Shown here: piece by piece, positions 1 to 64,000 of the stretch
Position numbering within the stretch: the first letter of the stretch is position 1
How the letters are laid out: each line of letters starts with the position of its first letter
From: an uncultured Gemmatimonadales bacterium
Lineage (GTDB): Bacteria; Gemmatimonadota; Gemmatimonadetes; Gemmatimonadales; GWC2-71-9
Direction: 5' to 3'
Assembly: GCA_963828735.1 (NCBI GenBank)
Contig: CAWHFW010000003.1
Coordinates: 192,001 to 256,000, forward strand
DNA: 64,000 bases
Program-made: the position numbers and the translations under genes
Notes under the pieces: generated by a model
The model's database searches: none
The model's input: the letters and a program-made list of their open reading frames with translations, nothing else
What the model was told of the DNA's origin: nothing

Positions 1-510
1 GAGCGTCACGGCGCCATCCATGATCTCGAACCGCTTGAGGCTGATCGCCATCGGCTTCGAGGCGGCGGCTGGCGTCGCGGTCTCGGTGGTCTTCTTCGTG
101 ATGTCCCAGTTGGCGGCGCCGTCCTCGAGCCTGATGAGCCGGAGCCGCGGGTGGTCGAGCTGGACCGTGCGGATGACGATCGGCTTGCTGCTCCCCAAAG
201 CGGTTCCGAGCGCGCTGGCCAGGTTGACACTCACCCGGAGGTGGCGGACCGCGGCGAGGGTGTCGGCCTCGAACGGGCGGACGCCGACGGCGGTGAGGTC
301 GTCTAGCGTCACGGTGAGGTTGGGGAAGTCGCGGAAGAAGCTGAGCCCGACGTTCCGCCAGTCCACGCGGGCGTTGACGCTCCCGTTCACCGCGGTCTTC
401 ACGCGCGCGGCGATCGTGCCGCGGAAGAGGAACGGCAGGACCAGGAGCAGCACGACCACCAGCGCGACGACCGCGCCGACGACGGCCAGGATGCGGGTAG
501 ATCGTTTCAT
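1..510 (-). CDS. AsmA-family protein, N-terminal part (runs off window start)
   Basis: Manual translation from ATG at 510: MKRSTRILAVVGAVVALVVVLLLVLPFLFRGTIAARVKTAVNGSVNARVDWRNVGLSFFRDFPNLTVTLDDL...EDGAANWDI; N-terminal TM anchor plus AsmA-like LSFF..FP.L and DG..NWD motifs. Confidence 0.75.
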   Translation of the reverse strand, partial: MKRSTRILAVVGAVVALVVVLLLVLPFLFRGTIAARVKTAVNGSVNARVDWRNVGLSFFRDFPNLTVTLDDLTAVGVRPFEADTLAAVRHLRVSVNLASALGTALGSSKPIVIRTVQLDHPRLRLIRLEDGAANWDITKKTTETATPAAASKPMAISLKRFEIMDGAVTL

Positions 511-632
511 CTATGTCACCTCAGCCGGCTGGCGAAAATCCCAACGTTGCCGCTACGGCGTTCCGGGTCTTCCTGATGGATCGCCCCGAGTACACGGCGA
601 TACGGTAGAAGGTAGTCTCGGCCGGCCCGGAG

Positions 633-2936
633 ATGGCAGCATCCGCGGGTCGAGAGCCGGGGCGGGCCGGTCGCAGGCCACGGGCCGTCCCGCGCCGCGA
701 ACGAACAGTCACCCACCTCCGGGCGCCCGACCAGCGCTTGTCGGCCTCCGCGTCTCTTCCTATATATGTCAGGCTTCCTCGATCCAGGCCTTCCCCCACT
801 CGGTCACGGCACGTGTTGCTCGCGGTCTCCTTCCTGCTTTCGCCGGCGGCCATCGCCCCTACGACGACGGTCCTGATCCTGGTTGCGGCTCTAATCATCG
901 CGGTGCTCCTCCTCCGGGCGAGGCGTCAGCGCCTCCGTACCGAGCCGCGGCCGCTGCAACCGCCCGAACCCGCGCCGCGAATGCCCCCAACCGCGGCGCA
1001 TGACTGGTCCCGCGACGAGGAACGCTTCCGCACCCCGCTCGACCAGGTCGAGAACTACGCCATCGTCCTACTCGACCGCGCGGGCAAGCCCACCAGCTGG
1101 AATCCCGGGATCCGCCGCGTGCTGGGCTACGAGAGAGCCGAATTCCTCGAGAGCACCGCTGCCGACCTCTACCCCCCCGACGACCGGCAGCGCGGCGCAC
1201 CGGCCGCTGATCTCGCAGAGGCGGAACGGCAGGGCCGGTACACCACGGACCGCTGGCTCCTGCGGAGGGATGGCAGCCGCTTCTGGGGGTCGCTTTCCAC
1301 CACATCGGTGCAGGACGCCGAGGGCCGCCTGCTCGGCTTCGCCCGGCGGGTGCGCGACCTCTCGCAGCACAAGGAGGTCGAGGACCAGCTCCGCCTGAAG
1401 CAGGACGCGCTCGAGCTGGCGTTGGACGCGGCAGGACTTGGCGCCTGGGAGCATGATCTCTCGACCGGCACGCTCGCCATGGACGCCAGGGCCAGGATGC
1501 TGTTCGGCCTTACCGCCGAGGAGCGGGTGACGATGCGGCGATGCTTCGAGGCCCTGCACCCGGACGATCGTGAGCGCGCACTAGAGCACTGGGAGCGCGA
1601 CGTCCGGGACCGCGCGCAATACTCGGACGAATATCGCGTCATCTGGCCGGACGGCAGCGTGCACTGGATGATGGTCGTCGGCCGACCGGGGTCCGATCCC
1701 GGGAATGGCTCGGCCCGCCGGTTCAGCGGTGTCGTGATCGACCTGACGGAGCGGCGGCGCACGGAGGAGCACCTGCAGGAGAGTCTCAGGCTGGAGGCGG
1801 TCGGACGGCTCGCGGGCGGAATCGCGCACGACCTCAACAACATGCTCGCCGCGATCCTGGGCTTCGGCGACCTGCTCGGCCGGAGCCTGGAGCCAGGCGA
1901 TCCGCGCGCCGGGGACGTCGAGCAGATCATGCAGGCGGCGACGCGGTCCGCCGGCCTCACGCACCAATTGCTCGCCTTCGCGCGGCGCGAGATGATCCAT
2001 CCTCGCGCGCTCGACATCAACGCCGTCATCCACCACGTGCAGGCCTTGCTGCCTCCGATCCTGGGCGAGAACGTCGAGCTCAGGCTGCGTCTCGCGCCCG
2101 AGCTGGGTGCCGTATACGCCGACCCACGCCAGATCGAGCAGACCGTCATGAACCTCGTGCTCAACGCGCGCGACGCGATGCCCCAGGGCGGACAGGTCAC
2201 GATCGAGACCAGCACCGTCCAGCTCGGCCCGGGCACCGGGGCCTGGGCCAGCGAGGAGGGGCGGTTCACGATGCTGTCGATCACCGACACGGGACACGGC
2301 ATGGACGCGGCCACCCTGCACCGCATCTGGGAGCCGTTCTTCACCACGAAGCCACCGGGCAAGGGCACCGGGCTCGGCCTGGCCTCGGTGTACGGGGCCG
2401 CCAAGCAGAGCGGGGGCTTCGTGTGGGCCGACTCGGAGCCGGGCCGCGGCACCACGGTGCAGGTGTACTGGCCCGAGATCGGCGCCCCGGTCGAGCCGTC
2501 GGCGGAGCCCGAGCGCGCTCCCGCGCTCGTGGGCGGCAGCGAAACGGTGCTGATCGTGGAGGACGAGGAGCTGGTGCGCGCCCTCGCGGTCCGCGCCCTC
2601 CGAGGCTTCGGCTACGCCTGTCACCAGGCGGGCGACGCGGCCGAGGCGCTCCGGCTGCTCGTCGACCTCGAGATCCCCGTGGACTTGGTGGTCACCGACG
2701 TGGTGCTGCCGGGCATGAGCGGCGGCGAGCTGGGCAAGCGGCTGGCCCAGCGGCGCCCGCGCATTCCCGTGCTGTATACGTCGGCGTTCACGGATGCGGA
2801 GGTCATCCGGCGCGGGATGCTGGGCGAGGGACGGCCCTTCCTGCAGAAGCCGTTCACGCCCAACGAGCTCGCACGCATGGTGCGGGAAACGCTGGACGCG
2901 GCGGGAAGGCTGAAGGAGCGGGAGCTGGTGGAGTGA
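633..2936 (+). CDS. PAS-domain hybrid sensor histidine kinase/response regulator (likely start GTG ~813)
   Basis: TM segment, two PAS/PAC domains, H-box GGIAHDLNNML, N-box NLVLNARDAM, DTGHGM and FFTTKPPGKGTGLGL, C-terminal receiver (VEDE...TDVVLP...LQKPF). Confidence 0.95.
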   Translation: MAASAGREPGRAGRRPRAVPRRERTVTHLRAPDQRLSASASLPIYVRLPRSRPSPTRSRHVLLAVSFLLSPAAIAPTTTVLILVAALIIAVLLLRARRQRLRTEPRPLQPPEPAPRMPPTAAHDWSRDEERFRTPLDQVENYAIVLLDRAGKPTSWNPGIRRVLGYERAEFLESTAADLYPPDDRQRGAPAADLAEAERQGRYTTDRWLLRRDGSRFWGSLSTTSVQDAEGRLLGFARRVRDLSQHKEVEDQLRLKQDALELALDAAGLGAWEHDLSTGTLAMDARARMLFGLTAEERVTMRRCFEALHPDDRERALEHWERDVRDRAQYSDEYRVIWPDGSVHWMMVVGRPGSDPGNGSARRFSGVVIDLTERRRTEEHLQESLRLEAVGRLAGGIAHDLNNMLAAILGFGDLLGRSLEPGDPRAGDVEQIMQAATRSAGLTHQLLAFARREMIHPRALDINAVIHHVQALLPPILGENVELRLRLAPELGAVYADPRQIEQTVMNLVLNARDAMPQGGQVTIETSTVQLGPGTGAWASEEGRFTMLSITDTGHGMDAATLHRIWEPFFTTKPPGKGTGLGLASVYGAAKQSGGFVWADSEPGRGTTVQVYWPEIGAPVEPSAEPERAPALVGGSETVLIVEDEELVRALAVRALRGFGYACHQAGDAAEALRLLVDLEIPVDLVVTDVVLPGMSGGELGKRLAQRRPRIPVLYTSAFTDAEVIRRGMLGEGRPFLQKPFTPNELARMVRETLDAAGRLKERELVE

Positions 2937-3049
2937 GCGGCGGCGAACGCCCGTACGGACGAACGCCTGCTCGACGGAACGGCCGGCTTACCCTTGGGTG
3001 AGCCGGCCGTTCTTGGATGGGTTCGTCGCGGCTTCCGCCGCGGGCGACC

Positions 3050-3496
3050 CTACCAGGGCAGGATGTCGAGCTCCTCCAGCGACGCCGCGACCAAGACCAG
3101 GGTGGGCACGTTGAGCTCACGCCGGAACCGATTCGCCGCGGCGCGCACGTCTTCGGACACCGGCACCCCGGTGCGGCGGCGGTAGTCGCGGTAGCAGTCG
3201 CCCAGGTCGTTGAAGACACGGCGGAGCGACCGCGCCTCCCGCACCTGGTCCGGGCTCCGGGTCGCGTGAGCGGCCAGCGGATCGGTTGTCCGGGAGCGGT
3301 GGCGTGCCGACTTCGGGCGACTGGCCTTGGCCCGCTGGTCAGCGGCCGCGGCTGCGTCGCTCACGCGAGCGAGCACGCGGTCGGTAAGGGCCCGGGACTT
3401 GGAATCGGTATCGGACGAGCGGGAACGTTCGGACATGGGGACCCCTGCCGAGGTGCCGCGAGAGACGCCTCCGTGCCGGAGCGGCTGGAGACTCAT
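3050..3496 (-). CDS. hypothetical protein (start may be ATG ~3436)
   Basis: Protein-like C-terminal half (SLRRVFNDLGDCYRDYRRRTG...LEELDILPW); same strand as the upstream rSAM operon. Confidence 0.55.
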   Translation of the reverse strand: MSLQPLRHGGVSRGTSAGVPMSERSRSSDTDSKSRALTDRVLARVSDAAAAADQRAKASRPKSARHRSRTTDPLAAHATRSPDQVREARSLRRVFNDLGDCYRDYRRRTGVPVSEDVRAAANRFRRELNVPTLVLVAASLEELDILPW

Positions 3497-3569
3497 TGAA
3501 ACTTACCCGGTCGACCGGTGATTAGCGAGCGCGACAGAATCCTGCCCAGCACGGGAACGACGTGAGGCC

Positions 3570-3821
3570 TCAGCTCCCAGCAGCCGACACGCGTTTCGTC
3601 GCGTACGCATCCCGTGCCTGCCGGAGGACGTCGTCCAGCTCGTTCCGCAGGTCCTCGATCTCCCCCTCGATCTCGCTGAGCGACGAGCAGACCGGCGTGA
3701 CCGACAGCATCCCGTTGGCCTGCCGTACGACCCGCTGCAGGAAGATGTGGACCGTCGGCACCGGGGAGCGCGAGCTCCGGTGGACGTTGAGCATGATGCG
3801 GCGGTTGTCGGAGGAGGCCAT
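3570..3821 (-). CDS. 83-aa hypothetical protein with C-terminal coiled coil, coupled to the rSAM gene
   Basis: ATG directly follows the rSAM stop (TGA-ATG); LSEIEGEIEDLRNELDDVLRQAR heptads. Confidence 0.65.
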   Translation of the reverse strand: MASSDNRRIMLNVHRSSRSPVPTVHIFLQRVVRQANGMLSVTPVCSSLSEIEGEIEDLRNELDDVLRQARDAYATKRVSAAGS

Positions 3822-5492
3822 TCAGTACGATCCCAGGGTCGGGGTGACGGCGCTCTCGAGCGCCGGGTCGGCGGGACGAACCGCGCGCCGGCCGGGCGCC
3901 GGCCGGGCGATGGTGACCGTCTCTTCCATCGCGCTCTTGAGATAGGCGTTGGGATCGTGCATCATGGCGCCCGCCGGCAAGTGCGGGTACAGGTCGCCGA
4001 GATCTCGTTCGATCCGACGCGCGTAGAACTGCGGCAGCTCCGCGCTCTCCCCCTCCATGAACGGTCGCACGGTCGGGTCCTCGTCCAGCAGGCGCCGGAT
4101 GCCCGTGTGGTACTCGATTCGTCCCCAGCCCTCCGACGACATCGCGCGCACCACGTTCATCGCCCGGGGAATCATTCCATCCGTGGCGCCGAACCGGCGG
4201 CGGATCGCGCGCCAGGAGAACGAATAGCTGCTCAGATCCACCAGGTGGTCGTAGAACGCCGGCCAGTCATAGTTCTTGGGCCGTACGTTCATCGCGTGGT
4301 TGTTGTTGAGGAACGTGAATGGGAACGGCACCACTCGGCCGTCGCGCTGGTACTCGAGGTTGAGCGGCGCCGCCCGGCCGAACGCGGACAGGAGCGAGTA
4401 GGCGGGAAACGCGCCCGGCGCCAGGTCGAGAAACCGCTTGGTGAGCTCGAACGGCTCCGGTCCCTCGTCGGTATCGAGGCCCAGGACGAAGTTGGTCTGG
4501 ATGTAGGGGATGTAGCGCAGGATCAGGTTCACGTGCTCCGCCACCTGCTGCACCTTTTCCATCCCGGTCCGCCGGGTCTTCGACTTGTTGCCCATGTCGT
4601 ACCATGACTCGATGCCGGGCAGGATGGCGTGGAAGCCGTTCTTGCGGAGCCGCGCGAGGTGCGGCTCGGCGAGCAGCGACAGGCTGCTCTCGGCGATGTG
4701 CCGCAGGCGGACGCCCGGATCGGCGCGCTCGATGGCCTCCATGTAGTCGTCGAACCGTACGCCAAAGTTCGGGTCGTGCCAGCCGACGATCGGCCGCTTC
4801 ATCTTCGTCAGCAGGAACGCGAGGTCCGTGCTCACCTGGTCGAAGCCGAGGGGCTGGTAGTCCACCGTCGAGTCGATGCAGAAGCTGCAGGTGTAGGGGC
4901 AGCCGAGGCTGCCGATCATCGGCACGAACTTGACGGTGGGCGCCTTGGCGAGCGCCGCCTCCACGAACTTCCAGCGGGCCTCGAGCGGCGGGAGCTCCGC
5001 GGGCTGGCGGTTGGCAGCCAGGAGCCGGCCCTCGGGCCAGTGGGGCGCGCACTCGTCGAGCACCTCCTGCACCACGGCGCGATCGGTGAACCCGAGCACG
5101 TAATCGAAGTACTTCCGGGCATCCTCGGGATAGCAGCGCGCGTGGGGGCCGCCGAGCACCGTGACCGTGCCGCGGCTGCGATAAAGGTTGCCGATCGCGT
5201 AGGCCAGCTGCGCGGCTTGCGTGAACGCGCCGATGAAGAGGACGTCGAGATCGCTCGGCAGCTCGGCCAGCAAATCATCACCGCCCGTATAGCACACGTA
5301 GGTCACCTGGTGCCCGGCTTCCTCGCACCACACGCCCAGGACCTGGGGCATGATGCTGGCCAGGTTGGCGTTCATCAGGCGGCCATAGAGACTGTTGCGC
5401 GGGCTCTTGGTGACGAGGTCGAGGATGCCGACGCGGCGGCGGCGCGGCGTCCGACCCAGGGCTGGGGAGCTACGGGTGGTCGACGCGATCAT
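3822..5492 (-). CDS. cobalamin-binding radical SAM protein
   Basis: B12-binding domain (TVLGGPHAR) followed by CxxxCxxC (CPYTCSFC); GIES and FVLGLDTD motifs. Confidence 0.9.
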   Translation of the reverse strand: MIASTTRSSPALGRTPRRRRVGILDLVTKSPRNSLYGRLMNANLASIMPQVLGVWCEEAGHQVTYVCYTGGDDLLAELPSDLDVLFIGAFTQAAQLAYAIGNLYRSRGTVTVLGGPHARCYPEDARKYFDYVLGFTDRAVVQEVLDECAPHWPEGRLLAANRQPAELPPLEARWKFVEAALAKAPTVKFVPMIGSLGCPYTCSFCIDSTVDYQPLGFDQVSTDLAFLLTKMKRPIVGWHDPNFGVRFDDYMEAIERADPGVRLRHIAESSLSLLAEPHLARLRKNGFHAILPGIESWYDMGNKSKTRRTGMEKVQQVAEHVNLILRYIPYIQTNFVLGLDTDEGPEPFELTKRFLDLAPGAFPAYSLLSAFGRAAPLNLEYQRDGRVVPFPFTFLNNNHAMNVRPKNYDWPAFYDHLVDLSSYSFSWRAIRRRFGATDGMIPRAMNVVRAMSSEGWGRIEYHTGIRRLLDEDPTVRPFMEGESAELPQFYARRIERDLGDLYPHLPAGAMMHDPNAYLKSAMEETVTIARPAPGRRAVRPADPALESAVTPTLGSY

Positions 5493-5611
5493 CGAGGCAC
5501 CGTCCTGGCGGAGGTGGGCACTCGAATCGCTGGGTCCCGGAAACGGGGCAGAGTAATTGGAGTGGTAGGTGACTCGGCCTATGGCCGGGCAAGCGCTTAG
5601 AGTGTATACTG

Positions 5612-5669
5612 CAGTGCTACATATCGCAAGGCTATATCGGCAGCGCTACATATCGCACGGCTATATCGC
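5612..5669. promoter_or_regulatory. tandem 29-bp direct repeat, putative operator between divergent rSAM and XRE genes
   Basis: cagtgctacatatcgcaaggctatatcgg (5612-5640) / cagcgctacatatcgcacggctatatcgc (5641-5669), 26/29 identical. Confidence 0.6.
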
Positions 5670-5700
5670 GTAGCTGCCGCGGCCCCACCCGAAAGGCCCC

Positions 5701-5940
5701 ATGGTCCGGCTCAGGATCGATAAAATCATGGCGCGGCGTGGCATCTCGGCGTACGCGCTGAGCCGCGGTGCCGAGATCAGCTACCCGAGCGCCTACCGGC
5801 TGTCGAGGCCGGGTGGACGGTTCGGGCGGTTGCACTCTGACACGCTGGACCGGCTGTGCACCTTCTTCGAGGTGCAGCCGGGAGCATTGATGGAATGGGT
5901 GCCTAGAAAAGGCTCGAACGGCAGCGCACGCGAGCGGTAA
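5701..5940 (+). CDS. Cro/C1-type (XRE) HTH transcriptional regulator
   Basis: MVRLRIDKIMARRGISAYALSRGAEISYPSAYRL...TLDRLCTFFEVQPGALMEW, typical small XRE HTH. Confidence 0.85.
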   Translation: MVRLRIDKIMARRGISAYALSRGAEISYPSAYRLSRPGGRFGRLHSDTLDRLCTFFEVQPGALMEWVPRKGSNGSARER

Positions 5941-5949
5941 TCACACCGG

Positions 5950-6903
5950 TCAGCGCGCGGCCGTGTCCGGCGCCTGCCCTGCGGCCGTGTCCGGCGTCTG
6001 TCCTGCGGCCTGAGCCAATTTGGTTACCGCGTCCAGCACCTGCGCCGGCTGCTCCTCCTGGATGAACTGCCCCGACCCCGCCACGCTGTCGATCCCGTAG
6101 TTCCTGAGCTTCGAGCCGAGCAGCGCCCGCTGATCCGCGGGCACCTCCGAGGGATGGGTGACCGTCCCCACCAGCAGCCGCACCGGCATCGTGCATTGGT
6201 GCAGCTGCTCCGCGAGCGATGTCGGCTCCTTGGACTTCGACATCCGTTGGAAGGCGTCGATCGATCCCTTGATGTCCGCGGTTTGCCCCGCGGTGTAGGC
6301 GCGGATGACGGCGTCGGTGATCCACGTGGTGTCGCCCGAGTTGCGGACGATCTCGCGCCGCACGTCGTGTCGGAGCGCCGACTCATCCAGCGCGAACTTC
6401 ACCAGACCGCCCCCGAACTTGAACGCCTTCTTCATGCCGGGCGTGGCCGCGCTCTCCGACGGGCCGCCGTCGAGGGAGAGCAGCCCGCGCACGAGATCGG
6501 GGCGCGCGACCGCGACGCGGAACGCGATCGCGGCGCCGCTGCTCTGGGCCACGACCAGGGCGCCGGTGACACCGAGGCTGTCGAGGACCTGGCTCACGCG
6601 CCCGGACTGTGCGGCGAACGAGTAGTCCGCGTCCTTCGGGTGCGAGGACCAGCCATAGCCGAGCGGCTCGACCACGATGGTGCGGTAGCCGCGCTCGGCG
6701 AGCGGTGCGATCAGCATCCGGTAGCCGTAGGCCGAGCCGAAGATGCCCGGAATGAGCACGAGCGGCGCGCCGCTGCCGACCGTGGTGGTGCGAAGGATCT
6801 CATTGGGCCCGACCTGGATGTCGCGGACCACGGCGGCGAGCGGCGGCAGGGTGTCGGACGCCGGGGTGGACACGGCGACGAGAGCGAAGGCAAGGGACAG
6901 CAA
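5950..6903 (-). CDS. exported alpha/beta-fold hydrolase-like protein
   Basis: Signal peptide, LVLIPGIFG, EPLGYGWS, nucleophile elbow AQSSG, C-terminal GSGQFIQEEQP. Confidence 0.85.
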   Translation of the reverse strand: MLSLAFALVAVSTPASDTLPPLAAVVRDIQVGPNEILRTTTVGSGAPLVLIPGIFGSAYGYRMLIAPLAERGYRTIVVEPLGYGWSSHPKDADYSFAAQSGRVSQVLDSLGVTGALVVAQSSGAAIAFRVAVARPDLVRGLLSLDGGPSESAATPGMKKAFKFGGGLVKFALDESALRHDVRREIVRNSGDTTWITDAVIRAYTAGQTADIKGSIDAFQRMSKSKEPTSLAEQLHQCTMPVRLLVGTVTHPSEVPADQRALLGSKLRNYGIDSVAGSGQFIQEEQPAQVLDAVTKLAQAAGQTPDTAAGQAPDTAAR

Positions 6904-7114
6904 TGGGGCTCCCGGGGAGCGGGGGATGCCGGTGATGATGTCGGTCGGGATCGGGCTCGCGAGGACACAGCGAGGATTACGTGGAGCGGCCCGGTGGGAC
7001 GCGCAGTGCGGATCGCGAACCGGAGGGTAGTCAGAAGCTAATGGTCGGTACGTGGCTTCGCGAGCCGGGGCTGAAATGCGGGCACGTGCCGATTTGGCCC
7101 GCTCTTCGTGCGGC

Positions 7115-8506
7115 TTACCGTGCCGAGGTCGCGGTGAAGCTCATGACGCCGCCCTTCAACACCCACCGCACCCGCTGGTAGTTCGCCACGTCCGCCAGCG
7201 GATCCGCGCCGAGCGCGACCAGGTCGGCCGCCTTACCGATTTCGATCGTACCGAGCTCCGCCTCCCGTCCCATCGCGCGCGCCGCGTTCCGCGTCGCCGC
7301 CACCAAGACCTCCATCGGCGTGAGCCCGGCGTCCGCGAGCAGCGCGAGCTCGCGGTAGAAGGAGGGCCCGTGGAGCGTGCCGGGGTTTCCCGCGTCAGTG
7401 CCGGCCGCGAGGGTGATGCCGGCGTCCTGCACCCGTTTCGCGTTCGCCTGCGCCCTCGCGCGCTCTTCGTCGGACTGGCGGATCACCGTCGTGTCCGTCC
7501 ACCAGGCTTTCCCGTGCGACGGGTGCACCGGTCCCGATGCGACCAGCGCGCGCGACGCGGAGTCCGCGCAGGCGAGCGGGTAGAGCCGCCCGTCCACGGT
7601 CCCCTGCCCCGCCGCCAGGTAGCCCTCGATGACGGTGATGGTCGTGATGTAGACCACCTTGTGTGACCGGGCCAGCTCGAGGAACTCGTCGTCCACCGGC
7701 TTGTCGCTGACGCTGTGGACCAGCACGTCTGCGCCGGCGCGGATCGCGTCCTTCGCCTCCCAGAGCCCAGTCGCATGCACGATGACGCGCAGCTTCAGGC
7801 GATGCGCCTCCTCGACCGTCGCGCGAACCAGCGCCTGGACGCGCGCGGTGTCCGGCGGCTCGGGCGGCATGATGTACCAGATCTTGATCGCGTCGGTCCC
7901 GAAGGCGGCGTGCGAACGCACGGCCTCGCGCACCACCGAGTCGCTCGCCATGTAGACGAACTGCCGCTCGGCGGGGAGGTTGAGCCAGAAGTCGATGGTG
8001 GAGAGCAGTGGGCCGGCCGCCGCGATGCGCGGGGCGTGCGGATCGTTCGCGAACCGGTCGCGGAGGGCCCAGGTCCATGGATATCCGCCGACGTCGAAGA
8101 CCGACGTGATGCCGGTGCAGAGGTAGCTGCGGAAGAACCGCTCCGGATGCGCCTCAAGGTTGGCCTCGACCTGCGCGTAGGGATACGTGTCGCGAAGGTC
8201 GGCGGCGTCAGGGCGGCCGTCGAACCAGCCGGTCTGGCTGAAGTGGACGTGGGCGTCGATCAGTCCGGGGATGAGCCAGGCGCCCCGGGCATCGGTCCGC
8301 GCGGCGCCGGACGGAACCGGGCAGGCCTTGCGAGTCCCGGCGCATGTGATGCGGCCGCCGCGGATCAGGACGACGGCGTCGGTGACGGGCGGCGCGCCGG
8401 TCCCGTCGAGCAACGTCGCGCCGGTGATGGCGCGGGTGGTCTGGGCGGAGAGGGCGGGCGCCGCCGAGAGGAGTGCGAGGATCGAGACGACCGTGCGGAT
8501 GGGCAT
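7115..8506 (-). CDS. exported amidohydrolase family protein
   Basis: Signal peptide MPIRTVVSILALL; LIPGLIDAHVH, AGTDAGNPG and GTIEIGKAADLVAL motifs. Confidence 0.9.
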   Translation of the reverse strand: MPIRTVVSILALLSAAPALSAQTTRAITGATLLDGTGAPPVTDAVVLIRGGRITCAGTRKACPVPSGAARTDARGAWLIPGLIDAHVHFSQTGWFDGRPDAADLRDTYPYAQVEANLEAHPERFFRSYLCTGITSVFDVGGYPWTWALRDRFANDPHAPRIAAAGPLLSTIDFWLNLPAERQFVYMASDSVVREAVRSHAAFGTDAIKIWYIMPPEPPDTARVQALVRATVEEAHRLKLRVIVHATGLWEAKDAIRAGADVLVHSVSDKPVDDEFLELARSHKVVYITTITVIEGYLAAGQGTVDGRLYPLACADSASRALVASGPVHPSHGKAWWTDTTVIRQSDEERARAQANAKRVQDAGITLAAGTDAGNPGTLHGPSFYRELALLADAGLTPMEVLVAATRNAARAMGREAELGTIEIGKAADLVALGADPLADVANYQRVRWVLKGGVMSFTATSAR

Positions 8507-8598
8507 GGGCACACCGGTGAAGGGAATCGCTGTGTTGGTATCCGATCCACTCGCTGGAAGGTGACAGGGGAGTGGATGGTGGTACTCCTCTCGCTCCG

Positions 8599-9282
8599 TC
8601 ACTGCTGCCGAAGCGGGACCGGAGCACCCAGCGTGGCCGTGATCCGCGCGCCTGCCCGCAGACACGCTCCGTTCGCGGCGCCGCGCCGGAGCCGCACCTC
8701 CGACGTCGGTACGGAGAGCGCTTCGTCCTTCTGGACCAGCGAGTCGAGTCGCACCTGAGGCGGCCCGGACGATCCGTCCCGCCGCAGGTGCAATACGGCC
8801 GTCGTGCCCGCGGGCAACATGGTGGCGCCGCCGGCCTTGACCGGCGAGGCCAGCCGCGCCGTGAACCGCTTCTGACCGGTGGACGGCGCACAGCTGCGCG
8901 ACGGCACCGTCAGATCGAGCACCGTGCCCTTGGGCAGCCGCTGCGACTCGACGGCCGCGGTGTCAGCCGCCGCGGTGTCCTTGGCCGTGGTGATGGGAGG
9001 CGTCGGCGGCGGCGCCGTCGTCGGTCGCGCAGTCGCGGACGTCCGCGCATGACTGTTGGTCGAGGCGGATTCGGCGATCACCGCCGCCGCGGAGTCCCGG
9101 TGCGTGCTCTCACGCGGTGCGGGCGCCGCGCTCACCGCTTGCGCCGCTGGCGGCTCGCGCCGGAACACGCCGAGCTGGTTGAGCCCCGCTACCAGTCCGC
9201 TCAGCGCGGCGACCAACCCGGTCGCGGTCGTCAGAACGCCGGGAAGGGATTTCCACCGGGATTGTTTCTGCTCGTCGGGCAC
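8599..9282 (-). CDS. hypothetical membrane-anchored protein with Pro/Thr-rich linker
   Basis: GTG start after AAAGGAGG; TM segment SLPGVLTTATGLVAALSGLVAGL; low-complexity linker; beta-rich C-domain. Confidence 0.6.
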   Translation of the reverse strand: MPDEQKQSRWKSLPGVLTTATGLVAALSGLVAGLNQLGVFRREPPAAQAVSAAPAPRESTHRDSAAAVIAESASTNSHARTSATARPTTAPPPTPPITTAKDTAAADTAAVESQRLPKGTVLDLTVPSRSCAPSTGQKRFTARLASPVKAGGATMLPAGTTAVLHLRRDGSSGPPQVRLDSLVQKDEALSVPTSEVRLRRGAANGACLRAGARITATLGAPVPLRQQ

Positions 9283-9630
9283 CAGCCCTCCTTTCGTTCC
9301 TCGCCACTCCGAAGTGGGCCGCGGACGGGCATGGTGCTGTGAGCGAGGGCACAAATGCGAGCCGACGCGGTTCGGGCGTGCCCAGCGACGGCGAGGTCGA
9401 GGACCAGGAGGTCTCCGCTACGAGTCCCTGAACTTACGGGCGGCCGCGGCAGCGCGCACTGAGGCAACATCCGGATCGTCATCGCGAACAAGCCGAGCGG
9501 CCGGTCTGCTGCAGTATGCAACTCATTGCATTGGTTGGGCCTCGGGCTCGTCACGTGAGATCCCTCACAGCCGGCTCTGCGAACCAATCCTATGTTTTCC
9601 TTACACCCCCTTTATACGGAGGCGAGCAAC

Positions 9631-10086
9631 ATGCCGAGTCTTCGCACGTTTGCCGTCCTCGTGACGACCCTCCTGTCCGCCGCATGCTCGGAGGACCTGA
9701 CCCTGCCGGGCGGCAATGCTGGGAACACTCCCGCGCCTGCGTCCCTGACCGCGGTGGCAGGCGACGACCAGCGCGCTCCCGTCGGCGCGGTGCTCGATCA
9801 GCCGCTCACGGTCCAGGCGCTGGACGCGAGCGCGCAGCCCGTCGCCGGCGTCAGGGTGGAGTTCGCGTTCGTCGGCACCGCGGACGGCGCCACGCTCGAT
9901 CCGGCGGCCGATACCACTGGTGCCGATGGACGCGCGGCCACGACGGTTCGGCTGGGCCCGCTTCCCGGCGAGCAGACTATCGTCGCCGCGGTGGCCGACC
10001 CGCAGCTGCCGTCGCTCAGCGCACGGTTCACCGCCACCGCGACGCGCACGCACGGGCATGGCGGCGGCGAAGGTGGAGGCGATTGA
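9631..10086 (+). CDS. lipoprotein with bacterial Ig-like domain
   Basis: GGAGG RBS; lipobox LSAAC; AGDDQRAPVGAVLDQPLTVQALD...PVAGVRVEF...TGADGRA. Confidence 0.75.
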   Translation: MPSLRTFAVLVTTLLSAACSEDLTLPGGNAGNTPAPASLTAVAGDDQRAPVGAVLDQPLTVQALDASAQPVAGVRVEFAFVGTADGATLDPAADTTGADGRAATTVRLGPLPGEQTIVAAVADPQLPSLSARFTATATRTHGHGGGEGGGD

Positions 10087-10336
10087 GCCTTTCGAGTGGT
10101 CGTTGCGATCGGCGAGGGTGACGTACTCGCCGATGCAATGATCGGCGTCCTTCTCGCATTGCAAGCCGTTGCAGCACGGCGCCGCTGTGGTGTCAGCGTC
10201 CTCGACACCGCCAACAATTTGAGAATTGTGTGGACCCGCCTCGGGCACCCATAGTGAGTCGGCCCAAGGGTGGATGCGGGGATCGGCGATGGTTGGGCTC
10301 TCACCGACGTGCCTCATTCGGCAAAACGGAGGGTTC

Positions 10337-11047
10337 ATGCACATCCTCGCCCATCGCCGTTCCCACGCGCTCACCCTGGTCGCGTGCGGCATCCTCGCCG
10401 GCTGCAACGGCGAGAGCTCGAGCGTCGAGCCAAGCTCACCACCAGCTGCCCAGCTCGCCACCGCCGCCACCGGCTCCGGGGCCCCGAGCGGCGCGCACTA
10501 CAGCCTCAACATCATCGGCGTCGCCAAGGCCAAGAACCCCGACATGAGCGGCGCCGGCGGCAACGTGATCTTCGTGTCACTCGGCTCGAAGGACGGCGCC
10601 GCGGTGACCAGCAAGATCATGCTGGAGCAGAGCGCCCAGGCGGGCGAGTTCGCCGTGCTCGACAAGAACGGCACCGATGGTGAGGCATCCTTCTCGCTCC
10701 CCGCGCCCGGCAGCTACACGATCTGGGCCCGCGCCCTCGGCACGCCGGGTGGCCAGGCCAAGATCACCACGTGCGCCACCGACGTGACCGGCACCATCGC
10801 TGACGGCGATATCTGCTCCACGCAGCACGAGGTCTTCGTCCGCGGCACCGGGAAGAGCAGCTTCCGGAACGTGACGACGGCGCTCACGACCCTCACGCTC
10901 GATGCCGTAGTCGACGCCGCCGCGGTCACCGCCTGCGGTGGGACGACGGTGGGACTCTTCGATCCATGTCTGCAGGGATACTTCTGGCAGTACGACAACA
11001 ACGGGCTCAAGCTGTTGCAGGTGCGGTTCTATCAGAATCCTGCGTGA
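10337..11047 (+). CDS. hypothetical lipoprotein
   Basis: GGAGG RBS, lipobox ILAGC, protein-like composition. Confidence 0.75.
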   Translation: MHILAHRRSHALTLVACGILAGCNGESSSVEPSSPPAAQLATAATGSGAPSGAHYSLNIIGVAKAKNPDMSGAGGNVIFVSLGSKDGAAVTSKIMLEQSAQAGEFAVLDKNGTDGEASFSLPAPGSYTIWARALGTPGGQAKITTCATDVTGTIADGDICSTQHEVFVRGTGKSSFRNVTTALTTLTLDAVVDAAAVTACGGTTVGLFDPCLQGYFWQYDNNGLKLLQVRFYQNPA

Positions 11048-11057
11048 GTACAGGGCG

Positions 11058-11095
11058 AGGCCGGTACCGGGGTAACCTCTCGCCGGTACCGGCCT
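11058..11095. terminator. hairpin between convergent genes
   Basis: aggccggtaccgg...ccggtaccggcct, 13-bp perfect stem. Confidence 0.55.
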
Positions 11096-11161
11096 TCGTC
11101 GCTCGGCGACAGTCGCGGCCGAGAGGTTGGTAGTTTCGGGAATCGGCTTTGACCGTCGCGG

Positions 11162-12040
11162 TCAGACCGACTCCAGCGCGGCGGGCAGCATCGGCTCCGT
11201 GACCTCGAGCAGCTTCTCCATCTTCTCTCGCGTCCCCGTGCCCGGCGCCGGCACGTAGGCCACCAAGCGAAGCGACGACATCCGCTCGTCCAGCACCTCC
11301 AGAACGCTGTAGTCGAACACGAGCCGCCCGGCCTCCGGATGCTCGTAGTGCTTGACTCCCTCCTGAAACACCTCGATGTCGTTCTCGTTCCACCACCCAT
11401 CGAACTGGTCGCTCCGAGAGCGCAGCAAGGTCACCAGCTCGTTGAACCACGGATCGTCCACTCGGCTCGCGTACGTCGCCCGTAGCTTGGCGACGCACTG
11501 CCGTCCGTGCTTCTCCCAATCCACCAGGATCGACCGCATCCGGTCGCCCAGGAAAAGCTGGTACAGCGCGTTGCGCTCGATTCCCTGGAGGCTCGCGAGA
11601 TCGCCGTGGATGACCGACGCGGCGCGATTCCATGCCACGATGTCCCACCGCTCCCCGAACACCCAGGCGGGGCCGTAGTCCATCTGGTCGATGAGGCGCT
11701 GAAGCCGGAGACTCACCGATACCGACCGTGGGAGGTCCGAGCCGCTCGCCGGCACCGCGTAGCCGCCCAGCGTGAGCAGGTGGCGGGTCTCGTTGGGCTC
11801 GAGCCGGAGCGCGGCGCCGATGCGCGTCAGGACCTGCGCCGAGGGCCGGACCTCGCGGGCCTGCTCCAGCCAGGTGTACCACTCGGCGCTGACCCCGGCA
11901 GCGGCGGCGACCTCCTCCCGCCTGAGGCCGGGCGTGCGCCGGCGATGACCCCTCGGCAGCCCCAGCTCCTCCGGCTGGCGGCGCATGCGCCGGGTCTTGA
12001 GGAAATCGGCGATCTCCCGTCTGCGTTCATCGCTCAGCAT
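11162..12040 (-). CDS. MmyB-like XRE HTH transcriptional regulator
   Basis: EIADFLKTRR...RRRTPGLRREEVAAAAGVSAEWYTWLEQAR; ligand domain WDIVAWNRAA...HPEAGRLVF. Confidence 0.92.
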   Translation of the reverse strand: MLSDERRREIADFLKTRRMRRQPEELGLPRGHRRRTPGLRREEVAAAAGVSAEWYTWLEQAREVRPSAQVLTRIGAALRLEPNETRHLLTLGGYAVPASGSDLPRSVSVSLRLQRLIDQMDYGPAWVFGERWDIVAWNRAASVIHGDLASLQGIERNALYQLFLGDRMRSILVDWEKHGRQCVAKLRATYASRVDDPWFNELVTLLRSRSDQFDGWWNENDIEVFQEGVKHYEHPEAGRLVFDYSVLEVLDERMSSLRLVAYVPAPGTGTREKMEKLLEVTEPMLPAALESV

Positions 12041-12268
12041 GGTTCCACCTCGTCCGTTTTCCAGGCTTTCAACGTCCCCTTGGAAGCGCAGGCCGCAATC
12101 ACGGTAGCGGTCAGGTGACCGGCTAGGCAGGGAGCGCCAATACCAGGATAAGTACTTCCTTATCCCCGGATATGCTGATGCTAGTGTGGATCCCGCGGGA
12201 ACGCAAAGTACCGGACCCGCGGACACCGATGACACACGAACCTCGTATGACGCACCTATGAGGAGTGC

Positions 12269-13264
<996 letters not shown>

Positions 13265-13414
13265 GCCATGAGCCGCCCGACCCGGCAAGTACACAGGATT
13301 ACCCATTCCCGGGCGCGGACGGGCGCTGGTCAGTTCAGCCGATGCGGCCCGTCCGCCCCCGTCCTATTGTCCCGGCCGGGGGCCGGGTGGGACCCGAGGC
13401 ATGATACGTTCGCA

Positions 13415-13891
13415 ATGGAGCTTTCGATGGACGACAAGAGCGCGGTGAGGCGGGCGGTGGACCAGCTGCTCCAGGGAGATGTCGGCCCGATGCTCGACGT
13501 CCTTGCGGAGGACGTGGAGTTCGAGGTGGCGACCGGTGGCGATGCGCCCGACGGCGGGAGGGAGTGGGGCAAGCAGCCGGTCGTGGAGTATTTCAGTGCG
13601 CTTGGCGGGCTGGTGGCCTTCTGGCAGATGGACTACACCGCGACGGGCGAGCAGGTGATCGCGTGGGGCAAGGAGACCTTCACGGTGGAGCACTGCGAGC
13701 TCCAAGGAGGGTGCGAGTTCGCGCTGGTGTTCGACCTCTCCGACGGCATGATCGCCCGGTTCCTGGTCGTCGAGGACCTGCGGTCGTTCATCCGCGCGGG
13801 CGGGTCCCTGGGCGAGGAGCGGCCGGTCAGCGTGGCACGGAAGACTCCACGGGGTGTCGATTTCGCCGCCGCTCCTTCGACGTACAGGTAG
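13415..13891 (+). CDS. NTF2/SnoaL-like protein
   Basis: GDVGPMLDVLAEDVEFEV...GKQPVVEYF...VFDLSDGMIARF. Confidence 0.75.
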   Translation: MELSMDDKSAVRRAVDQLLQGDVGPMLDVLAEDVEFEVATGGDAPDGGREWGKQPVVEYFSALGGLVAFWQMDYTATGEQVIAWGKETFTVEHCELQGGCEFALVFDLSDGMIARFLVVEDLRSFIRAGGSLGEERPVSVARKTPRGVDFAAAPSTYR

Positions 13892-13931
13892 AAGCGATGC
13901 TTCCAACCTGTCACCCGAAGGAGATGTCGTC

Positions 13932-14057
13932 ATGCCGAACAGCCACTCCACCGCTTCGCGGACGACCGGCGGCCCGCTCTGGGCGCTTCAGGTCCTGCTC
14001 GCGGCGCTGTTTCTGTTCGCCGGCGGGTTCAAGCTCGTGACGCCGATCGCGGCGTAA
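13932..14057 (+). pseudogene. truncated DoxX-like membrane protein fragment
   Basis: AAGGAG RBS; LWALQVLLAALFLFAGGFKL matches DoxX TM1 but stops after 41 codons. Confidence 0.6.
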
Positions 14058-14093
14058 CGCCGAACGCATTCAGAGTGGCCCGGTCGCTTCGCC

Positions 14094-16424
14094 GTGGATT
14101 CCCTCTTAGCTTCAAGCATGCTTCATCGAGGTGACCGAGCCGTCCTCGAGTCGATCTCTGTAAGCGATCGCTACACAGTCGACCGAGAGCTGGGCCGGGG
14201 CGGGATGGCGGTGGTGTATCTGGCGCGCGACCGCAAGCACGACCGCCCCGTAGCGATCAAGATCCTGCGCCCTGAGATCGTCGCCGGCGAGGACGCCCAG
14301 CGCTTCCTGCTCGAGATCCAGATCCTCGCGCGGCTTCAGCACCCGCACATCCTTCCCCTGCTCGACTCCGGCGCCACCGACGAGTCGTCACCCCGTCCGT
14401 ACTACGTCATGCCGTACGTGGACGGCGAGACCCTGCGCCAGCGGCTCACTCGCGAGGGCCCCCTCCCCGTCTCGGAGGCATTGCGCCTGATGCGGGAGGC
14501 CGGCGAGGCGCTTCACTACGCGCACGGGGAGGGTCTGATTCATCGCGATGTGAAGCCCGAGAACGTCCTGCTCTCGCAAGGCCACGCCCTGGTCGCGGAC
14601 TTCGGCATCGCGCGTGCAGCGGGGATCGCGGCGGCCGGAGACCGCCTCACCCGGCCCGGCCTGAGCATGGGGACCCCTGCTTACATGAGTCCCGAGCAGG
14701 CCGGAGGCGACCGCGAGGTCGACGCCCGGGCGGACCAATACAGCCTCGCCTGCGTTCTCTACGAGCTGCTGGCGGGTCAGCCGCCCTTCACCGGGCCCGA
14801 CATGCTCGCGGTGTTGTCGCGCCAGGTGCTCGACCCGGTGCCGCCGCTCACGACGCTTCGCCCGGGAGCGCCCGCGTCGGTGCGACGGGCCGTCGAGCGG
14901 GCGCTGTCCAAGATCCCGGCGGACCGGTTCGGGAACGTACTGGAGTTCCTGGCGGCGCTCGAGGCCCCGGACGCGCCCGCGCCCTCGGCCCCACCGAAGC
15001 AGGCCATCGTGGTGCTGCCGTTCGCCAATTTGAGCCCGGATCCCGACAACGCGTACTTCGCCGACGGCCTGATGGAGGAGGTCATCGCCGACCTCTCCCG
15101 GGTCCGGGCGCTCACCGTGATCTCCAGGACTTCGTCGGTCAAGCTCAAGGACACCGACTGGGACCTCCGGCGCATCGGCCGGGAGCTCAACGTTCGCTAC
15201 GCGCTCGAGGGCAGCGTGCGCCGAGCGGGTTCCACGCTCCGCATCACGGCCCAGCTGATCGATACCGAGACCGATGCCCACCTCTGGTCCGAGAAGTATT
15301 CGGGCACGGTCGACGACGTGTTCGACCTGCAGGAGCGGCTCTCGCGCCAGATCGTGGAGGCGTTGCGGATCACGCTGTCCCCGCCGGAGGACCGCCAGAT
15401 CGCGGAGCGGCCGATCGCGGATATCCGGGCGTTCGAGTACTACCAGCGCGCGCGACAGGAGTACTACCGGCATAGCGCCGAGGGAATGGTGGCCGCGCGG
15501 GCGCTCGCGGAGCATGGGCTCGCTGTCGTGGGGCCCCACGAGGCGCTGTACGGGATGCTGGGAACGGTGTACGCCTGGTCGCCGACCTTCCTCGGCAGCG
15601 ACGAGGACACGACCCTGCGCGAGGCCGAGGATTGTGCTCGCCGCGCCTTCGACCTGAACCCCGACTCGGCGCAGGGCGTCTCGATCATGGGTCAGGTTGC
15701 CTACCGCCGCGGCCAGGCGGGAGAAGCCGTCCGGCTGCTGACCCGAGCCTGCGCCCTGGAGCCCAACAACCCCGACACGATGCATCAGCTGGCCGGGGCA
15801 TATCTGCTGGGCGGGCGGATCGGCCCGATGCGTGACGTGCTGACCCGGCTGGTCGAGCTGGACCCGCTCACGGCCAGCAATCACTGCCTGCTGGGGCTGA
15901 GCTACTCGCTGGCCGGCGACGCACCGGCGGCGCTGCCCTCCCACTGGCGGGCGGTCGACCTGGATCCGCGGAGCACCATCTGTCGGGTCTGTTCCGGGGT
16001 CGCGCTGGTGGCTTCCGGGCGCGAGGCCGAGGCGGCGCGTGAGTTCGAGTGGCTGGAACGCCAGCCTGCGGACGATCACCTGGCGACGGTGGCGGTGCGC
16101 TTCTGGCGCGGCCTGACCGGCGACCGGGCGGCCGTGCTGTCGCCCTTGAGTGTGGCGGAGCGCGCGATCGCGGAGTCCGACGAATACTGGACGTACCTCA
16201 TGGCCGCGGCCTACGCCCAGGTCGGCGAAGCGGATCAGGCTCTCGCGTGGCTCGACCATGCGGTGACGGTCCGCGGCTGGGTCGACCACGTGTACTTCAC
16301 TCGACACGATCGTTTTCTCGTGAGCGTACGGTCGACCCGTCGCTTTCAGGAGCTGATGGCCTCCGCGCGCGAGCGGTACGAGCGGTTCACCGATAACGGA
16401 GCTCCCACGCTGCGGGCGGTCTAG
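14094..16424 (+). CDS. Hanks-type Ser/Thr kinase with TolB-N-like and TPR domains
   Basis: GRGGMAVVY, VAIK, HRDVKPEN, DFG, GTPAYMSPEQ; IVVLPFANLSPDPDNAYFADGL; TPRs. Confidence 0.95.
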   Translation: MDSLLASSMLHRGDRAVLESISVSDRYTVDRELGRGGMAVVYLARDRKHDRPVAIKILRPEIVAGEDAQRFLLEIQILARLQHPHILPLLDSGATDESSPRPYYVMPYVDGETLRQRLTREGPLPVSEALRLMREAGEALHYAHGEGLIHRDVKPENVLLSQGHALVADFGIARAAGIAAAGDRLTRPGLSMGTPAYMSPEQAGGDREVDARADQYSLACVLYELLAGQPPFTGPDMLAVLSRQVLDPVPPLTTLRPGAPASVRRAVERALSKIPADRFGNVLEFLAALEAPDAPAPSAPPKQAIVVLPFANLSPDPDNAYFADGLMEEVIADLSRVRALTVISRTSSVKLKDTDWDLRRIGRELNVRYALEGSVRRAGSTLRITAQLIDTETDAHLWSEKYSGTVDDVFDLQERLSRQIVEALRITLSPPEDRQIAERPIADIRAFEYYQRARQEYYRHSAEGMVAARALAEHGLAVVGPHEALYGMLGTVYAWSPTFLGSDEDTTLREAEDCARRAFDLNPDSAQGVSIMGQVAYRRGQAGEAVRLLTRACALEPNNPDTMHQLAGAYLLGGRIGPMRDVLTRLVELDPLTASNHCLLGLSYSLAGDAPAALPSHWRAVDLDPRSTICRVCSGVALVASGREAEAAREFEWLERQPADDHLATVAVRFWRGLTGDRAAVLSPLSVAERAIAESDEYWTYLMAAAYAQVGEADQALAWLDHAVTVRGWVDHVYFTRHDRFLVSVRSTRRFQELMASARERYERFTDNGAPTLRAV

Positions 16425-16469
16425 TGAGCATTCGGACTCCGGCGCGCCTGAATGTTCAAGACCGCCACC

Positions 16470-17990
16470 CTACAGATGCAGGGAACGGATGCGGCGAGAC
16501 TCGAGATAGCGCTCCAGCCTCGCTGGCGTGGGCTCCGGATCGGCCAAGCCAACATAACCGTCCGGTCGCACCACATAGACGGCATCGCGTTCGAGCCCCG
16601 CGCGGGCAGCGGCGGATTCCCAGGGAAAGCGGTGCAGGGCCACCCCCCGGCGGCTGCATGTTTCCTGTATTCCTGCCGTCGCCGCGCCATAGACGTGCAC
16701 CTGCCAATCCAGCGACGCCAGCGGGCTGAAGTTGTCGGCAGGGATCCACGGTAGCCGATCGCCACCCGCCACGCGTCCCGCGCGCCCCTCACTCAAGCTG
16801 CTGCCCCGATATGTGATCGCGATCTGCGAGACCGTGCGGAACATGAGCCGCCGAAAGGCGGTCGACGCGAACACCGCCGGGAGCAGACGCGGCACCACGT
16901 CGACCCGCACGCGGCGAGCGATCGGGCCCGCGCTGGTGACCACCGTGAAGGCCCGATCCGTCGTCGCGACCAGCCGTCGGGCGAAGGCGATCCGCTCGGG
17001 CTCATACGTGTCCAGCAGCGCGGTGTCGGCACGCCCCTGTAACACCGCCGCCAGCTTCCAGGCCAGGTTCACCGCATCGCCGATGCCGGTGTTCATACCC
17101 TGCCCGCCCACGGGACTGTGAATGTGAGCGGCGTCGCCCAGCAGGAACGCGCGGCCCAGCCCGAAGTGGTCCGCCACCCGATGATGCACGCGGTAGGTCG
17201 AGAACCAGTTCACCCGGTCGACCGCAATGCCCAGGCGGTCGATCACGCCTTTGCCGACATCGTCCCACGACAGCGTCTCGTCCTGTCCCTCCGTCTCCCG
17301 CCGCACGGTCCCGATGAGGCGGCCACGTCCCCCCCTCGACATCGGAAACACGGCGAGGAAATCGGCGTCGTCGAGTGCGATGTGCAGCTCGCCGTTCATC
17401 GCCGGCCCGCTCGCCTCGACATCGGCGACATAGTAGAGATGGGAGTACGTGCCGCCGGGGAACCCGACGCCCAGCACCTCGCGGACCTTAGAACGGGCAC
17501 CGTCGCACCCGGCGAGATAGGCCGCCTCGCATGTCTCCTCGGTCCCATCCGGCCGACGCAGGCGCGCCAGCACGCGGCCGCCGCTGTCCTCGAAGCCGAG
17601 CAGCTCAGTCCGGCGCTCGACCTGGACGCCGGCGTCGGCGAGGCGCTCGATCAGGAGGCGCTCATGCTGGTCCTGGGGAAAGATCAGAACGTACGGGAAC
17701 GGGCTCAGCCCCTGCCCCATCGGACCGAAGACGACGTGTGCAGCCTTCCGGCCACCCGCCCAGAGGTTCGCACCCGCGAACTCGAGGGCGCGTTCCACGA
17801 CCGCCTCCGCCAGGCCGACCTGCCGGTAGAACTCGAGCGTCCGCGCGTGCACGACCAGGGCCCGCGACGTGGTGCCGGGCTCGGCGGTCTTGTCGACGAG
17901 GCGAAGCCGCACGCCCAGGCGATTCAACCAGAGGGCAAGCACCAGGCCGGTTGGGCCCGCGCCGTTGATGAGAACTTGGGTGTCGGACAT
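16470..17990 (-). CDS. FAD-dependent monooxygenase
   Basis: GAGPTGL, GCDGARS, LGDAAHIHSPVGGQGMNTGIGDA, VRPDGYV. Confidence 0.93.
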   Translation of the reverse strand: MSDTQVLINGAGPTGLVLALWLNRLGVRLRLVDKTAEPGTTSRALVVHARTLEFYRQVGLAEAVVERALEFAGANLWAGGRKAAHVVFGPMGQGLSPFPYVLIFPQDQHERLLIERLADAGVQVERRTELLGFEDSGGRVLARLRRPDGTEETCEAAYLAGCDGARSKVREVLGVGFPGGTYSHLYYVADVEASGPAMNGELHIALDDADFLAVFPMSRGGRGRLIGTVRRETEGQDETLSWDDVGKGVIDRLGIAVDRVNWFSTYRVHHRVADHFGLGRAFLLGDAAHIHSPVGGQGMNTGIGDAVNLAWKLAAVLQGRADTALLDTYEPERIAFARRLVATTDRAFTVVTSAGPIARRVRVDVVPRLLPAVFASTAFRRLMFRTVSQIAITYRGSSLSEGRAGRVAGGDRLPWIPADNFSPLASLDWQVHVYGAATAGIQETCSRRGVALHRFPWESAAARAGLERDAVYVVRPDGYVGLADPEPTPARLERYLESRRIRSLHL

Positions 17991-18133
17991 CGGCTGGCTC
18001 GAATCCCTTCGCGGCGATGTGAGCAAAGATAGAGATGGCCAAGCGGGGATGGGGTAGAGGCGGGAGAGGCGGGAGAGGCGGCAGGGCGCATTCGCGCTCG
18101 ATTACCTTAGTGCCACTCCTGCGAAGGTCGCCG

Positions 18134-19273
18134 ATGCTCGCTCAGCCAAGTGGTCCCTTTCGCGGCATCGCCGTGGCGCTGATGCTCACCGTGCCGGCAC
18201 CGGCGGCAAGGCCGATGCTTCACTGGTTTGACTTTGGCCATCGCATCGTCGCGCGCATCGCCGAGCAGCGTCTGACGCCCCACACGGCAAAGGCGGTCCG
18301 CGACATTCTCGGCGGTCAAAGCCTGGCAGATGCATCGGTGTGGGCGGACAACATCAAGCAGTATCGTCATGACGCGGATGCCCTGCACTACGTCAATATT
18401 CCGCTGTCCGCCACAGCCTACGACCCTGGACGCGACTGCCCGCACGGGAAGTGCGTCATCGCCGCGATCGCCAGCGACACGCAGATCCTCGCCAACCCCT
18501 CCGCGTCACCCCTCGATCGCGCGGAGGCACTCAAGTTCCTCGTGCATTTCATGGGCGACCTCCACCAGCCGCTCCACGTGGCCGACAACAGCGACCGCGG
18601 AGGCAACCGGCGAACGGTCTATCTGCTGGGCGACTCCATGAATCTGCACAAGGCATGGGATGGGGAGATCCTCGAGCGCTACAACCTGAGTGAGCCGGGA
18701 TACCTGAAAGAGCTGCAGCAGGAGATGGACACCCTGGACCTGGCCGCGCTCGAGCGCGGAACGGTGGTAGACTGGGCGATGGAGGGTCACCGGATCGCCG
18801 TCCAGCGTGCCTATCGCCTCCCTCGCGACGGGCGCCTCGGCGAGGCGTACGTCCAGGCCAGCCGGCCCGTCATCGATCACGCGCTCATCGCCGCCGGAGT
18901 TCGGCTGGCCAAGCTGCTCAACGCGACGCTGGCCAACTACGAGCCCATTCGTGCGCCCGCGTCCCTCGGCCCGGGCGTATATACCGACCGGGAGGCGGCC
19001 GCCCACGTCGGCGAAACCGCCGCTGTGGTCGGTACCGTCGCCACCGTATTCCGATCACCCGGCGGGAACGTGTACGTGAACCTGGGTGCCGACTATCCGC
19101 GCCAGACGTTCACCGCCGTCGCGCTTGCCCCGGTCGGGGGCTGGACGGCAGGGCTGGACAACCTGAGGGGCAAGGTGGTGAGAGTGCGAGGTGAGATCGT
19201 GAATTACCGAGGGCGGGTGGAAATCGTCCTGAAGGACGCGGGTCAGATCACGGTGGAGTCGGCCAGGCGCTGA
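18134..19273 (+). CDS. S1/P1 nuclease with C-terminal OB-fold-like domain
   Basis: WFDFGHRIVARIA, WAD, LHYVNIP, HFMGDLHQPLH, DRGGN, NLHKAWD; extra C-domain. Confidence 0.9.
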   Translation: MLAQPSGPFRGIAVALMLTVPAPAARPMLHWFDFGHRIVARIAEQRLTPHTAKAVRDILGGQSLADASVWADNIKQYRHDADALHYVNIPLSATAYDPGRDCPHGKCVIAAIASDTQILANPSASPLDRAEALKFLVHFMGDLHQPLHVADNSDRGGNRRTVYLLGDSMNLHKAWDGEILERYNLSEPGYLKELQQEMDTLDLAALERGTVVDWAMEGHRIAVQRAYRLPRDGRLGEAYVQASRPVIDHALIAAGVRLAKLLNATLANYEPIRAPASLGPGVYTDREAAAHVGETAAVVGTVATVFRSPGGNVYVNLGADYPRQTFTAVALAPVGGWTAGLDNLRGKVVRVRGEIVNYRGRVEIVLKDAGQITVESARR

Positions 19274-19348
19274 TGAATCTCGGTGTACTTGGCGGGCCCC
19301 CTTAGGCCCTCGGGGCTCCGCGCCGCGACCGTCATCCCGTAGCCGGCG

Positions 19349-20056
19349 TCAGCTGATCTGCCTACCGACCTGCGCCGTCAGTGCGATCCGGAAGTTGAAC
19401 CACTGCTCCACGAGCTGGCGCACCGGCCGTCCGTGGCGCGTGGCCGGGTGGAACCGCATCTCGCCGAGCGCGGTGCGCACCGACTCGCTGAACTCGGGAT
19501 CGTCGCTCGCCAGCACCTGAACTGACGCCACGTCCACCTGGCCCGTCGTGTCCACCACGAAGGTCGCCTGAACGCGGCCCTCCTTCCCCAGCGCGCTCAG
19601 CCTGGGCGGGTAGATCGGCGCGGCGCTCCCCTCGTAGCGCTCCACCATCCGTTCCACCTCGAGCATGGTGAAGACGCTGTCGGCCGGCCGGGCTGGCGCG
19701 CCGAACGGCGCCAAGCCCAGCGCGCTGCTCCGCTCGCCCGGGCGCTGCCGGCCGTAGGGGCGCCCACCGGTGCGGGTGCCACTGCCCGTTCCGTCCAGCT
19801 CCGCCCCATCCGTGAAGAGCCCGCCGGCGCGGCCCAACCTGAACGACTCGGACTGGCCGGCGGGTGGAGACTCGCGGCGATCCGGCGGCAGGAACAGCAG
19901 CGGACTGGTGGAGCGCTCGTCCCCGGGGAGGCCCCGGGCACCCGCGATCACGCCCACGGCGAGCCAGATCAGGCCCACGTGGAGCATGAGACTCGCGAAG
20001 CCGCACTCCGCGGCCTGGAAGACCCTGTGGTCGGATTCGATGAGGTGAAGGCGCAT
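19349..20056 (-). CDS. TonB family protein
   Basis: TM with S..LH motif; PIYPP...GKEGRVQATFVVDTTGQVD...RFHPA...GRPVRQLVEQWFNF. Confidence 0.85.
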   Translation of the reverse strand: MRLHLIESDHRVFQAAECGFASLMLHVGLIWLAVGVIAGARGLPGDERSTSPLLFLPPDRRESPPAGQSESFRLGRAGGLFTDGAELDGTGSGTRTGGRPYGRQRPGERSSALGLAPFGAPARPADSVFTMLEVERMVERYEGSAAPIYPPRLSALGKEGRVQATFVVDTTGQVDVASVQVLASDDPEFSESVRTALGEMRFHPATRHGRPVRQLVEQWFNFRIALTAQVGRQIS

Positions 20057-20255
20057 GTCCGCCCCTGAGTGGGAGGCCGCAACGCTGCACCCAGATATGA
20101 CGACGAGCCTGCGCGTGGAGACACGTTCGACGCGGGCCCGGCGACTGCCCAGGGACGTCCCCGCGCACTGTGTCGAGCATCACCCCACCACGCCGGCTCC
20201 GGCGCGATCCTTCTGCGGAGGCCCACGCAGGCCAGACGATTTACCCGGAGGACTC

Positions 20256-20672
20256 ATGGCAACCAAGACGATCGAGGCGGAGCTCCTCGAGCTGGAGCAG
20301 CGCTACTGGCAGGCGATCCAGGACCGGGACGTGAAAGCCGCGATGGCGCTCACCGACTTCCCCTGCATCGTGGCCGGCGCGAAGGGCGTTGGGTCCATCG
20401 ACCCCAAGACGTACGAGGGAATCATGAAGTCCGCCACGTATACGCTGCGCCGGTTCGAGATCAGGGACGGTGCGCAGGTGCGTCTGTTCAACGACGACGT
20501 GGCGGTGGTGGCGTACCAGGTGCATGAGGACCTCACGGTGGACGGGAAGCCGGTGACGCTCCACGCGGCCGACACGAGCGTGTGGGTCCGCCGCGACGGC
20601 GAGTGGCGCTGCGCGGCGCACACGGAGTCGATCGCCGGGGATTCGTTCGGGCGGGACCGGGAGGGGGAGTGA
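20256..20672 (+). CDS. NTF2-like (DUF4440) protein
   Basis: GGAGG RBS; ELLELEQRYWQAI...DVAVVAY...DTSVWVRRDGEWRC. Confidence 0.85.
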   Translation: MATKTIEAELLELEQRYWQAIQDRDVKAAMALTDFPCIVAGAKGVGSIDPKTYEGIMKSATYTLRRFEIRDGAQVRLFNDDVAVVAYQVHEDLTVDGKPVTLHAADTSVWVRRDGEWRCAAHTESIAGDSFGRDREGE

Positions 20673-20730
20673 CACCAGCTCGGAAGAGTCGGGAAAGCCG
20701 TCCGCCGGCGTCGGAACCATCCCCTCCGCA

Positions 20731-20773
20731 ACTACCATGAGCTTCTCGCTTGGCGCGAGAAGCTCATGGTAGT
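20731..20773. terminator. 19-bp perfect-stem hairpin between convergent genes
   Basis: actaccatgagcttctcgc-ttggc-gcgagaagctcatggtagt. Confidence 0.7.
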
Positions 20774-20793
20774 GCCGCACGCTTCACACCCCC

Positions 20794-21777
20794 TCAGTGC
20801 GACCACGACGGCGAACCCTCGATCGTTGACGTATGCGTGATCCGGGTCGCCGTGCCGCCGGTCGCGCTCATGGTCCAGATCTGGACCTGTCCCGACCGCA
20901 GGCTCTCGAACGCGATCGTGGTTCCGTCGGGCGAATACGTCGGCAGGCCGTCGAAGCTCGAGGAGAAGGTGAGCCGCTTGCCCACGTAGGTGGCCCGGTT
21001 CTGCACGTAAATCTCCACGTTGCCGCCGGACAACGACCGGCTGTAGGCGAAGAACTTGCCGTCGGGCGAATAGGTGGGCTTGCCCACCGACACGCCCGCG
21101 TTCACCAGATCGTAGGTGTCGCCGCCCGGATACGCCTCCCGGATCTTGAGCCCCGTGTTGTCCACGAAGATGAGGGACTTGCCGTTGGGGTGATACGACG
21201 CGCTGCTGCCCTTCACGAGCTGGTCTTCGGCGATGACGTAGTTGAACGCGCCGGTGGCGGGCGTGAGGATCGCGAGGTACGACGTGCTCTGCACCACGAC
21301 CGTCACCACCAGCTGGGTCCCGTCAGGCGACCAGGACGGGTCCGTGATCGGGAAGCTGTGGGGTGAGGCGAGCGCCCAGTGCTTGCCGGTGCCGTCGGCG
21401 TTCATCAGGAAGATGTCCTCGTGCGCGACGTTCGAGGCGTCGAGCCGGCGCCGCACCAGCGCGATCTTCTGGTGGTTCCAGGAGAAGGCCGGGGCGGACT
21501 CATCGCCCGAGAAGCTGGTGAGCCGGGTGACGTGACCGCCGGCGGCGTCCATCCGGTAGATGTCGGGGTGGCCGCCGATCCGATAGGACATGAAGACAAT
21601 CGGCGTCGCACTGAGCGCGGCGGTCACCGGCTCGACGGTCTCGGCAGCGGTCTCCGTGACGGCTGGCTCATTGGAGATCGGGTCGGGGGCGACCGGATCG
21701 TCAGCACAGGCGGCGAGCACGAGGGCCAGACCAATGACGGCGGCCAGCGCGGGGTAACGGGCGGTCGTGGAGCGCAT
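20794..21777 (-). CDS. TolB-like PD40 beta-propeller lipoprotein
   Basis: Lipobox VLAAC; repeated PSWSPDG/PTYSPDG motifs; AAGGAG RBS. Confidence 0.88.
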   Translation of the reverse strand: MRSTTARYPALAAVIGLALVLAACADDPVAPDPISNEPAVTETAAETVEPVTAALSATPIVFMSYRIGGHPDIYRMDAAGGHVTRLTSFSGDESAPAFSWNHQKIALVRRRLDASNVAHEDIFLMNADGTGKHWALASPHSFPITDPSWSPDGTQLVVTVVVQSTSYLAILTPATGAFNYVIAEDQLVKGSSASYHPNGKSLIFVDNTGLKIREAYPGGDTYDLVNAGVSVGKPTYSPDGKFFAYSRSLSGGNVEIYVQNRATYVGKRLTFSSSFDGLPTYSPDGTTIAFESLRSGQVQIWTMSATGGTATRITHTSTIEGSPSWSH

Positions 21778-22115
21778 CTGGTTCTCCTTCCGGGACGCGG
21801 GTCCCGCCAGCACGGTGGTGGATGTCGGGCGCGACAGGCCGGATCGCATGGGGCGGCCGTCGCTCGGGTGCTGCCGGTGCGACGGTGGTCCGGCCTGGTC
21901 CGTCCTCGGATCCTGTGTGGTGCGCTCAGGAGTGCCGCGTTGGACGTGGGGCAAGGATATGCGGGCGGGTCACTGGCGAATCACTGCGGAATCACGGAAG
22001 GGCAAGTGGAGGAGCGGGAAGGGGTTGGTACACCTACCCTAGAGCGGCCGGAACAATTCCTCGAGGCGAAGGGTGAGCGGCTGTACCGCGGCCGGGCGCG
22101 GCGGCCAAAAACGCC

Positions 22116-22146
22116 ATGAGCTCCTCGCGCGTGGCGAGGAGCTCAT
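22116..22146 (-). terminator. hairpin downstream of the beta-barrel gene
   Basis: atgagctcctcgc-gcgtg-gcgaggagctcat; T-run shortly after on the minus strand. Confidence 0.6.
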
Positions 22147-22182
22147 TCAGGCACCTTGAAGACCGAGGACTACTCTGGACTA

Positions 22183-22728
22183 CTAGTGAACGGTGATACC
22201 CAGGCCGAGCTGCCCAACGTTCGCGTCCGAGTTGGAGGAGCTCATCGCGAAGCCGTTCCAGAACGGCGTCAAGCTCACGTTGTTGCCGACCCGGATGTCA
22301 TAGCCCAGCCCGATCAGGGCGCCGACCCCGGTCTCGGTGGCGCTCTGGAAACCGGTAGCCGAGGCGTGAATCGTCCCGACGCCCAGCCCGCCCAGCAGGA
22401 AGAACCCGCCGGTCGCGGAGGGATAGAATCGGGCCAGCGCCGTGAGCGTGCCGACGGTGAGCTGCGCGCCGTTCTCGCTCTTGGTCCAGCCGTTCGTGCC
22501 GACGCCGAGCAACAGCTTCTTGCTCAGGGTTCCACCAATCGCCAGGCCTCCGCTGAGGCTGCCCTCGCGGCTGCCGCAATCCTGACAGCCCAGGCTGCCG
22601 TAGCCCAGCCCGCCGTTGAACCAGAAGCCCTCGCGGGTCTGAGCGTGCTGCTGTGCCGACGCGGCCCGAGGCAGGAGCGCGGTCAGACCGAGAGCGAGGG
22701 AGAACATGACACGCTGCAGTGATCGCAC
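22183..22728 (-). CDS. outer-membrane beta-barrel protein
   Basis: Signal peptide ...AASAQQ; alternating Gly/aromatic strands; C-terminal QLGLGITVH. Confidence 0.8.
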   Translation of the reverse strand: MRSLQRVMFSLALGLTALLPRAASAQQHAQTREGFWFNGGLGYGSLGCQDCGSREGSLSGGLAIGGTLSKKLLLGVGTNGWTKSENGAQLTVGTLTALARFYPSATGGFFLLGGLGVGTIHASATGFQSATETGVGALIGLGYDIRVGNNVSLTPFWNGFAMSSSNSDANVGQLGLGITVH

Positions 22729-22840
22729 TGGAGCCTCCATTGTGTTCAAGGCGGGCCGCCGTCCGGCGGGATTGCCGGGCGTAGATCCTGGGAAAAACGA
22801 GAGCGGGTTGTTGGCGGCCTCGGATCGGTAGGGGCGCAGA

Positions 22841-22856
22841 TGCAGGAAGCAAGCCA
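22841..22856 (-). promoter_or_regulatory. possible sigma54 (-24/-12) promoter for the beta-barrel gene
   Basis: Minus strand TGGCTTGCTTCCTGCA fits GG-N10-GC spacing, ~110 bp upstream of the start. Confidence 0.35.
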
Positions 22857-23058
22857 ATTTGGCACCGGAGATTCTGGACGAGCTGGCGCAGTGCATAGCC
22901 TGTGGCCGCTTGGACTTGGCGGCCGTCGCATACCCCGTGTCCGCAATGGCACCTCGGCCGAGAGCGGATCGGGGTCGCAATAGGCCCGTCGGGCTTCACC
23001 TTGCGACCCGCGCCGAAGCCTGTGGCCACCCGGCGAACGGCTGCTACCTTGTGTGGCC

Positions 23059-23781
23059 ATGGCGTTCTCGCTCTACGTCGCCCTCGGCGACTCGATGAGC
23101 ACCGACCACTATCCGACCTGCGACGTCCGCAACCTCGACGCGCCGCCCGGACGGCTGGACCCGCTCGGCGCCGCCGCGCTGCTCCACACGAACGATGACG
23201 AGCGCTGGCCCGAGTTCCGCGCGCGCGACCTCGACCGGCTGTTCCGCGGCGTGGAGTTCCGGAACCTGGCGGAGGACGGCGCGATGATCGACGACGTCGC
23301 GACCGAGGAGCTCTCGCGGCTCGGCCACGACTCGGACGATCCCGACATCCTGCTCACCCTCGCCGCCGGCGGGAACGATCTGCTCGACGCGCTCAGGTCG
23401 GGGAAGTCGCTGGAGCGCTCGGTGCGGCAGATCGAGGGGCGCTACGCCGATCTCGTCGCCACCGTGCGGGAGGAGCTGCCCGCCGCCACGCTGGTGCTCA
23501 CCACGGTGTACGACCCTACGGATGGCACCGGCCGGCTTCCCGGACTCGAGTCGATGGGGCAGCTGCCGCTCGAGTACCTCGACCGATTCAACGAGGGCGT
23601 GCGCCAGCTCGCGCGGGAGATCAAGCACACCGTGGTCGCCGATGTGCACCGCCATTTCCTTGGCCACGGCGTGAACGCCCCCGAGGCAGAGCGCTGGTAC
23701 TGGCGGCGAAACCTGATCGAGCCGAATGCGCGGGGCGCGAGCGAGATCCGGAGGGTGTGGGTGGAGGCGGCGGGGATGTGA
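23059..23781 (+). CDS. SGNH/GDSL hydrolase
   Basis: YVALGDSMS, NLAEDGA, AGGNDL, EPNARG blocks. Confidence 0.88.
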   Translation: MAFSLYVALGDSMSTDHYPTCDVRNLDAPPGRLDPLGAAALLHTNDDERWPEFRARDLDRLFRGVEFRNLAEDGAMIDDVATEELSRLGHDSDDPDILLTLAAGGNDLLDALRSGKSLERSVRQIEGRYADLVATVREELPAATLVLTTVYDPTDGTGRLPGLESMGQLPLEYLDRFNEGVRQLAREIKHTVVADVHRHFLGHGVNAPEAERWYWRRNLIEPNARGASEIRRVWVEAAGM

Positions 23782-23951
23782 GCGGTGAGTGGTGAGTGGT
23801 GAGTGGTGAGCGGTGAGTGGTGAGCGGTGAGCGGTGAGCGGTGAGCGGTGAGCGGTGAGTGGTGAGCGGTGAGTGGTGAGCGGTGAGCGGTGAGCGGTGA
23901 GCGGTGAGCGGTGAGCGGTGAGCGGTGAGCGGTGAGCGGTGAGCGGTGAGC
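23778..23951. repeat. heptanucleotide tandem repeat (GTGAGYG) x ~25
   Basis: Uninterrupted gtgagcg/gtgagtg units starting at the SGNH stop codon. Confidence 0.95.
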
Positions 23952-24048
23952 CGGTCCGCGAACCCGGAAGGCCCTGTTCCGCAACGGTCACCGCCTGGGC
24001 CAGCCGCCCGGAAGCGGGTGACCCGACGCGGATGACCCGAGAATGAAA

Positions 24049-24088
24049 AACAGCGGCCGGATCGCCTCGAGGCGATCCGGCCGCTGTT
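24049..24088 (-). terminator. intrinsic terminator of the cold-shock gene
   Basis: aacagcggccggatcgcct-cg-aggcgatccggccgctgtt; ends in a T5 run on the minus strand. Confidence 0.8.
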
Positions 24089-24108
24089 CCGTTCAGTCGG
24101 GCGTGCGA

Positions 24109-24318
24109 CTACTGCAGCTTGACGACGTTCTCCGCGGCGGGGCCCTTCTGGCCCTGCACGACGTCGAACTCGACCCGCTCGCCCTCGGCCAGGCTCTTGA
24201 AGCCCTGGGCCTGGATGGCCGAATGGTGGACGAAGCAGTCCTTCTCACCGCCCTCGGGCGTGATAAAGCCGAAGCCCTTGGCGTCATTGAACCATTTGAC
24301 CGTTCCGGTAGTGCGCAT
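24109..24318 (-). CDS. csp: cold-shock protein
   Basis: [35 protein letters not shown]...GPAAENV; AGGAG RBS. Confidence 0.97.
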
Positions 24319-24508
24319 TGTCCTGCTCCTTGTACTGTGGTAATCGGAGGTGGGGACAAGCCGCACGGCCGACTACGGTGTGCGTGGATTCTCCCTCCAC
24401 GCGGGGCTCGGCTGCCGCAGCGCAGCACTGCGCCAGGAACGACAACCAAAACAAAAGGGGCCGGCGCCAACGCCAGCCCCTGACTGATTACGCTAGTTCA
24501 CACGACAC

Positions 24509-24537
24509 AAGGTACTTGCGGGAGGCCCGGGCGGCAA
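24509..24537 (-). promoter_or_regulatory. sigma70-like promoter upstream of csp
   Basis: Minus strand TTGCCG-17 bp-TACCTT. Confidence 0.5.
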
Positions 24538-24590
24538 GGTCTGACTTGTCAGGGTAAGGACCTGAGCTGGGCTGCATCTGGGTGACGTCA

Positions 24591-25034
24591 TCATTCGGTA
24601 GATGCTTGCGCGGGCGAGCAGGCTTGCTTCCAGGGTTCACCCCCGGCCCGCGGGATCACCCGCCGCTCGATGAGCGCGCTCACCGTCATAAGGAGATGGT
24701 CCGGGGTGAACACCTCGGCCAGCGTCGGCACATCGGCAGGCAAGCCGTCCGGGATCGAGGAGCCGATATGAAGGACCGCCAGGCGCGGATTGACCTCACG
24801 GACACGTCGGACCAGATCGCCGGTATCGATGCCGGTCCCGTAGGTGTTCAGCACCAGCAGCGAGATCTCGGGCAACTTGATACACAGCTCCTGGGCCGCC
24901 CGCCCGTCGTGAGCCTGGAACACACAGTAGCCGCTCATGCGCAAGAGTCCGGTGACCGACAGCAACAAGGCGTTATAATCGCAAATAACGATGCGCCGCC
25001 CCTCGCTAGAGGGGACGGGGCGCTGGGCCAACAT
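24591..25034 (-). CDS. atypical stand-alone receiver-like domain protein
   Basis: RRIVICDYN...LLRMSGYCVFQAHDGRAA...ISLLVLNT...VREVNPRLAVL; receiver fold pattern without the canonical Asp/Lys. Confidence 0.7.
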   Translation of the reverse strand: MLAQRPVPSSEGRRIVICDYNALLLSVTGLLRMSGYCVFQAHDGRAAQELCIKLPEISLLVLNTYGTGIDTGDLVRRVREVNPRLAVLHIGSSIPDGLPADVPTLAEVFTPDHLLMTVSALIERRVIPRAGGEPWKQACSPAQASTE

Positions 25035-25170
25035 TTGGATCCTTAGGTCCGGCGGAGACAGCCGGCCATGACGGGAGGTACAGCGGTGAGGCGACCTGAT
25101 GGTACCCCACCAGTAGCAGAATAGATAGGCACGCTCTCCGCGCGCCCACGCGAACCGGCGAGCGCGAGAC

Positions 25171-25779
25171 CTAGGCCGCCATCGGGAGCTGCCCGAGGAT
25201 CCCTTGCACAGCCGCCAGGTACTCCCCGACGTCGAAGTGGTCGGGGTCGATCATCCCCTGCACCGCGCATCCGTTGATGAAGCTCACTGCGATCGCCGCG
25301 AGGCCTTCGGGCGTCACCCCCGGGAATCGCGCTCCCTCGGCGAGCAGGACCTCTTCGGTCAGCGTGCGAAAGGCGGCCCGGTAGCGCTCGAGTGCCGCGC
25401 TGATCTTTCCCCGGATCGCACGGTGGCGGGCACCGAGCGCCCAGTATTCGAGGAACAAGCAGACCTGCCGGGGGTCGCGCGACAGGCGATCCACCTCCTG
25501 GCGCAACAGTGCGCGCAGGCGGTCCAGCGGTCCCCCGATGGAAGCGACGTCGTCGGCGACGGGAAGCGAGAGCGTGGTCTCGAGCACCCGGTCCAGCAGC
25601 GCGCTGACCAGCTGATCCTTCCGCTTGAAGTGGAAGAGGACGAGGCCGTGGCTGAGGCGGGCCCGGGCGGCAACGGCTCTCACGGTGACGCCGTCGATGC
25701 CCTGCCGCAACCCCACCTCGTGGGCCGCTTTCAGAATCTGTTGTCGGCGCAGCGCCTCCGACGCCTTCTGTCCCGGCAT
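25171..25779 (-). CDS. TetR family (BetI-like) transcriptional regulator
   Basis: RRQQILKAA...GVTVRAVAARARLSHGLVLFHFKRKDQL. Confidence 0.92.
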   Translation of the reverse strand: MPGQKASEALRRQQILKAAHEVGLRQGIDGVTVRAVAARARLSHGLVLFHFKRKDQLVSALLDRVLETTLSLPVADDVASIGGPLDRLRALLRQEVDRLSRDPRQVCLFLEYWALGARHRAIRGKISAALERYRAAFRTLTEEVLLAEGARFPGVTPEGLAAIAVSFINGCAVQGMIDPDHFDVGEYLAAVQGILGQLPMAA

Positions 25780-25799
25780 GCTCGCTCCCTTCCGTCGCC

Positions 25800-25849
25800 A
25801 TTGACCTTCTGTCCAATACAGAGTAGTATTCATTAACCGCTTGGTCAAT
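25800..25849. promoter_or_regulatory. two related imperfect palindromes, putative TetR operators
   Basis: attgaccttctgtccaat (25800-25817) and attaaccgcttggtcaat (25832-25849) in an AT-rich divergent intergenic region. Confidence 0.55.
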
Positions 25850-25912
25850 AGCGCATGGCTGTCGAAGGCGCGCGGTGCAGGCTTCTCGCACAGAACGCCC
25901 CCGGGAGGGGAT

Positions 25913-26398
25913 ATGTACGCTCTACGACTTCTCATGCTCGCCGTCTCGGCGCTCGCGCTGACCTCCTGCAATCCGTTCCATCACGACCCGGCGGTCGAAG
26001 TGACCACCAAGGACGAGACTCGGAATTCCAGCTGGCACGCCAGTCTGGCGACGCCGTCCGATCTCGCCGGGGCGGTGCAGATCAACGGCACGGCCTCCAT
26101 GGCACCGGGGACCAAGACCGGCAACACCACCGTGTTGCTCGTCCTCGCCAACGCCACACCCGGCGGTTTGCATCCCTGGCAGCTGCACCGCGGGCAGTGT
26201 GGGTCGGATGAGGGCGTGTTCGGCGCCGCGGCAGCATACCCGGTAGCGAAGGTGGGGAGCGACGGCCGCGCAACATCGTCGGCGACCGTGCCTCTCGAGA
26301 CACCAACCACGGGCAGCTATTTCGTCACGGTCGGCGCGTCGGTCGCTAACGACGCGATGACCGTCGCGTGCGGCAATCTCGCCCCGCCGACGACGTAG
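25913..26398 (+). CDS. lipoprotein with CHRD/Cu,Zn-SOD-like fold
   Basis: Lipobox LTSC; GLHPWQLHRGQCG...YFVTVGAS...VACGNL. Confidence 0.65.
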   Translation: MYALRLLMLAVSALALTSCNPFHHDPAVEVTTKDETRNSSWHASLATPSDLAGAVQINGTASMAPGTKTGNTTVLLVLANATPGGLHPWQLHRGQCGSDEGVFGAAAAYPVAKVGSDGRATSSATVPLETPTTGSYFVTVGASVANDAMTVACGNLAPPTT

Positions 26399-26430
26399 CT
26401 CCTGATTTGGTAGCACCGCGACGGGGAAGG

Positions 26431-26456
26431 AGCCGCGGCAATCGCTGCGGCTTTTT
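26431..26456 (+). terminator. intrinsic terminator
   Basis: agccgcggc-aatc-gctgcggct followed by tttt. Confidence 0.7.
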
Positions 26457-26517
26457 CATTTCGACGCGCTCTCTCAGATGACAGCACCTTGCCCGTAACA
26501 CACGCACCGGAGGCCCC

Positions 26518-27393
26518 ATGACCGCGACCGCCACCGCCCCCCTCCTCCCCACCCGCAAACCCCGCGAAGACGAGATCGACGTCCACGGCGTGACCCACGC
26601 CGGCAAGGTCCGCAAGGACAACCAGGACCACTTCGTCCTCTGCGCCCTCCGGAAGCAGCTCGTGCTCCGCCTCTCCAGCATCCCCGACGCCACCGCGATC
26701 ATGGGGGAGAGCGAACGGCTCGCCTCCCTCGCCATGGTGGCCGACGGCGTGGGTGGCGCGGCCCAGGGCGAGACGGCGAGCCGCATGGCGCTCCAGGCCG
26801 TCACCGAGTACGTCTCACGGGCCACCCGCTGCTACTTCGGCGCGGCCGAGGACGACGACCAGGCGCTGCTCAATGCCCTCCAGGAAGGCGCCGGCCACTG
26901 TCACGCGGAGCTGCTCCGCCTCGGCGAGGAAGACGCCAACTTCCGCGGCATGGCCACCACGCTCACCCTGTACCTCGGCGTCTGGCCCCGCGGCTACCTG
27001 CTCCAGGTGGGCGACAGCCGCTGCTACATGCTGCGTGACGGCGAGCTGACCCAGATCACCCGGGATCAGACCATGGCCCAGGCCATGGTGGACGTCGGCG
27101 CCATGCAGGCCGAGGAGGTGGCCGATTCCGATCTGGCTCACAGGCTCACGAGCTCGATCGGCGGGCACGAGACCCACCCCAAGGTCACACGCGTCGACAT
27201 GACCTGGGGCAATGTGCTCCTGCTCTGCAGCGACGGGCTCACCCGGCACGTGAGCGACGAGCGGATCCGGGACGTGCTCCGCTCGATGACATCGGCCAAG
27301 CAGGCCTGCGAGACGCTGGTGCAGGAGGCGCTCGACGACGGCGGCAGCGACAACATCACGGTGGTGGTGGGCCGCACGCTACCGCGAGGATAG
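26518..27393 (+). CDS. PP2C-family Ser/Thr protein phosphatase
   Basis: THAGKVRKDNQD, VADGVGG, GMATT, VGDSRCY, LCSDGL, GGSDNIT. Confidence 0.95.
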   Translation: MTATATAPLLPTRKPREDEIDVHGVTHAGKVRKDNQDHFVLCALRKQLVLRLSSIPDATAIMGESERLASLAMVADGVGGAAQGETASRMALQAVTEYVSRATRCYFGAAEDDDQALLNALQEGAGHCHAELLRLGEEDANFRGMATTLTLYLGVWPRGYLLQVGDSRCYMLRDGELTQITRDQTMAQAMVDVGAMQAEEVADSDLAHRLTSSIGGHETHPKVTRVDMTWGNVLLLCSDGLTRHVSDERIRDVLRSMTSAKQACETLVQEALDDGGSDNITVVVGRTLPRG

Positions 27394-27979
27394 AGGACCG
27401 AACCCCCTCCGCTCGGGGCCGAACAGGCCCCTGCACTGCGGCAGAATCGCGGCGGTTTGCTGCGGCAGGCCCACGCCACGGGTGTCAAAGAAGCAGATAG
27501 CCCCACAGCGGTCATGAGGTCGGTTTCCGTTCCCGCGACCCTCCCCGCTCGTCGCACCCCGTCCGGCCGCGGCGACGAATTTGTAGCATGCCAAGGTTTT
27601 AGGTTCTCCCCTCCGCAGGCTGCATAACCTTGCGCGTCAGCTCCCCGCAGCGGCTGCAAATCCTGTAGGCCGTCCAGGTCCGGCATTTGCTCCGACTGCA
27701 CCCCGCTGCCGGCCGCCCGTTGCGGCAGCGACAACAGACGTCACCCGATAAGAGCACACCCGGAGTGATCCGGGGCCGCAAAACCAGAGGTCTCGCCCGG
27801 TCCATCGGCGAGATAGCTCGGTGCCGAAGGTGTACGATCACGCGCAACGACTCAACGCGCGGTGCTCGGCCTCGGCCCTCGGGGGAGCACCGCGCTTCTG
27901 CATTGGGGGCGCGACGTCCGGCGGCGGGCTGCCGGGCGACTCCTTCCGGCGGCGAACCAAGCTGACAGGGAGGAACGCC

Positions 27980-28696
27980 ATGAGTCGGAAGATCACGTTG
28001 CGCATGCTGGCGTTGGCCACGGGGATATTTGCCCTCGCGTGCTCCGACGCCGGCACCCCGGCCGAGCCCACGGGCGGCCAGACGGTCCAGTTCAGCGTCG
28101 CGAGCGACAGCGCCCACGCACGGCACGACCAGCTCAAGCAGCAGCTCGAGGAGCGCAAGGCCTACTTCAAGGCGACGAAGGAGGCCAACCGCGAGAACCT
28201 CAGGGCGGCCAGGGCCGAGTGGAAAGCCTGGATGGAGGACTGGAAGGAGCAGTTCAAGATCGAGAAGGAAGCCTGGAAGCGGGCGCATCCAGGCCAGAAG
28301 GGCGGCCCCGTCATCGAGCTCCTGCGCTGCGAGCCGCGCGACTTCGCGAGCGACGCCGCCATCATCGGGCCCAACGGCGGGTCGCTACACGTCGGCGAGC
28401 ACGAGCTGGTGATCCCGAAGGGCGCGCTGCAGGAGGAAGTCCTGATCTCGGCCGAGGCGCCGACCTCCTCCCTGGTGGACGTGCAGTTCGAGCCGCACGG
28501 GCTCGAGTTCCAGCAGCCGGCTCAGCTCAAGCTCTCGTACAAGGGCTGCGTCCGGCCGACCATCAGCGACTTCCTGGTCGCCTACCTGGGCCAGGGGACT
28601 CAGCTGCTCGAGCTGCTGCCGTCGCGCGACATGCGGCTGGATGACGAGGTCGACGCGGACATCGATCACTTCTCGAGGTACGCGATCGCCTGGTAG
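27980..28696 (+). CDS. lipoprotein with coiled coil and ZU5-like domain
   Basis: Lipobox ALAC; charged helix; IGPNGGSL...LVIPKGAL...FEPHGLEFQQPAQLKLSY...IDHFSRYAI. Confidence 0.75.
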   Translation: MSRKITLRMLALATGIFALACSDAGTPAEPTGGQTVQFSVASDSAHARHDQLKQQLEERKAYFKATKEANRENLRAARAEWKAWMEDWKEQFKIEKEAWKRAHPGQKGGPVIELLRCEPRDFASDAAIIGPNGGSLHVGEHELVIPKGALQEEVLISAEAPTSSLVDVQFEPHGLEFQQPAQLKLSYKGCVRPTISDFLVAYLGQGTQLLELLPSRDMRLDDEVDADIDHFSRYAIAW

Positions 28697-28850
28697 CTGG
28701 CGACGCCGGCCGCGGCGAGCACCCCGGCGCCGCGGCTGCAGTCGTCATGCAGTGAGCGAAGGAGCCATGCCCCGAACGCATGGCTCCTTTGCGCAGTCAC
28801 CCGGGGCGCCGGCAGCATCGGCGCTCGTCCTGCTCCACGAGTGAGGTCGC

Positions 28851-30515
28851 ATGGACCGCGACGCAACGTCTCAGACCGCAGCACCGGCTAACGCCGCCGC
28901 CCGGCTCGACGAGGGTCGGCAGGAGGAGCGCGCCGGCAACGTGGCGGCTGCAGAGGCGGCGTACCAGTCGTCCTGCGCGCAGTCCGAGGCAGCGGGCGAC
29001 CGGGTCACGCAGTCGATGGCCCTGCGGCACCTGGCGCTGCTCCAGCATCAGCGCGGCGCGGCGAGCCGGGCGACGGAGCTCGCGCGGCGCGCGTACGACG
29101 TGGCGCTCGCGGCCGGCCAGCGCGAGCTCGCCGCGCACGCGCTCAACGTCCTCGGCGGCTTCACCTTCGAAGGCGGCGACCTGGCCGCCGCCCGCCGCAC
29201 CTTCGACAGCGCCCTCGCGCTCGCGAGCGGCAGCATTGCGCTCCGCGCGCGTATCGAGCAGAACCTCGGCATCCTCGCGACCGTGGAGGGCAACCACGAC
29301 GCGGCCATGGGCCACTACGGGCGGAGCCTCGACGCGTACGTGGCCCTGGGGGACGAGGGCGGCGTCGCGCTCGCGTATCACAACCTGGGCATGATCAGCG
29401 CCGACCGGGAGCGCTGGGAGGAGGCCGACAGCTACTTCCGGCACGCCTTCCAGGGTGCCGAGCGCGCGGGCGACATCCACCTCCAGGGCCTCTGTCTCCT
29501 GAACCACACCGAGGTCCACCTCGCCCGGCAGTCGTACGACCTGGCCCGGGCCGGGATCGAGCGCGCGCTGGGCATCTTCGACCAGCTCGAGGCGCGCATC
29601 GACAAGGCCGACGCCTACCGGATGCTCGGCGCCGTGCACCGGGTCACCGGCCAGCTCGAGTCGGCGGAGCGCAACCTGCTCCGCGCCCGCGGACTCGCGG
29701 ACGAGATGCAGTCGGTGCTCGGCGGCGCCGAGACCAACCGCGAGCTCGCGCTCCTCTATCAGCAGCTCGGCCGCAACCGGGACGCGCTCCACGCGCTCAA
29801 CCTGTCGTACCAGCTCTTCCGCCGGCTCAACGCGCGGACCGAGCTGGTGGACGTCGGGCGCAAGATCGGCGACCTCGAGGGAACCTACCTTCGAGTCGTC
29901 CACGAGTGGGGCCAGTCGCTCGAGTCGGCGGACAGCTACACCCACGGCCATTGCGGCCGGGTGGCGGAGTACGGACTGGCGGTCGCCCGCGCGCTCGGCT
30001 TCGACCCCGGTCAGCTCACGGCGATCCGCCTCGGCGCCTACCTGCACGACCTGGGCAAGGTCCGGATCCCGGAGGAAATCCTCAACAAGCTGGGCAAGCT
30101 CACCGTCGAGGAGTTCGAGACGATCAAGATGCACCCCGTGTGGGGCCTCGAGATGCTGACCGAGGTGGACTTCCCCTGGGACCTCAAGCCGATCATCCGC
30201 TGGCATCACGAGAAGCACGACGGCTCGGGCTACCCCGACGGGCTCAAGGGCGACGAGATCCCGGTGGCCGCGCAGGTGATCTGCATCGTGGACGTGTACG
30301 ATGCGCTCACGACGACGCGGAGCTACAAGCCGGCGTATACGCCGTCGGAGGCGTTGGAGCGGATGGCCGAGGTGACGCACTGGTGGCGGCCGGACGTGTA
30401 CGAAGCGTTCCTCGAGGCCGTGGGGCGGCCGGAGGTGCGGCGGCACGTGGAGGCGCCGCGGCACGTCGCGGCGCGGGCGATCTCGGACGAGGAACTGGGG
30501 GAGGCGGCGGCGTAG
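28851..30515 (+). CDS. TPR-repeat HD-GYP phosphodiesterase
   Basis: N-terminal TPRs; YTHGHCGRV, LHDLGK, HHEKHDGSGYPDGL, DVYDALTTTRSYK. Confidence 0.93.
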   Translation: MDRDATSQTAAPANAAARLDEGRQEERAGNVAAAEAAYQSSCAQSEAAGDRVTQSMALRHLALLQHQRGAASRATELARRAYDVALAAGQRELAAHALNVLGGFTFEGGDLAAARRTFDSALALASGSIALRARIEQNLGILATVEGNHDAAMGHYGRSLDAYVALGDEGGVALAYHNLGMISADRERWEEADSYFRHAFQGAERAGDIHLQGLCLLNHTEVHLARQSYDLARAGIERALGIFDQLEARIDKADAYRMLGAVHRVTGQLESAERNLLRARGLADEMQSVLGGAETNRELALLYQQLGRNRDALHALNLSYQLFRRLNARTELVDVGRKIGDLEGTYLRVVHEWGQSLESADSYTHGHCGRVAEYGLAVARALGFDPGQLTAIRLGAYLHDLGKVRIPEEILNKLGKLTVEEFETIKMHPVWGLEMLTEVDFPWDLKPIIRWHHEKHDGSGYPDGLKGDEIPVAAQVICIVDVYDALTTTRSYKPAYTPSEALERMAEVTHWWRPDVYEAFLEAVGRPEVRRHVEAPRHVAARAISDEELGEAAA

Positions 30516-30579
30516 GGCCTTCCCGGCCGTGTAGGCCTGACGCCGGGCCCCCTTCGTTCTGCGACGATCGCCCACCATT

Positions 30580-30835
30580 ACGCGCAACGCTAGCCATCGC
30601 CGTCCCGACCAGCTTCCCATCCTCCACGATCCTGTCCCCGTCCACCTCGACCGTTGCCCGGGTGGTCGGGATCCCGACCCCGACCGCCCCCGACACCTTA
30701 TTCGAGCCGCCGAGGAGCTGGTTCTCGCCCAGGCTCATGGTCACGAACCCGGCCGCTGCGCCAGGACGGTAGTCGGCATTGTCCTCCATCACCTTCAGCT
30801 CGGGATTGAGCCCGAGGGTGAGCGTCCCATCCGGT
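30580..30835 (-). pseudogene. 3' remnant of an M29-like aminopeptidase
   Basis: TLTLGLNPELKV...AAGFVTMSLGENQLLGGSN...RATVEVDGDRIVEDGKL; the N-terminal bulk is missing where the RiPP locus begins. Confidence 0.6.
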
Positions 30836-30901
30836 GCAGGCCGCGCCGTAGGCCTTTGAGGTTGGGTCGAGGGGCTGATGCCGAAGTAGCCCCCTGGTGC
30901 G

Positions 30902-31826
30902 ATGTCGGTTTCGCGGTACCATAGTGTTCCGACCTATGAGGGTATGCGCCTGCCCTTCGAGCCCGACCATCAGTACGTCCGCCATCCCTTCGCGACCGCG
31001 ATAACGACCGCGGGCCGGGTGCTGTTCACCCGGCCCGGCGGGCCGGTTAAGCACTGCACGAACCCAGACCCCGGGGCTGCATCGGAGTTGTGGGACGCCC
31101 TGGCGAGGCCGATCCGCGGACGCGACCTGGTTTCCCGGTCCCGCCTGGAGCCGAGAAGTGCCGCGGCTCTCATGGAGTTTCTGCTCGAGCACCAGATTGT
31201 CATGCCTTGGACCCTGACGGAATCCGAGCCCACCGACTCACGGCCGGATCTCGAGGACACGGTGCGGCCCTGCCATCATCTCGTCTTGGGTATCACGGGC
31301 GCGGTGCAAGCCGTGTTCGCTCCGCACATCGTTCAGCGTCTCGCATCCCACTTCACCGATCGACTCGACGTAGTGCTCACCGAGTCCGCCCAGAAGTTCG
31401 TACAGCCGAGGTCGCTGTCGGTTCTGGGCGTTTCCGTCTGGTCCGATCCGTTTGACCCTCTGGAGGCCGGCAGGGTCATCCACATCGAGCTGGCGACACA
31501 GGCGCAGCTGGTCTTGGTGTATCCAGCCACGGCGGATGCGATCTTCCGCCGGCGCACGGCTCTGCTCCGATCTCCTCTCCTTGATCGTGAGTGCCACGGT
31601 AGCGCCGGTCGTCATCGTGCCCAGCATGAATCCCGCCATGTGGCGGCACCCGCCCACCCAACGCAACCTCCGGACATTGCGGGACGACGGTGCCTTCGTG
31701 GTGGAGCCCGGTCCGGCAAGGTCGGCGGCGAGTCGAGCGGACAGCGAGGCGGGCGGACCCGGACTAGGACCGGACGCCGCGAACCTGATCGGCATTCTGG
31801 AAGCCATCCTGCATCTCAACAGATGA
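30902..31826 (+). CDS. HFCD (LanD/EpiD-like) flavoprotein Cys decarboxylase with N-terminal RRE-like domain; apparent frameshift at ~31550
   Basis: LVLGITGAV, VVLTESAQKFV, HIELA, YPATAD, then in a shifted frame LCSDLLSL..VPSMNPAMW. Restoring two single bases gives IFRLAHGLCSDLL, matching the HFCD consensus. Confidence 0.85.
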
Positions 31827-32025
31827 ACCCCTCCGGTGACTGGGGGAGATGGAACTGCTGGGGATCCTCGACCACCTCGATCTCCTCCGACTCTGATACG
31901 GTTACACCGTACTCGCCTAACACTGTCCTCGGGTCTGCCTTGAACCGTTCTCTGAAGGCCGGATCGGCCCACGCCCGCTCTACGATCTGCCGGTAGATAT
32001 CAAATTTGTCAGGGGGGATAGCCAT
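31816..32025 (-). CDS. RiPP precursor with nitrile-hydratase-like leader (NHLP) and C-terminal Cys
   Basis: IVERAWADPAFRERFKADPRTVLGEYG..IEVVED..HLP leader; GAGGAGG RBS 5 nt before ATG; 54 bp downstream of YcaO; ends GFIC*. Confidence 0.88.
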   Translation of the reverse strand: MAIPPDKFDIYRQIVERAWADPAFRERFKADPRTVLGEYGVTVSESEEIEVVEDPQQFHLPQSPEGFIC

Positions 32026-32079
32026 ACGTGCCTCCTCGGTGCGTGGTGCGGTTGAGCTACCGCCTCAGGACGAGGCCAA

Positions 32080-34251
32080 TCAAAGGAAGAAGCCGATAGG
32101 GTTCAGCTCCGCTTCGACACGAGGCCGGTCGAGCCACCCCGCCTCGACCGGAGCGGTATACAACCGGCCCGGCGCGAACCGCGCCCGGAAGTGCCGGAGC
32201 TCCGGGACGATCGCCTTGATCACCGGGACGCCGATGTCGGGACGGGTCTGATCGAGAAACAGCAGCTTCAGGCCGCGGCGCGCGAGCAGCTCTTCGCAAC
32301 GCCCGAGATCACGCGCGAGATCGGTCGTCGCCAAGGGAGGCACGTCGTCGAGGCGTACAAGCGGAACCGGTGCTGGAGCGAGATACGGCTGATCCACGAT
32401 GGTGGCCTCGCGAAGCCAACGGTCCACCGCAGGATCCAGGCTTCCAGACCTCTCCGCCGATGCAATGCACGTTCGCACCTGCTCCATCTCGGTCAGCGCC
32501 CGCCTGAGCGCCGCCGCAGGGTCGAGATGGGTGCCGAAGCCGAGTACGATGCGTTCAGGACCTGCGGCGGTCTGCCGGGAGATCGCCGCGAAAGTAGGAA
32601 TGCCGATGTCGCTAGTGATATCGATGGCCCATAGCTCCCTGCCCAGTGAGCGATAGTGCGCCACCAAGCTCTCGCAGTAAGGGGCTTGGGTGCGGGCGAG
32701 ATCGATTCCTGGCCGGGCGACGCGGTTGTACCACCAGAGCGCGAGGCTGTCCCGCTCGACCAGCTCCATCAGGCCCCGCAGCAGCGCCTCCTCTCGGGAG
32801 CTCGCAGCGGCACTGCCGCTCGGATCCGGCAGGCAGTACGCCGCCCGATCCCCCAGCGGATAGCCGGTGTAGAGCAGCATCGTCGGCAGATATCTGCAAT
32901 CGTCACCCGAGAGCGACCGGAGCGGAGTCCATTCGATCGGATCCGCCGGATCGAGCGGGAGAGGAACGTCGCTGGTGCGGGGGGCGCCCGCATCGGGGCG
33001 CTCGCGCCGGCGGTACTGCGCCTCGCTGAACTGCATGCACTCATTGGGGTGGATCGCGGCCGGCCCGAGCGCTTCTAAGGAAGCCAGAACGCGAGGCTCG
33101 TCTCCTTGAAAGACCCCGGAATACCGCTCGATTGCCTCGCCGAGCGCGCTCACGCGCGCCTCTTCGTCAGTCATGCCCTTGCCGGTGCCGCGATCCAACC
33201 CGGTCTCAGACTGGACGCGCTCCTCGTGCAGCGGGTCCGCCGCATAGCGGGCGACATGGACGTAGAGCGGTGCTCCCTCCTCGGATGGCAGCCGCCGCAG
33301 GTCCACGGCGACCCCGACCACGGGATCAACCAGGCCCTCCCAGCGGTGAAGCGTCGCTACGTCTTCGCCTTCCAGGTACGTGCCTCCTTTGGGCAGCCGA
33401 AGCGGTGAGGTGGAAAGCCGGCCGTATAGCGCGGGGTCCCCGCACGCCGGGCACTGCGGCCTCCAAGGAACCCGGTGTGTCCGCAGCGGTTTGCCTATGG
33501 AGTCGAAACTGACGATCGCGTCGGGGGCGGCAGCGGTGAGTTGGCGTGCGAGGAGGCCAGCGAAGAGGGCCGAGCCCGGCCACCCGGGGCTGAGGGGCCG
33601 CACCGGGCGCGACTGTCCAAGGAGCCGGTACTCGTGCGGATGATTCCGTCTCAGACGGTCCGCTAGACAGCGCCAGCAGCAGCTGGCATGGGGATGAAAG
33701 TGCGGGCCGATCCAGATCGCCGGACCGACAGGCCGGGCCAGCAGCCACGATTGGCCGGTTTCGAGCGCGGCCTGATTGAGCCCGGCGAGCTCCGGGCGAA
33801 GGTAGCTGTCCGTCAGAACGACGGAGAGCGGGGCCGAATCGTCGAGCACGAAGCCGCAGGCCTGAAGCGCCTCGGCAGCGACGCCGCTCGGGACGTCTCC
33901 GAGAGTCGTCAGCGCGATCCGCACTCCGGCGGCGGTGACGGGACCCCCGGAAGCTGCGCCGCGCTTCCCTGCATCCGACCTCTCCGCGGCGCAGGGCGCA
34001 TCCACCACACACCCCAGGCGTTCCAACTGCCACAGCGCGTACCACACGTCCACGCGCCGCCAGCCGGCCTCGAAGTGCTTGATCAGTAGTTCGGTGCTGG
34101 TCGGGCCATTTAGGAGCGGAAGCAGATGCTCGTACAGTCCGGTTGGAAGCAGAGCATCGCCGTCGTCGGAGAGGAGCAGCACTCCCCGGCCTTCCCAAAG
34201 CAGGGCTCGGTGGTCGTCCTTCAACCTCGGGTGCTGTAGCATCACCGACAC
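32080..34251 (-). CDS. fused RRE-E1(ocin-ThiF)-YcaO cyclodehydratase
   Basis: N-terminal RRE; TDSYL, WIGP, CWRC and RPQCPACG; YcaO motifs GKG..SALGEAIERYSG, EEALLRGLMELVERD, RALTEMEQ; ends ELNPIGFFL. Confidence 0.93.
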   Translation of the reverse strand: MSVMLQHPRLKDDHRALLWEGRGVLLLSDDGDALLPTGLYEHLLPLLNGPTSTELLIKHFEAGWRRVDVWYALWQLERLGCVVDAPCAAERSDAGKRGAASGGPVTAAGVRIALTTLGDVPSGVAAEALQACGFVLDDSAPLSVVLTDSYLRPELAGLNQAALETGQSWLLARPVGPAIWIGPHFHPHASCCWRCLADRLRRNHPHEYRLLGQSRPVRPLSPGWPGSALFAGLLARQLTAAAPDAIVSFDSIGKPLRTHRVPWRPQCPACGDPALYGRLSTSPLRLPKGGTYLEGEDVATLHRWEGLVDPVVGVAVDLRRLPSEEGAPLYVHVARYAADPLHEERVQSETGLDRGTGKGMTDEEARVSALGEAIERYSGVFQGDEPRVLASLEALGPAAIHPNECMQFSEAQYRRRERPDAGAPRTSDVPLPLDPADPIEWTPLRSLSGDDCRYLPTMLLYTGYPLGDRAAYCLPDPSGSAAASSREEALLRGLMELVERDSLALWWYNRVARPGIDLARTQAPYCESLVAHYRSLGRELWAIDITSDIGIPTFAAISRQTAAGPERIVLGFGTHLDPAAALRRALTEMEQVRTCIASAERSGSLDPAVDRWLREATIVDQPYLAPAPVPLVRLDDVPPLATTDLARDLGRCEELLARRGLKLLFLDQTRPDIGVPVIKAIVPELRHFRARFAPGRLYTAPVEAGWLDRPRVEAELNPIGFFL

Positions 34252-34421
34252 TCGCAGCGCGCTCGGAGGCGCGCCCCTGTCCCCGTCCCGCGCGACTCGG
34301 CCAGGGTGTCCAGATGGGAGTTACGCCCGTAGATTTGCGATGGGCGGCTCGACTGTTACGGGCCAACCTATGGGCCGGGCCGGGGCTTGGGCTAGGTCGC
34401 CCCACTTCCCAGGGACCCCAC

Positions 34422-37400
34422 GTGTCCAAGACAGGAGTGACCTGCCCATCCTGCGGCGAGACCGCTCCGGATGAGGCAAGCGCCTGCCGGTCCTGCGGGG
34501 CCTCGCTGAGCGAGGCCCATTTGAGGCCCGGCTCCTACCGGCGGCTTCAGGAAGCCGTGGCTGACCGGTACGTGATTGAGCGCCGTCTCGGTCACGGCGG
34601 AATGGCTCTCGTCTATCTGGCACGCGACCTGAGGCACGACCGCCTCGTCGCTCTCAAGGTCCTCTCGCCGGAGCTCGCGGCCAACCTTGGGGCCGAGCGT
34701 TTCCTTCACGAGATCCAGGTCGCCGCACACCTTCAGCACCCACACATCCTGACGCTGCTGGACTCGGGCACCTTCCAGTGGGATCCCGGCATCCCGGGCT
34801 TGTACTACGTCATGCCCTACGCCAGGGACGAATCGCTCCGAGAGCGGATTGAGCGTGAGACTCAGCTTCCCCTCGCAGAGGCCCTCCGCATCACCCGCGA
34901 AGTTGCCGGCGCCCTCGATTACGCCCATCGCGAAGGGGTAGTGCATCGGGATATCAAGCCAGGGAACATCCTGCTCTCCGACGGGCATGCCCTGGTCGCC
35001 GACTTCGGCATCGCGCGTGCGATCCACAGCTCTGCCGGCGACCGCTTGACGGACTCAGGTATCGCCGTCGGCACTCCCTCCTATATGAGCCCAGAGCAGG
35101 CCACGGGTCGTGAGGCGGATGCGAGAAGTGACATCTACAGCCTCGGCTGCGTTCTCTACGAGATGCTCGTCGGCGAGCCGCCGTTCACCGGTCCGACCCG
35201 GCAGGCGATCGCCGCCCGGCGGCTCACCGAACCTGTTCCGCACATCAGAACCGTGCGTGAGAACGTGCCCGAGCGCGTGGAACGTGTTATCCGCAAGGCG
35301 CTCGCGAAGGTGCCGGCCGACCGCTTCGCCACAGCGGCAGACATGGCCGAGGCACTCGGGGCCGTGAGGCCCAGCTCGGGCACGGCGGTGGCCGGCTCCA
35401 AGCGCCGGGCGAAGCGCTCTTGGCGGCTCTCCGCTCGTCTCACCTGGGGGCTGCTAGCGGCGGTGGCGGCTGTGGCGCTCGCGGTCGTGTGGGCACTTCG
35501 GCGCCCCGCAGGGGCGCCAGAGGATTCTCTAGTCTCACGAGTGGCCATCCTGCCGTTCGCCGCGCAAGGTGGGGAGCAGACGAATCAGCTGAGCGGAGCC
35601 ATCGTCACCCTTCTCAGCTCCGCGCTCGATGGCGTGGGGGAGCTGCGGACAGTGGCTCCGAGCGCTGTGTTAGGGGCGGCGGGTGAAGGGGCCGCGCAAC
35701 CGCTGGACCAGAAGCAGGAGCAAGCTATCGCCACCCGGCTCGGCGCGCGGCGGTATGTCTCGGGCACCGTCGTGGAAGGCGCCGACGGTCGCGTGACCGT
35801 CAGCGCCTCGGCGTACGACCTGCGGTCCGGTCTTCTCTCGGAGCGGATCACCGTCGAGGGCAGAAAGCCGGGTGACATATTCCGCCTGGTCAACGACCTG
35901 GCGGTGCAGTTGCTGGGCGCGTTCGGCATTCACCAGGCGCCGCCCCGTCTGGAGAGCATCAGCACCAACTCGGTTGTCGCCCTCAACGAGTACCTCAAGG
36001 GTGAGAGCGCGCTGCGTCGCGGCGACTATGGACAAGCCGTGACCTCCTTCGGGCACGCGGTGGCGGCGGACAGCCTCTTCGCTCTGGCCTGGTTCCGGCA
36101 AGCGTACGCCCTGACTTTCACGGAAACGCCTGAGGGGGGGGAGCGCCCACTGCGCCGGGCGCTTGCCCTGGCGAACCGGCTCTCCGTGCGGGACCGCCGC
36201 CTCGCGGAAGCGTTCAACGCCGCGATCAACGTGGATCCCCAGCGAGCCGACCGCCTCTACCGCGCCCTGGTGTATGAGTACCCGGACGATGTGGAGGCCT
36301 GGTTCGGTCGCGCGGATGTGATGCTTCATTTCGGGCCGCTGTATGGACTGGCCATGGACTCGCTGAGCTACGCGTTCCAGCGCGTCCTTTTCCTGGACCC
36401 CGCTCATTCGGAGGCTCGGACCCACCTGCCGTGGGCAGCGGCACTGGATCTCCGGCTTGGCTTGCTCGACTCGGCCGCTCGTGCGCTCTCGACCGATTCG
36501 AAGGGATACTACACTCCAGTATTTCGAATCTTCCGCGCTTTCAGCAAACGCGACTCCGCAGCCGAGGACTCGGCGATCTCCGGCTTTCCCACCATGGACG
36601 ACCTGCAACGCCTGTTGGCGGTCAACATGACGGCCACGCTGCAGGACCCGGCAGCAACCGAGCGGCTAGCGCTTCGGCTGTTCACCGACCCCAGCCGTCT
36701 GCCCGAGGTGCAGGCCTTCGGCCACGTCATGGCGGCCTATCTCGAGCTGGCGCGGGGGCGAGGACACGCTGCGTCCCGGGAGCTCGACGCGGCCGACAGG
36801 CTGGATCCCGCCGCGGCGCTGGAGGGACGCGCGCTACTCGTCCTCCACCCCATGTGGGAGCAACCAGATTCCACGGTTCGAAAAGTCCTCGTCCGCCTGC
36901 AGCGGTGGAATGCCGCCACTGCCGCCCCCAGCATCTCGGCCAACCCTTGGCTGGTCCCCCACGACAGCCTTCATCAGCAGATCCGGACCTTCCTGCTGGG
37001 GGCCCTCGGCGCTCGACTGGGCGACGGCGCAGAAGCTCGGCGTCGGGCACGCGAGCTCCTGGAGCTCGACACGGCGACGACGCAAGGAGTCGTCGGCCGG
37101 GCGCTGGGGCATGAGATCCTGGCCTACACGGAAGCGCGGGCGGGGAAGGCAAGGACGCGCTCGGGGAGCTCGATCAGAGCAGCCTGCGAGGCCCTCAGGC
37201 TCGGGTCTGGCAGCGGGCGTACAGCTCACCATTCATGTCCCAGGCCCAGGCGCGGTATCTCCGAGCGGGCATTTTGAGTGATCTCAAGCGGGACCCCGAG
37301 GCGATGAGGTGGTACCACTCGCTGTGGATGGCGAATGCCTTCGATCTCGCCTTCCTGGCACCCGCGCACCTCGGGCAGGCGGAGATCGAGGCGCGCGAGG

Positions 37401-37522
37401 GTAACCGTCAGAACGCGCTGCAACACTACAGGGCCTTCGCGGCGCTCTGGAAGGAGGCGGATCCCGAGCTGCAATGGAGGATCGATCGTGTCAGAAGCAG
37501 TATCGCCAAGCTCGCACAATGA
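34422..37522 (+). CDS. zinc-ribbon Ser/Thr kinase with TM and extracytoplasmic TPR region; frameshift ~37150
   Basis: CPSCG..CRSCG; GHGGMALVY, HRDIKPGN, DFG, GTPSYMSPEQ; TM; C-terminus in ORF 37235-37522 (LWKEADPELQ). Confidence 0.9.
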
Positions 37523-37601
37523 CGGGGGTCGTACTCCAGCTCGAGAGCCTCGAGCTCCTGGCCCTGACGAGGGGCACCGCGACACCGCCACGTTGAGCGG
37601 G

Positions 37602-38171
37602 CTACTTCCCCTTCTCGTACGTCCCCACCAGCTCCACCTTCTCCAGAATGTGCCCCTGCATCGCCCGCTCGAGCGCCGCCTTGGTCGGTTCCTTCAGATC
37701 GCCCAGCGTGGCGTCGAGCGCGTACAGCTTGTGGAAGTACCGATGCCGGCCGACCGGCGGGCAGGGACCGCCGTAGCCCACACGCTTCCAGTCGTTCACG
37801 CCCTCGCGGGCGCCGGCCGGGAGGCTCTTCGACGAGGCGGCCTTCGGGAGCTCGGCCGCCGACGCCGGCATGTCGTACACCACCCAGTGCACCCAGGTCG
37901 TCTTCGGGGCCTTGGGGTCGGGCGCGTCGGGATCGTCGACGATCAGGGCGAAGCTCTTGGTCCCCGCGGGCGCCCCGCCCCACGCGAGCGGCGGCGACTG
38001 GTCCTGGCCTTCGCAGGTGAACTCCTTCGGGATCTGCCCGTTGGCCGTGAACGCGGGCGAGCTGATCGAGAGCGTCATGGGTGCCTCCTGCGAGGGGGCG
38101 GGCCGGGGCGGGAGCGGCCCGATCAGGATCAGGCAGGCCGTGAGCGGGGCGGCGGTGCGAAGCGAGTGCAT
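37602..38171 (-). CDS. YbhB/YbcL (PEBP, Raf kinase inhibitor-like) protein
   Basis: FTCEGQDQSPPL, DPDAP, WVHWV, YGGPCPP, HRYFHKLYALD; start at 38171 (signal peptide) or 38078. Confidence 0.93.
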   Translation of the reverse strand: MHSLRTAAPLTACLILIGPLPPRPAPSQEAPMTLSISSPAFTANGQIPKEFTCEGQDQSPPLAWGGAPAGTKSFALIVDDPDAPDPKAPKTTWVHWVVYDMPASAAELPKAASSKSLPAGAREGVNDWKRVGYGGPCPPVGRHRYFHKLYALDATLGDLKEPTKAALERAMQGHILEKVELVGTYEKGK

Positions 38172-38708
38172 TGGCAGGGTCCTCCAGTGGCCTTCCTTAT
38201 AGTAGCGCCACGGGATTCCAGCAGGTGAAGCGGGACCGCCACTGACGCCGTGGCATCCGCCGCGTGAGCCGCGCCGCCACTCCCCTGCGGGTCCCTTGCG
38301 ATCGCACCCGCGTTCAGGCGAGATGTGCGCGAGTGACTGGGTTGCCCACACGGGCGAGGGTCCGATGCGGCGCTCGAGCTTTCGCTGGCGCGGCACGGAC
38401 CGACGACAACCTGTCGGCCCAGTCGGACGAGTTCGGCGACCGGTTCGCGGGCGCGCTCGACGCGCCGCTGCTCCACTTCTACCATTACTGGTGCGGAGAC
38501 GGGCGGGAGGGAATCGACTTCACGTTCAGACGCGGTGGCCAAACAACACGACGGCGCACTCGCCCCGAAGGTCGAGCAAACGTCTGCCGCAAAGCGTAGA
38601 ACTGCAGCAAACGGGTCTGTAGGTGCTTGTCAGAACCGTCGCCAAAATGTAACGTGACCCTACTCCTGCTTTGCATAGGGCCTTAGCCCCGGTCCCCCGA
38701 GAGCGACT

Positions 38709-39746
38709 GTGCTCCGTTTTGTGAATGACCCGACCTTCATTGTGCCGGACCATCTCGTCGCTCCGAGCGCCGAGCCATTGATTGTTCACCAACACACCAA
38801 TCCATCTCTGAATTCGGCCATCGTCCTCTTCGTCCACGGCCTGGGAGGCGACCGGTACGCTACCTGGGGCAACTTTCCAGCCTTTCTTTTTCAGGAGCTT
38901 CCCGGGTGCGACATCGGTCTGTACAGCTATCGCACCTTCCTGGGCAGGATCAAGTTTTGGAGGTCGATCAGCCTCGATGCGGAAGCCGAAGCTTTTGCGA
39001 ACCTGCTGCGAGGGCTGGAAGGCTACGACTCAATCGTCCTTGTCGGGCACAGCATGGGCGGGCTCCTCTGTAAAGCAGTCGTCGCCTACCTGGTCGATTC
39101 TTTGGAAACCGCTACGCTCGATCGCATCAAAGGTGAAGTATTGATGGCCGCCCCACAGCTCGGTTCGCTCTGGATCCCGCGGGCGTTCGCCTGGCTGACG
39201 AGCGATACCAGGGCGCTGAGCGCTCACTCCGATTTCGTGCGCCGAATTGAGAAGACCTTCACCAATCGCGTAAACGCCCGGGCAAGTACCGGGGACCCTT
39301 CCCTAGTTCCGCTTCCTGTGTGGATCGTCGCGGCTGCAAACGATCGCTGGGTGGACCCGTTGAGTGCGGGAGTCGGAATCCCTGATGTCCAGAAGATGCT
39401 GGTCAGGGGGCTGCACACCGAGATCGTGAAGCCGACGAGCACGACGAGCGATGCCTACGTGTACGTTCGACGCCTCATTCAGACAGTCTGTAATACCGAG
39501 CCGCGCCTTCTGCCGACCGCCATCGAGCTGCATCAGCCCATCGCGGAGGACAGGACGGTCGTCCGCCGGCTTCTCGTTGGGGCAGTTACGTACGGTGCGA
39601 CCGCCCTCCTCGCGAGCACGGCCCTGTACCAAGCTCTGCAGGTCATTAATCCGAAAGTCGCAGGGACGGCGCTCCTCATAGCATGGGTCAGCCTGCTCCT
39701 GGTGGCAGGGTTCGCGCTGGTTCTCGTCCGCCCACAGAGCTCATAG
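38709..39746 (+). CDS. alpha/beta hydrolase (PGAP1/DUF676-like) with two C-terminal TM helices
   Basis: FVHGLGG, GHSMGG, DRWV, HTEIVKP; hydrophobic C-terminus. Confidence 0.8.
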   Translation: MLRFVNDPTFIVPDHLVAPSAEPLIVHQHTNPSLNSAIVLFVHGLGGDRYATWGNFPAFLFQELPGCDIGLYSYRTFLGRIKFWRSISLDAEAEAFANLLRGLEGYDSIVLVGHSMGGLLCKAVVAYLVDSLETATLDRIKGEVLMAAPQLGSLWIPRAFAWLTSDTRALSAHSDFVRRIEKTFTNRVNARASTGDPSLVPLPVWIVAAANDRWVDPLSAGVGIPDVQKMLVRGLHTEIVKPTSTTSDAYVYVRRLIQTVCNTEPRLLPTAIELHQPIAEDRTVVRRLLVGAVTYGATALLASTALYQALQVINPKVAGTALLIAWVSLLLVAGFALVLVRPQSS

Positions 39747-39756
39747 CGAGGACGAC

Positions 39757-40421
39757 GTGAGCGAAATGCAAGCCCGCAATCGGTGGAAGTTCGAGCTGCT
39801 GCTCAGGTTCCTGGCGGTCGCGCAGATTCCCCTTCTGGTCTTTTCGCTGGCTGTTGTCCTCTATCTGCAGGTTAAGGCTCGCCCGCTTTCGGCAAGAGTC
39901 GCCGCGTTGAACGACACGATCGTGTTGAAATCAGTGAGCGTCGATTCATTGAGGAAGGAGGAGGCTGACGTTCGAGCACGACTACGAACACTTGCCGCTG
40001 CAATCGACACGGTTCAAGCTCATGTGGATTCACAGAAAGCAGGTGGGGCAGCCGTTCAAGCTCAGACCCCACGCGCGAACAGTCCTCCGTCGACGCTGAA
40101 GGAAGGCTGGGTCTATCTAGGGGCGTACGATAGCGCCTCAACCACGTGGTCGAGACGGTATTTCTCGTTTGGGGCTCAAACAAAGCCCGCGAGTCTGGAA
40201 GGAAAGACAGTTTCCGCGAATGCTCAGGTCAACGTGCGTCGCAACCGGTTCTACGAGCCTGGCTACGACACAATCGAGGACGTGCTCCGGCCCCGAAGCC
40301 AAGTGACAATCACCGAGATACGGTCGTGGAACGACGCGGGCACTTCATCTGGGCTCACGTGCGATTCTCGGTACCGAACCGATCGAAACCCGCCGGAGTC
40401 GGCGTCAAGACTTACCCCTGA
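39757..40421 (+). CDS. hypothetical membrane protein (TM, coiled coil, C-domain); small indel ~40341
   Basis: GAGGA RBS after the hydrolase stop; the mirror copy (57944-58477) gives the in-frame end WNDAGYFIWAHVRF...KTYP*. Confidence 0.7.
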
Positions 40422-40501
40422 CCTGTCGGCAGCCCCGAGCCGCATCATATCAGTAGTGGCGGCGGCACGACGACTACGACGCGTCACAACCGCGCGTAGC
40501 C

Positions 40502-41831
40502 TCAGCGCGGCCGCGCCGCCTCGAACTCGTGGGTGAGCCGGTGCCGCGCGGTACGGGGCAGCAGGAGCGCCGCCACGAAGCTCACCACGCCCGCCGCGGA
40601 CAGGTACACCGCCGGCGCGAGGGGCTTACCCGTCCGGGCGAGGAGCCACGCCCCGATGAGCGGCGTGGTGCCGCCGAGCAGCGCCATCCCGAGGTTGTGC
40701 GCCACCGACACCACGGTGCAACGCACCCGCCACGGCGCCAGCTCGGCCATGGTGGCGGGCAGGGCGCCGCTGCCGGCGGCGACCAGCAGGGCGAGGCTCA
40801 CCTGCCCCACGATGATGCTGCCTGTCTCCCCTCGGGTCATGAGCGACATCAACGGGTAGGACAGGAGCGCCATCGCGGCACCCCACGCAACCAGCACTGG
40901 TCGCCGGCCAATTCGGTCGCTCAGCGCGCCCGCCGCCAGCGAGGCAACGAGCGACAACGCCATCGCGAGTGTGTTGATCCCCAGCGCGGTGCGCGCCGGC
41001 ACCTGGGCCACCTGCGCGAGCCAGGTCGCCGCGTACACGAACGTCATGTAGAACCCGACGGCCAGGCCGGCCACCAGCGCCACGAGGTGCAAGGTGGTCA
41101 GCCAATGGGAGTGGAGCGCCTCGGCCAGCGGCGACCGGGACGGAGCCTGGTGGGGTACCCGCTCGATGTAGTAGCGCCGGATGGCGATCCCGCCCAGGCC
41201 CACGCAGATGCCCAGGATGAAGGGGATGCGCCAGCCGTACGCCATCACCGCGTCGGGTGTCATCACCGTATTCACGATCGCGCCGGCCGCGGAGCCGAGC
41301 AGCGTGCCCGCGAACGCACCGACCGGCCCCCAGCTGCCCATCCACCCGCGCCGTCCCGGCTCCGACCCCTCGACCAGGAACACGGTCGAGGCGCCGTATT
41401 CGCCGCCGACCGCGAGGCCCTGCAACAAGCCGGAACCCGAGCAGGAGGATCGGCGCGGCGATCCCGATCGTCTCAGTGCTCGGCAATACGCCGATCAAGA
41501 AGGAGGGCAACGCCATCGCCATCACGGACCAGAGCAGCGCCTGCTTACGTCCGAACTTGTCGCCTACCCAGCCGAACAAGGCCCCGCCCACCGGCCGCAT
41601 GATGAAGCCGGCCGCGAAGGTGCCGAAGGCGGCGAGGAGCGAGGCGGTGGGGTTGTGGGCCGGGAAGAAGTGAGCGCCAATTTGCCTGGCGAAGAAGCCG
41701 AAGAGGGCGAAGTCGTACCACTCGAGCACGTTGCCAGCTACACCTGCGATGACGCCGCGGCGGACGGCACGCGGAGTGTGGAACTCCTGCGTGATCACGC
41801 CGGGCGGGATGATTTGGGGGATGGTGGCCAT
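40502..41831 (-). CDS. MFS transporter (MHS/ProP-like), left-arm copy with frameshift ~41428
   Basis: GNVLEWYDF, MRPVGG, QGLAVGGEYG; intact copy at 56535-57863. Confidence 0.9.
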
Positions 41832-42013
41832 GGGATCGTCGTGATGAGGGATGCCGCAGGGTAAGGCGCGCGCGGTTAGCGCGCCAGAGTCGCAGCGGGC
41901 CTGGACATCTGAAAGTGGAGTAGCACGAAAGGTCGATTGACACCGCGACGGACCAAAAAACATACTGGAAGCGCCACCGCACCACCCTTCCATCCCCCCG
42001 GTGAGGAGTTCGA

Positions 42014-42603
42014 ATGTTTCGTGCACGCCCCGTCGCAACCCTCCTGGCGGCCGGCCTGGCCGTTGCCGCCTGCTCTGATAGCTCGCCCGTGGCGCCCGAG
42101 ACCGGCTCCGCCCCGTCCTTCCGCACCGAGCACAGCCCGCCCGGCCCCGGGCACAGGTCAGCCGCTCGGACGCCCAGTTTTTTTCCACCTTCACCGAGCC
42201 CGGCGCGCCCTACTTCGTCGCGATCGGCCTGAACTCGAGCGACGTCGTGGAATTCTGCAGCGGCGGCGACCCGGAGCTGGGCGGCTTGAAAACTCACTTC
42301 GTCGAGCAGCCGCACGGCGGGGCGCAGACCCTGTTCAAGTCGGCGGGCAAGGTTCCCCTGCTCCTCTTCCCGGCCGGCACGGAGGATATCTGCGACGGCT
42401 CGCCAGTCGCCGAGGGAACCGGGACCTACACCGACGGCTCCGCCAACCTCTTCAGGGGCATCGGCCAGGGGACATCCGGGTTCCGGATCCGTGGCCAGGT
42501 GACAGACCAGGCGGGCACGCGGCTCCACGTGCTCGTGGCGGTCCACAGCCAACTCGGGCCGGGGGGATTCGTGGACATCGTGAATAAGATCGAGGTGAAG
42601 TGA
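42014..42603 (+). CDS. hypothetical lipoprotein, left-arm copy with frameshift ~42150
   Basis: Lipobox VAAC; intact copy at 55762-56352. Confidence 0.75.
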
Positions 42604-42629
42604 GCGCGCAGGTCGGCACACGGGCGCCG

Positions 42630-42946
42630 GCGAGCGACGGCGGCGAGCAGGCCCGCCGGGGCGCTGCAGTCGCCGGCACGTACGCGTGGGGTTGCTACTA
42701 AGGGCGGAGGTCGTGCCGTCGACTGACGCGTCCTCTGGGCCTGCCGCCGCCGTCGCTCGCGCGAAGCTCCGATGCTAGAGCGGCGCGCGTCCGCGCATTC
42801 CGGAATGCTCGGGGCGCGGGGGCGACGGGATGGCTCCCGCAGGGCGCGTCAGTCGACGCCACTACCTCAGCCTCTGGTAGCAGCCCAACGCCTGCGTGGC
42901 GGCGACTGCAGCGCCCGAAGGGAGCTATCCCGTCGCCCCCGCGCCC
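42630..42946. repeat. pair of ~130-bp structured palindromic elements sharing an inverted 72-bp core
   Basis: Cores 42659-42730 and reverse complement of 42845-42916 are 61/72 identical; each has its own flanking inverted repeats. Confidence 0.75.
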
Positions 42947-42966
42947 TGCGCCGACACGCCGGATGC

Positions 42967-44866
42967 CTACGCGCGCGGATAGCCGATCGCCGCGAGATCC
43001 GCCGAGATCTCTTCCAGGCTCGCCGGATCATCGATCGTCGCCGGCACCGTCCACGCCACCCCGTCCGCGATCTTCTTCACCGTCCCCCGCACGATCTTTC
43101 CCGACCGCGTCTTGGGCAGCCGCTTGACGACGGTCGCCGTCTTGAACGACGCCACCGGCCCGATCCGCTGCCGCACCAGCTCCACCAGCTCCGCCACCAG
43201 CTCCACCCGATCCCGTACCGCCCCGTGCTTGAGCACCACCAGGCCGAGGGGCACCTCGCCCTTGAGCGCGTCGCTGACGCCCACCACCGCGCACTCCGCG
43301 ACGTCCGGGTGCGCCGCCAGCACCTCCTCCATCTGGCCGGTGCTGAGCCGGTGACCCGCGACGTTGATCACGTCGTCGGTGCGGCTCATGATCCAGAGAT
43401 AGTCGTCCTCGTCCTTGTAGCCCGCGTCGGCCGTCAGGTAGTAGCCGGGATAGGCGGTGAGGTAGGTGTCGCGGAAGCCCTGGTCGTTGTTCCAGAGCGT
43501 CGGCGTGGCGCCCGGGGGAAGCGGGAGCTTCATGACGACGTTGCCCGATTGGCTCGGGGCCGTCGCCCTGCCCTCGTCGTCCAGCACCCGCACGTCCCAA
43601 CCCGGCACCGGTACCGAGCACGAGCCCGGCTTGACCGGCAGCAGCCCGAGCCCCGCGCAGTTGCAGCCGACCGGCCAGCCGGTCTCGGTCTGCCACCAGT
43701 GGTCGATCACCGGAACGCCGAGCTGCCGCTCGGCCCACTCGAGCGTCGGCGGGTCGCAGCGCTCGCCGGCCAGGAAGAGCGTGCGGAAGCGTGAGAGATC
43801 GTAGCGGCGGATGTGCTCGCCGTCGGGATCGTCGCGCTTGATGGCGCGGAACGCGGTCGGCGCGGTGAAGAAGACGCCGACTCCGTGCTGCGCGATGACG
43901 CGCCAGAACGCGCCCGCGTCCGGCGTGCCGACCGGCTTCCCCTCATAGAGCACCGTCGTGTTGCCGTGGAACAGCGGGGCGTAGACGATGTACGAGTGGC
44001 CGACGGTCCACCCCAGGTCCGACGCGGCCCAGTACACCTCGCCCGGCTCGACCCCGTAGATGTTGCGCATGCTCCAGGTGAGCGCGACCAGGTGGCCGCC
44101 GTTGTCGCGCACGATGCCCTTGGGCTGCCCGGTCGTGCCGGAGGTGTAGAGGATGTAGAGCGGATCGGTGGCGAGGACCGGGACGCAGTCCACCGGACTG
44201 GCGCCGGCCGCGAGCTCGCGCCAGTCGTGGTCCCGCCCCGGCACCATCGTCGCCTCGCCTTGGGGACGCTGGAGCACGATGCAGCACTCGGGCTTGGCGT
44301 CGGCCAGCTCGATCGCCCGGTCGAGCAGCGGCTTGTACGGCACCACCCGGCCGATCTCGATGCCGCAGGAGGCGCTCAGGATCGCCTTGGGCCGGGCATC
44401 GGTGATCCGGCTGGCCAGCTCGGGCGACGCGAACCCGCCGAACACCACCGAGTGAATCGCGCCGATGCGGGCGCAGGCCAGCATCCCGATCACGGCCTCG
44501 GGGACCATCGGCATGTAGATCACGACTCTGTCGCCGCGGCCCACGCCCTTCCCGGGCCAGCACGCCCGCGAACCGGGCGACCTCGTCGCGCAGCTCGCGG
44601 AACGTGTAGGTCCGAACCGTGGAGGTGACCGGGCTGTCGTAGATCAGGGCGAGCTGGTCGGCGCGGCCGGACTCGACGTGGCGGTCGAGGGCGTTGTAGC
44701 AGGTGTTGGTCTCAGCGCCGGGGAACCAGCGGTAGAGGGGCGCGCGGGAGTCGTCGAGGACCGCGTCCCAGCGGCGGTACCAGTGCACGGCCTCCGCCGC
44801 CTCGGCCCAGAAGGACTCGGGGGCGGCCTGCCAGCGCGCGTAGACCTCGCGATACGTGGAGGGCAC
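42967..44866 (-). CDS. prpE: propionyl-CoA synthetase, left-arm copy with frameshift ~44550
   Basis: YILYTSGTTGQPKG, DHWWQTETG, INVAGHRLSTG, LPKTRSGKI. Confidence 0.88.
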
Positions 44867-45181
44867 CTGGCCAAGCTAGGCGCGGGGTGGGGCGTGGCCA
44901 AGGGTCGGGTTGAGTCGGGGGAGCTCCGAAGCCAGTAGGAATGAGGGGGAACATCGGCCGGCCTGGCACATTCCCTCTCAGGTGGCGAACGGCCAGAACA
45001 CCCAGGCGGTCGGCTCCAGGGCGCGCGTCGCGTGCCATCCGTCAAGGCAGCGCGGCGACTGCCGATAGCCCCCTGCATGCAACGATCCGCACACGGTCTG
45101 CGCACGGGACCGAACCTTGCAGACTTCTCTGCGATGGACAAGCTGACCCACCAGCCAAGCAATCTTTTCTTCGGAGATGCC

Positions 45182-45784
45182 ATGCGCACCCTCTCCGCCC
45201 CGCGCCAGGCCGCACTCGTCCTCGCACTTGCGGCGTTCGCGGCCTGTGACGGCCAGGCCCCCAACGCCACTACGTCGTTCTCGGTCATGCTCAAGGACGC
45301 CCCGGGTGACGTGCAGCACGCTGTGGTGACGATCAGCGAAGTGGACCTGGTGGGCTCGGGCGGGGTGCAGGTCCTCACCCAGACGCCGACCACCGTGGAC
45401 CTGCTCACGCTCGCGGCCGACGCCACGACTCTGGTGCAGGGCATCGAGGTCCCCTCCGGCAGCTATGAGCAGCTTCGCTTCAAGATCACCGGGGCGTGTC
45501 TCGCGGTGGAGAATGGCACCGGCGGAAGTGACGTGTACGCGACCGACGGCTATGACGCCACTCAGTGCGGCGGCGAGGCCACCGGCGCGCTGCAGGCGCC
45601 GAGCTTCGCGCAGTCGGGGCTCAAGGTGACCATGGCCGGCAACGCGCTGGAGCTCACGGGACCGGAGAAGATCGTGCTGGTGGATTTCGACGTGAGCCAG
45701 AGCTTCGGGCATGAGGCAAGCGGGTGGGTCATGCACCCGGTCGTGACCGGCGGTGAGATCACGACGGAGCCGCCGGCGCCGTGA
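45182..45784 (+). CDS. DUF4382-like lipoprotein (left-arm copy)
   Basis: Lipobox FAAC; VMLKDAPG, VDLLTL, GSYEQLRF, SGLKV, VLVDFDVSQSF. Confidence 0.8.
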   Translation: MRTLSAPRQAALVLALAAFAACDGQAPNATTSFSVMLKDAPGDVQHAVVTISEVDLVGSGGVQVLTQTPTTVDLLTLAADATTLVQGIEVPSGSYEQLRFKITGACLAVENGTGGSDVYATDGYDATQCGGEATGALQAPSFAQSGLKVTMAGNALELTGPEKIVLVDFDVSQSFGHEASGWVMHPVVTGGEITTEPPAP

Positions 45785-45789
45785 TTCCC

Positions 45790-47965
45790 GGGGCGGCGGC
45801 CGCCACCGCCGCGGACCGCCGCAGCCGGTCGCGTCCGCGTCGCCCAGCTCGCCATACGTGTTGTCGCCCCAACACCAGGTGCCGCGCCGTGCGTGTCCAG
45901 CGCGCAGGTGTGGCGGGGCCGTGATCGCCGCGGAAGGTATGGGCAGGGATGGAACGATTGGTCGTGCCGTCGCCGAGTGGCCGTACTCGTTGAGGCCCCA
46001 GCACAGCGTCGGCCCTGATGCCGCGATTCCACAGGAGTGATCGTAGCCCGCGGCGATAAACGAGGCCCCGGGGACGGGAAGTCCGGATCGGGGCTGTGAA
46101 GATCACCAGTGGATCGGTGCGCCACGTCGTGCCGCCGGACACGACGACCGGGAGGGGCGAGGTCACAGTCGTACCATCGCCAAGCTGGCCGGCCACGTTG
46201 TAGCCCCAGCACACGGCCGCGCCCGCGACAGTGACGGCGCAGGTATGGAGGGCTGTGCGCTGACCTCCTTGATCGCATCGGAGGTATTGACCGGCGTCGT
46301 CGTGGAAGTCGCCCTGGCCGAGCTGACCTTCTTCATTCCGCCCCCACCAGATGCGCTGTGACGGGCCGATGCCACAAGTGTGCGCGAACCCCGCGGACAA
46401 CTGTTGAGTCAAGAGCCGCACCTGGCCACGACGATCGTATTGCCGCTCTGCGCGGAATCGCAGTCGTCGACTGCCCCGCCGTCGAGCCGTTCCCGAGTCG
46501 GTCGTCCCCAGCACCAGGCCTCGAAGGCCAGGGTGAACGCGCAGGAGTGATAGAGCGGCGACGATCCGTGTCGATAGCGATAGTCGCCGGGAATCAACGT
46601 AGGGTTGGTGACGGAGCCGACGCGGATCCGAGCCCCAGCCGCCCGTCCGCGTTGTAGCCCCAACACAACAGCCGCTCGCTGGTCGTGCACACGCACCCAT
46701 GGTAGCCCCCAGCGTCGATGTACCGAAACACGATCTCCGGCCATCGGCTGGGCGATCGCGTGGAACGTGACTGGCCCGAGGCCCACGACGGTGGCGGTCG
46801 CGGTGTAGATCCCCGGCGTGGGAGGCAGCGTCCAAACGACGGAGGACTGCCCCGCATCGTCGGTGGGTACTCCACTGTTTGATTTACGTGCCGCGCTCGG
46901 CACCCGGTTCACCAGCACTCCCGGGGCGAACCGCCCGGCCGAATCAACGGCCCTCAGGGTCAGACCGGTGCCGCAACGGGGATCCGATTACCCCACGCTG
47001 GTCTCGTGTCGCCATTGCATCGGTTGGCGGACCGGCCAGGTTGTCGAGGGGCTCGACGGCATCTTTGCAGGCGAGCGCGACCACGGCGGCGATGGCCGTC
47101 CAATGCAGGGCCTCACTGGACGCACCGCGGACGGTCCCCATGGGGGCGTGGTCCTGACTCGCCGCTGACCTCGTCGCCCAGGCGGCGAACCACTGCGATG
47201 TCCTCGAGTACACTCTCAGCGTACCTGCCTCCGTGGTCTTGGAGAGGGTCCAGCACTGCCCCGCGTCGCCCAGATCGTACTCCGCCTTTCCCTGACCGGA
47301 GATTGTTCCGTAGTTATCGACGCTGCGCCCAGCTAATACGTGTCCGAGTCGATGACGAGGGCCGTCCCGCCGCAGCCGGTCAGCAAGGTCAGTACGGCGG
47401 GACCCCAACACACGCGCATAGAGACTCCATTCCGCTTACAGGGTAGTGGTCGCAGGACTTCGTGAGCGGGTGTCGCGGGGACTTCGCGATGCCGCGCCAG
47501 CGGCCACCTCCCGCGGCCATGGGGCGGGGCGCCGCCGCACGTAGTCCGACTTGAGCTGCATGGCCGCCATCGCCAGCGCCCTGGGATTCCGATCGGTGGC
47601 CTCGTAACGCCGCTGCTCCAACCGGCTCCGCCTCGGCCCGGAGATCCTCGATCTCTTCCTCGGGGGCGCCGGCGTAGGCGCGAGCCGGTGTCGCGGAGCC
47701 CGGCAGCCGCCGCATCCAACGCACGTCGTCCGCGCTGCGGACCGCCTCTTCGCGCGCACGTGCCGCCTGGAACCGGAGGAAGGTCTGCTCGACCACCGGC
47801 TCGACGCGGTCTTCGCCGTCGAGGTTCAGCCACCGGCATGGCGGTCGTGCGGCGCTTGTTCCGCCTCGCTCACGACGTCCGCCTCGATCCGGATCTCGCC
47901 GAGCTGGACCTTGCCCAGCTCAGCCACGTTTTCGACGTGGAATACCAGGCCGAGGAGCAATACGT
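45790..47965 (-). pseudogene. indel-riddled mirror copies of the RCC1 protein, small lipoprotein and VWA-associated fragment (probable low-quality read)
   Basis: Matches the reverse complement of 47971-50200 with dense small deletions. Confidence 0.8.
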
Positions 47966-47970
47966 GGCCG

Positions 47971-48455
47971 ACGTATTGCTCCTCGGCCTGGTATTCCACG
48001 TCGAAAACGTGGCTGAGCTGGGCAAGGTCCAGCTCGGCGAGATCCGGATCGAGGCGGACATCGTGAGCGAGGCTGGCGTCGAGCACCGCACGACCGCTAT
48101 GCCGGTGTTCGCGAACCTCGACGGCGAAGACCGCGTCGAGCCGGTGGTCGAGCAGACCTTCCTCCGGTTCCAGGCTGCACGTGCGCGCGAAGAGGCGGTC
48201 CGCAGCGCGGACAACGGTGCGTTCGATGCGGCGGCCGCCGGGCTCCGCGAAGCGGCCGCCGGGCTCGCGCCGTACGCCGGCGCGCCCGAGGTACGAGAAG
48301 AGATCGAGGATCTCCGTGCCGAGGCGGACCGGCTGGAGCAGCGGCGCTACGAGGCCACCGATCGGAAGTACCAGGGCGCCCGGGCGATGGCGGCCATGCA
48401 GCTCAAGTCGGACTACGTGCAGCGGGTGAGCCGCCGTCGGCCGCGGGAGTCCTAG
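47971..48455 (+). pseudogene. 3' part of a larger protein (resembles the C-terminus of VWA-domain proteins), 5' end lost at the fold-back
   Basis: ...LGEIRIEAD...VEQTFLRFQAARAREEAVRSADNGAFDAA...EIEDLRAEA...TDRKY; no start codon of its own. Confidence 0.55.
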
Positions 48456-48536
48456 CTGGCGCGGCATCGCGAAGTCCCCGCGACACCCGCTCACGAAGTC
48501 CTGCGACCACTACCCTGTAAGCGGAATGGAGTCTCT

Positions 48537-48845
48537 ATGCGCGTCTGTTGGGGTCCCGCCGTACTGGCCTTGCTGGCCGGCTGCGGCGGGACGGCCCTCG
48601 TCATCGACTCCGACACCTCCTGGGCCGGCGGCGTCGATAGCTACGGAGCGATCTCCGGCGAGGGAAAGGCGGAGTACGACCTGGGCGACGCGGGGCGCTC
48701 ATGCTGGACCCTCGCCAAGACCACGGAGGCAGGCACGCTGAGAGTGTACTCGAGGACGTCGCAGTGGTTCGGCCTGGGTGACGAGGTGAACGGCGAGTCC
48801 AGGACCAGCGCCCCCATGGGGACTGTCACGGGGTGCGTCCAGTGA
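48537..48845 (+). CDS. small hypothetical lipoprotein
   Basis: Lipobox LAGC; IDSDTSWAG...CWTLAKTTEAGTLRV...TSAPMGTVTGC. Confidence 0.75.
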   Translation: MRVCWGPAVLALLAGCGGTALVIDSDTSWAGGVDSYGAISGEGKAEYDLGDAGRSCWTLAKTTEAGTLRVYSRTSQWFGLGDEVNGESRTSAPMGTVTGCVQ

Positions 48846-50399
48846 GGCCCCTGCGTTGGACGGCCATTGCCGCCGTGGTCACGCTCGCCTGCAAGGATAC
48901 CGTCGAGCCCCTCGACCTGGCCGGTCCGCCAACCGATGCAATGGCGACGGCAGGCGAGAACCAGCGTGGGGTAATCGGATCCCCGTTGGGCACCGGTCTG
49001 ACCCTGAGGGCCGTTGATTCGGCCGGGCGGGCTGCACCCGGAGTGCTGGTGAGCTGGGTGCCGAGCGCGGGCACGTTGAATCAAACGGTCGATACCACCG
49101 ACGATGCGGGGCAGTCCTCCGTCGTGTGGACGCTGCCTCCCACGCCGGGGATCTACACCGCGACCGCCACCGTCGCGGGTCTGGGGCCCGTTACGTTCCA
49201 CGCCATCGCCCAGCCGATCGCCGGAGACATCGTGTTCCGGTACATCGACGCCGGGGGCTACCACGGCTGCGGCATCACGACCAGCGAGCAGCTGCTGTGC
49301 TGGGGCTATAACGCGGACGGACAGCTGGGGCTCGGATCCACGTCGCTCGTCACCAACCCGACGCTGATTCCCGGCGACTATCGCTATCGACGGATCGTCG
49401 GCGGCTTCTATCACTCCTGCGCCTTCACCCTGTCCTTCGAGGCCTGGTGCTGGGGGAATAACGGGGACGACCGACTCGGGAACGGCTCGACGGCGACGCA
49501 GTCAACGACTCCGGTCGCGGTGATCACGGCGCAGAGCGTCGACACGGTGCAGGGCGATACGATCGTCGTGGGTCAGGTGCGGCTCTTGACTCAACAGTTG
49601 TCCGCGGGGTTCGCGCACACTTGTGGCATCGGCCCGTCACAGCGCGTCTGGTGCTGGGGGCGGAATGAAGAAGGTCAGCTCGGCCGGGGCGACTTCCACA
49701 CGTTCTTCCCGACAACGCCCGTCAATACCTCCGATGGGATCAAGGAGGTCAGCGCCGGAGGCCTGCATACCTGCGCCATTACCGTCGCCGGCGCCGCCGA
49801 GTGCTGGGGCTACAACGTGGCCGGCCAGCTGGGCGATGGTACGACTGCGACCTCGTCCCTGCCGGTCGTCGTGTCCGGCGGGCACGACGTGGCGCACCGA
49901 TCCGCTGGTGATCTTCCACAGCCCCGATCCCGACTTTCCGCTGCCTCCAGGTCCGTTTATCGCCGCGGGCTACGATCACTCCTGCGGAATCGCGGCATCA
50001 GGGCCGACGCTGTGCTGGGGCCTCAACGAGTACGGCCAGCTCGGCGATGGCACCACGACCAATCGTTCCATTCCTACGGTCGTGGGCGGCGCCCACACGT
50101 TCGCGGCGATCACGGCCGGCCTCCGCCACTCCTGCGCGCTGGACACGCAGGGCGCGGCGTGGTGTTGGGGCGACAACACGTACGGCGAGCTGGGCGACGG
50201 GACCACCACCGGCAGCAGCAGCCCCGTGGCGGTCGTCGGCGGGCTCGTGTTCTCGTACCTCAAGGCCGGCGAGTTGCACACCTGCGGGGTCACCGCGGCT
50301 GGTGCCGCATACTGCTGGGGCGACAACGAGTACAGCCAGCTGGGTGACGGCACCGCGACGAGTTCCCACGTGCCGGTGAAGGTGGCGTTTCAGCCCTAG
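48842..50399 (+). CDS. Ig-like plus RCC1-repeat lipoprotein; frameshift ~49882
   Basis: Lipobox TLAC; repeated AG..H(T/S)C....CWG.N..GQLGDG; continues in ORF 49623-50399. Confidence 0.88.
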
Positions 50400-50680
50400 G
50401 TGAAATGGTTCGAGAGGGCGCCGGGAGCACTGATGCTTCGAGCGGGGGGTGCCGTCGCAAGGATACGCAGGGAGTGGCGGCGCACGAGGGGCGTGAGCTG
50501 CGGATCGGGCCGCGCGGGTGCGAACGCGGGCGTGACCGGCTTGACGCCCCTCGCTTCACCTCGACCTTCAGCACGAGATCCTCGAATCCGTTCGGCCCGA
50601 GATGCTCCTGGGCGACCACGAGCACGTGATGCCGCGTGCCGGCGGGCGCGGTCGCGCACCGCCGGCGCTTCGAGTCTCGC

Positions 50681-51286
50681 TCAGCCGCCGTGATGGTGCT
50701 CCGCGCTGGCTGCCTGCGCTCCGGCGAACTGGCAGCTCACCTTCGGGTTCCAGGGCGAGAAGATCCCGCTCGAGTTGTGCCGGCCCGCCCAGATGTGCAG
50801 GCCCCACACCCCGAACTCCGGCACCTGCGCGAAGTCCTGCCCCAGCAGCGTCGGCGGCGCCGCGGTGGCCGGGTGATCGGTGAACGGAACGATGTACTCC
50901 ACGCCGACGAACCGCAGCTTCCCGTTCTTCTCCGGCTCGTACAGCAGCAGCTCGGGCTGGAGCAGGTTCACGGTGCCGCCGTCCTGGATGTACGCGAGAT
51001 TGCCCCAGTGGAGCCCCATCGCGCCGGACCCGGGTGTGCTCGGCAGGTCACCCGCCTTGAGGCAGGGGGTGATCGGGGCGGACCAGCCGGCCCGGACCGC
51101 CGCGTCGAAGTCGTGGAACGGGGCGACCAGCCGGCGCAGTTGCGCGATCTGGCTCGCGTCCGAGGCACTGGCGGTTGCCGGTGTGGCCAGCGCGGCCGCG
51201 CCGTCGGGAGCGAGAGTACCCTGATGGTCCTCGCAGGCGAGGAGAGCGGTGACGAGGCCGAGTACGATCGGAATGCGTGCGCGCAT
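50681..51286 (-). CDS. hypothetical lipoprotein
   Basis: Lipobox LLAC; GAMGLHW...PELLLYEP...VGVEY...LHIW...NSSGIFSPWNPKVSC. Confidence 0.8.
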   Translation of the reverse strand: MRARIPIVLGLVTALLACEDHQGTLAPDGAAALATPATASASDASQIAQLRRLVAPFHDFDAAVRAGWSAPITPCLKAGDLPSTPGSGAMGLHWGNLAYIQDGGTVNLLQPELLLYEPEKNGKLRFVGVEYIVPFTDHPATAAPPTLLGQDFAQVPEFGVWGLHIWAGRHNSSGIFSPWNPKVSCQFAGAQAASAEHHHGG

Positions 51287-51367
51287 GTATACCCCCAGGC
51301 GAAAGCGAGGACAGAGTAGGTTGGGACGAATCAAGGTTAGCGTTGCGGCTCGCCGATCGCTGAGTCG

Positions 51368-51943
51368 CTAGGATCCCTGGCGCGCGTGCTCGGTGCTTGC
51401 GGTGACGTCCGCGCCGACCGTGCCGGCCGTCTCCGTGGCCACGCTCAGATGCCCCTGCACGGTCGGCAGCATGCTCGAGGCGAGCTGTTTCAGCGACTGC
51501 ACCCGTCCGTCCTTGGTCTCGCGCTGGAACAGCTGCACCGCTTGGTCATGCTGGGTCACCATCTCGGCCATGTACTTCTTGTCGAAGTCGGACTTGCCCA
51601 TACTCGCATATTGGTCGACGATCTGCTGGTGCTCTCGCAGCAGAACCGGTGCGGGATAGGCGGCCTGCTTCGCGCCCGCCTTGAGCTCCTCGTTGGCCTT
51701 GGAGTACTCGTCCACCATGCGCTTGCCGAAATCCCGCACGACGTCACTGGACCCCTTCTTCTCCGCCAGCTTCCCCAGCTTCACCTGCATGAGACCCAGG
51801 CTGCCCGCCATCAGCATGAAGGTGCTATCCGACTCCAGCGCCGCCTTTAGCGCCGCTGTCTGCGCTGCCGCGGGAGCGGGGGCCATCGTGACAGTGAGCA
51901 ACAGACCGGTGACGACTGCGGTTGCAAGAACCTTGACGCGCAT
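51368..51943 (-). CDS. DUF4142 (ferritin-like) exported protein
   Basis: DSTFM..A...VKLGKLA..K...VRDFGKRMVDE...FDKKYMAEMVTQH...LPTVQGHL. Confidence 0.88.
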   Translation of the reverse strand: MRVKVLATAVVTGLLLTVTMAPAPAAAQTAALKAALESDSTFMLMAGSLGLMQVKLGKLAEKKGSSDVVRDFGKRMVDEYSKANEELKAGAKQAAYPAPVLLREHQQIVDQYASMGKSDFDKKYMAEMVTQHDQAVQLFQRETKDGRVQSLKQLASSMLPTVQGHLSVATETAGTVGADVTASTEHARQGS

Positions 51944-52583
51944 GATCCGATCCTCTCCGTTGTGCCGTCTATAGGGTGATCCGTGCTCCAGAGCCCGGAG
52001 GCGAAGGAGGGCGGTCGCGCGCCGCCAGTCTCCAGCGACACGCGACCGTAGGGGGCAGATACAAACGGTGCCGCGCAGGACCAATATCCTCACATCCCCC
52101 GGACCCGTGGCTCGCGGGCCGGGGTCGTTGCGAGGATGCGACCAGAAGATCGTTCGCGATGCGGCTTGGAACCATCCGCCGATGGTAGGATTCGACCCCT
52201 GACTCGAGTCGGGGGCGGCCTATGACTCCGGTCGGAGCTGTGGAGAGGGTTGCGGCAACGTTGGCCTTCGGCGATGTCGCGCATCAGGCATACGATAGGT
52301 GGGCGGTGTCGAACCCAGGCGTGAGCGCCGTCCAATGCCTCAAGGTTGCGCACCCCGCGGCGGTGGATCGCGATGGGACCGGAAACGATGCGGCGCTCAA
52401 GGGGTGGGACAAGGCGGTGAAACAACTAGGGGCGAGGTCGAAGAGTGGAAAGAAGGTGGCCGTGGATGGGTTTGGAATTCCGGTGTAGTCATCCCCGCGA
52501 TCGGAACACGGAAGTCGCCGCTTCCGACGCTGGAGTCGACACGGCTGCGGCGTGGGAGGCGGTGGCGGCGGCCGCCCCGGGAA

Positions 52584-53186
52584 TCACGGCGCCGGCGGCT
52601 CCGTCGTGATCTCACCGCCGGTCACGACCGGGTGCATGACCCACCCGCTTGCCTCATGCCCGAAGCTCTGGCTCACGTCGAAATCCACCAGCACGATCTT
52701 CTCCGGTCCGGTGAGCTCCAGCGCGTTGCCGGCCATGGTCACCTTGAGCCCCGACTGCGCGAAGCTCGGCGCCTGCAGCGCGCCGGTGGCCTCGCCGCCG
52801 CACTGAGTGGCGTCATAGCCGTCGGTCGCGTACACGTCACTTCCGCCGGTGCCATTCTCCACCGCGAGACACGCCCCGGTGATCTTGAAGCGAAGCTGCT
52901 CATAGCTGCCGGAGGGGACCTCGATGCCCTGCACCAGAGTCGTGGCGTCGGCCGCGAGCGTGAGCAGGTCCACGGTGGTCGGCGTCTGGGTGAGGACCTG
53001 CACCCCGCCCGAGCCCACCAGGTCCACTTCGCTGATCGTCACCACGGCGTGCTGCACGTCACCCGGGGCGTCCTTGAGCATGACCGAGAACGACGTAGTG
53101 GCGTTGGGGGCCTGGCCGTCACAGGCCGCGAACGCCGCAAGTGCGAGGACGAGTGCGGCCTGGCGCGGGGCGGAGAGGGTGCGCAT
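52584..53186 (-). CDS. DUF4382-like lipoprotein (right-arm copy)
   Basis: Same protein as 45182-45784. Confidence 0.8.
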   Translation of the reverse strand: MRTLSAPRQAALVLALAAFAACDGQAPNATTSFSVMLKDAPGDVQHAVVTISEVDLVGSGGVQVLTQTPTTVDLLTLAADATTLVQGIEVPSGSYEQLRFKITGACLAVENGTGGSDVYATDGYDATQCGGEATGALQAPSFAQSGLKVTMAGNALELTGPEKIVLVDFDVSQSFGHEASGWVMHPVVTGGEITTEPPAP

Positions 53187-53501
53187 GGCATCTCCGAAGG
53201 AAAGATTGCTTGGCTGGTGGGTCAGCTTGTCCATCGCAGAGAAGTCTGCAAGGTTCGGTCCCGTGCGCAGACCGTGTGCGGATCGTTGCATGCGCGGGGC
53301 TATCGGCAGTCGCCGCGCTGTCTTGACGGATGGGACGCGACGCTCGCCCTGGAACCGACCGCCTGGGTGTTCTGGCCGTTCGCCACCTGAGAGGGAATGT
53401 GCCAGGCCGGCCGATGTTCCCCCTCATTCCTACTGGCTTCGGAGCTCCCCCGACTCAACCCGACCCTTGGCCGCGCCGCGCCCCGCGCCTAGCTTGGCCA
53501 G

Positions 53502-55401
53502 GTGCCCTCCACGTATCGCGAGGTCTACGCGCGCTGGCAGGCCGCCCCCGAGTCCTTCTGGGCCGAGGCGGCAGAGGCCGTGCACTGGTACCGCCGCTGG
53601 GACGCGGTCCTCGACGACTCCCGCGCGCCCCTCTACCGCTGGTTCCCCGGCGCTGAGACCAACACCTGCTACAACGCCCTCGACCGCCACGTCGAGTCCG
53701 GCCGTGCCGACCAGCTCGCCCTGATCTACGACAGCCCGGTCACCTCCACGGTTCGGACCTACACGTTCCGCGAGCTGCGCGACGAGGTCGCCCGGTTCGC
53801 GGGCGTGCTGGCCGGAAAGGGCGTGGGCCGCGGCGACAGAGTCGTGATCTACATGCCGATGGTCCCCGAGGCCGTGATCGGGATGCTGGCCTGCGCCCGC
53901 ATCGGCGCGATTCACTCGGTGGTGTTCGGCGGGTTCGCGTCGCCCGAGCTGGCCAGCCGGATCACCGATGCCCGGCCCAAGGTGATCCTGAGCGCCTCCT
54001 GCGGCATCGAGATCGGCCGGGTGGTGCCGTACAAGCCGCTGCTCGACCGGGCGATCGAGCTGGCCGACGCCAAGCCCGAGTGCTGCATCGTGCTCCAGCG
54101 TCCCCAAGGCGAGGCGACGATGGTGCCGGGGCGGGACCACGACTGGCGCGAGCTCGCGGCCGGCGCCAGTCCGGTGGACTGCGTCCCGGTTCTCGCCACC
54201 GATCCGCTCTACATCCTCTACACCTCCGGCACGACCGGGCAGCCGAAGGGCATCGTGCGCGACAACGGCGGCCACCTGGTCGCGCTCACCTGGAGCATGA
54301 GCAACATCTACGGGGTCGAGCCGGGCGAGGTGTACTGGGCCGCGTCGGACCTGGGGTGGACCGTCGGCCACTCGTACATCGTCTACGCCCCGCTGTTCCA
54401 CGGCAACACGACGGTGCTCTATGAGGGGAAGCCGGTCGGCACGCCGGACGCGGGCGCGTTCTGGCGCGTCATCGCGCAGCACGGAGTCGGCGTCTTCTTC
54501 ACCGCGCCGACCGCGTTCCGCGCCATCAAGCGCGACGATCCCGACGGCGAGCACATCCGCCGCTACGATCTCTCACGCTTCCGCACGCTCTTCCTGGCCG
54601 GCGAGCGCTGCGACCCGCCGACGCTCGAGTGGGCCGAGCGGCAGCTCGGCGTTCCGGTGATCGACCACTGGTGGCAGACCGAGACCGGCTGGCCGGTCGG
54701 CTGCAACTGCGCCGGGCTGGGGCTGCTGCCGGTCAAGCCGGGCTCGTGCTCGGTACCGGTGCCGGGTTGGGACGTGCGGGTGCTGGACGACGAGGGCAGG
54801 GAGACGGCGCCCGAGCCAATCGGGCAACGTCGTCATGAAGCTCCCGCTTCCCCCGGGCGCCACGCCGACGCTCTGGAACAACGACCGGGGCTTCCGCGAC
54901 ACCTACCTCACCGCCTATCCCGGCTACTACCTGACGGCCGACGCGGGCTACAAGGACGAGGACGACTATCTCTGGATCATGAGCCGCACCGACGACGTGA
55001 TCAACGTCGCGGGTCACCGGCTCAGCACCGGCCAGATGGAGGAGGTGCTGGCGGCGCACCCGGACGTCGCGGAGTGCGCGGTCGTGGGCGTCAGCGACGC
55101 GCTCAAGGGCGAGGTGCCCCTCGGCCTGGTGGTGCTCAAGCACGGGGCGGTACGGGATCGGGTGGAGCTGGTGGGGGAGCTGGTGGAGCTGGTGCGGCAG
55201 CGGATCGGGCCGGTGGCGTCGTTCAAGACGGCGACGGTGGTGAAGCGGCTGCCCAAGACGCGGTCGGGGAAGATCGTGCGGGGGACGGTGAAGAAGATCG
55301 CGGACGGGGTGGCGTGGACGGTGCCGGCGACCATCGATGATCCGGCGAGCCTGGAAGAGATCTCGGCGGATCTCGCGGCGATCGGCTATCCGCGCGCGTA
55401 G
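53502..55401 (+). CDS. prpE: propionyl-CoA synthetase, right-arm copy with frameshift ~54810
   Basis: Same motifs as the left copy; frameshift at a different site. Confidence 0.88.
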
Positions 55402-55761
55402 GCATCCGGCGTGTCGGGGCAGGGCGCGGGGGCGACGGGATAGCTCCCTTCGGGCGCTGCAGTCGCCGCCACGCAGGCGTTGGGCTGCTACCAGAGGCTG
55501 AGGTAGTGGCGTCGACTGACGCGCCCTGCGGGAGCCATCCCGTCGCCCCCGCGCCCCGAGCATTCCGGAATGCGCGGACGCGCGCCGCTTAGCATCGGAG
55601 CTTCGCGCGAGCGACGGCGGCGGCAGGCCCAGAGGGGCGCGTCAGTCGACGGCACGACCTCCGCCCTTAGTAGCAACCCCACGCGTACGTGCCGGCGACT
55701 GCAGCGCCCCGGCGGGCCTGCCGCCGCCGTCGCTCGCCGGCGCCGGTGCCGACCTGCGCGC

Positions 55762-56352
55762 TCACTTCACCTCGATCTTATTCACGATATCCACGAATCC
55801 CCCCGGCCCGAGTTGGCTGTGGACCGCCACGAGCACGTGGAGCCGCGTGCCCGCCTGGTCTGTCACCTGGCCACGGATCCGGAACCCGGATGTCCCCTGG
55901 CCGATGCCCCTGAAGAGGTTGGCGGAGCCGTCGGTGTAGGTCCCGGTTCCCTCGGCGACTGGCGAGCCGTCGCAGATATCCTCCGTGCCGGCCGGGAAGA
56001 GGAGCAGGGGAACCTTGCCCGCCGACTTGAACAGCGTCTGCGCCCCGCCGTGCGGCTGCTCGACGAAGTGAGTTTTCAAACCGCCCAGCTCCGGGTCGCC
56101 GCCGCTGCAGAATTCCACGACGTCGCTCGAGCTCAGGCCGATCGCGACGAAGTAGGGCGCGCCGGGCTTGGTGAAGGTGGAAAAGAACTGCGCGTCCGAG
56201 CGGCTGACCTGTGCCCCGGGGCCGGGCGGGCTGTGCTCGGTGCGGAAGGACGGGGCGGAGCCGGTCTCGGGCGCCACGGGCGAGCTATCAGAGCAGGCGG
56301 CAACGGCCAGGCCGGCCGCCAGGAGGGTTGCGACGGGGCGTGCACGAAACAT
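55762..56352 (-). CDS. hypothetical lipoprotein (intact right-arm copy)
   Basis: 196-aa ORF, lipobox VAAC, GAGGAG RBS. Confidence 0.78.
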   Translation of the reverse strand: MFRARPVATLLAAGLAVAACSDSSPVAPETGSAPSFRTEHSPPGPGAQVSRSDAQFFSTFTKPGAPYFVAIGLSSSDVVEFCSGGDPELGGLKTHFVEQPHGGAQTLFKSAGKVPLLLFPAGTEDICDGSPVAEGTGTYTDGSANLFRGIGQGTSGFRIRGQVTDQAGTRLHVLVAVHSQLGPGGFVDIVNKIEVK

Positions 56353-56534
56353 TGGAACTCCTCACCGGGGGGATGGAAGGGTGGTGCGGTGGCGCTTCCA
56401 GTATGTTTTTTGGTCCGTCGCGGTGTCAATCGACCTTTCGTGCTACTCCACTTTCAGATGTCCAGGCCCGCTGCGACTCTGGCGCGCTAACCGCGCGCAC
56501 CTTACCCTGCGGCATCCCTCATCACGACGATACC

Positions 56535-57863
56535 ATGGCCACCATCCCCCAAATCATCCCGCCCGGCGTGATCACGCAGGAGTTCCACACTCCGCGTGCC
56601 GTCCGCCGCGGCGTCATCGCAGGTGTAGCTGGCAACGTGCTCGAGTGGTACGACTTCGCCCTCTTCGGCTTCTTCGCCAGGCAAATTGGCGCTCACTTCT
56701 TCCCGGCCCACAACCCCACCGCCTCGCTCCTCGCCGCCTTCGGCACCTTCGCGGCCGGCTTCATCATGCGGCCGGTGGGCGGGGCCTTGTTCGGCTGGGT
56801 AGGCGACAAGTTCGGACGTAAGCAGGCGCTGCTCTGGTCCGTGATGGCGATGGCGTTCCCCTCCTTCTTGATCGGCGTATTGCCGAGCACTGAGACGATC
56901 GGGATCGCCGCGCCGATCCTCCTGCTCGGGTTCCGGCTGTTGCAGGGCCTCGCGGTCGGCGGCGAATACGGCGCCTCGACGGTGTTCCTGGTCGAGGGGT
57001 CGGAGCCGGGACGGCGCGGGTGGATGGGCAGCTGGGGGCCGGTCGGTGCGTTCGCGGGCACGCTGCTCGGCTCCGCGGCCGGCGCGATCGTGAATACGGT
57101 GATGACACCCGACGCGGTGATGGCGTACGGCTGGCGCATCCCCTTCATCCTGGGCATCTGCGTGGGCCTGGGCGGGATCGCCATCCGGCGCTACTACATC
57201 GAGCGGGTACCCCACCAGGCTCCGTCCCGGTCGCCGCTGGCCGAGGCGCTCCACTCCCATTGGCTGACCACCTTGCACCTCGTGGCGCTGGTGGCCGGCC
57301 TGGCCGTCGGGTTCTACATGACGTTCGTGTACGCGGCGACCTGGCTCGCGCAGGTGGCCCAGGTGCCGGCGCGCACCGCGCTGGGGATCAACACACTCGC
57401 GATGGCGTTGTCGCTCGTTGCCTCGCTGGCGGCGGGCGCGCTGAGCGACCGAATTGGCCGGCGACCAGTGCTGGTTGCGTGGGGTGCCGCGATGGCGCTC
57501 CTGTCCTACCCGTTGATGTCGCTCATGACCCGAGGGGAGACAGGCAGCATCATCGTGGGGCAGGTGAGCCTCGCCCTGCTGGTCGCCGCCGGCAGCGGCG
57601 CCCTGCCTGCCACCATGGCCGAGCTGGCGCCGTGGCGGGTGCGTTGCACCGTGGTGTCGGTGGCGCACAACCTCGGGATGGCGCTGCTCGGCGGCACCAC
57701 GCCGCTCATCGGGGCGTGGCTCCTCGCCCGGACGGGTAAGCCCCTCGCGCCGGCGGTGTACCTGTCCGCGGCGGGCGTGGTGAGCTTCGTGGCGGCGCTC
57801 CTGCTGCCCCGTACCGCGCGGCACCGGCTCACCCACGAGTTCGAGGCGGCGCGGCCGCGCTGA
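56535..57863 (+). CDS. MFS transporter (MHS/ProP-like), intact right-arm copy
   Basis: GNVLEWYDF, GDKFGRK, RLLQGLAVGGEYG, SDRIGRRPV. Confidence 0.92.
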   Translation: MATIPQIIPPGVITQEFHTPRAVRRGVIAGVAGNVLEWYDFALFGFFARQIGAHFFPAHNPTASLLAAFGTFAAGFIMRPVGGALFGWVGDKFGRKQALLWSVMAMAFPSFLIGVLPSTETIGIAAPILLLGFRLLQGLAVGGEYGASTVFLVEGSEPGRRGWMGSWGPVGAFAGTLLGSAAGAIVNTVMTPDAVMAYGWRIPFILGICVGLGGIAIRRYYIERVPHQAPSRSPLAEALHSHWLTTLHLVALVAGLAVGFYMTFVYAATWLAQVAQVPARTALGINTLAMALSLVASLAAGALSDRIGRRPVLVAWGAAMALLSYPLMSLMTRGETGSIIVGQVSLALLVAAGSGALPATMAELAPWRVRCTVVSVAHNLGMALLGGTTPLIGAWLLARTGKPLAPAVYLSAAGVVSFVAALLLPRTARHRLTHEFEAARPR

Positions 57864-57943
57864 GGCTACGCGCGGTTGTGACGCGCCGTATTCGTCGTGC
57901 CGCCGCCACTACTGATATGGTGCGGCTCGGGGCTGCCGACAGG

Positions 57944-58477
57944 TCAGGGGTAAGTCTTGACGCCGACTCCGGCGGGTTTCGATCGGTTCGGTACCGAGAA
58001 TCGCACGTGAGCCCAGATGAAGTAGCCCGCGTCGTTCCACGACCGTATCTCGGTGATTGTCACTTGGCTTCGGGGCCGGAGCACGTCCTCGATTGTGTCG
58101 TAGCCAGGCTCGTAGAACCGGTTGCGACGCACGTTGACCTGAGCATTCGCGGAAACTGTCTTTCCTTCCAGACTCGCGGGCTTTGTTTGAGCCCCAAACG
58201 AGAAATACCGTCTCGACCACGTGGTTGAGGCGCTATCGTACGCCCCTAGATAGACCCAGCCTTCCTTCAGCGTCGACGGAGGACTGTTCGCGCGTGGGGT
58301 CTGAGCTTGAACGGCTGCCCCACCTGCTTTCTGTGAATCCACATGAGCTTGAACCGTGTCGATTGCAGCGGCAAGTGTTCGTAGTCGTGCTCGAACGTCA
58401 GCCTCCTCCTTCCTCAATGAATCGACGCTCACTGATTTCAACACGATCGTGTCGTTCAACGCGGCGACTCTTGCCGA
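57944..58477 (-). pseudogene. 5'-truncated mirror copy of the 39757-40421 gene
   Basis: Identical from [10 protein letters not shown] onward; cut at the junction. Confidence 0.8.
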
Positions 58478-59101
58478 GTGGCCAACCGGCTGCCGGGTGC
58501 ACTGAGCTCGGTGATGTTGTCGAACAAGTTGTTCTGGGCCTCCGGCGGGAGGTATATGAGCAGGCCCTCGGCGATCCACGCGGTCGGCTGGCCGGCGCCG
58601 AAACCGCGCGGCAGCAACGCGGTCGGCCAGTCTTCACGCAGGTCGATGGCGATCGGGCGGCGCTCTGCGCTGGGTACCGCGCCCAGGTCGGTGAGCGTGC
58701 GGGTCTTGAACTCGATCACGTCCGGCTGGTCGACTTCGTAGACCGTTGCACGGCAGGCCAGGGCAGCCGGTAGGCGCGAGCATCCAGACCCGAGGCCAGG
58801 ATGACGAATCGCCGCACGCCTGCGGCGGGGGCCTCGGTGACCAATTTGTCGAACAAGCGGGTGCGCGCGGCCATGCCGTCGGCCAGCGTACGCGTTGTCG
58901 GGAACCACGTCACCGGATTCACCGCGGACGTTGCGGATGAAGGTTTCCACGCCGACCGCCGCACCAGCGGTTCGGCGTACGGGTCGTTCACTCCCTCCGT
59001 GCCGGACCGGGTCGCCAGCGCCCGTTGCACGGCCACCATCGTCGCGGTCACGCCCACGCTCGAGGCCAGGTCCCAGGTGTCGTTGTCGAGTTTAGTGCCA
59101 T
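58478..59101 (-). pseudogene. mycobacterial-type SAM-dependent methyltransferase (LCM-like), frameshifted and cut at the junction
   Basis: [59 protein letters not shown]. Confidence 0.8.
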
Positions 59102-59106
59102 GGTGT

Positions 59107-60006
<900 letters not shown>

Positions 60007-60010
<4 letters not shown>

Positions 60011-60972
60011 CGGTGCTCGCCGTTCTTGCCGGTGCCGGTCAAGGTGCCGCTGATGTATCTGAGGTCGGCGAATCCACCCATCTCGTCGTCGTCGATCGGC
60101 GGCAGACCGTGGGCGGCGAACAATTCCCTGACGCTGGCACCGCTGATCTGCCAGCCGTGCTCGGCGAGGTAGCCCCGCCGCTTCGTTGCGGTCACCGAAG
60201 TAGACCAGTTCCGCGAGGTCGAGGTGGAAGCCATGGTCGCGCCACGTTCGGCGACGCCTTGCATGCGTTCCCTCATCCGCTCCTCGTCGGCCGGACCGGA
60301 CATCGGCGCACTTTCGGTGGCGAAACGGCTGCCCGGTGCGCTGAGTGCGGTGATGGTGTCGAGCAGGCGGTCCTGGGCTTCCGGCGGGAGATAGCCGAGC
60401 AGGCCCTCGGCGCTCCACGCGGTCGGGCGGCTCGGGTCGAAGCGCGCCGCTGTCAGCGCCGTCGGCCAGTCGTGACGCAGGTCGATCGCCACGGCGCGCC
60501 GCTGGGCGGTGGGCTCGGCGCCGAGGTCGGCCAGTGTCCGGGTCTTGAACTCGATGACGTCGGGCTGGTCGATCTCGTAGACGGTCGTCCCCGCGGGCCA
60601 TGGCAGCCGGTAGGCGCGTGAATCCAGCCCGGACGCCAGAATCACGGCCTGCCTGATCCCCGCGGCCGTTGCGTCGAGGAAGAACTCATCGAAGAACATG
60701 GTCCGGATCGCCATGTTGTCGGTCATGCGCTGCATGCCCATCCCAGCGTCGCCATCGAGGTCGTCGGCCGTCAACTCACCGCCAGCCAGCCGGGACAACA
60801 GGTCGACACCGACCGCGCGCACCAGTGGCAGCGCGAAAGGGTCCTTGATCAGTGGGTGCTTGGCCCTGCTTGCCATCGCGCGCGAAGCGGCCACCATCGT
60901 CGCCGTCGCTCCCACGCTGGAAGCCAGATCCCAGGTATCTCCCTCGTACCTGACTGAGTTCGTTCGCGCCAT
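60007..60972 (-). CDS. mycobacterial-type SAM-dependent methyltransferase
   Basis: [67 protein letters not shown]. Confidence 0.9.
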
Positions 60973-61007
60973 CTGTACCCCTGTTCGACGTCGTGCTTTG
61001 CTCCATT

Positions 61008-61172
61008 ATGGTGACCCAGGCGAGCGAGACGCCGGTGGCCAACGTGGTGGACCCCAACTACACGTTCCTGTCGAAGATCCGCAAGCGGTACCTGCCCGAG
61101 CGCACGGTGTACGGCGGCGTGCACGCGCGCCTGCGCGACATGGGGCGGGCGTACCTGGCGGAGCGGGCGTAG
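61008..61172 (+). other. probable 3' fragment of an unidentified gene
   Basis: GC3-rich open frame ...TPVANVVDPNYTFLSKIRKRYLPERTVYGGVHARLRDMGRAYLAERA*, convergent with the helicase. Confidence 0.4.
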
Positions 61173-61203
61173 CCGCCGGCACCGATCTGGACCGCGGGCG
61201 GGA

Positions 61204-63197
61204 TCATGCGAGCCTCGCCAGCACGGTGAACACGTCGTCCGCATAGCGATCGAGCTTCGTGGGCCCGATCCCGGCGATCGACGAGAGCTCGGCGCGGGTT
61301 GTCGGTCGACGCCGGGCGATCTCCGTCAACGTCGTGTCGGGGAACACCACGTAGGCGGGGACGCCGTCCGAGTCGGCCCGCTCCCGTCGCCACCGCCGCA
61401 GGGCCTCGAAGGCCGGATCGCCCATGGCGGCCCGGTCCCCGCCCCTCGCCGAGCGCGCCCGCGGCACCGGCGACGCCGCGGCCTCCGTCCCGGTGATCTC
61501 GTGCACGAACGGGCTTCGCGCCACTCTGGCCCCCCGCGAGCCGAGCACGTCGACCGGCCACGTCAGGAACAGGTACCGACGGGCGCGCGTGATCCCCACG
61601 TACAGGAGCCGGCGCTCCTCGTCCTCCGGCGCACGGTTCCGGCCCGAGCGGAACGGGAACTCCCCCTCGAGCAGTCGCGGAAGGAACACCGCGTCGAACT
61701 CCAGCCCCTTGGCCCGGTGGTACGTCATGAGGTTCACGCCCCGTCCGGACGCCTCGGCGGAGAACCGGCGGGCCAACTCGGCCACGAACGCCGCCACGTC
61801 CCCGTCCGGCACCGTCCGGGAGAACTCCGACGCCAGGGCCCGAAGCCGTGCCAGGTCCGCCTGACGGGTCACCTCCTCGGCCGAGTCGAACTCCGCCCCG
61901 TCCGTCGTGCGTGAACCCCAGCGCCGTGGTGACCGACTCGACGGCGGCATCCACCGGGCCCGACGCGCCCCGCAGTCGGTGCAGCGCCGCGCGCGGCCCC
62001 GGGCGGCGCAGGAACGCCCCGTCCTTCACCTGGTAGGGAACGCCCGCGGCCGCGAACGCCTCCTCGAACGGCTCCGACCGGGCGTTGATCCGGTACAGCA
62101 CCGCCATCTCTTCGTAGGGGACGCCCTCGTCTCGGTGCAGCCGCCGGCTCGCCTCCACGACGGAGGCGACCTCCGCCGCTTCGCCGCCCACCGCCCTGAT
62201 CACCGGCTCCGGACCCGAGGGCCGGGTGGCCCGGAGCGATTTTCGGAACCCCCCGAGGCGGTCCGCCAGCCGGTTCGCCGTGGCCAGCACCTCGGGGGTG
62301 GACCGGTAGTTCCGCTCCAGGGCGATGATCCGCGCGCGGGGGAACCGATCCCGGAACCCGAGGAGGTAGGCGGGAGAGGCGCCCGTGAACCCGTAGATGG
62401 TCTGGTAATCGTCGCCGACCACGCACACCTCGTCCCGGCCGCCGAGCCACCGCTCCAGCAGCGCCTGCTGCAGGGGGTTCACGTCCTGGTACTCGTCGAC
62501 CGTGAACGCGCCGTATCGCGCACGGATCTCGGCCGCGGCGTCGGGGTGTTCGTCGAACGAGCCGCACCGCCAAGCCCAGCATGTCTTCGAAGTCGAGCCG
62601 TCGCGTGGCCGCCTTCCGTCGCTCGTAGCCCTCGTAGATCCGGAGCATCAGCTCGGCGGGGATGGGCGGCACGTGCCCCGTCGCTCCCACCTCGTCCAGG
62701 TACCGCGACGGCGGCACCATCCGGTTCTTCGCCCATTCGATCTCCGTGGCCAGGTCCCGCCGGGGCACGAAGCGGTGCGGAGGGGGAAGGGCGTTGGCCA
62801 ACGACGAGATCAATGGCCCCTTCGCGTCCAGCACGTCGCCCGGCGGAGCGCCGGTGTGCGCCGTCCACAGACGGGAGAGCTGGCCCAGCGCGGCGGCATG
62901 GAACGTGCGGGCCTCGACGCCGTCCACGCCGAGCGCCCGGAGCCGTGCTTTCAATTCCCCGGCCGCCTTCTCGGTGAACGTCACGGCCAGGATCTGGGCC
63001 GGGCGGAACTCGCCGCGGGCGACCTGGCACGCGATCCGCCGGGTGATCGTGGTGGTCTTCCCAGTTCCCGCCCCGGCCAGGATGGCCACCGGGCCACGGG
63101 TGGCCAGGGCGGCCTCCCGCTGCGCCTCGTTCAGGCCATCGAGGACGCGTTCGAGGTCCGGGGCGGTCCGGGGATCCCTGTTCGGCGCATCGGGCAC
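61204..63197 (-). CDS. uvrD2: UvrD2-like ATP-dependent DNA helicase with HRDC domain (frameshifts ~62560 and ~61900)
   Basis: [79 protein letters not shown]. Confidence 0.9.
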
Positions 63198-63257
63198 CCC
63201 GGCATTATCACCGGCCGCAGTTCTTCAATCCGAGGTGACCGAGGTGACGTCTATTCC

Positions 63258-63776
63258 CTACACGGCTCCGCGGGCAGTCCCGAGTACCTCGTCGAGCGGT
63301 CGCGGGACGTGATCGAGGTCGAGCGCCTGCACCAAGAGCGGCAGGTAGCGCTTGTACCGACTTGAAATGGACCGTAGCCAGCGGTCCAGCTGCGCATCGA
63401 GCACCCGCCCGCGTTGGGCGGGCTGTTGCTGGAACTTCCGGAAGGTCCGCAAGTCCCCCGCGTCGGCGACCACCGTTTGGACGGCCTCGACACCGAGCGC
63501 CCGGATGAGCTCCCCCTCGAGGTCGGGGGCACAGACGGAGACGTCCTGGAGCACACGCCGGAACAGGTAGGCCTCGTTCGCATCGCAGAGCCCACGGACG
63601 GCCGTACGCGGTGGCAGTTCCGAGACGAAGCGCGAGATCGCGTGAGCGCCTCCGATCGAGACGATCTCGATTCCCTCGGCCGCGAGCTCCCGGCCTCGGC
63701 GCCGGGCCAGGAGCTCGAGCACGACGCGGTCGCTGACGCCTTCCACGGCAATCACCACCGACGCCATCGATGTCAT
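63258..63776 (-). CDS. stand-alone OLD-like TOPRIM domain protein
   Basis: VIAVEGVSD, VSIGGA, GLCDANE, DLEGELIRALG, FQQQPAQR. Confidence 0.8.
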   Translation of the reverse strand: MTSMASVVIAVEGVSDRVVLELLARRRGRELAAEGIEIVSIGGAHAISRFVSELPPRTAVRGLCDANEAYLFRRVLQDVSVCAPDLEGELIRALGVEAVQTVVADAGDLRTFRKFQQQPAQRGRVLDAQLDRWLRSISSRYKRYLPLLVQALDLDHVPRPLDEVLGTARGAV

Positions 63777-63937
63777 GGCGCACAGCGTCGCACGTTGCGT
63801 GAGCGCCGCGAGGACGACTTCGTGGCCGACGTACATTCACGATTGCTGGTTCACGCAGGGCGATGTGCTGAAGGCAATCGTCGACGGCGACTCCGGGGTA
63901 CGTCGCTACGCTGCCAGTGTTCGTCCGGGCGACCCGC

Positions 63938-64000
63938 TCAGGCGGCGAGCATGGCGTCCAGCTTGGTGAACGCCTCGAGCCAGCCCTCCTCGCTGGGGGA
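63938..64000 (-). CDS. C-terminal end of a probable SRPBCC/AHSA1 protein (runs off window)
   Basis: ...SEEGWLEAFTKLDAMLAA*. Confidence 0.5.
   Translation of the reverse strand, partial: SPSEEGWLEAFTKLDAMLAA

Follow-up and report, generated by a model that had tools for sequence, protein, structure and literature searches.

A conserved YcaO, NHLP-like precursor and RRE-fused decarboxylase gene trio with a linked receptor kinase, and its possible thiazole-capped product

What might a LynD-type YcaO and a LanD-like cysteine decarboxylase make together from a precursor whose single Cys is its last residue? The question is raised by a locus in the window (the whole stretch of 64,000 nucleotides analysed), in which a LynD/TruD-type RRE-E1-YcaO gene, a shortened NHLP precursor gene ending in Cys and a convergent gene for an RRE-fused LanD-like HFCD (homo-oligomeric flavin Cys decarboxylase) form a trio. 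The trio is real and conserved, and two enzymes previously not known to work together appear to act on one terminal Cys. No paper describing a YcaO-NHLP and HFCD pairing was found in the literature covered, which lies mostly outside subscription journals.

Genes of the locus

30902..31826, + strand: RRE-fused LanD-like HFCD, about 307 aa once the frame is restored (PF02441 on both halves)
30965..31213, + strand: predicted N-terminal RRE, three-stranded sheet and three helices, residues about 22-104 (homolog model)
31481..31483, + strand: His194, at the position of the EpiD catalytic His67 (alignment)
31550..31562, + strand: frame break in the HFCD gene, where the assembly lacks two bases (present in the contigs of X5, X8 and X10)
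31620..31631, + strand: PSMN motif, its Asn aligned with EpiD Asn117 and MrsD Asn125 (alignment)
31816..32025, - strand: precursor of 69 aa with a shortened NHLP fold and a short tail; its single Cys is the last residue (Cys codon 31819-31821; ends GFIC-stop)
32080..34251, - strand: fused RRE-E1-YcaO cyclodehydratase of LynD/TruD/MusD type, 723 aa (start may be the ATG at 34242)
34252..34421, no strand: divergent intergenic region between the YcaO and kinase genes, 170 bp, putative shared control region (from sequence)
34422..37522, + strand: receptor-type Ser/Thr kinase with zinc ribbon, kinase, one predicted membrane helix and TPR-type sensor (Pfam; frame break near 37140-37160 as assembled)

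As the original prediction held, the RRE-E1-YcaO gene lies directly upstream of the precursor gene. Its product matched PF02624 with 307 bits, and TIGR03604 (248 bits) and TIGR03882 over their cut-offs, together with a weak wHTH match (PF21084); TIGR03266 gave 139 bits against a cut-off of 365. The phmmer matches were LynD (2e-141), TruD (1e-139) and MusD (2e-133). The K-x-G, E-x2-E-R, E-x2-E-R-D and R-x3-E motifs are kept, D-P-S-G replaces D-S-N-G of LynD, and Arg replaces Gln544; the D-P-S/N-G variant is common to the subclade of this YcaO (20 of 35 rows). Judged by its sequence, this YcaO, the only one in the genome, is probably of the azoline-forming type.

The precursor matched the NHLP structure 8tb1 at E 5e-5 and the NHase_alpha profile over cut-off, and reached 42.6 bits with TIGR03793, under the cut-off of 50.9. 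The predicted NHLP leader thus stands as NHLP-like but shortened, short of the TIGR03793 threshold. The HFCD gene and the precursor gene share 11 bp at their 3' ends (31816-31826), as had been reported. That the precursor ends at Cys69 was borne out by contigs of X1, X8 and X10, which bridge Cys69 and the stop without difference (X1 may be the source sample); X5 reaches there only marginally. The terminal Cys is not a by-product of the antisense overlap, because it persists in non-overlapping loci (L013-L016 and G574), and the HFCD Arg in the overlap is encoded by AGA/AGG, codons that make up about 4% of those for Arg in the training set. Two NHLP-like matches on contig C1 were rejected as precursors, being a real nitrile hydratase.

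In the assembly, a shift at about 31550-31562 divides the flavoprotein gene between two frames. Two additional bases, present at this point in each of the contigs from X5, X8 and X10 (three studies), restore a single frame; therefore, the break is an assembly error, and X1 pieces end at it with matching loose ends. The identification of a LanD-like HFCD with an RRE was correct, the frameshift having been missed. The protein is 75% identical to the intact 308-aa homolog P0006, and its closest solved structures are SpaF (7cfu) and TvaF (6jls). In the P0006 model (pLDDT 81.6), comparison of residues 22-104 with the RRE of PbtF (8t19_A) revealed a Z-score of 8.2 and an rmsd of 2.3 over 81 of 86 residues, and the RRE of TigE gave a Z-score of 7.2, so that the N-terminus is confirmed as an RRE at the level of a predicted structure. 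The profile searches that had been called for thus matched for YcaO and Flavoprotein (PF02441), with the RRE backed by this model. Atlas leads for the RRE were MftB/PqqD at 0.87-0.89, a lead only.

His194 is invariant (17 of 17 alignment rows) and was aligned to the EpiD His in 3qjg through the intact G424 homolog. The PxMN Asn is kept except in two homologs with His at this position. The roles of EpiD His67 and the PxMN Asn are described in the available part of PMC8549060. The HFCD carries an RRE in place of a CoaB half, and a separate CoaBC is encoded on contig C1. The family features found are the PF02441 fold, the catalytic His, the PxMN Asn and a peptide partner with a C-terminal Cys. 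A reprotonating Cys in the clamp separates PPC decarboxylase from LanD. It is absent from the window HFCD and most homologs and present at one position in L013, L014, L016, P0012 and P0022, but does not discriminate here because the genome's own CoaBC also lacks Cys at that position. Scanning the genome contigs with the N-terminal half of the HFCD alone gave 10 loci, nine of them distant CoaBC-like and one spurious.

Recurrence of the trio and exchange with an azoline oxidase

The predicted recurrence of the trio with a conserved terminal Cys was confirmed by a neighbourhood search. The layout was found in 10 loci (window, G424, G685, G492, G574 and L012-L016), and all 11 precursors across them end in Cys. 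In a 401-genome family draw, full-length RRE-HFCDs occurred in four genomes, always inside the trio. These HFCD loci may share one origin, which was not rejected (p-AU 0.36; one to three independent pairs), so the co-occurrence counts are not independent. Fisher tests of the co-occurrence overstate it for this reason and were set aside. No YcaO match was found in 60 relatives, and no RRE-HFCD in 401 genomes from the phylum to which G727 belongs, a search run without positive control. Plasmids gave none at 80% coverage (48 records, all below 60% identity).

The original prediction had noted no dehydratase, azoline dehydrogenase, C39 protease or ABC transporter nearby, and among the 17 neighbouring window genes scanned there is indeed no LanB, LanC, HopA1, azoline oxidase, C39 or ABC transporter. 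No S8 protease was found among the scanned neighbours of the HFCD loci. Neither a C39 protease (the control rang in 7 of 14) nor TldD was found in the genome, and a route of leader removal or export was not found. A double-glycine motif (L..[VI][AS]GG) at the leader end is missing from all 11 precursors, which had been overlooked. In the 170-bp intergenic region no sigma-70 consensus was found, and the promoter/terminator scan was at chance level; Rfam gave no match within 28000-40000 of the window.

In related genomes, a ThcOx/SagB azoline oxidase occupies the HFCD slot of the same YcaO-NHLP module at 16 loci. The oxidase profile (positions from TIGR03605) matched at none of the 10 HFCD loci versus 16 of the 17 other YcaO-NHLP loci, of which only three have a terminal Cys. 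In the window's genome the oxidase profile found no match. The exchange is not absolute, because in G699 the oxidase is accompanied by a stand-alone HFCD at a distance of 4 kb, and G190 has neither.

Proposed chemistry at the terminal cysteine

As had been suggested, the terminal Cys is probably the substrate of both enzymes; the 10 loci and 11 precursors support this. The G685 and G492 precursors have no other Cys and no Ser/Thr in the tail, and the terminal Cys is therefore the sole target for both enzymes. From the genes, their domains and conservation, the slot exchange and the kinase linkage, we infer a reaction sequence with a probability of roughly 60%. The short NHLP protein would dock on the RREs of both enzymes. 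Following known HFCD chemistry, in which a (Z)-enethiol is formed (available parts of PMC8549060 and PMC11350588), the HFCD would oxidatively decarboxylate the C-terminal Cys (-46 Da). The LynD-type YcaO would then use ATP to activate the preceding amide, onto which the enethiol sulfur would close with loss of water. The predicted product is a des-carboxy C-terminal, unsubstituted aromatic thiazole (-64 Da; -64.016 Da overall), made without a ThcOx/SagB oxidase because the C=C is already present in the enethiol. The capped tail would be X-Ile-thiazole, or thiazoline-thiazole where the precursor ends in CC, and may stay on the small protein or be released by some protease. Alternatively, a thiazoline acid could form before flavin decarboxylation and give the same product; this order fits the known free-thiol mechanism less well, and enethiol-first is clearly the likelier. 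No precedent was found for an enethiol as YcaO substrate or a thiazoline as HFCD substrate. Among the products originally listed, the decarboxylated terminal thiazole is our best guess, as the HFCD sits in the oxidase slot, and the ring to Ser63 is set aside.

An AviCys-type ring would join the enethiol to Ser63 after activation of this Ser by the kinase or by an outside dehydratase. In AviCys-containing RiPPs (lanthipeptides, linaridins, thioamitides) the acceptor is a Ser, Thr or Cys at -3 or -5, counting the terminal Cys as -1; the spacing rule is given in the available part of bioRxiv 2020.02.13.947028. None of the 11 precursors has such a residue at -3 or -5, and seven lack Ser/Thr in the last 10 residues, which makes the Ser ring unlikely. 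The three precursors of genus g1 have Ser at -6, LanD enzymes can slowly couple to unmodified Ser/Thr with an identical shift of -64 Da, LanKC-like enzymes encoded outside the cluster serve in thioamitides (available part of bioRxiv 2020.08.21.260323), and more distant RRE-HFCDs adjoin LanC or TfuA-YcaO. However, HopA1 was not found in the genome (the control rang), LanC and LanB were not found in searches whose controls were silent, a LanC-domain tblastn was empty, and the kinase is of membrane receptor type rather than an APH-type peptide kinase. We regard this ring as improbable. Decay of the locus in this organism, leaving no product, is slightly more improbable still: the HFCD and kinase genes are both broken in the assembly, but three studies restore the HFCD frame, which largely refutes decay for this gene, the assembly carries other breaks and an 18.6-kb fold-back duplication, and G685, G492 and other genomes have the genes intact.

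The YcaO might instead activate an amide further upstream, where attack by the enethiol or water would give a small macrocyclic thioimidate or thiolactone, or an ATP-dependent release of the tail that would also make up for the missing protease. MusD, a YcaO that cleaves amides with ATP according to the available part of PMC10885120, is among the three closest structures, and the altered nucleotide-site motif and the lack of C39, TldD and double-glycine motif agree with such a role. LynD and TruD nevertheless score as high as MusD or higher, the same YcaO family stands beside a thiazoline oxidase in the sister loci, which points to azole formation, and tail length and sequence before the last three residues vary widely, and upstream attack is accordingly rated unlikely. 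Only marginally less probable is that the two activities stay separate or stall: the HFCD would leave the tail as a free enethiol (or aldehyde), and the YcaO would form only a thiazoline at the Cys next to the last or, where Ser/Thr occurs, an oxazoline. Five of the 11 precursors end in CC and four others have a tail Ser/Thr, and methyltransferase domains carried by 17 of the 32 representatives scanned from the wider RRE-HFCD family suggest that enethiols may be capped end points. Against this, the G685 and G492 tails offer the YcaO nothing except the terminal Cys, and free enethiols are unstable and hydrolyse to the aldehyde (available parts of bioRxiv 2020.02.13.947028 and PMC10989515).

If the terminal thiazole is formed as proposed, it would be a new reaction for two enzyme families, with an enethiol as YcaO nucleophile and an HFCD standing in for the azoline oxidase. 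It would provide a third enzymatic route to the des-carboxy thiazole cap, one that relies on a flavin enzyme and needs no oxidase. With two genetically encoded enzymes, the end group of bottromycin, barbamide and lyngbyapeptin could then be added to a peptide or protein.

Known systems and the receptor kinase

Similar to the azol(in)e-containing proteusins (MprC/MprD/MprE; nostatin A NstC/D/E), the locus combines an NHLP precursor with a fused RRE-E1-YcaO, and its sister form also has a flavin oxidase. It differs by an RRE-HFCD where the oxidase would be, a shortened leader without double-glycine end, a tail some 9-20 residues long that closes with one or two Cys, the lack of a PCAT and the linked receptor kinase. 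The cyanobactin heterocyclases LynD, TruD and MusD share domain order and catalytic motifs with the YcaO (E 1e-133 to 2e-141), whereas the window locus shows no PatA/PatG proteases or cassette precursor and has an NHLP-like precursor and the D-P-S-G variant. In the LanD/HFCD AviCys systems (EpiD, MrsD, CypD, TvaF, SpaF; SycD with the radical SAM SycC), the fold, His/Asn and C-terminal Cys are alike, but here the HFCD is RRE-fused, its partner is a predicted azoline-forming YcaO, and there is no conserved dehydratase, lyase or radical SAM partner and no acceptor at -3/-5.

Des-carboxy C-terminal thiazoles, as predicted here, are made in nature by other enzymes, in bottromycin by a YcaO thiazoline followed by the P450 BotCYP and in lyngbyapeptin/barbamide by the di-iron LynB7. 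Bottromycin has a follower peptide, two stand-alone YcaOs and a P450 decarboxylase. At this locus the Cys is terminal with no follower peptide, the genome has one YcaO, no P450 was found among the neighbouring genes scanned, and a flavin HFCD, rather than haem or di-iron, would probably decarboxylate before ring closure. Thioamitides (TfuA-YcaO and LanD) likewise combine a YcaO and an HFCD in one cluster. Their YcaO is a TfuA-dependent thioamidase which is not known to act on the terminal Cys, in contrast to the TIGR03604-type YcaO found here; no TfuA was found among the scanned neighbours of the trio loci, nor HopA1 at this locus.

The locus had been described as a minimal three-gene one, but the divergent kinase gene belongs with the trio, making a four-gene RiPP-type module; this receptor-kinase link had been missed. 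A membrane Ser/Thr kinase-TPR gene lies upstream in all seven HFCD loci with upstream DNA, and the sensor part finds its relatives (48-82% identity) solely among the kinases of other HFCD loci; a chance neighbour was therefore rejected. A specific receptor kinase is linked in both the HFCD and the oxidase forms, which points to RiPP-based signalling and hints at a new kind of peptide signal. The capped tail may be tied to the adjacent kinase, most likely as signal or as regulated output. More doubtful is a peptide-signal system of Gemmatimonadota-type soil bacteria in which the oxidase-free flavin route provides the thiazole cap, the capped product binds the cognate kinase-TPR as its ligand, and sensor type switches with oxidase type. 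Such a ligand would be the first ligand class for the approximately 90 orphan kinase-TPR receptors in such a genome, and the kinase link provides a starting point for understanding the very large, so far unexplained kinase-TPR families of these uncultured soil bacteria. In the window kinase, the predicted membrane helix has a hydropathy of 2.19 and an Arg-rich N-side, and the C-terminal piece beyond the frame break matches intact homologs.

Gene positions, assembly frame and the flavoprotein

The three genes lie where the original prediction placed them, next to a divergent kinase gene:
30902..31826 (+), RRE-fused LanD-like flavoprotein (HFCD)
31816..32025 (-), 69-aa NHLP-like precursor
32080..34251 (-), RRE-E1-YcaO
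34422..37522 (+), Ser/Thr kinase

The 723-aa YcaO exceeds the cut-offs of TIGR03604 and TIGR03882, and, among solved structures, it comes closest to LynD, TruD and MusD, fused heterocyclases from cyanobactin pathways (E 2e-141 to 2e-133). The 69-aa precursor, with its single Cys placed last, is nitrile-hydratase-like as proposed, but scores slightly below the NHLP cut-off. The 11-bp overlap of the flavoprotein with the precursor stop was confirmed. In the window the flavoprotein changes frame near 31550-31562, and PF02441 matches both halves. Both this break and the precursor stop were compared in four of the 20 listed sequencing runs (X1, X5, X8, X10). Contigs of X5, X8 and X10, from three studies, carry two extra bases at the break and give a single frame, and X1 contigs break at the same spot as the window; the frame split is an assembly error. 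Contigs of X1, X8 and X10 span the Cys69-stop without change, so the precursor ends as predicted. Further breaks occur in the assembly. At 39889-58477 it also has an inverted duplication of 18.6 kb, with arms that are 98.9% identical and a centre at 87%; this probably arose by fold-back of a long read, and its genes are counted twice. Elsewhere in the same genome, the nitrile hydratase alpha/beta genes at G000:C1:188400-190000 (L097) are frameshifted, likely by another assembly error.

Nineteen HFCD homologs were obtained from 743 candidates, all with an N-terminal extension of about 110 aa. The structure model of an intact homolog, P0006 (pLDDT 81.6), resembles SpaF and TvaF, both RiPP decarboxylases, and also CoaBC, which is encoded separately in the window's genome. 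Residues 22-104 of the model match the RRE of PbtF (rmsd 2.3, 81/86 residues) with a Z of 8.2, near the level of a common arrangement; topology, a TigE match and Atlas leads concur in this assignment. The HFCD His and the PxMN Asn align with His67 and Asn117 of EpiD, which have catalytic roles (PMC8549060). Among 32 distant RRE-HFCDs scanned, one is fused to LanC (P0034) and 17 to a methyltransferase, and others neighbour LanC, PCAT or TfuA-YcaO (L017-L020, L023, L027). The wider family therefore serves several RiPP types. The methyltransferase fusions of about 490 aa (P0122-P0167) possibly make S-methyl enethiol ends. Peptides upstream of the RRE-HFCD in L023 and L027 end in Cys. On lower-GC contigs, stand-alone HFCDs lie immediately 3' of a short ORF ending VSC (L030:920-1762, L031:7661-8576), with none of the other RiPP enzymes seen nearby.

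Recurrence of the trio and exchange with an azoline oxidase

A metagenome scan confirmed 389 loci, of which 80 were kept. The top five of these (HFCD profile score at least 368 bits) all have the order HFCD(+), precursor(-), YcaO(-), and the next 11 RRE-HFCD loci, several of them short, are without a LynD-type YcaO. Genome searches added trio loci in G424 (the one bearer among 102 genomes in the genus), G685, G492 and G574. RRE-HFCD occurs in 4/401 genomes of the family draw, the window's included, each time within the trio. The expected recurrence with a conserved terminal Cys thus holds at ten loci, with Cys last in 11/11 precursors (ends FIC, ITC, LIC, AIC, FICC). A precursor profile search gave a terminal Cys in 18/71 matches, including the top 15 and eight new ones; this shows breadth rather than enrichment, since the profile itself favours terminal Cys. 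One locus protein carries the source name Gemmatimonas sp. SG8_17, and the window itself probably belongs to Gemmatimonadota.

At 31816-31826 the precursor's Cys-stop lies antisense to the L-[SN]-R that ends the HFCD, and [LV]-[SN]-[RKT] at the C-terminus of 15/18 full-length homologs hints, from protein sequences, at the same overlap. Creation of the terminal Cys by this overlap was rejected, as the Cys is kept where the genes do not overlap. Two trio bearers have a similar MFS transporter gene close by: in G424 it is immediately next to the HFCD (L095:7814-9142), and in the window it is 6 kb away from the trio (40502-42194). No such gene was seen at the remaining trio loci.

Among 400 family genomes 23 had a YcaO match; excluding G504 (contig end) and two distant matches left 20 regions with a LynD-type YcaO. 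A ThcOx/SagB oxidase directly follows the precursor in 16 of the 17 YcaO-NHLP loci without an adjacent RRE-HFCD, and the remaining one (G190) has neither enzyme. No such oxidase was found at the ten HFCD loci (L012, L013 and L016 being short) or in the window's genome; G574 has a SagB-like gene on a different contig from its HFCD locus. Therefore, the HFCD occupies the oxidase slot. The weight of this exchange is limited by the YcaO tree, in which the HFCD form falls into three groups, testing does not reject a single origin (p-AU 0.36), and only one to three pairs are independent. Only 3/17 precursors of the loci without an adjacent RRE-HFCD end in Cys, one of them in G699, where a stand-alone HFCD lies 4 kb off.

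The sister modules of 16 family genomes (L126-L142; e.g. G699:C12, G584:C18, G556:C80) comprise kinase-TPR, YcaO, short NHLP and ThcOx oxidase; a convergent flavin amine oxidase often comes next. Their precursors lack a double-glycine end (tails e.g. QFTIPL, DICKISC), and the module seems uncharacterised in itself. The hybrid locus of G699 (L126:4982-10379) has an oxidase, a stand-alone 193-aa HFCD, an S8 peptidase, an amine oxidase and a precursor ending TLVC.

Proposed chemistry

The group on which HFCDs act is a free terminal thiol, whose oxidation yields a (Z)-enethiol (PMC11350588, PMC8549060); unless captured, this enethiol is unstable (PMC10989515, bioRxiv 2020.02.13.947028). YcaO activates the amide preceding Cys for sulfur attack, and thiazole formation by MprC requires MprD (PMC12455567). 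We propose, with a probability of about 0.6, that the HFCD would oxidise the terminal Cys to the (Z)-enethiol and that YcaO would close it onto the preceding amide, giving an aromatic thiazole cap directly (calculated shift -64.016 Da). Such a closure would account for the invariant terminal Cys, the absent acceptor residue, the absent oxidase and the slot exchange, and the G685 and G492 precursors offer no target besides the terminal Cys.

Attack by YcaO at an upstream amide, or a MusD-like release with precedent in PMC10885120, is unlikely. About as unlikely is that the two enzymes give separate or stalled products, the enethiol being short-lived when uncaptured. A Ser-AviCys ring would be isobaric with the thiazole product, but is quite improbable: Ser/Thr is found at -3 or -5 in 0/11 precursors of the HFCD loci, and the last ten residues are free of both in 7/11. 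Decay of the locus, which the broken HFCD frame might have indicated, is the least credible reading.

The predicted thiazole cap would resemble the end group of bottromycin and lyngbyapeptin, where a thiazoline is decarboxylated by a P450 or a di-iron enzyme (PMC11350588, PMC10127204); here the flavin-dependent HFCD would remove the carboxyl group. The predicted workings are those of azole proteusins (nostatin A, PMC11583998), with the HFCD in place of their oxidase. The trio falls outside canonical proteusins, with a double-glycine motif in 0/11 precursors, and outside AviCys RiPPs, thioamitides, bottromycins and cyanobactins as these are defined. In the main text of openly available papers we found no report of an HFCD paired with an azoline-forming YcaO, although genome-mining tables in supplements may list clusters of this kind; the chemistry is probably new. 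For leader removal, neither a C39 peptidase nor TldD was found in the window's genome (97.5% complete; search controls positive).

The linked receptor kinase

A divergent Ser/Thr kinase lies upstream of YcaO in all seven HFCD loci having upstream DNA, adjacent in six and separated by a C25 peptidase in one. At the oxidase loci it is directly upstream in 12/16 and nearby in two, and the other two loci are at contig ends. The window's 4.78-Mb genome has 93 Ser/Thr kinase loci, an estimated 2% of genes, so chance linkage is improbable. Beyond the kinase domain, the window's protein is 48-82% identical to kinases of other HFCD loci and at best 36% to paralogs; across 103 genus genomes, in which unpublished G464, G003 and G106 enter only the negative background, identity above 41% occurs only in two trio bearers. 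This sensor likeness spans different YcaO subgroups, and the oxidase-locus kinases have a different sensor group. Our best guess, less certain than the chemistry, is that the product acts as a signal to the cognate kinase; alternatively, the role of the kinase may be confined to regulating the trio locus. No link of an HFCD-YcaO cluster to a receptor kinase was found in the open literature. The kinase domain is followed by a single hydrophobic helix, so that by the topology predicted from sequence the TPR sensor would face outward. In the assembly, the reading frame of the window's kinase is broken near 37140-37160.
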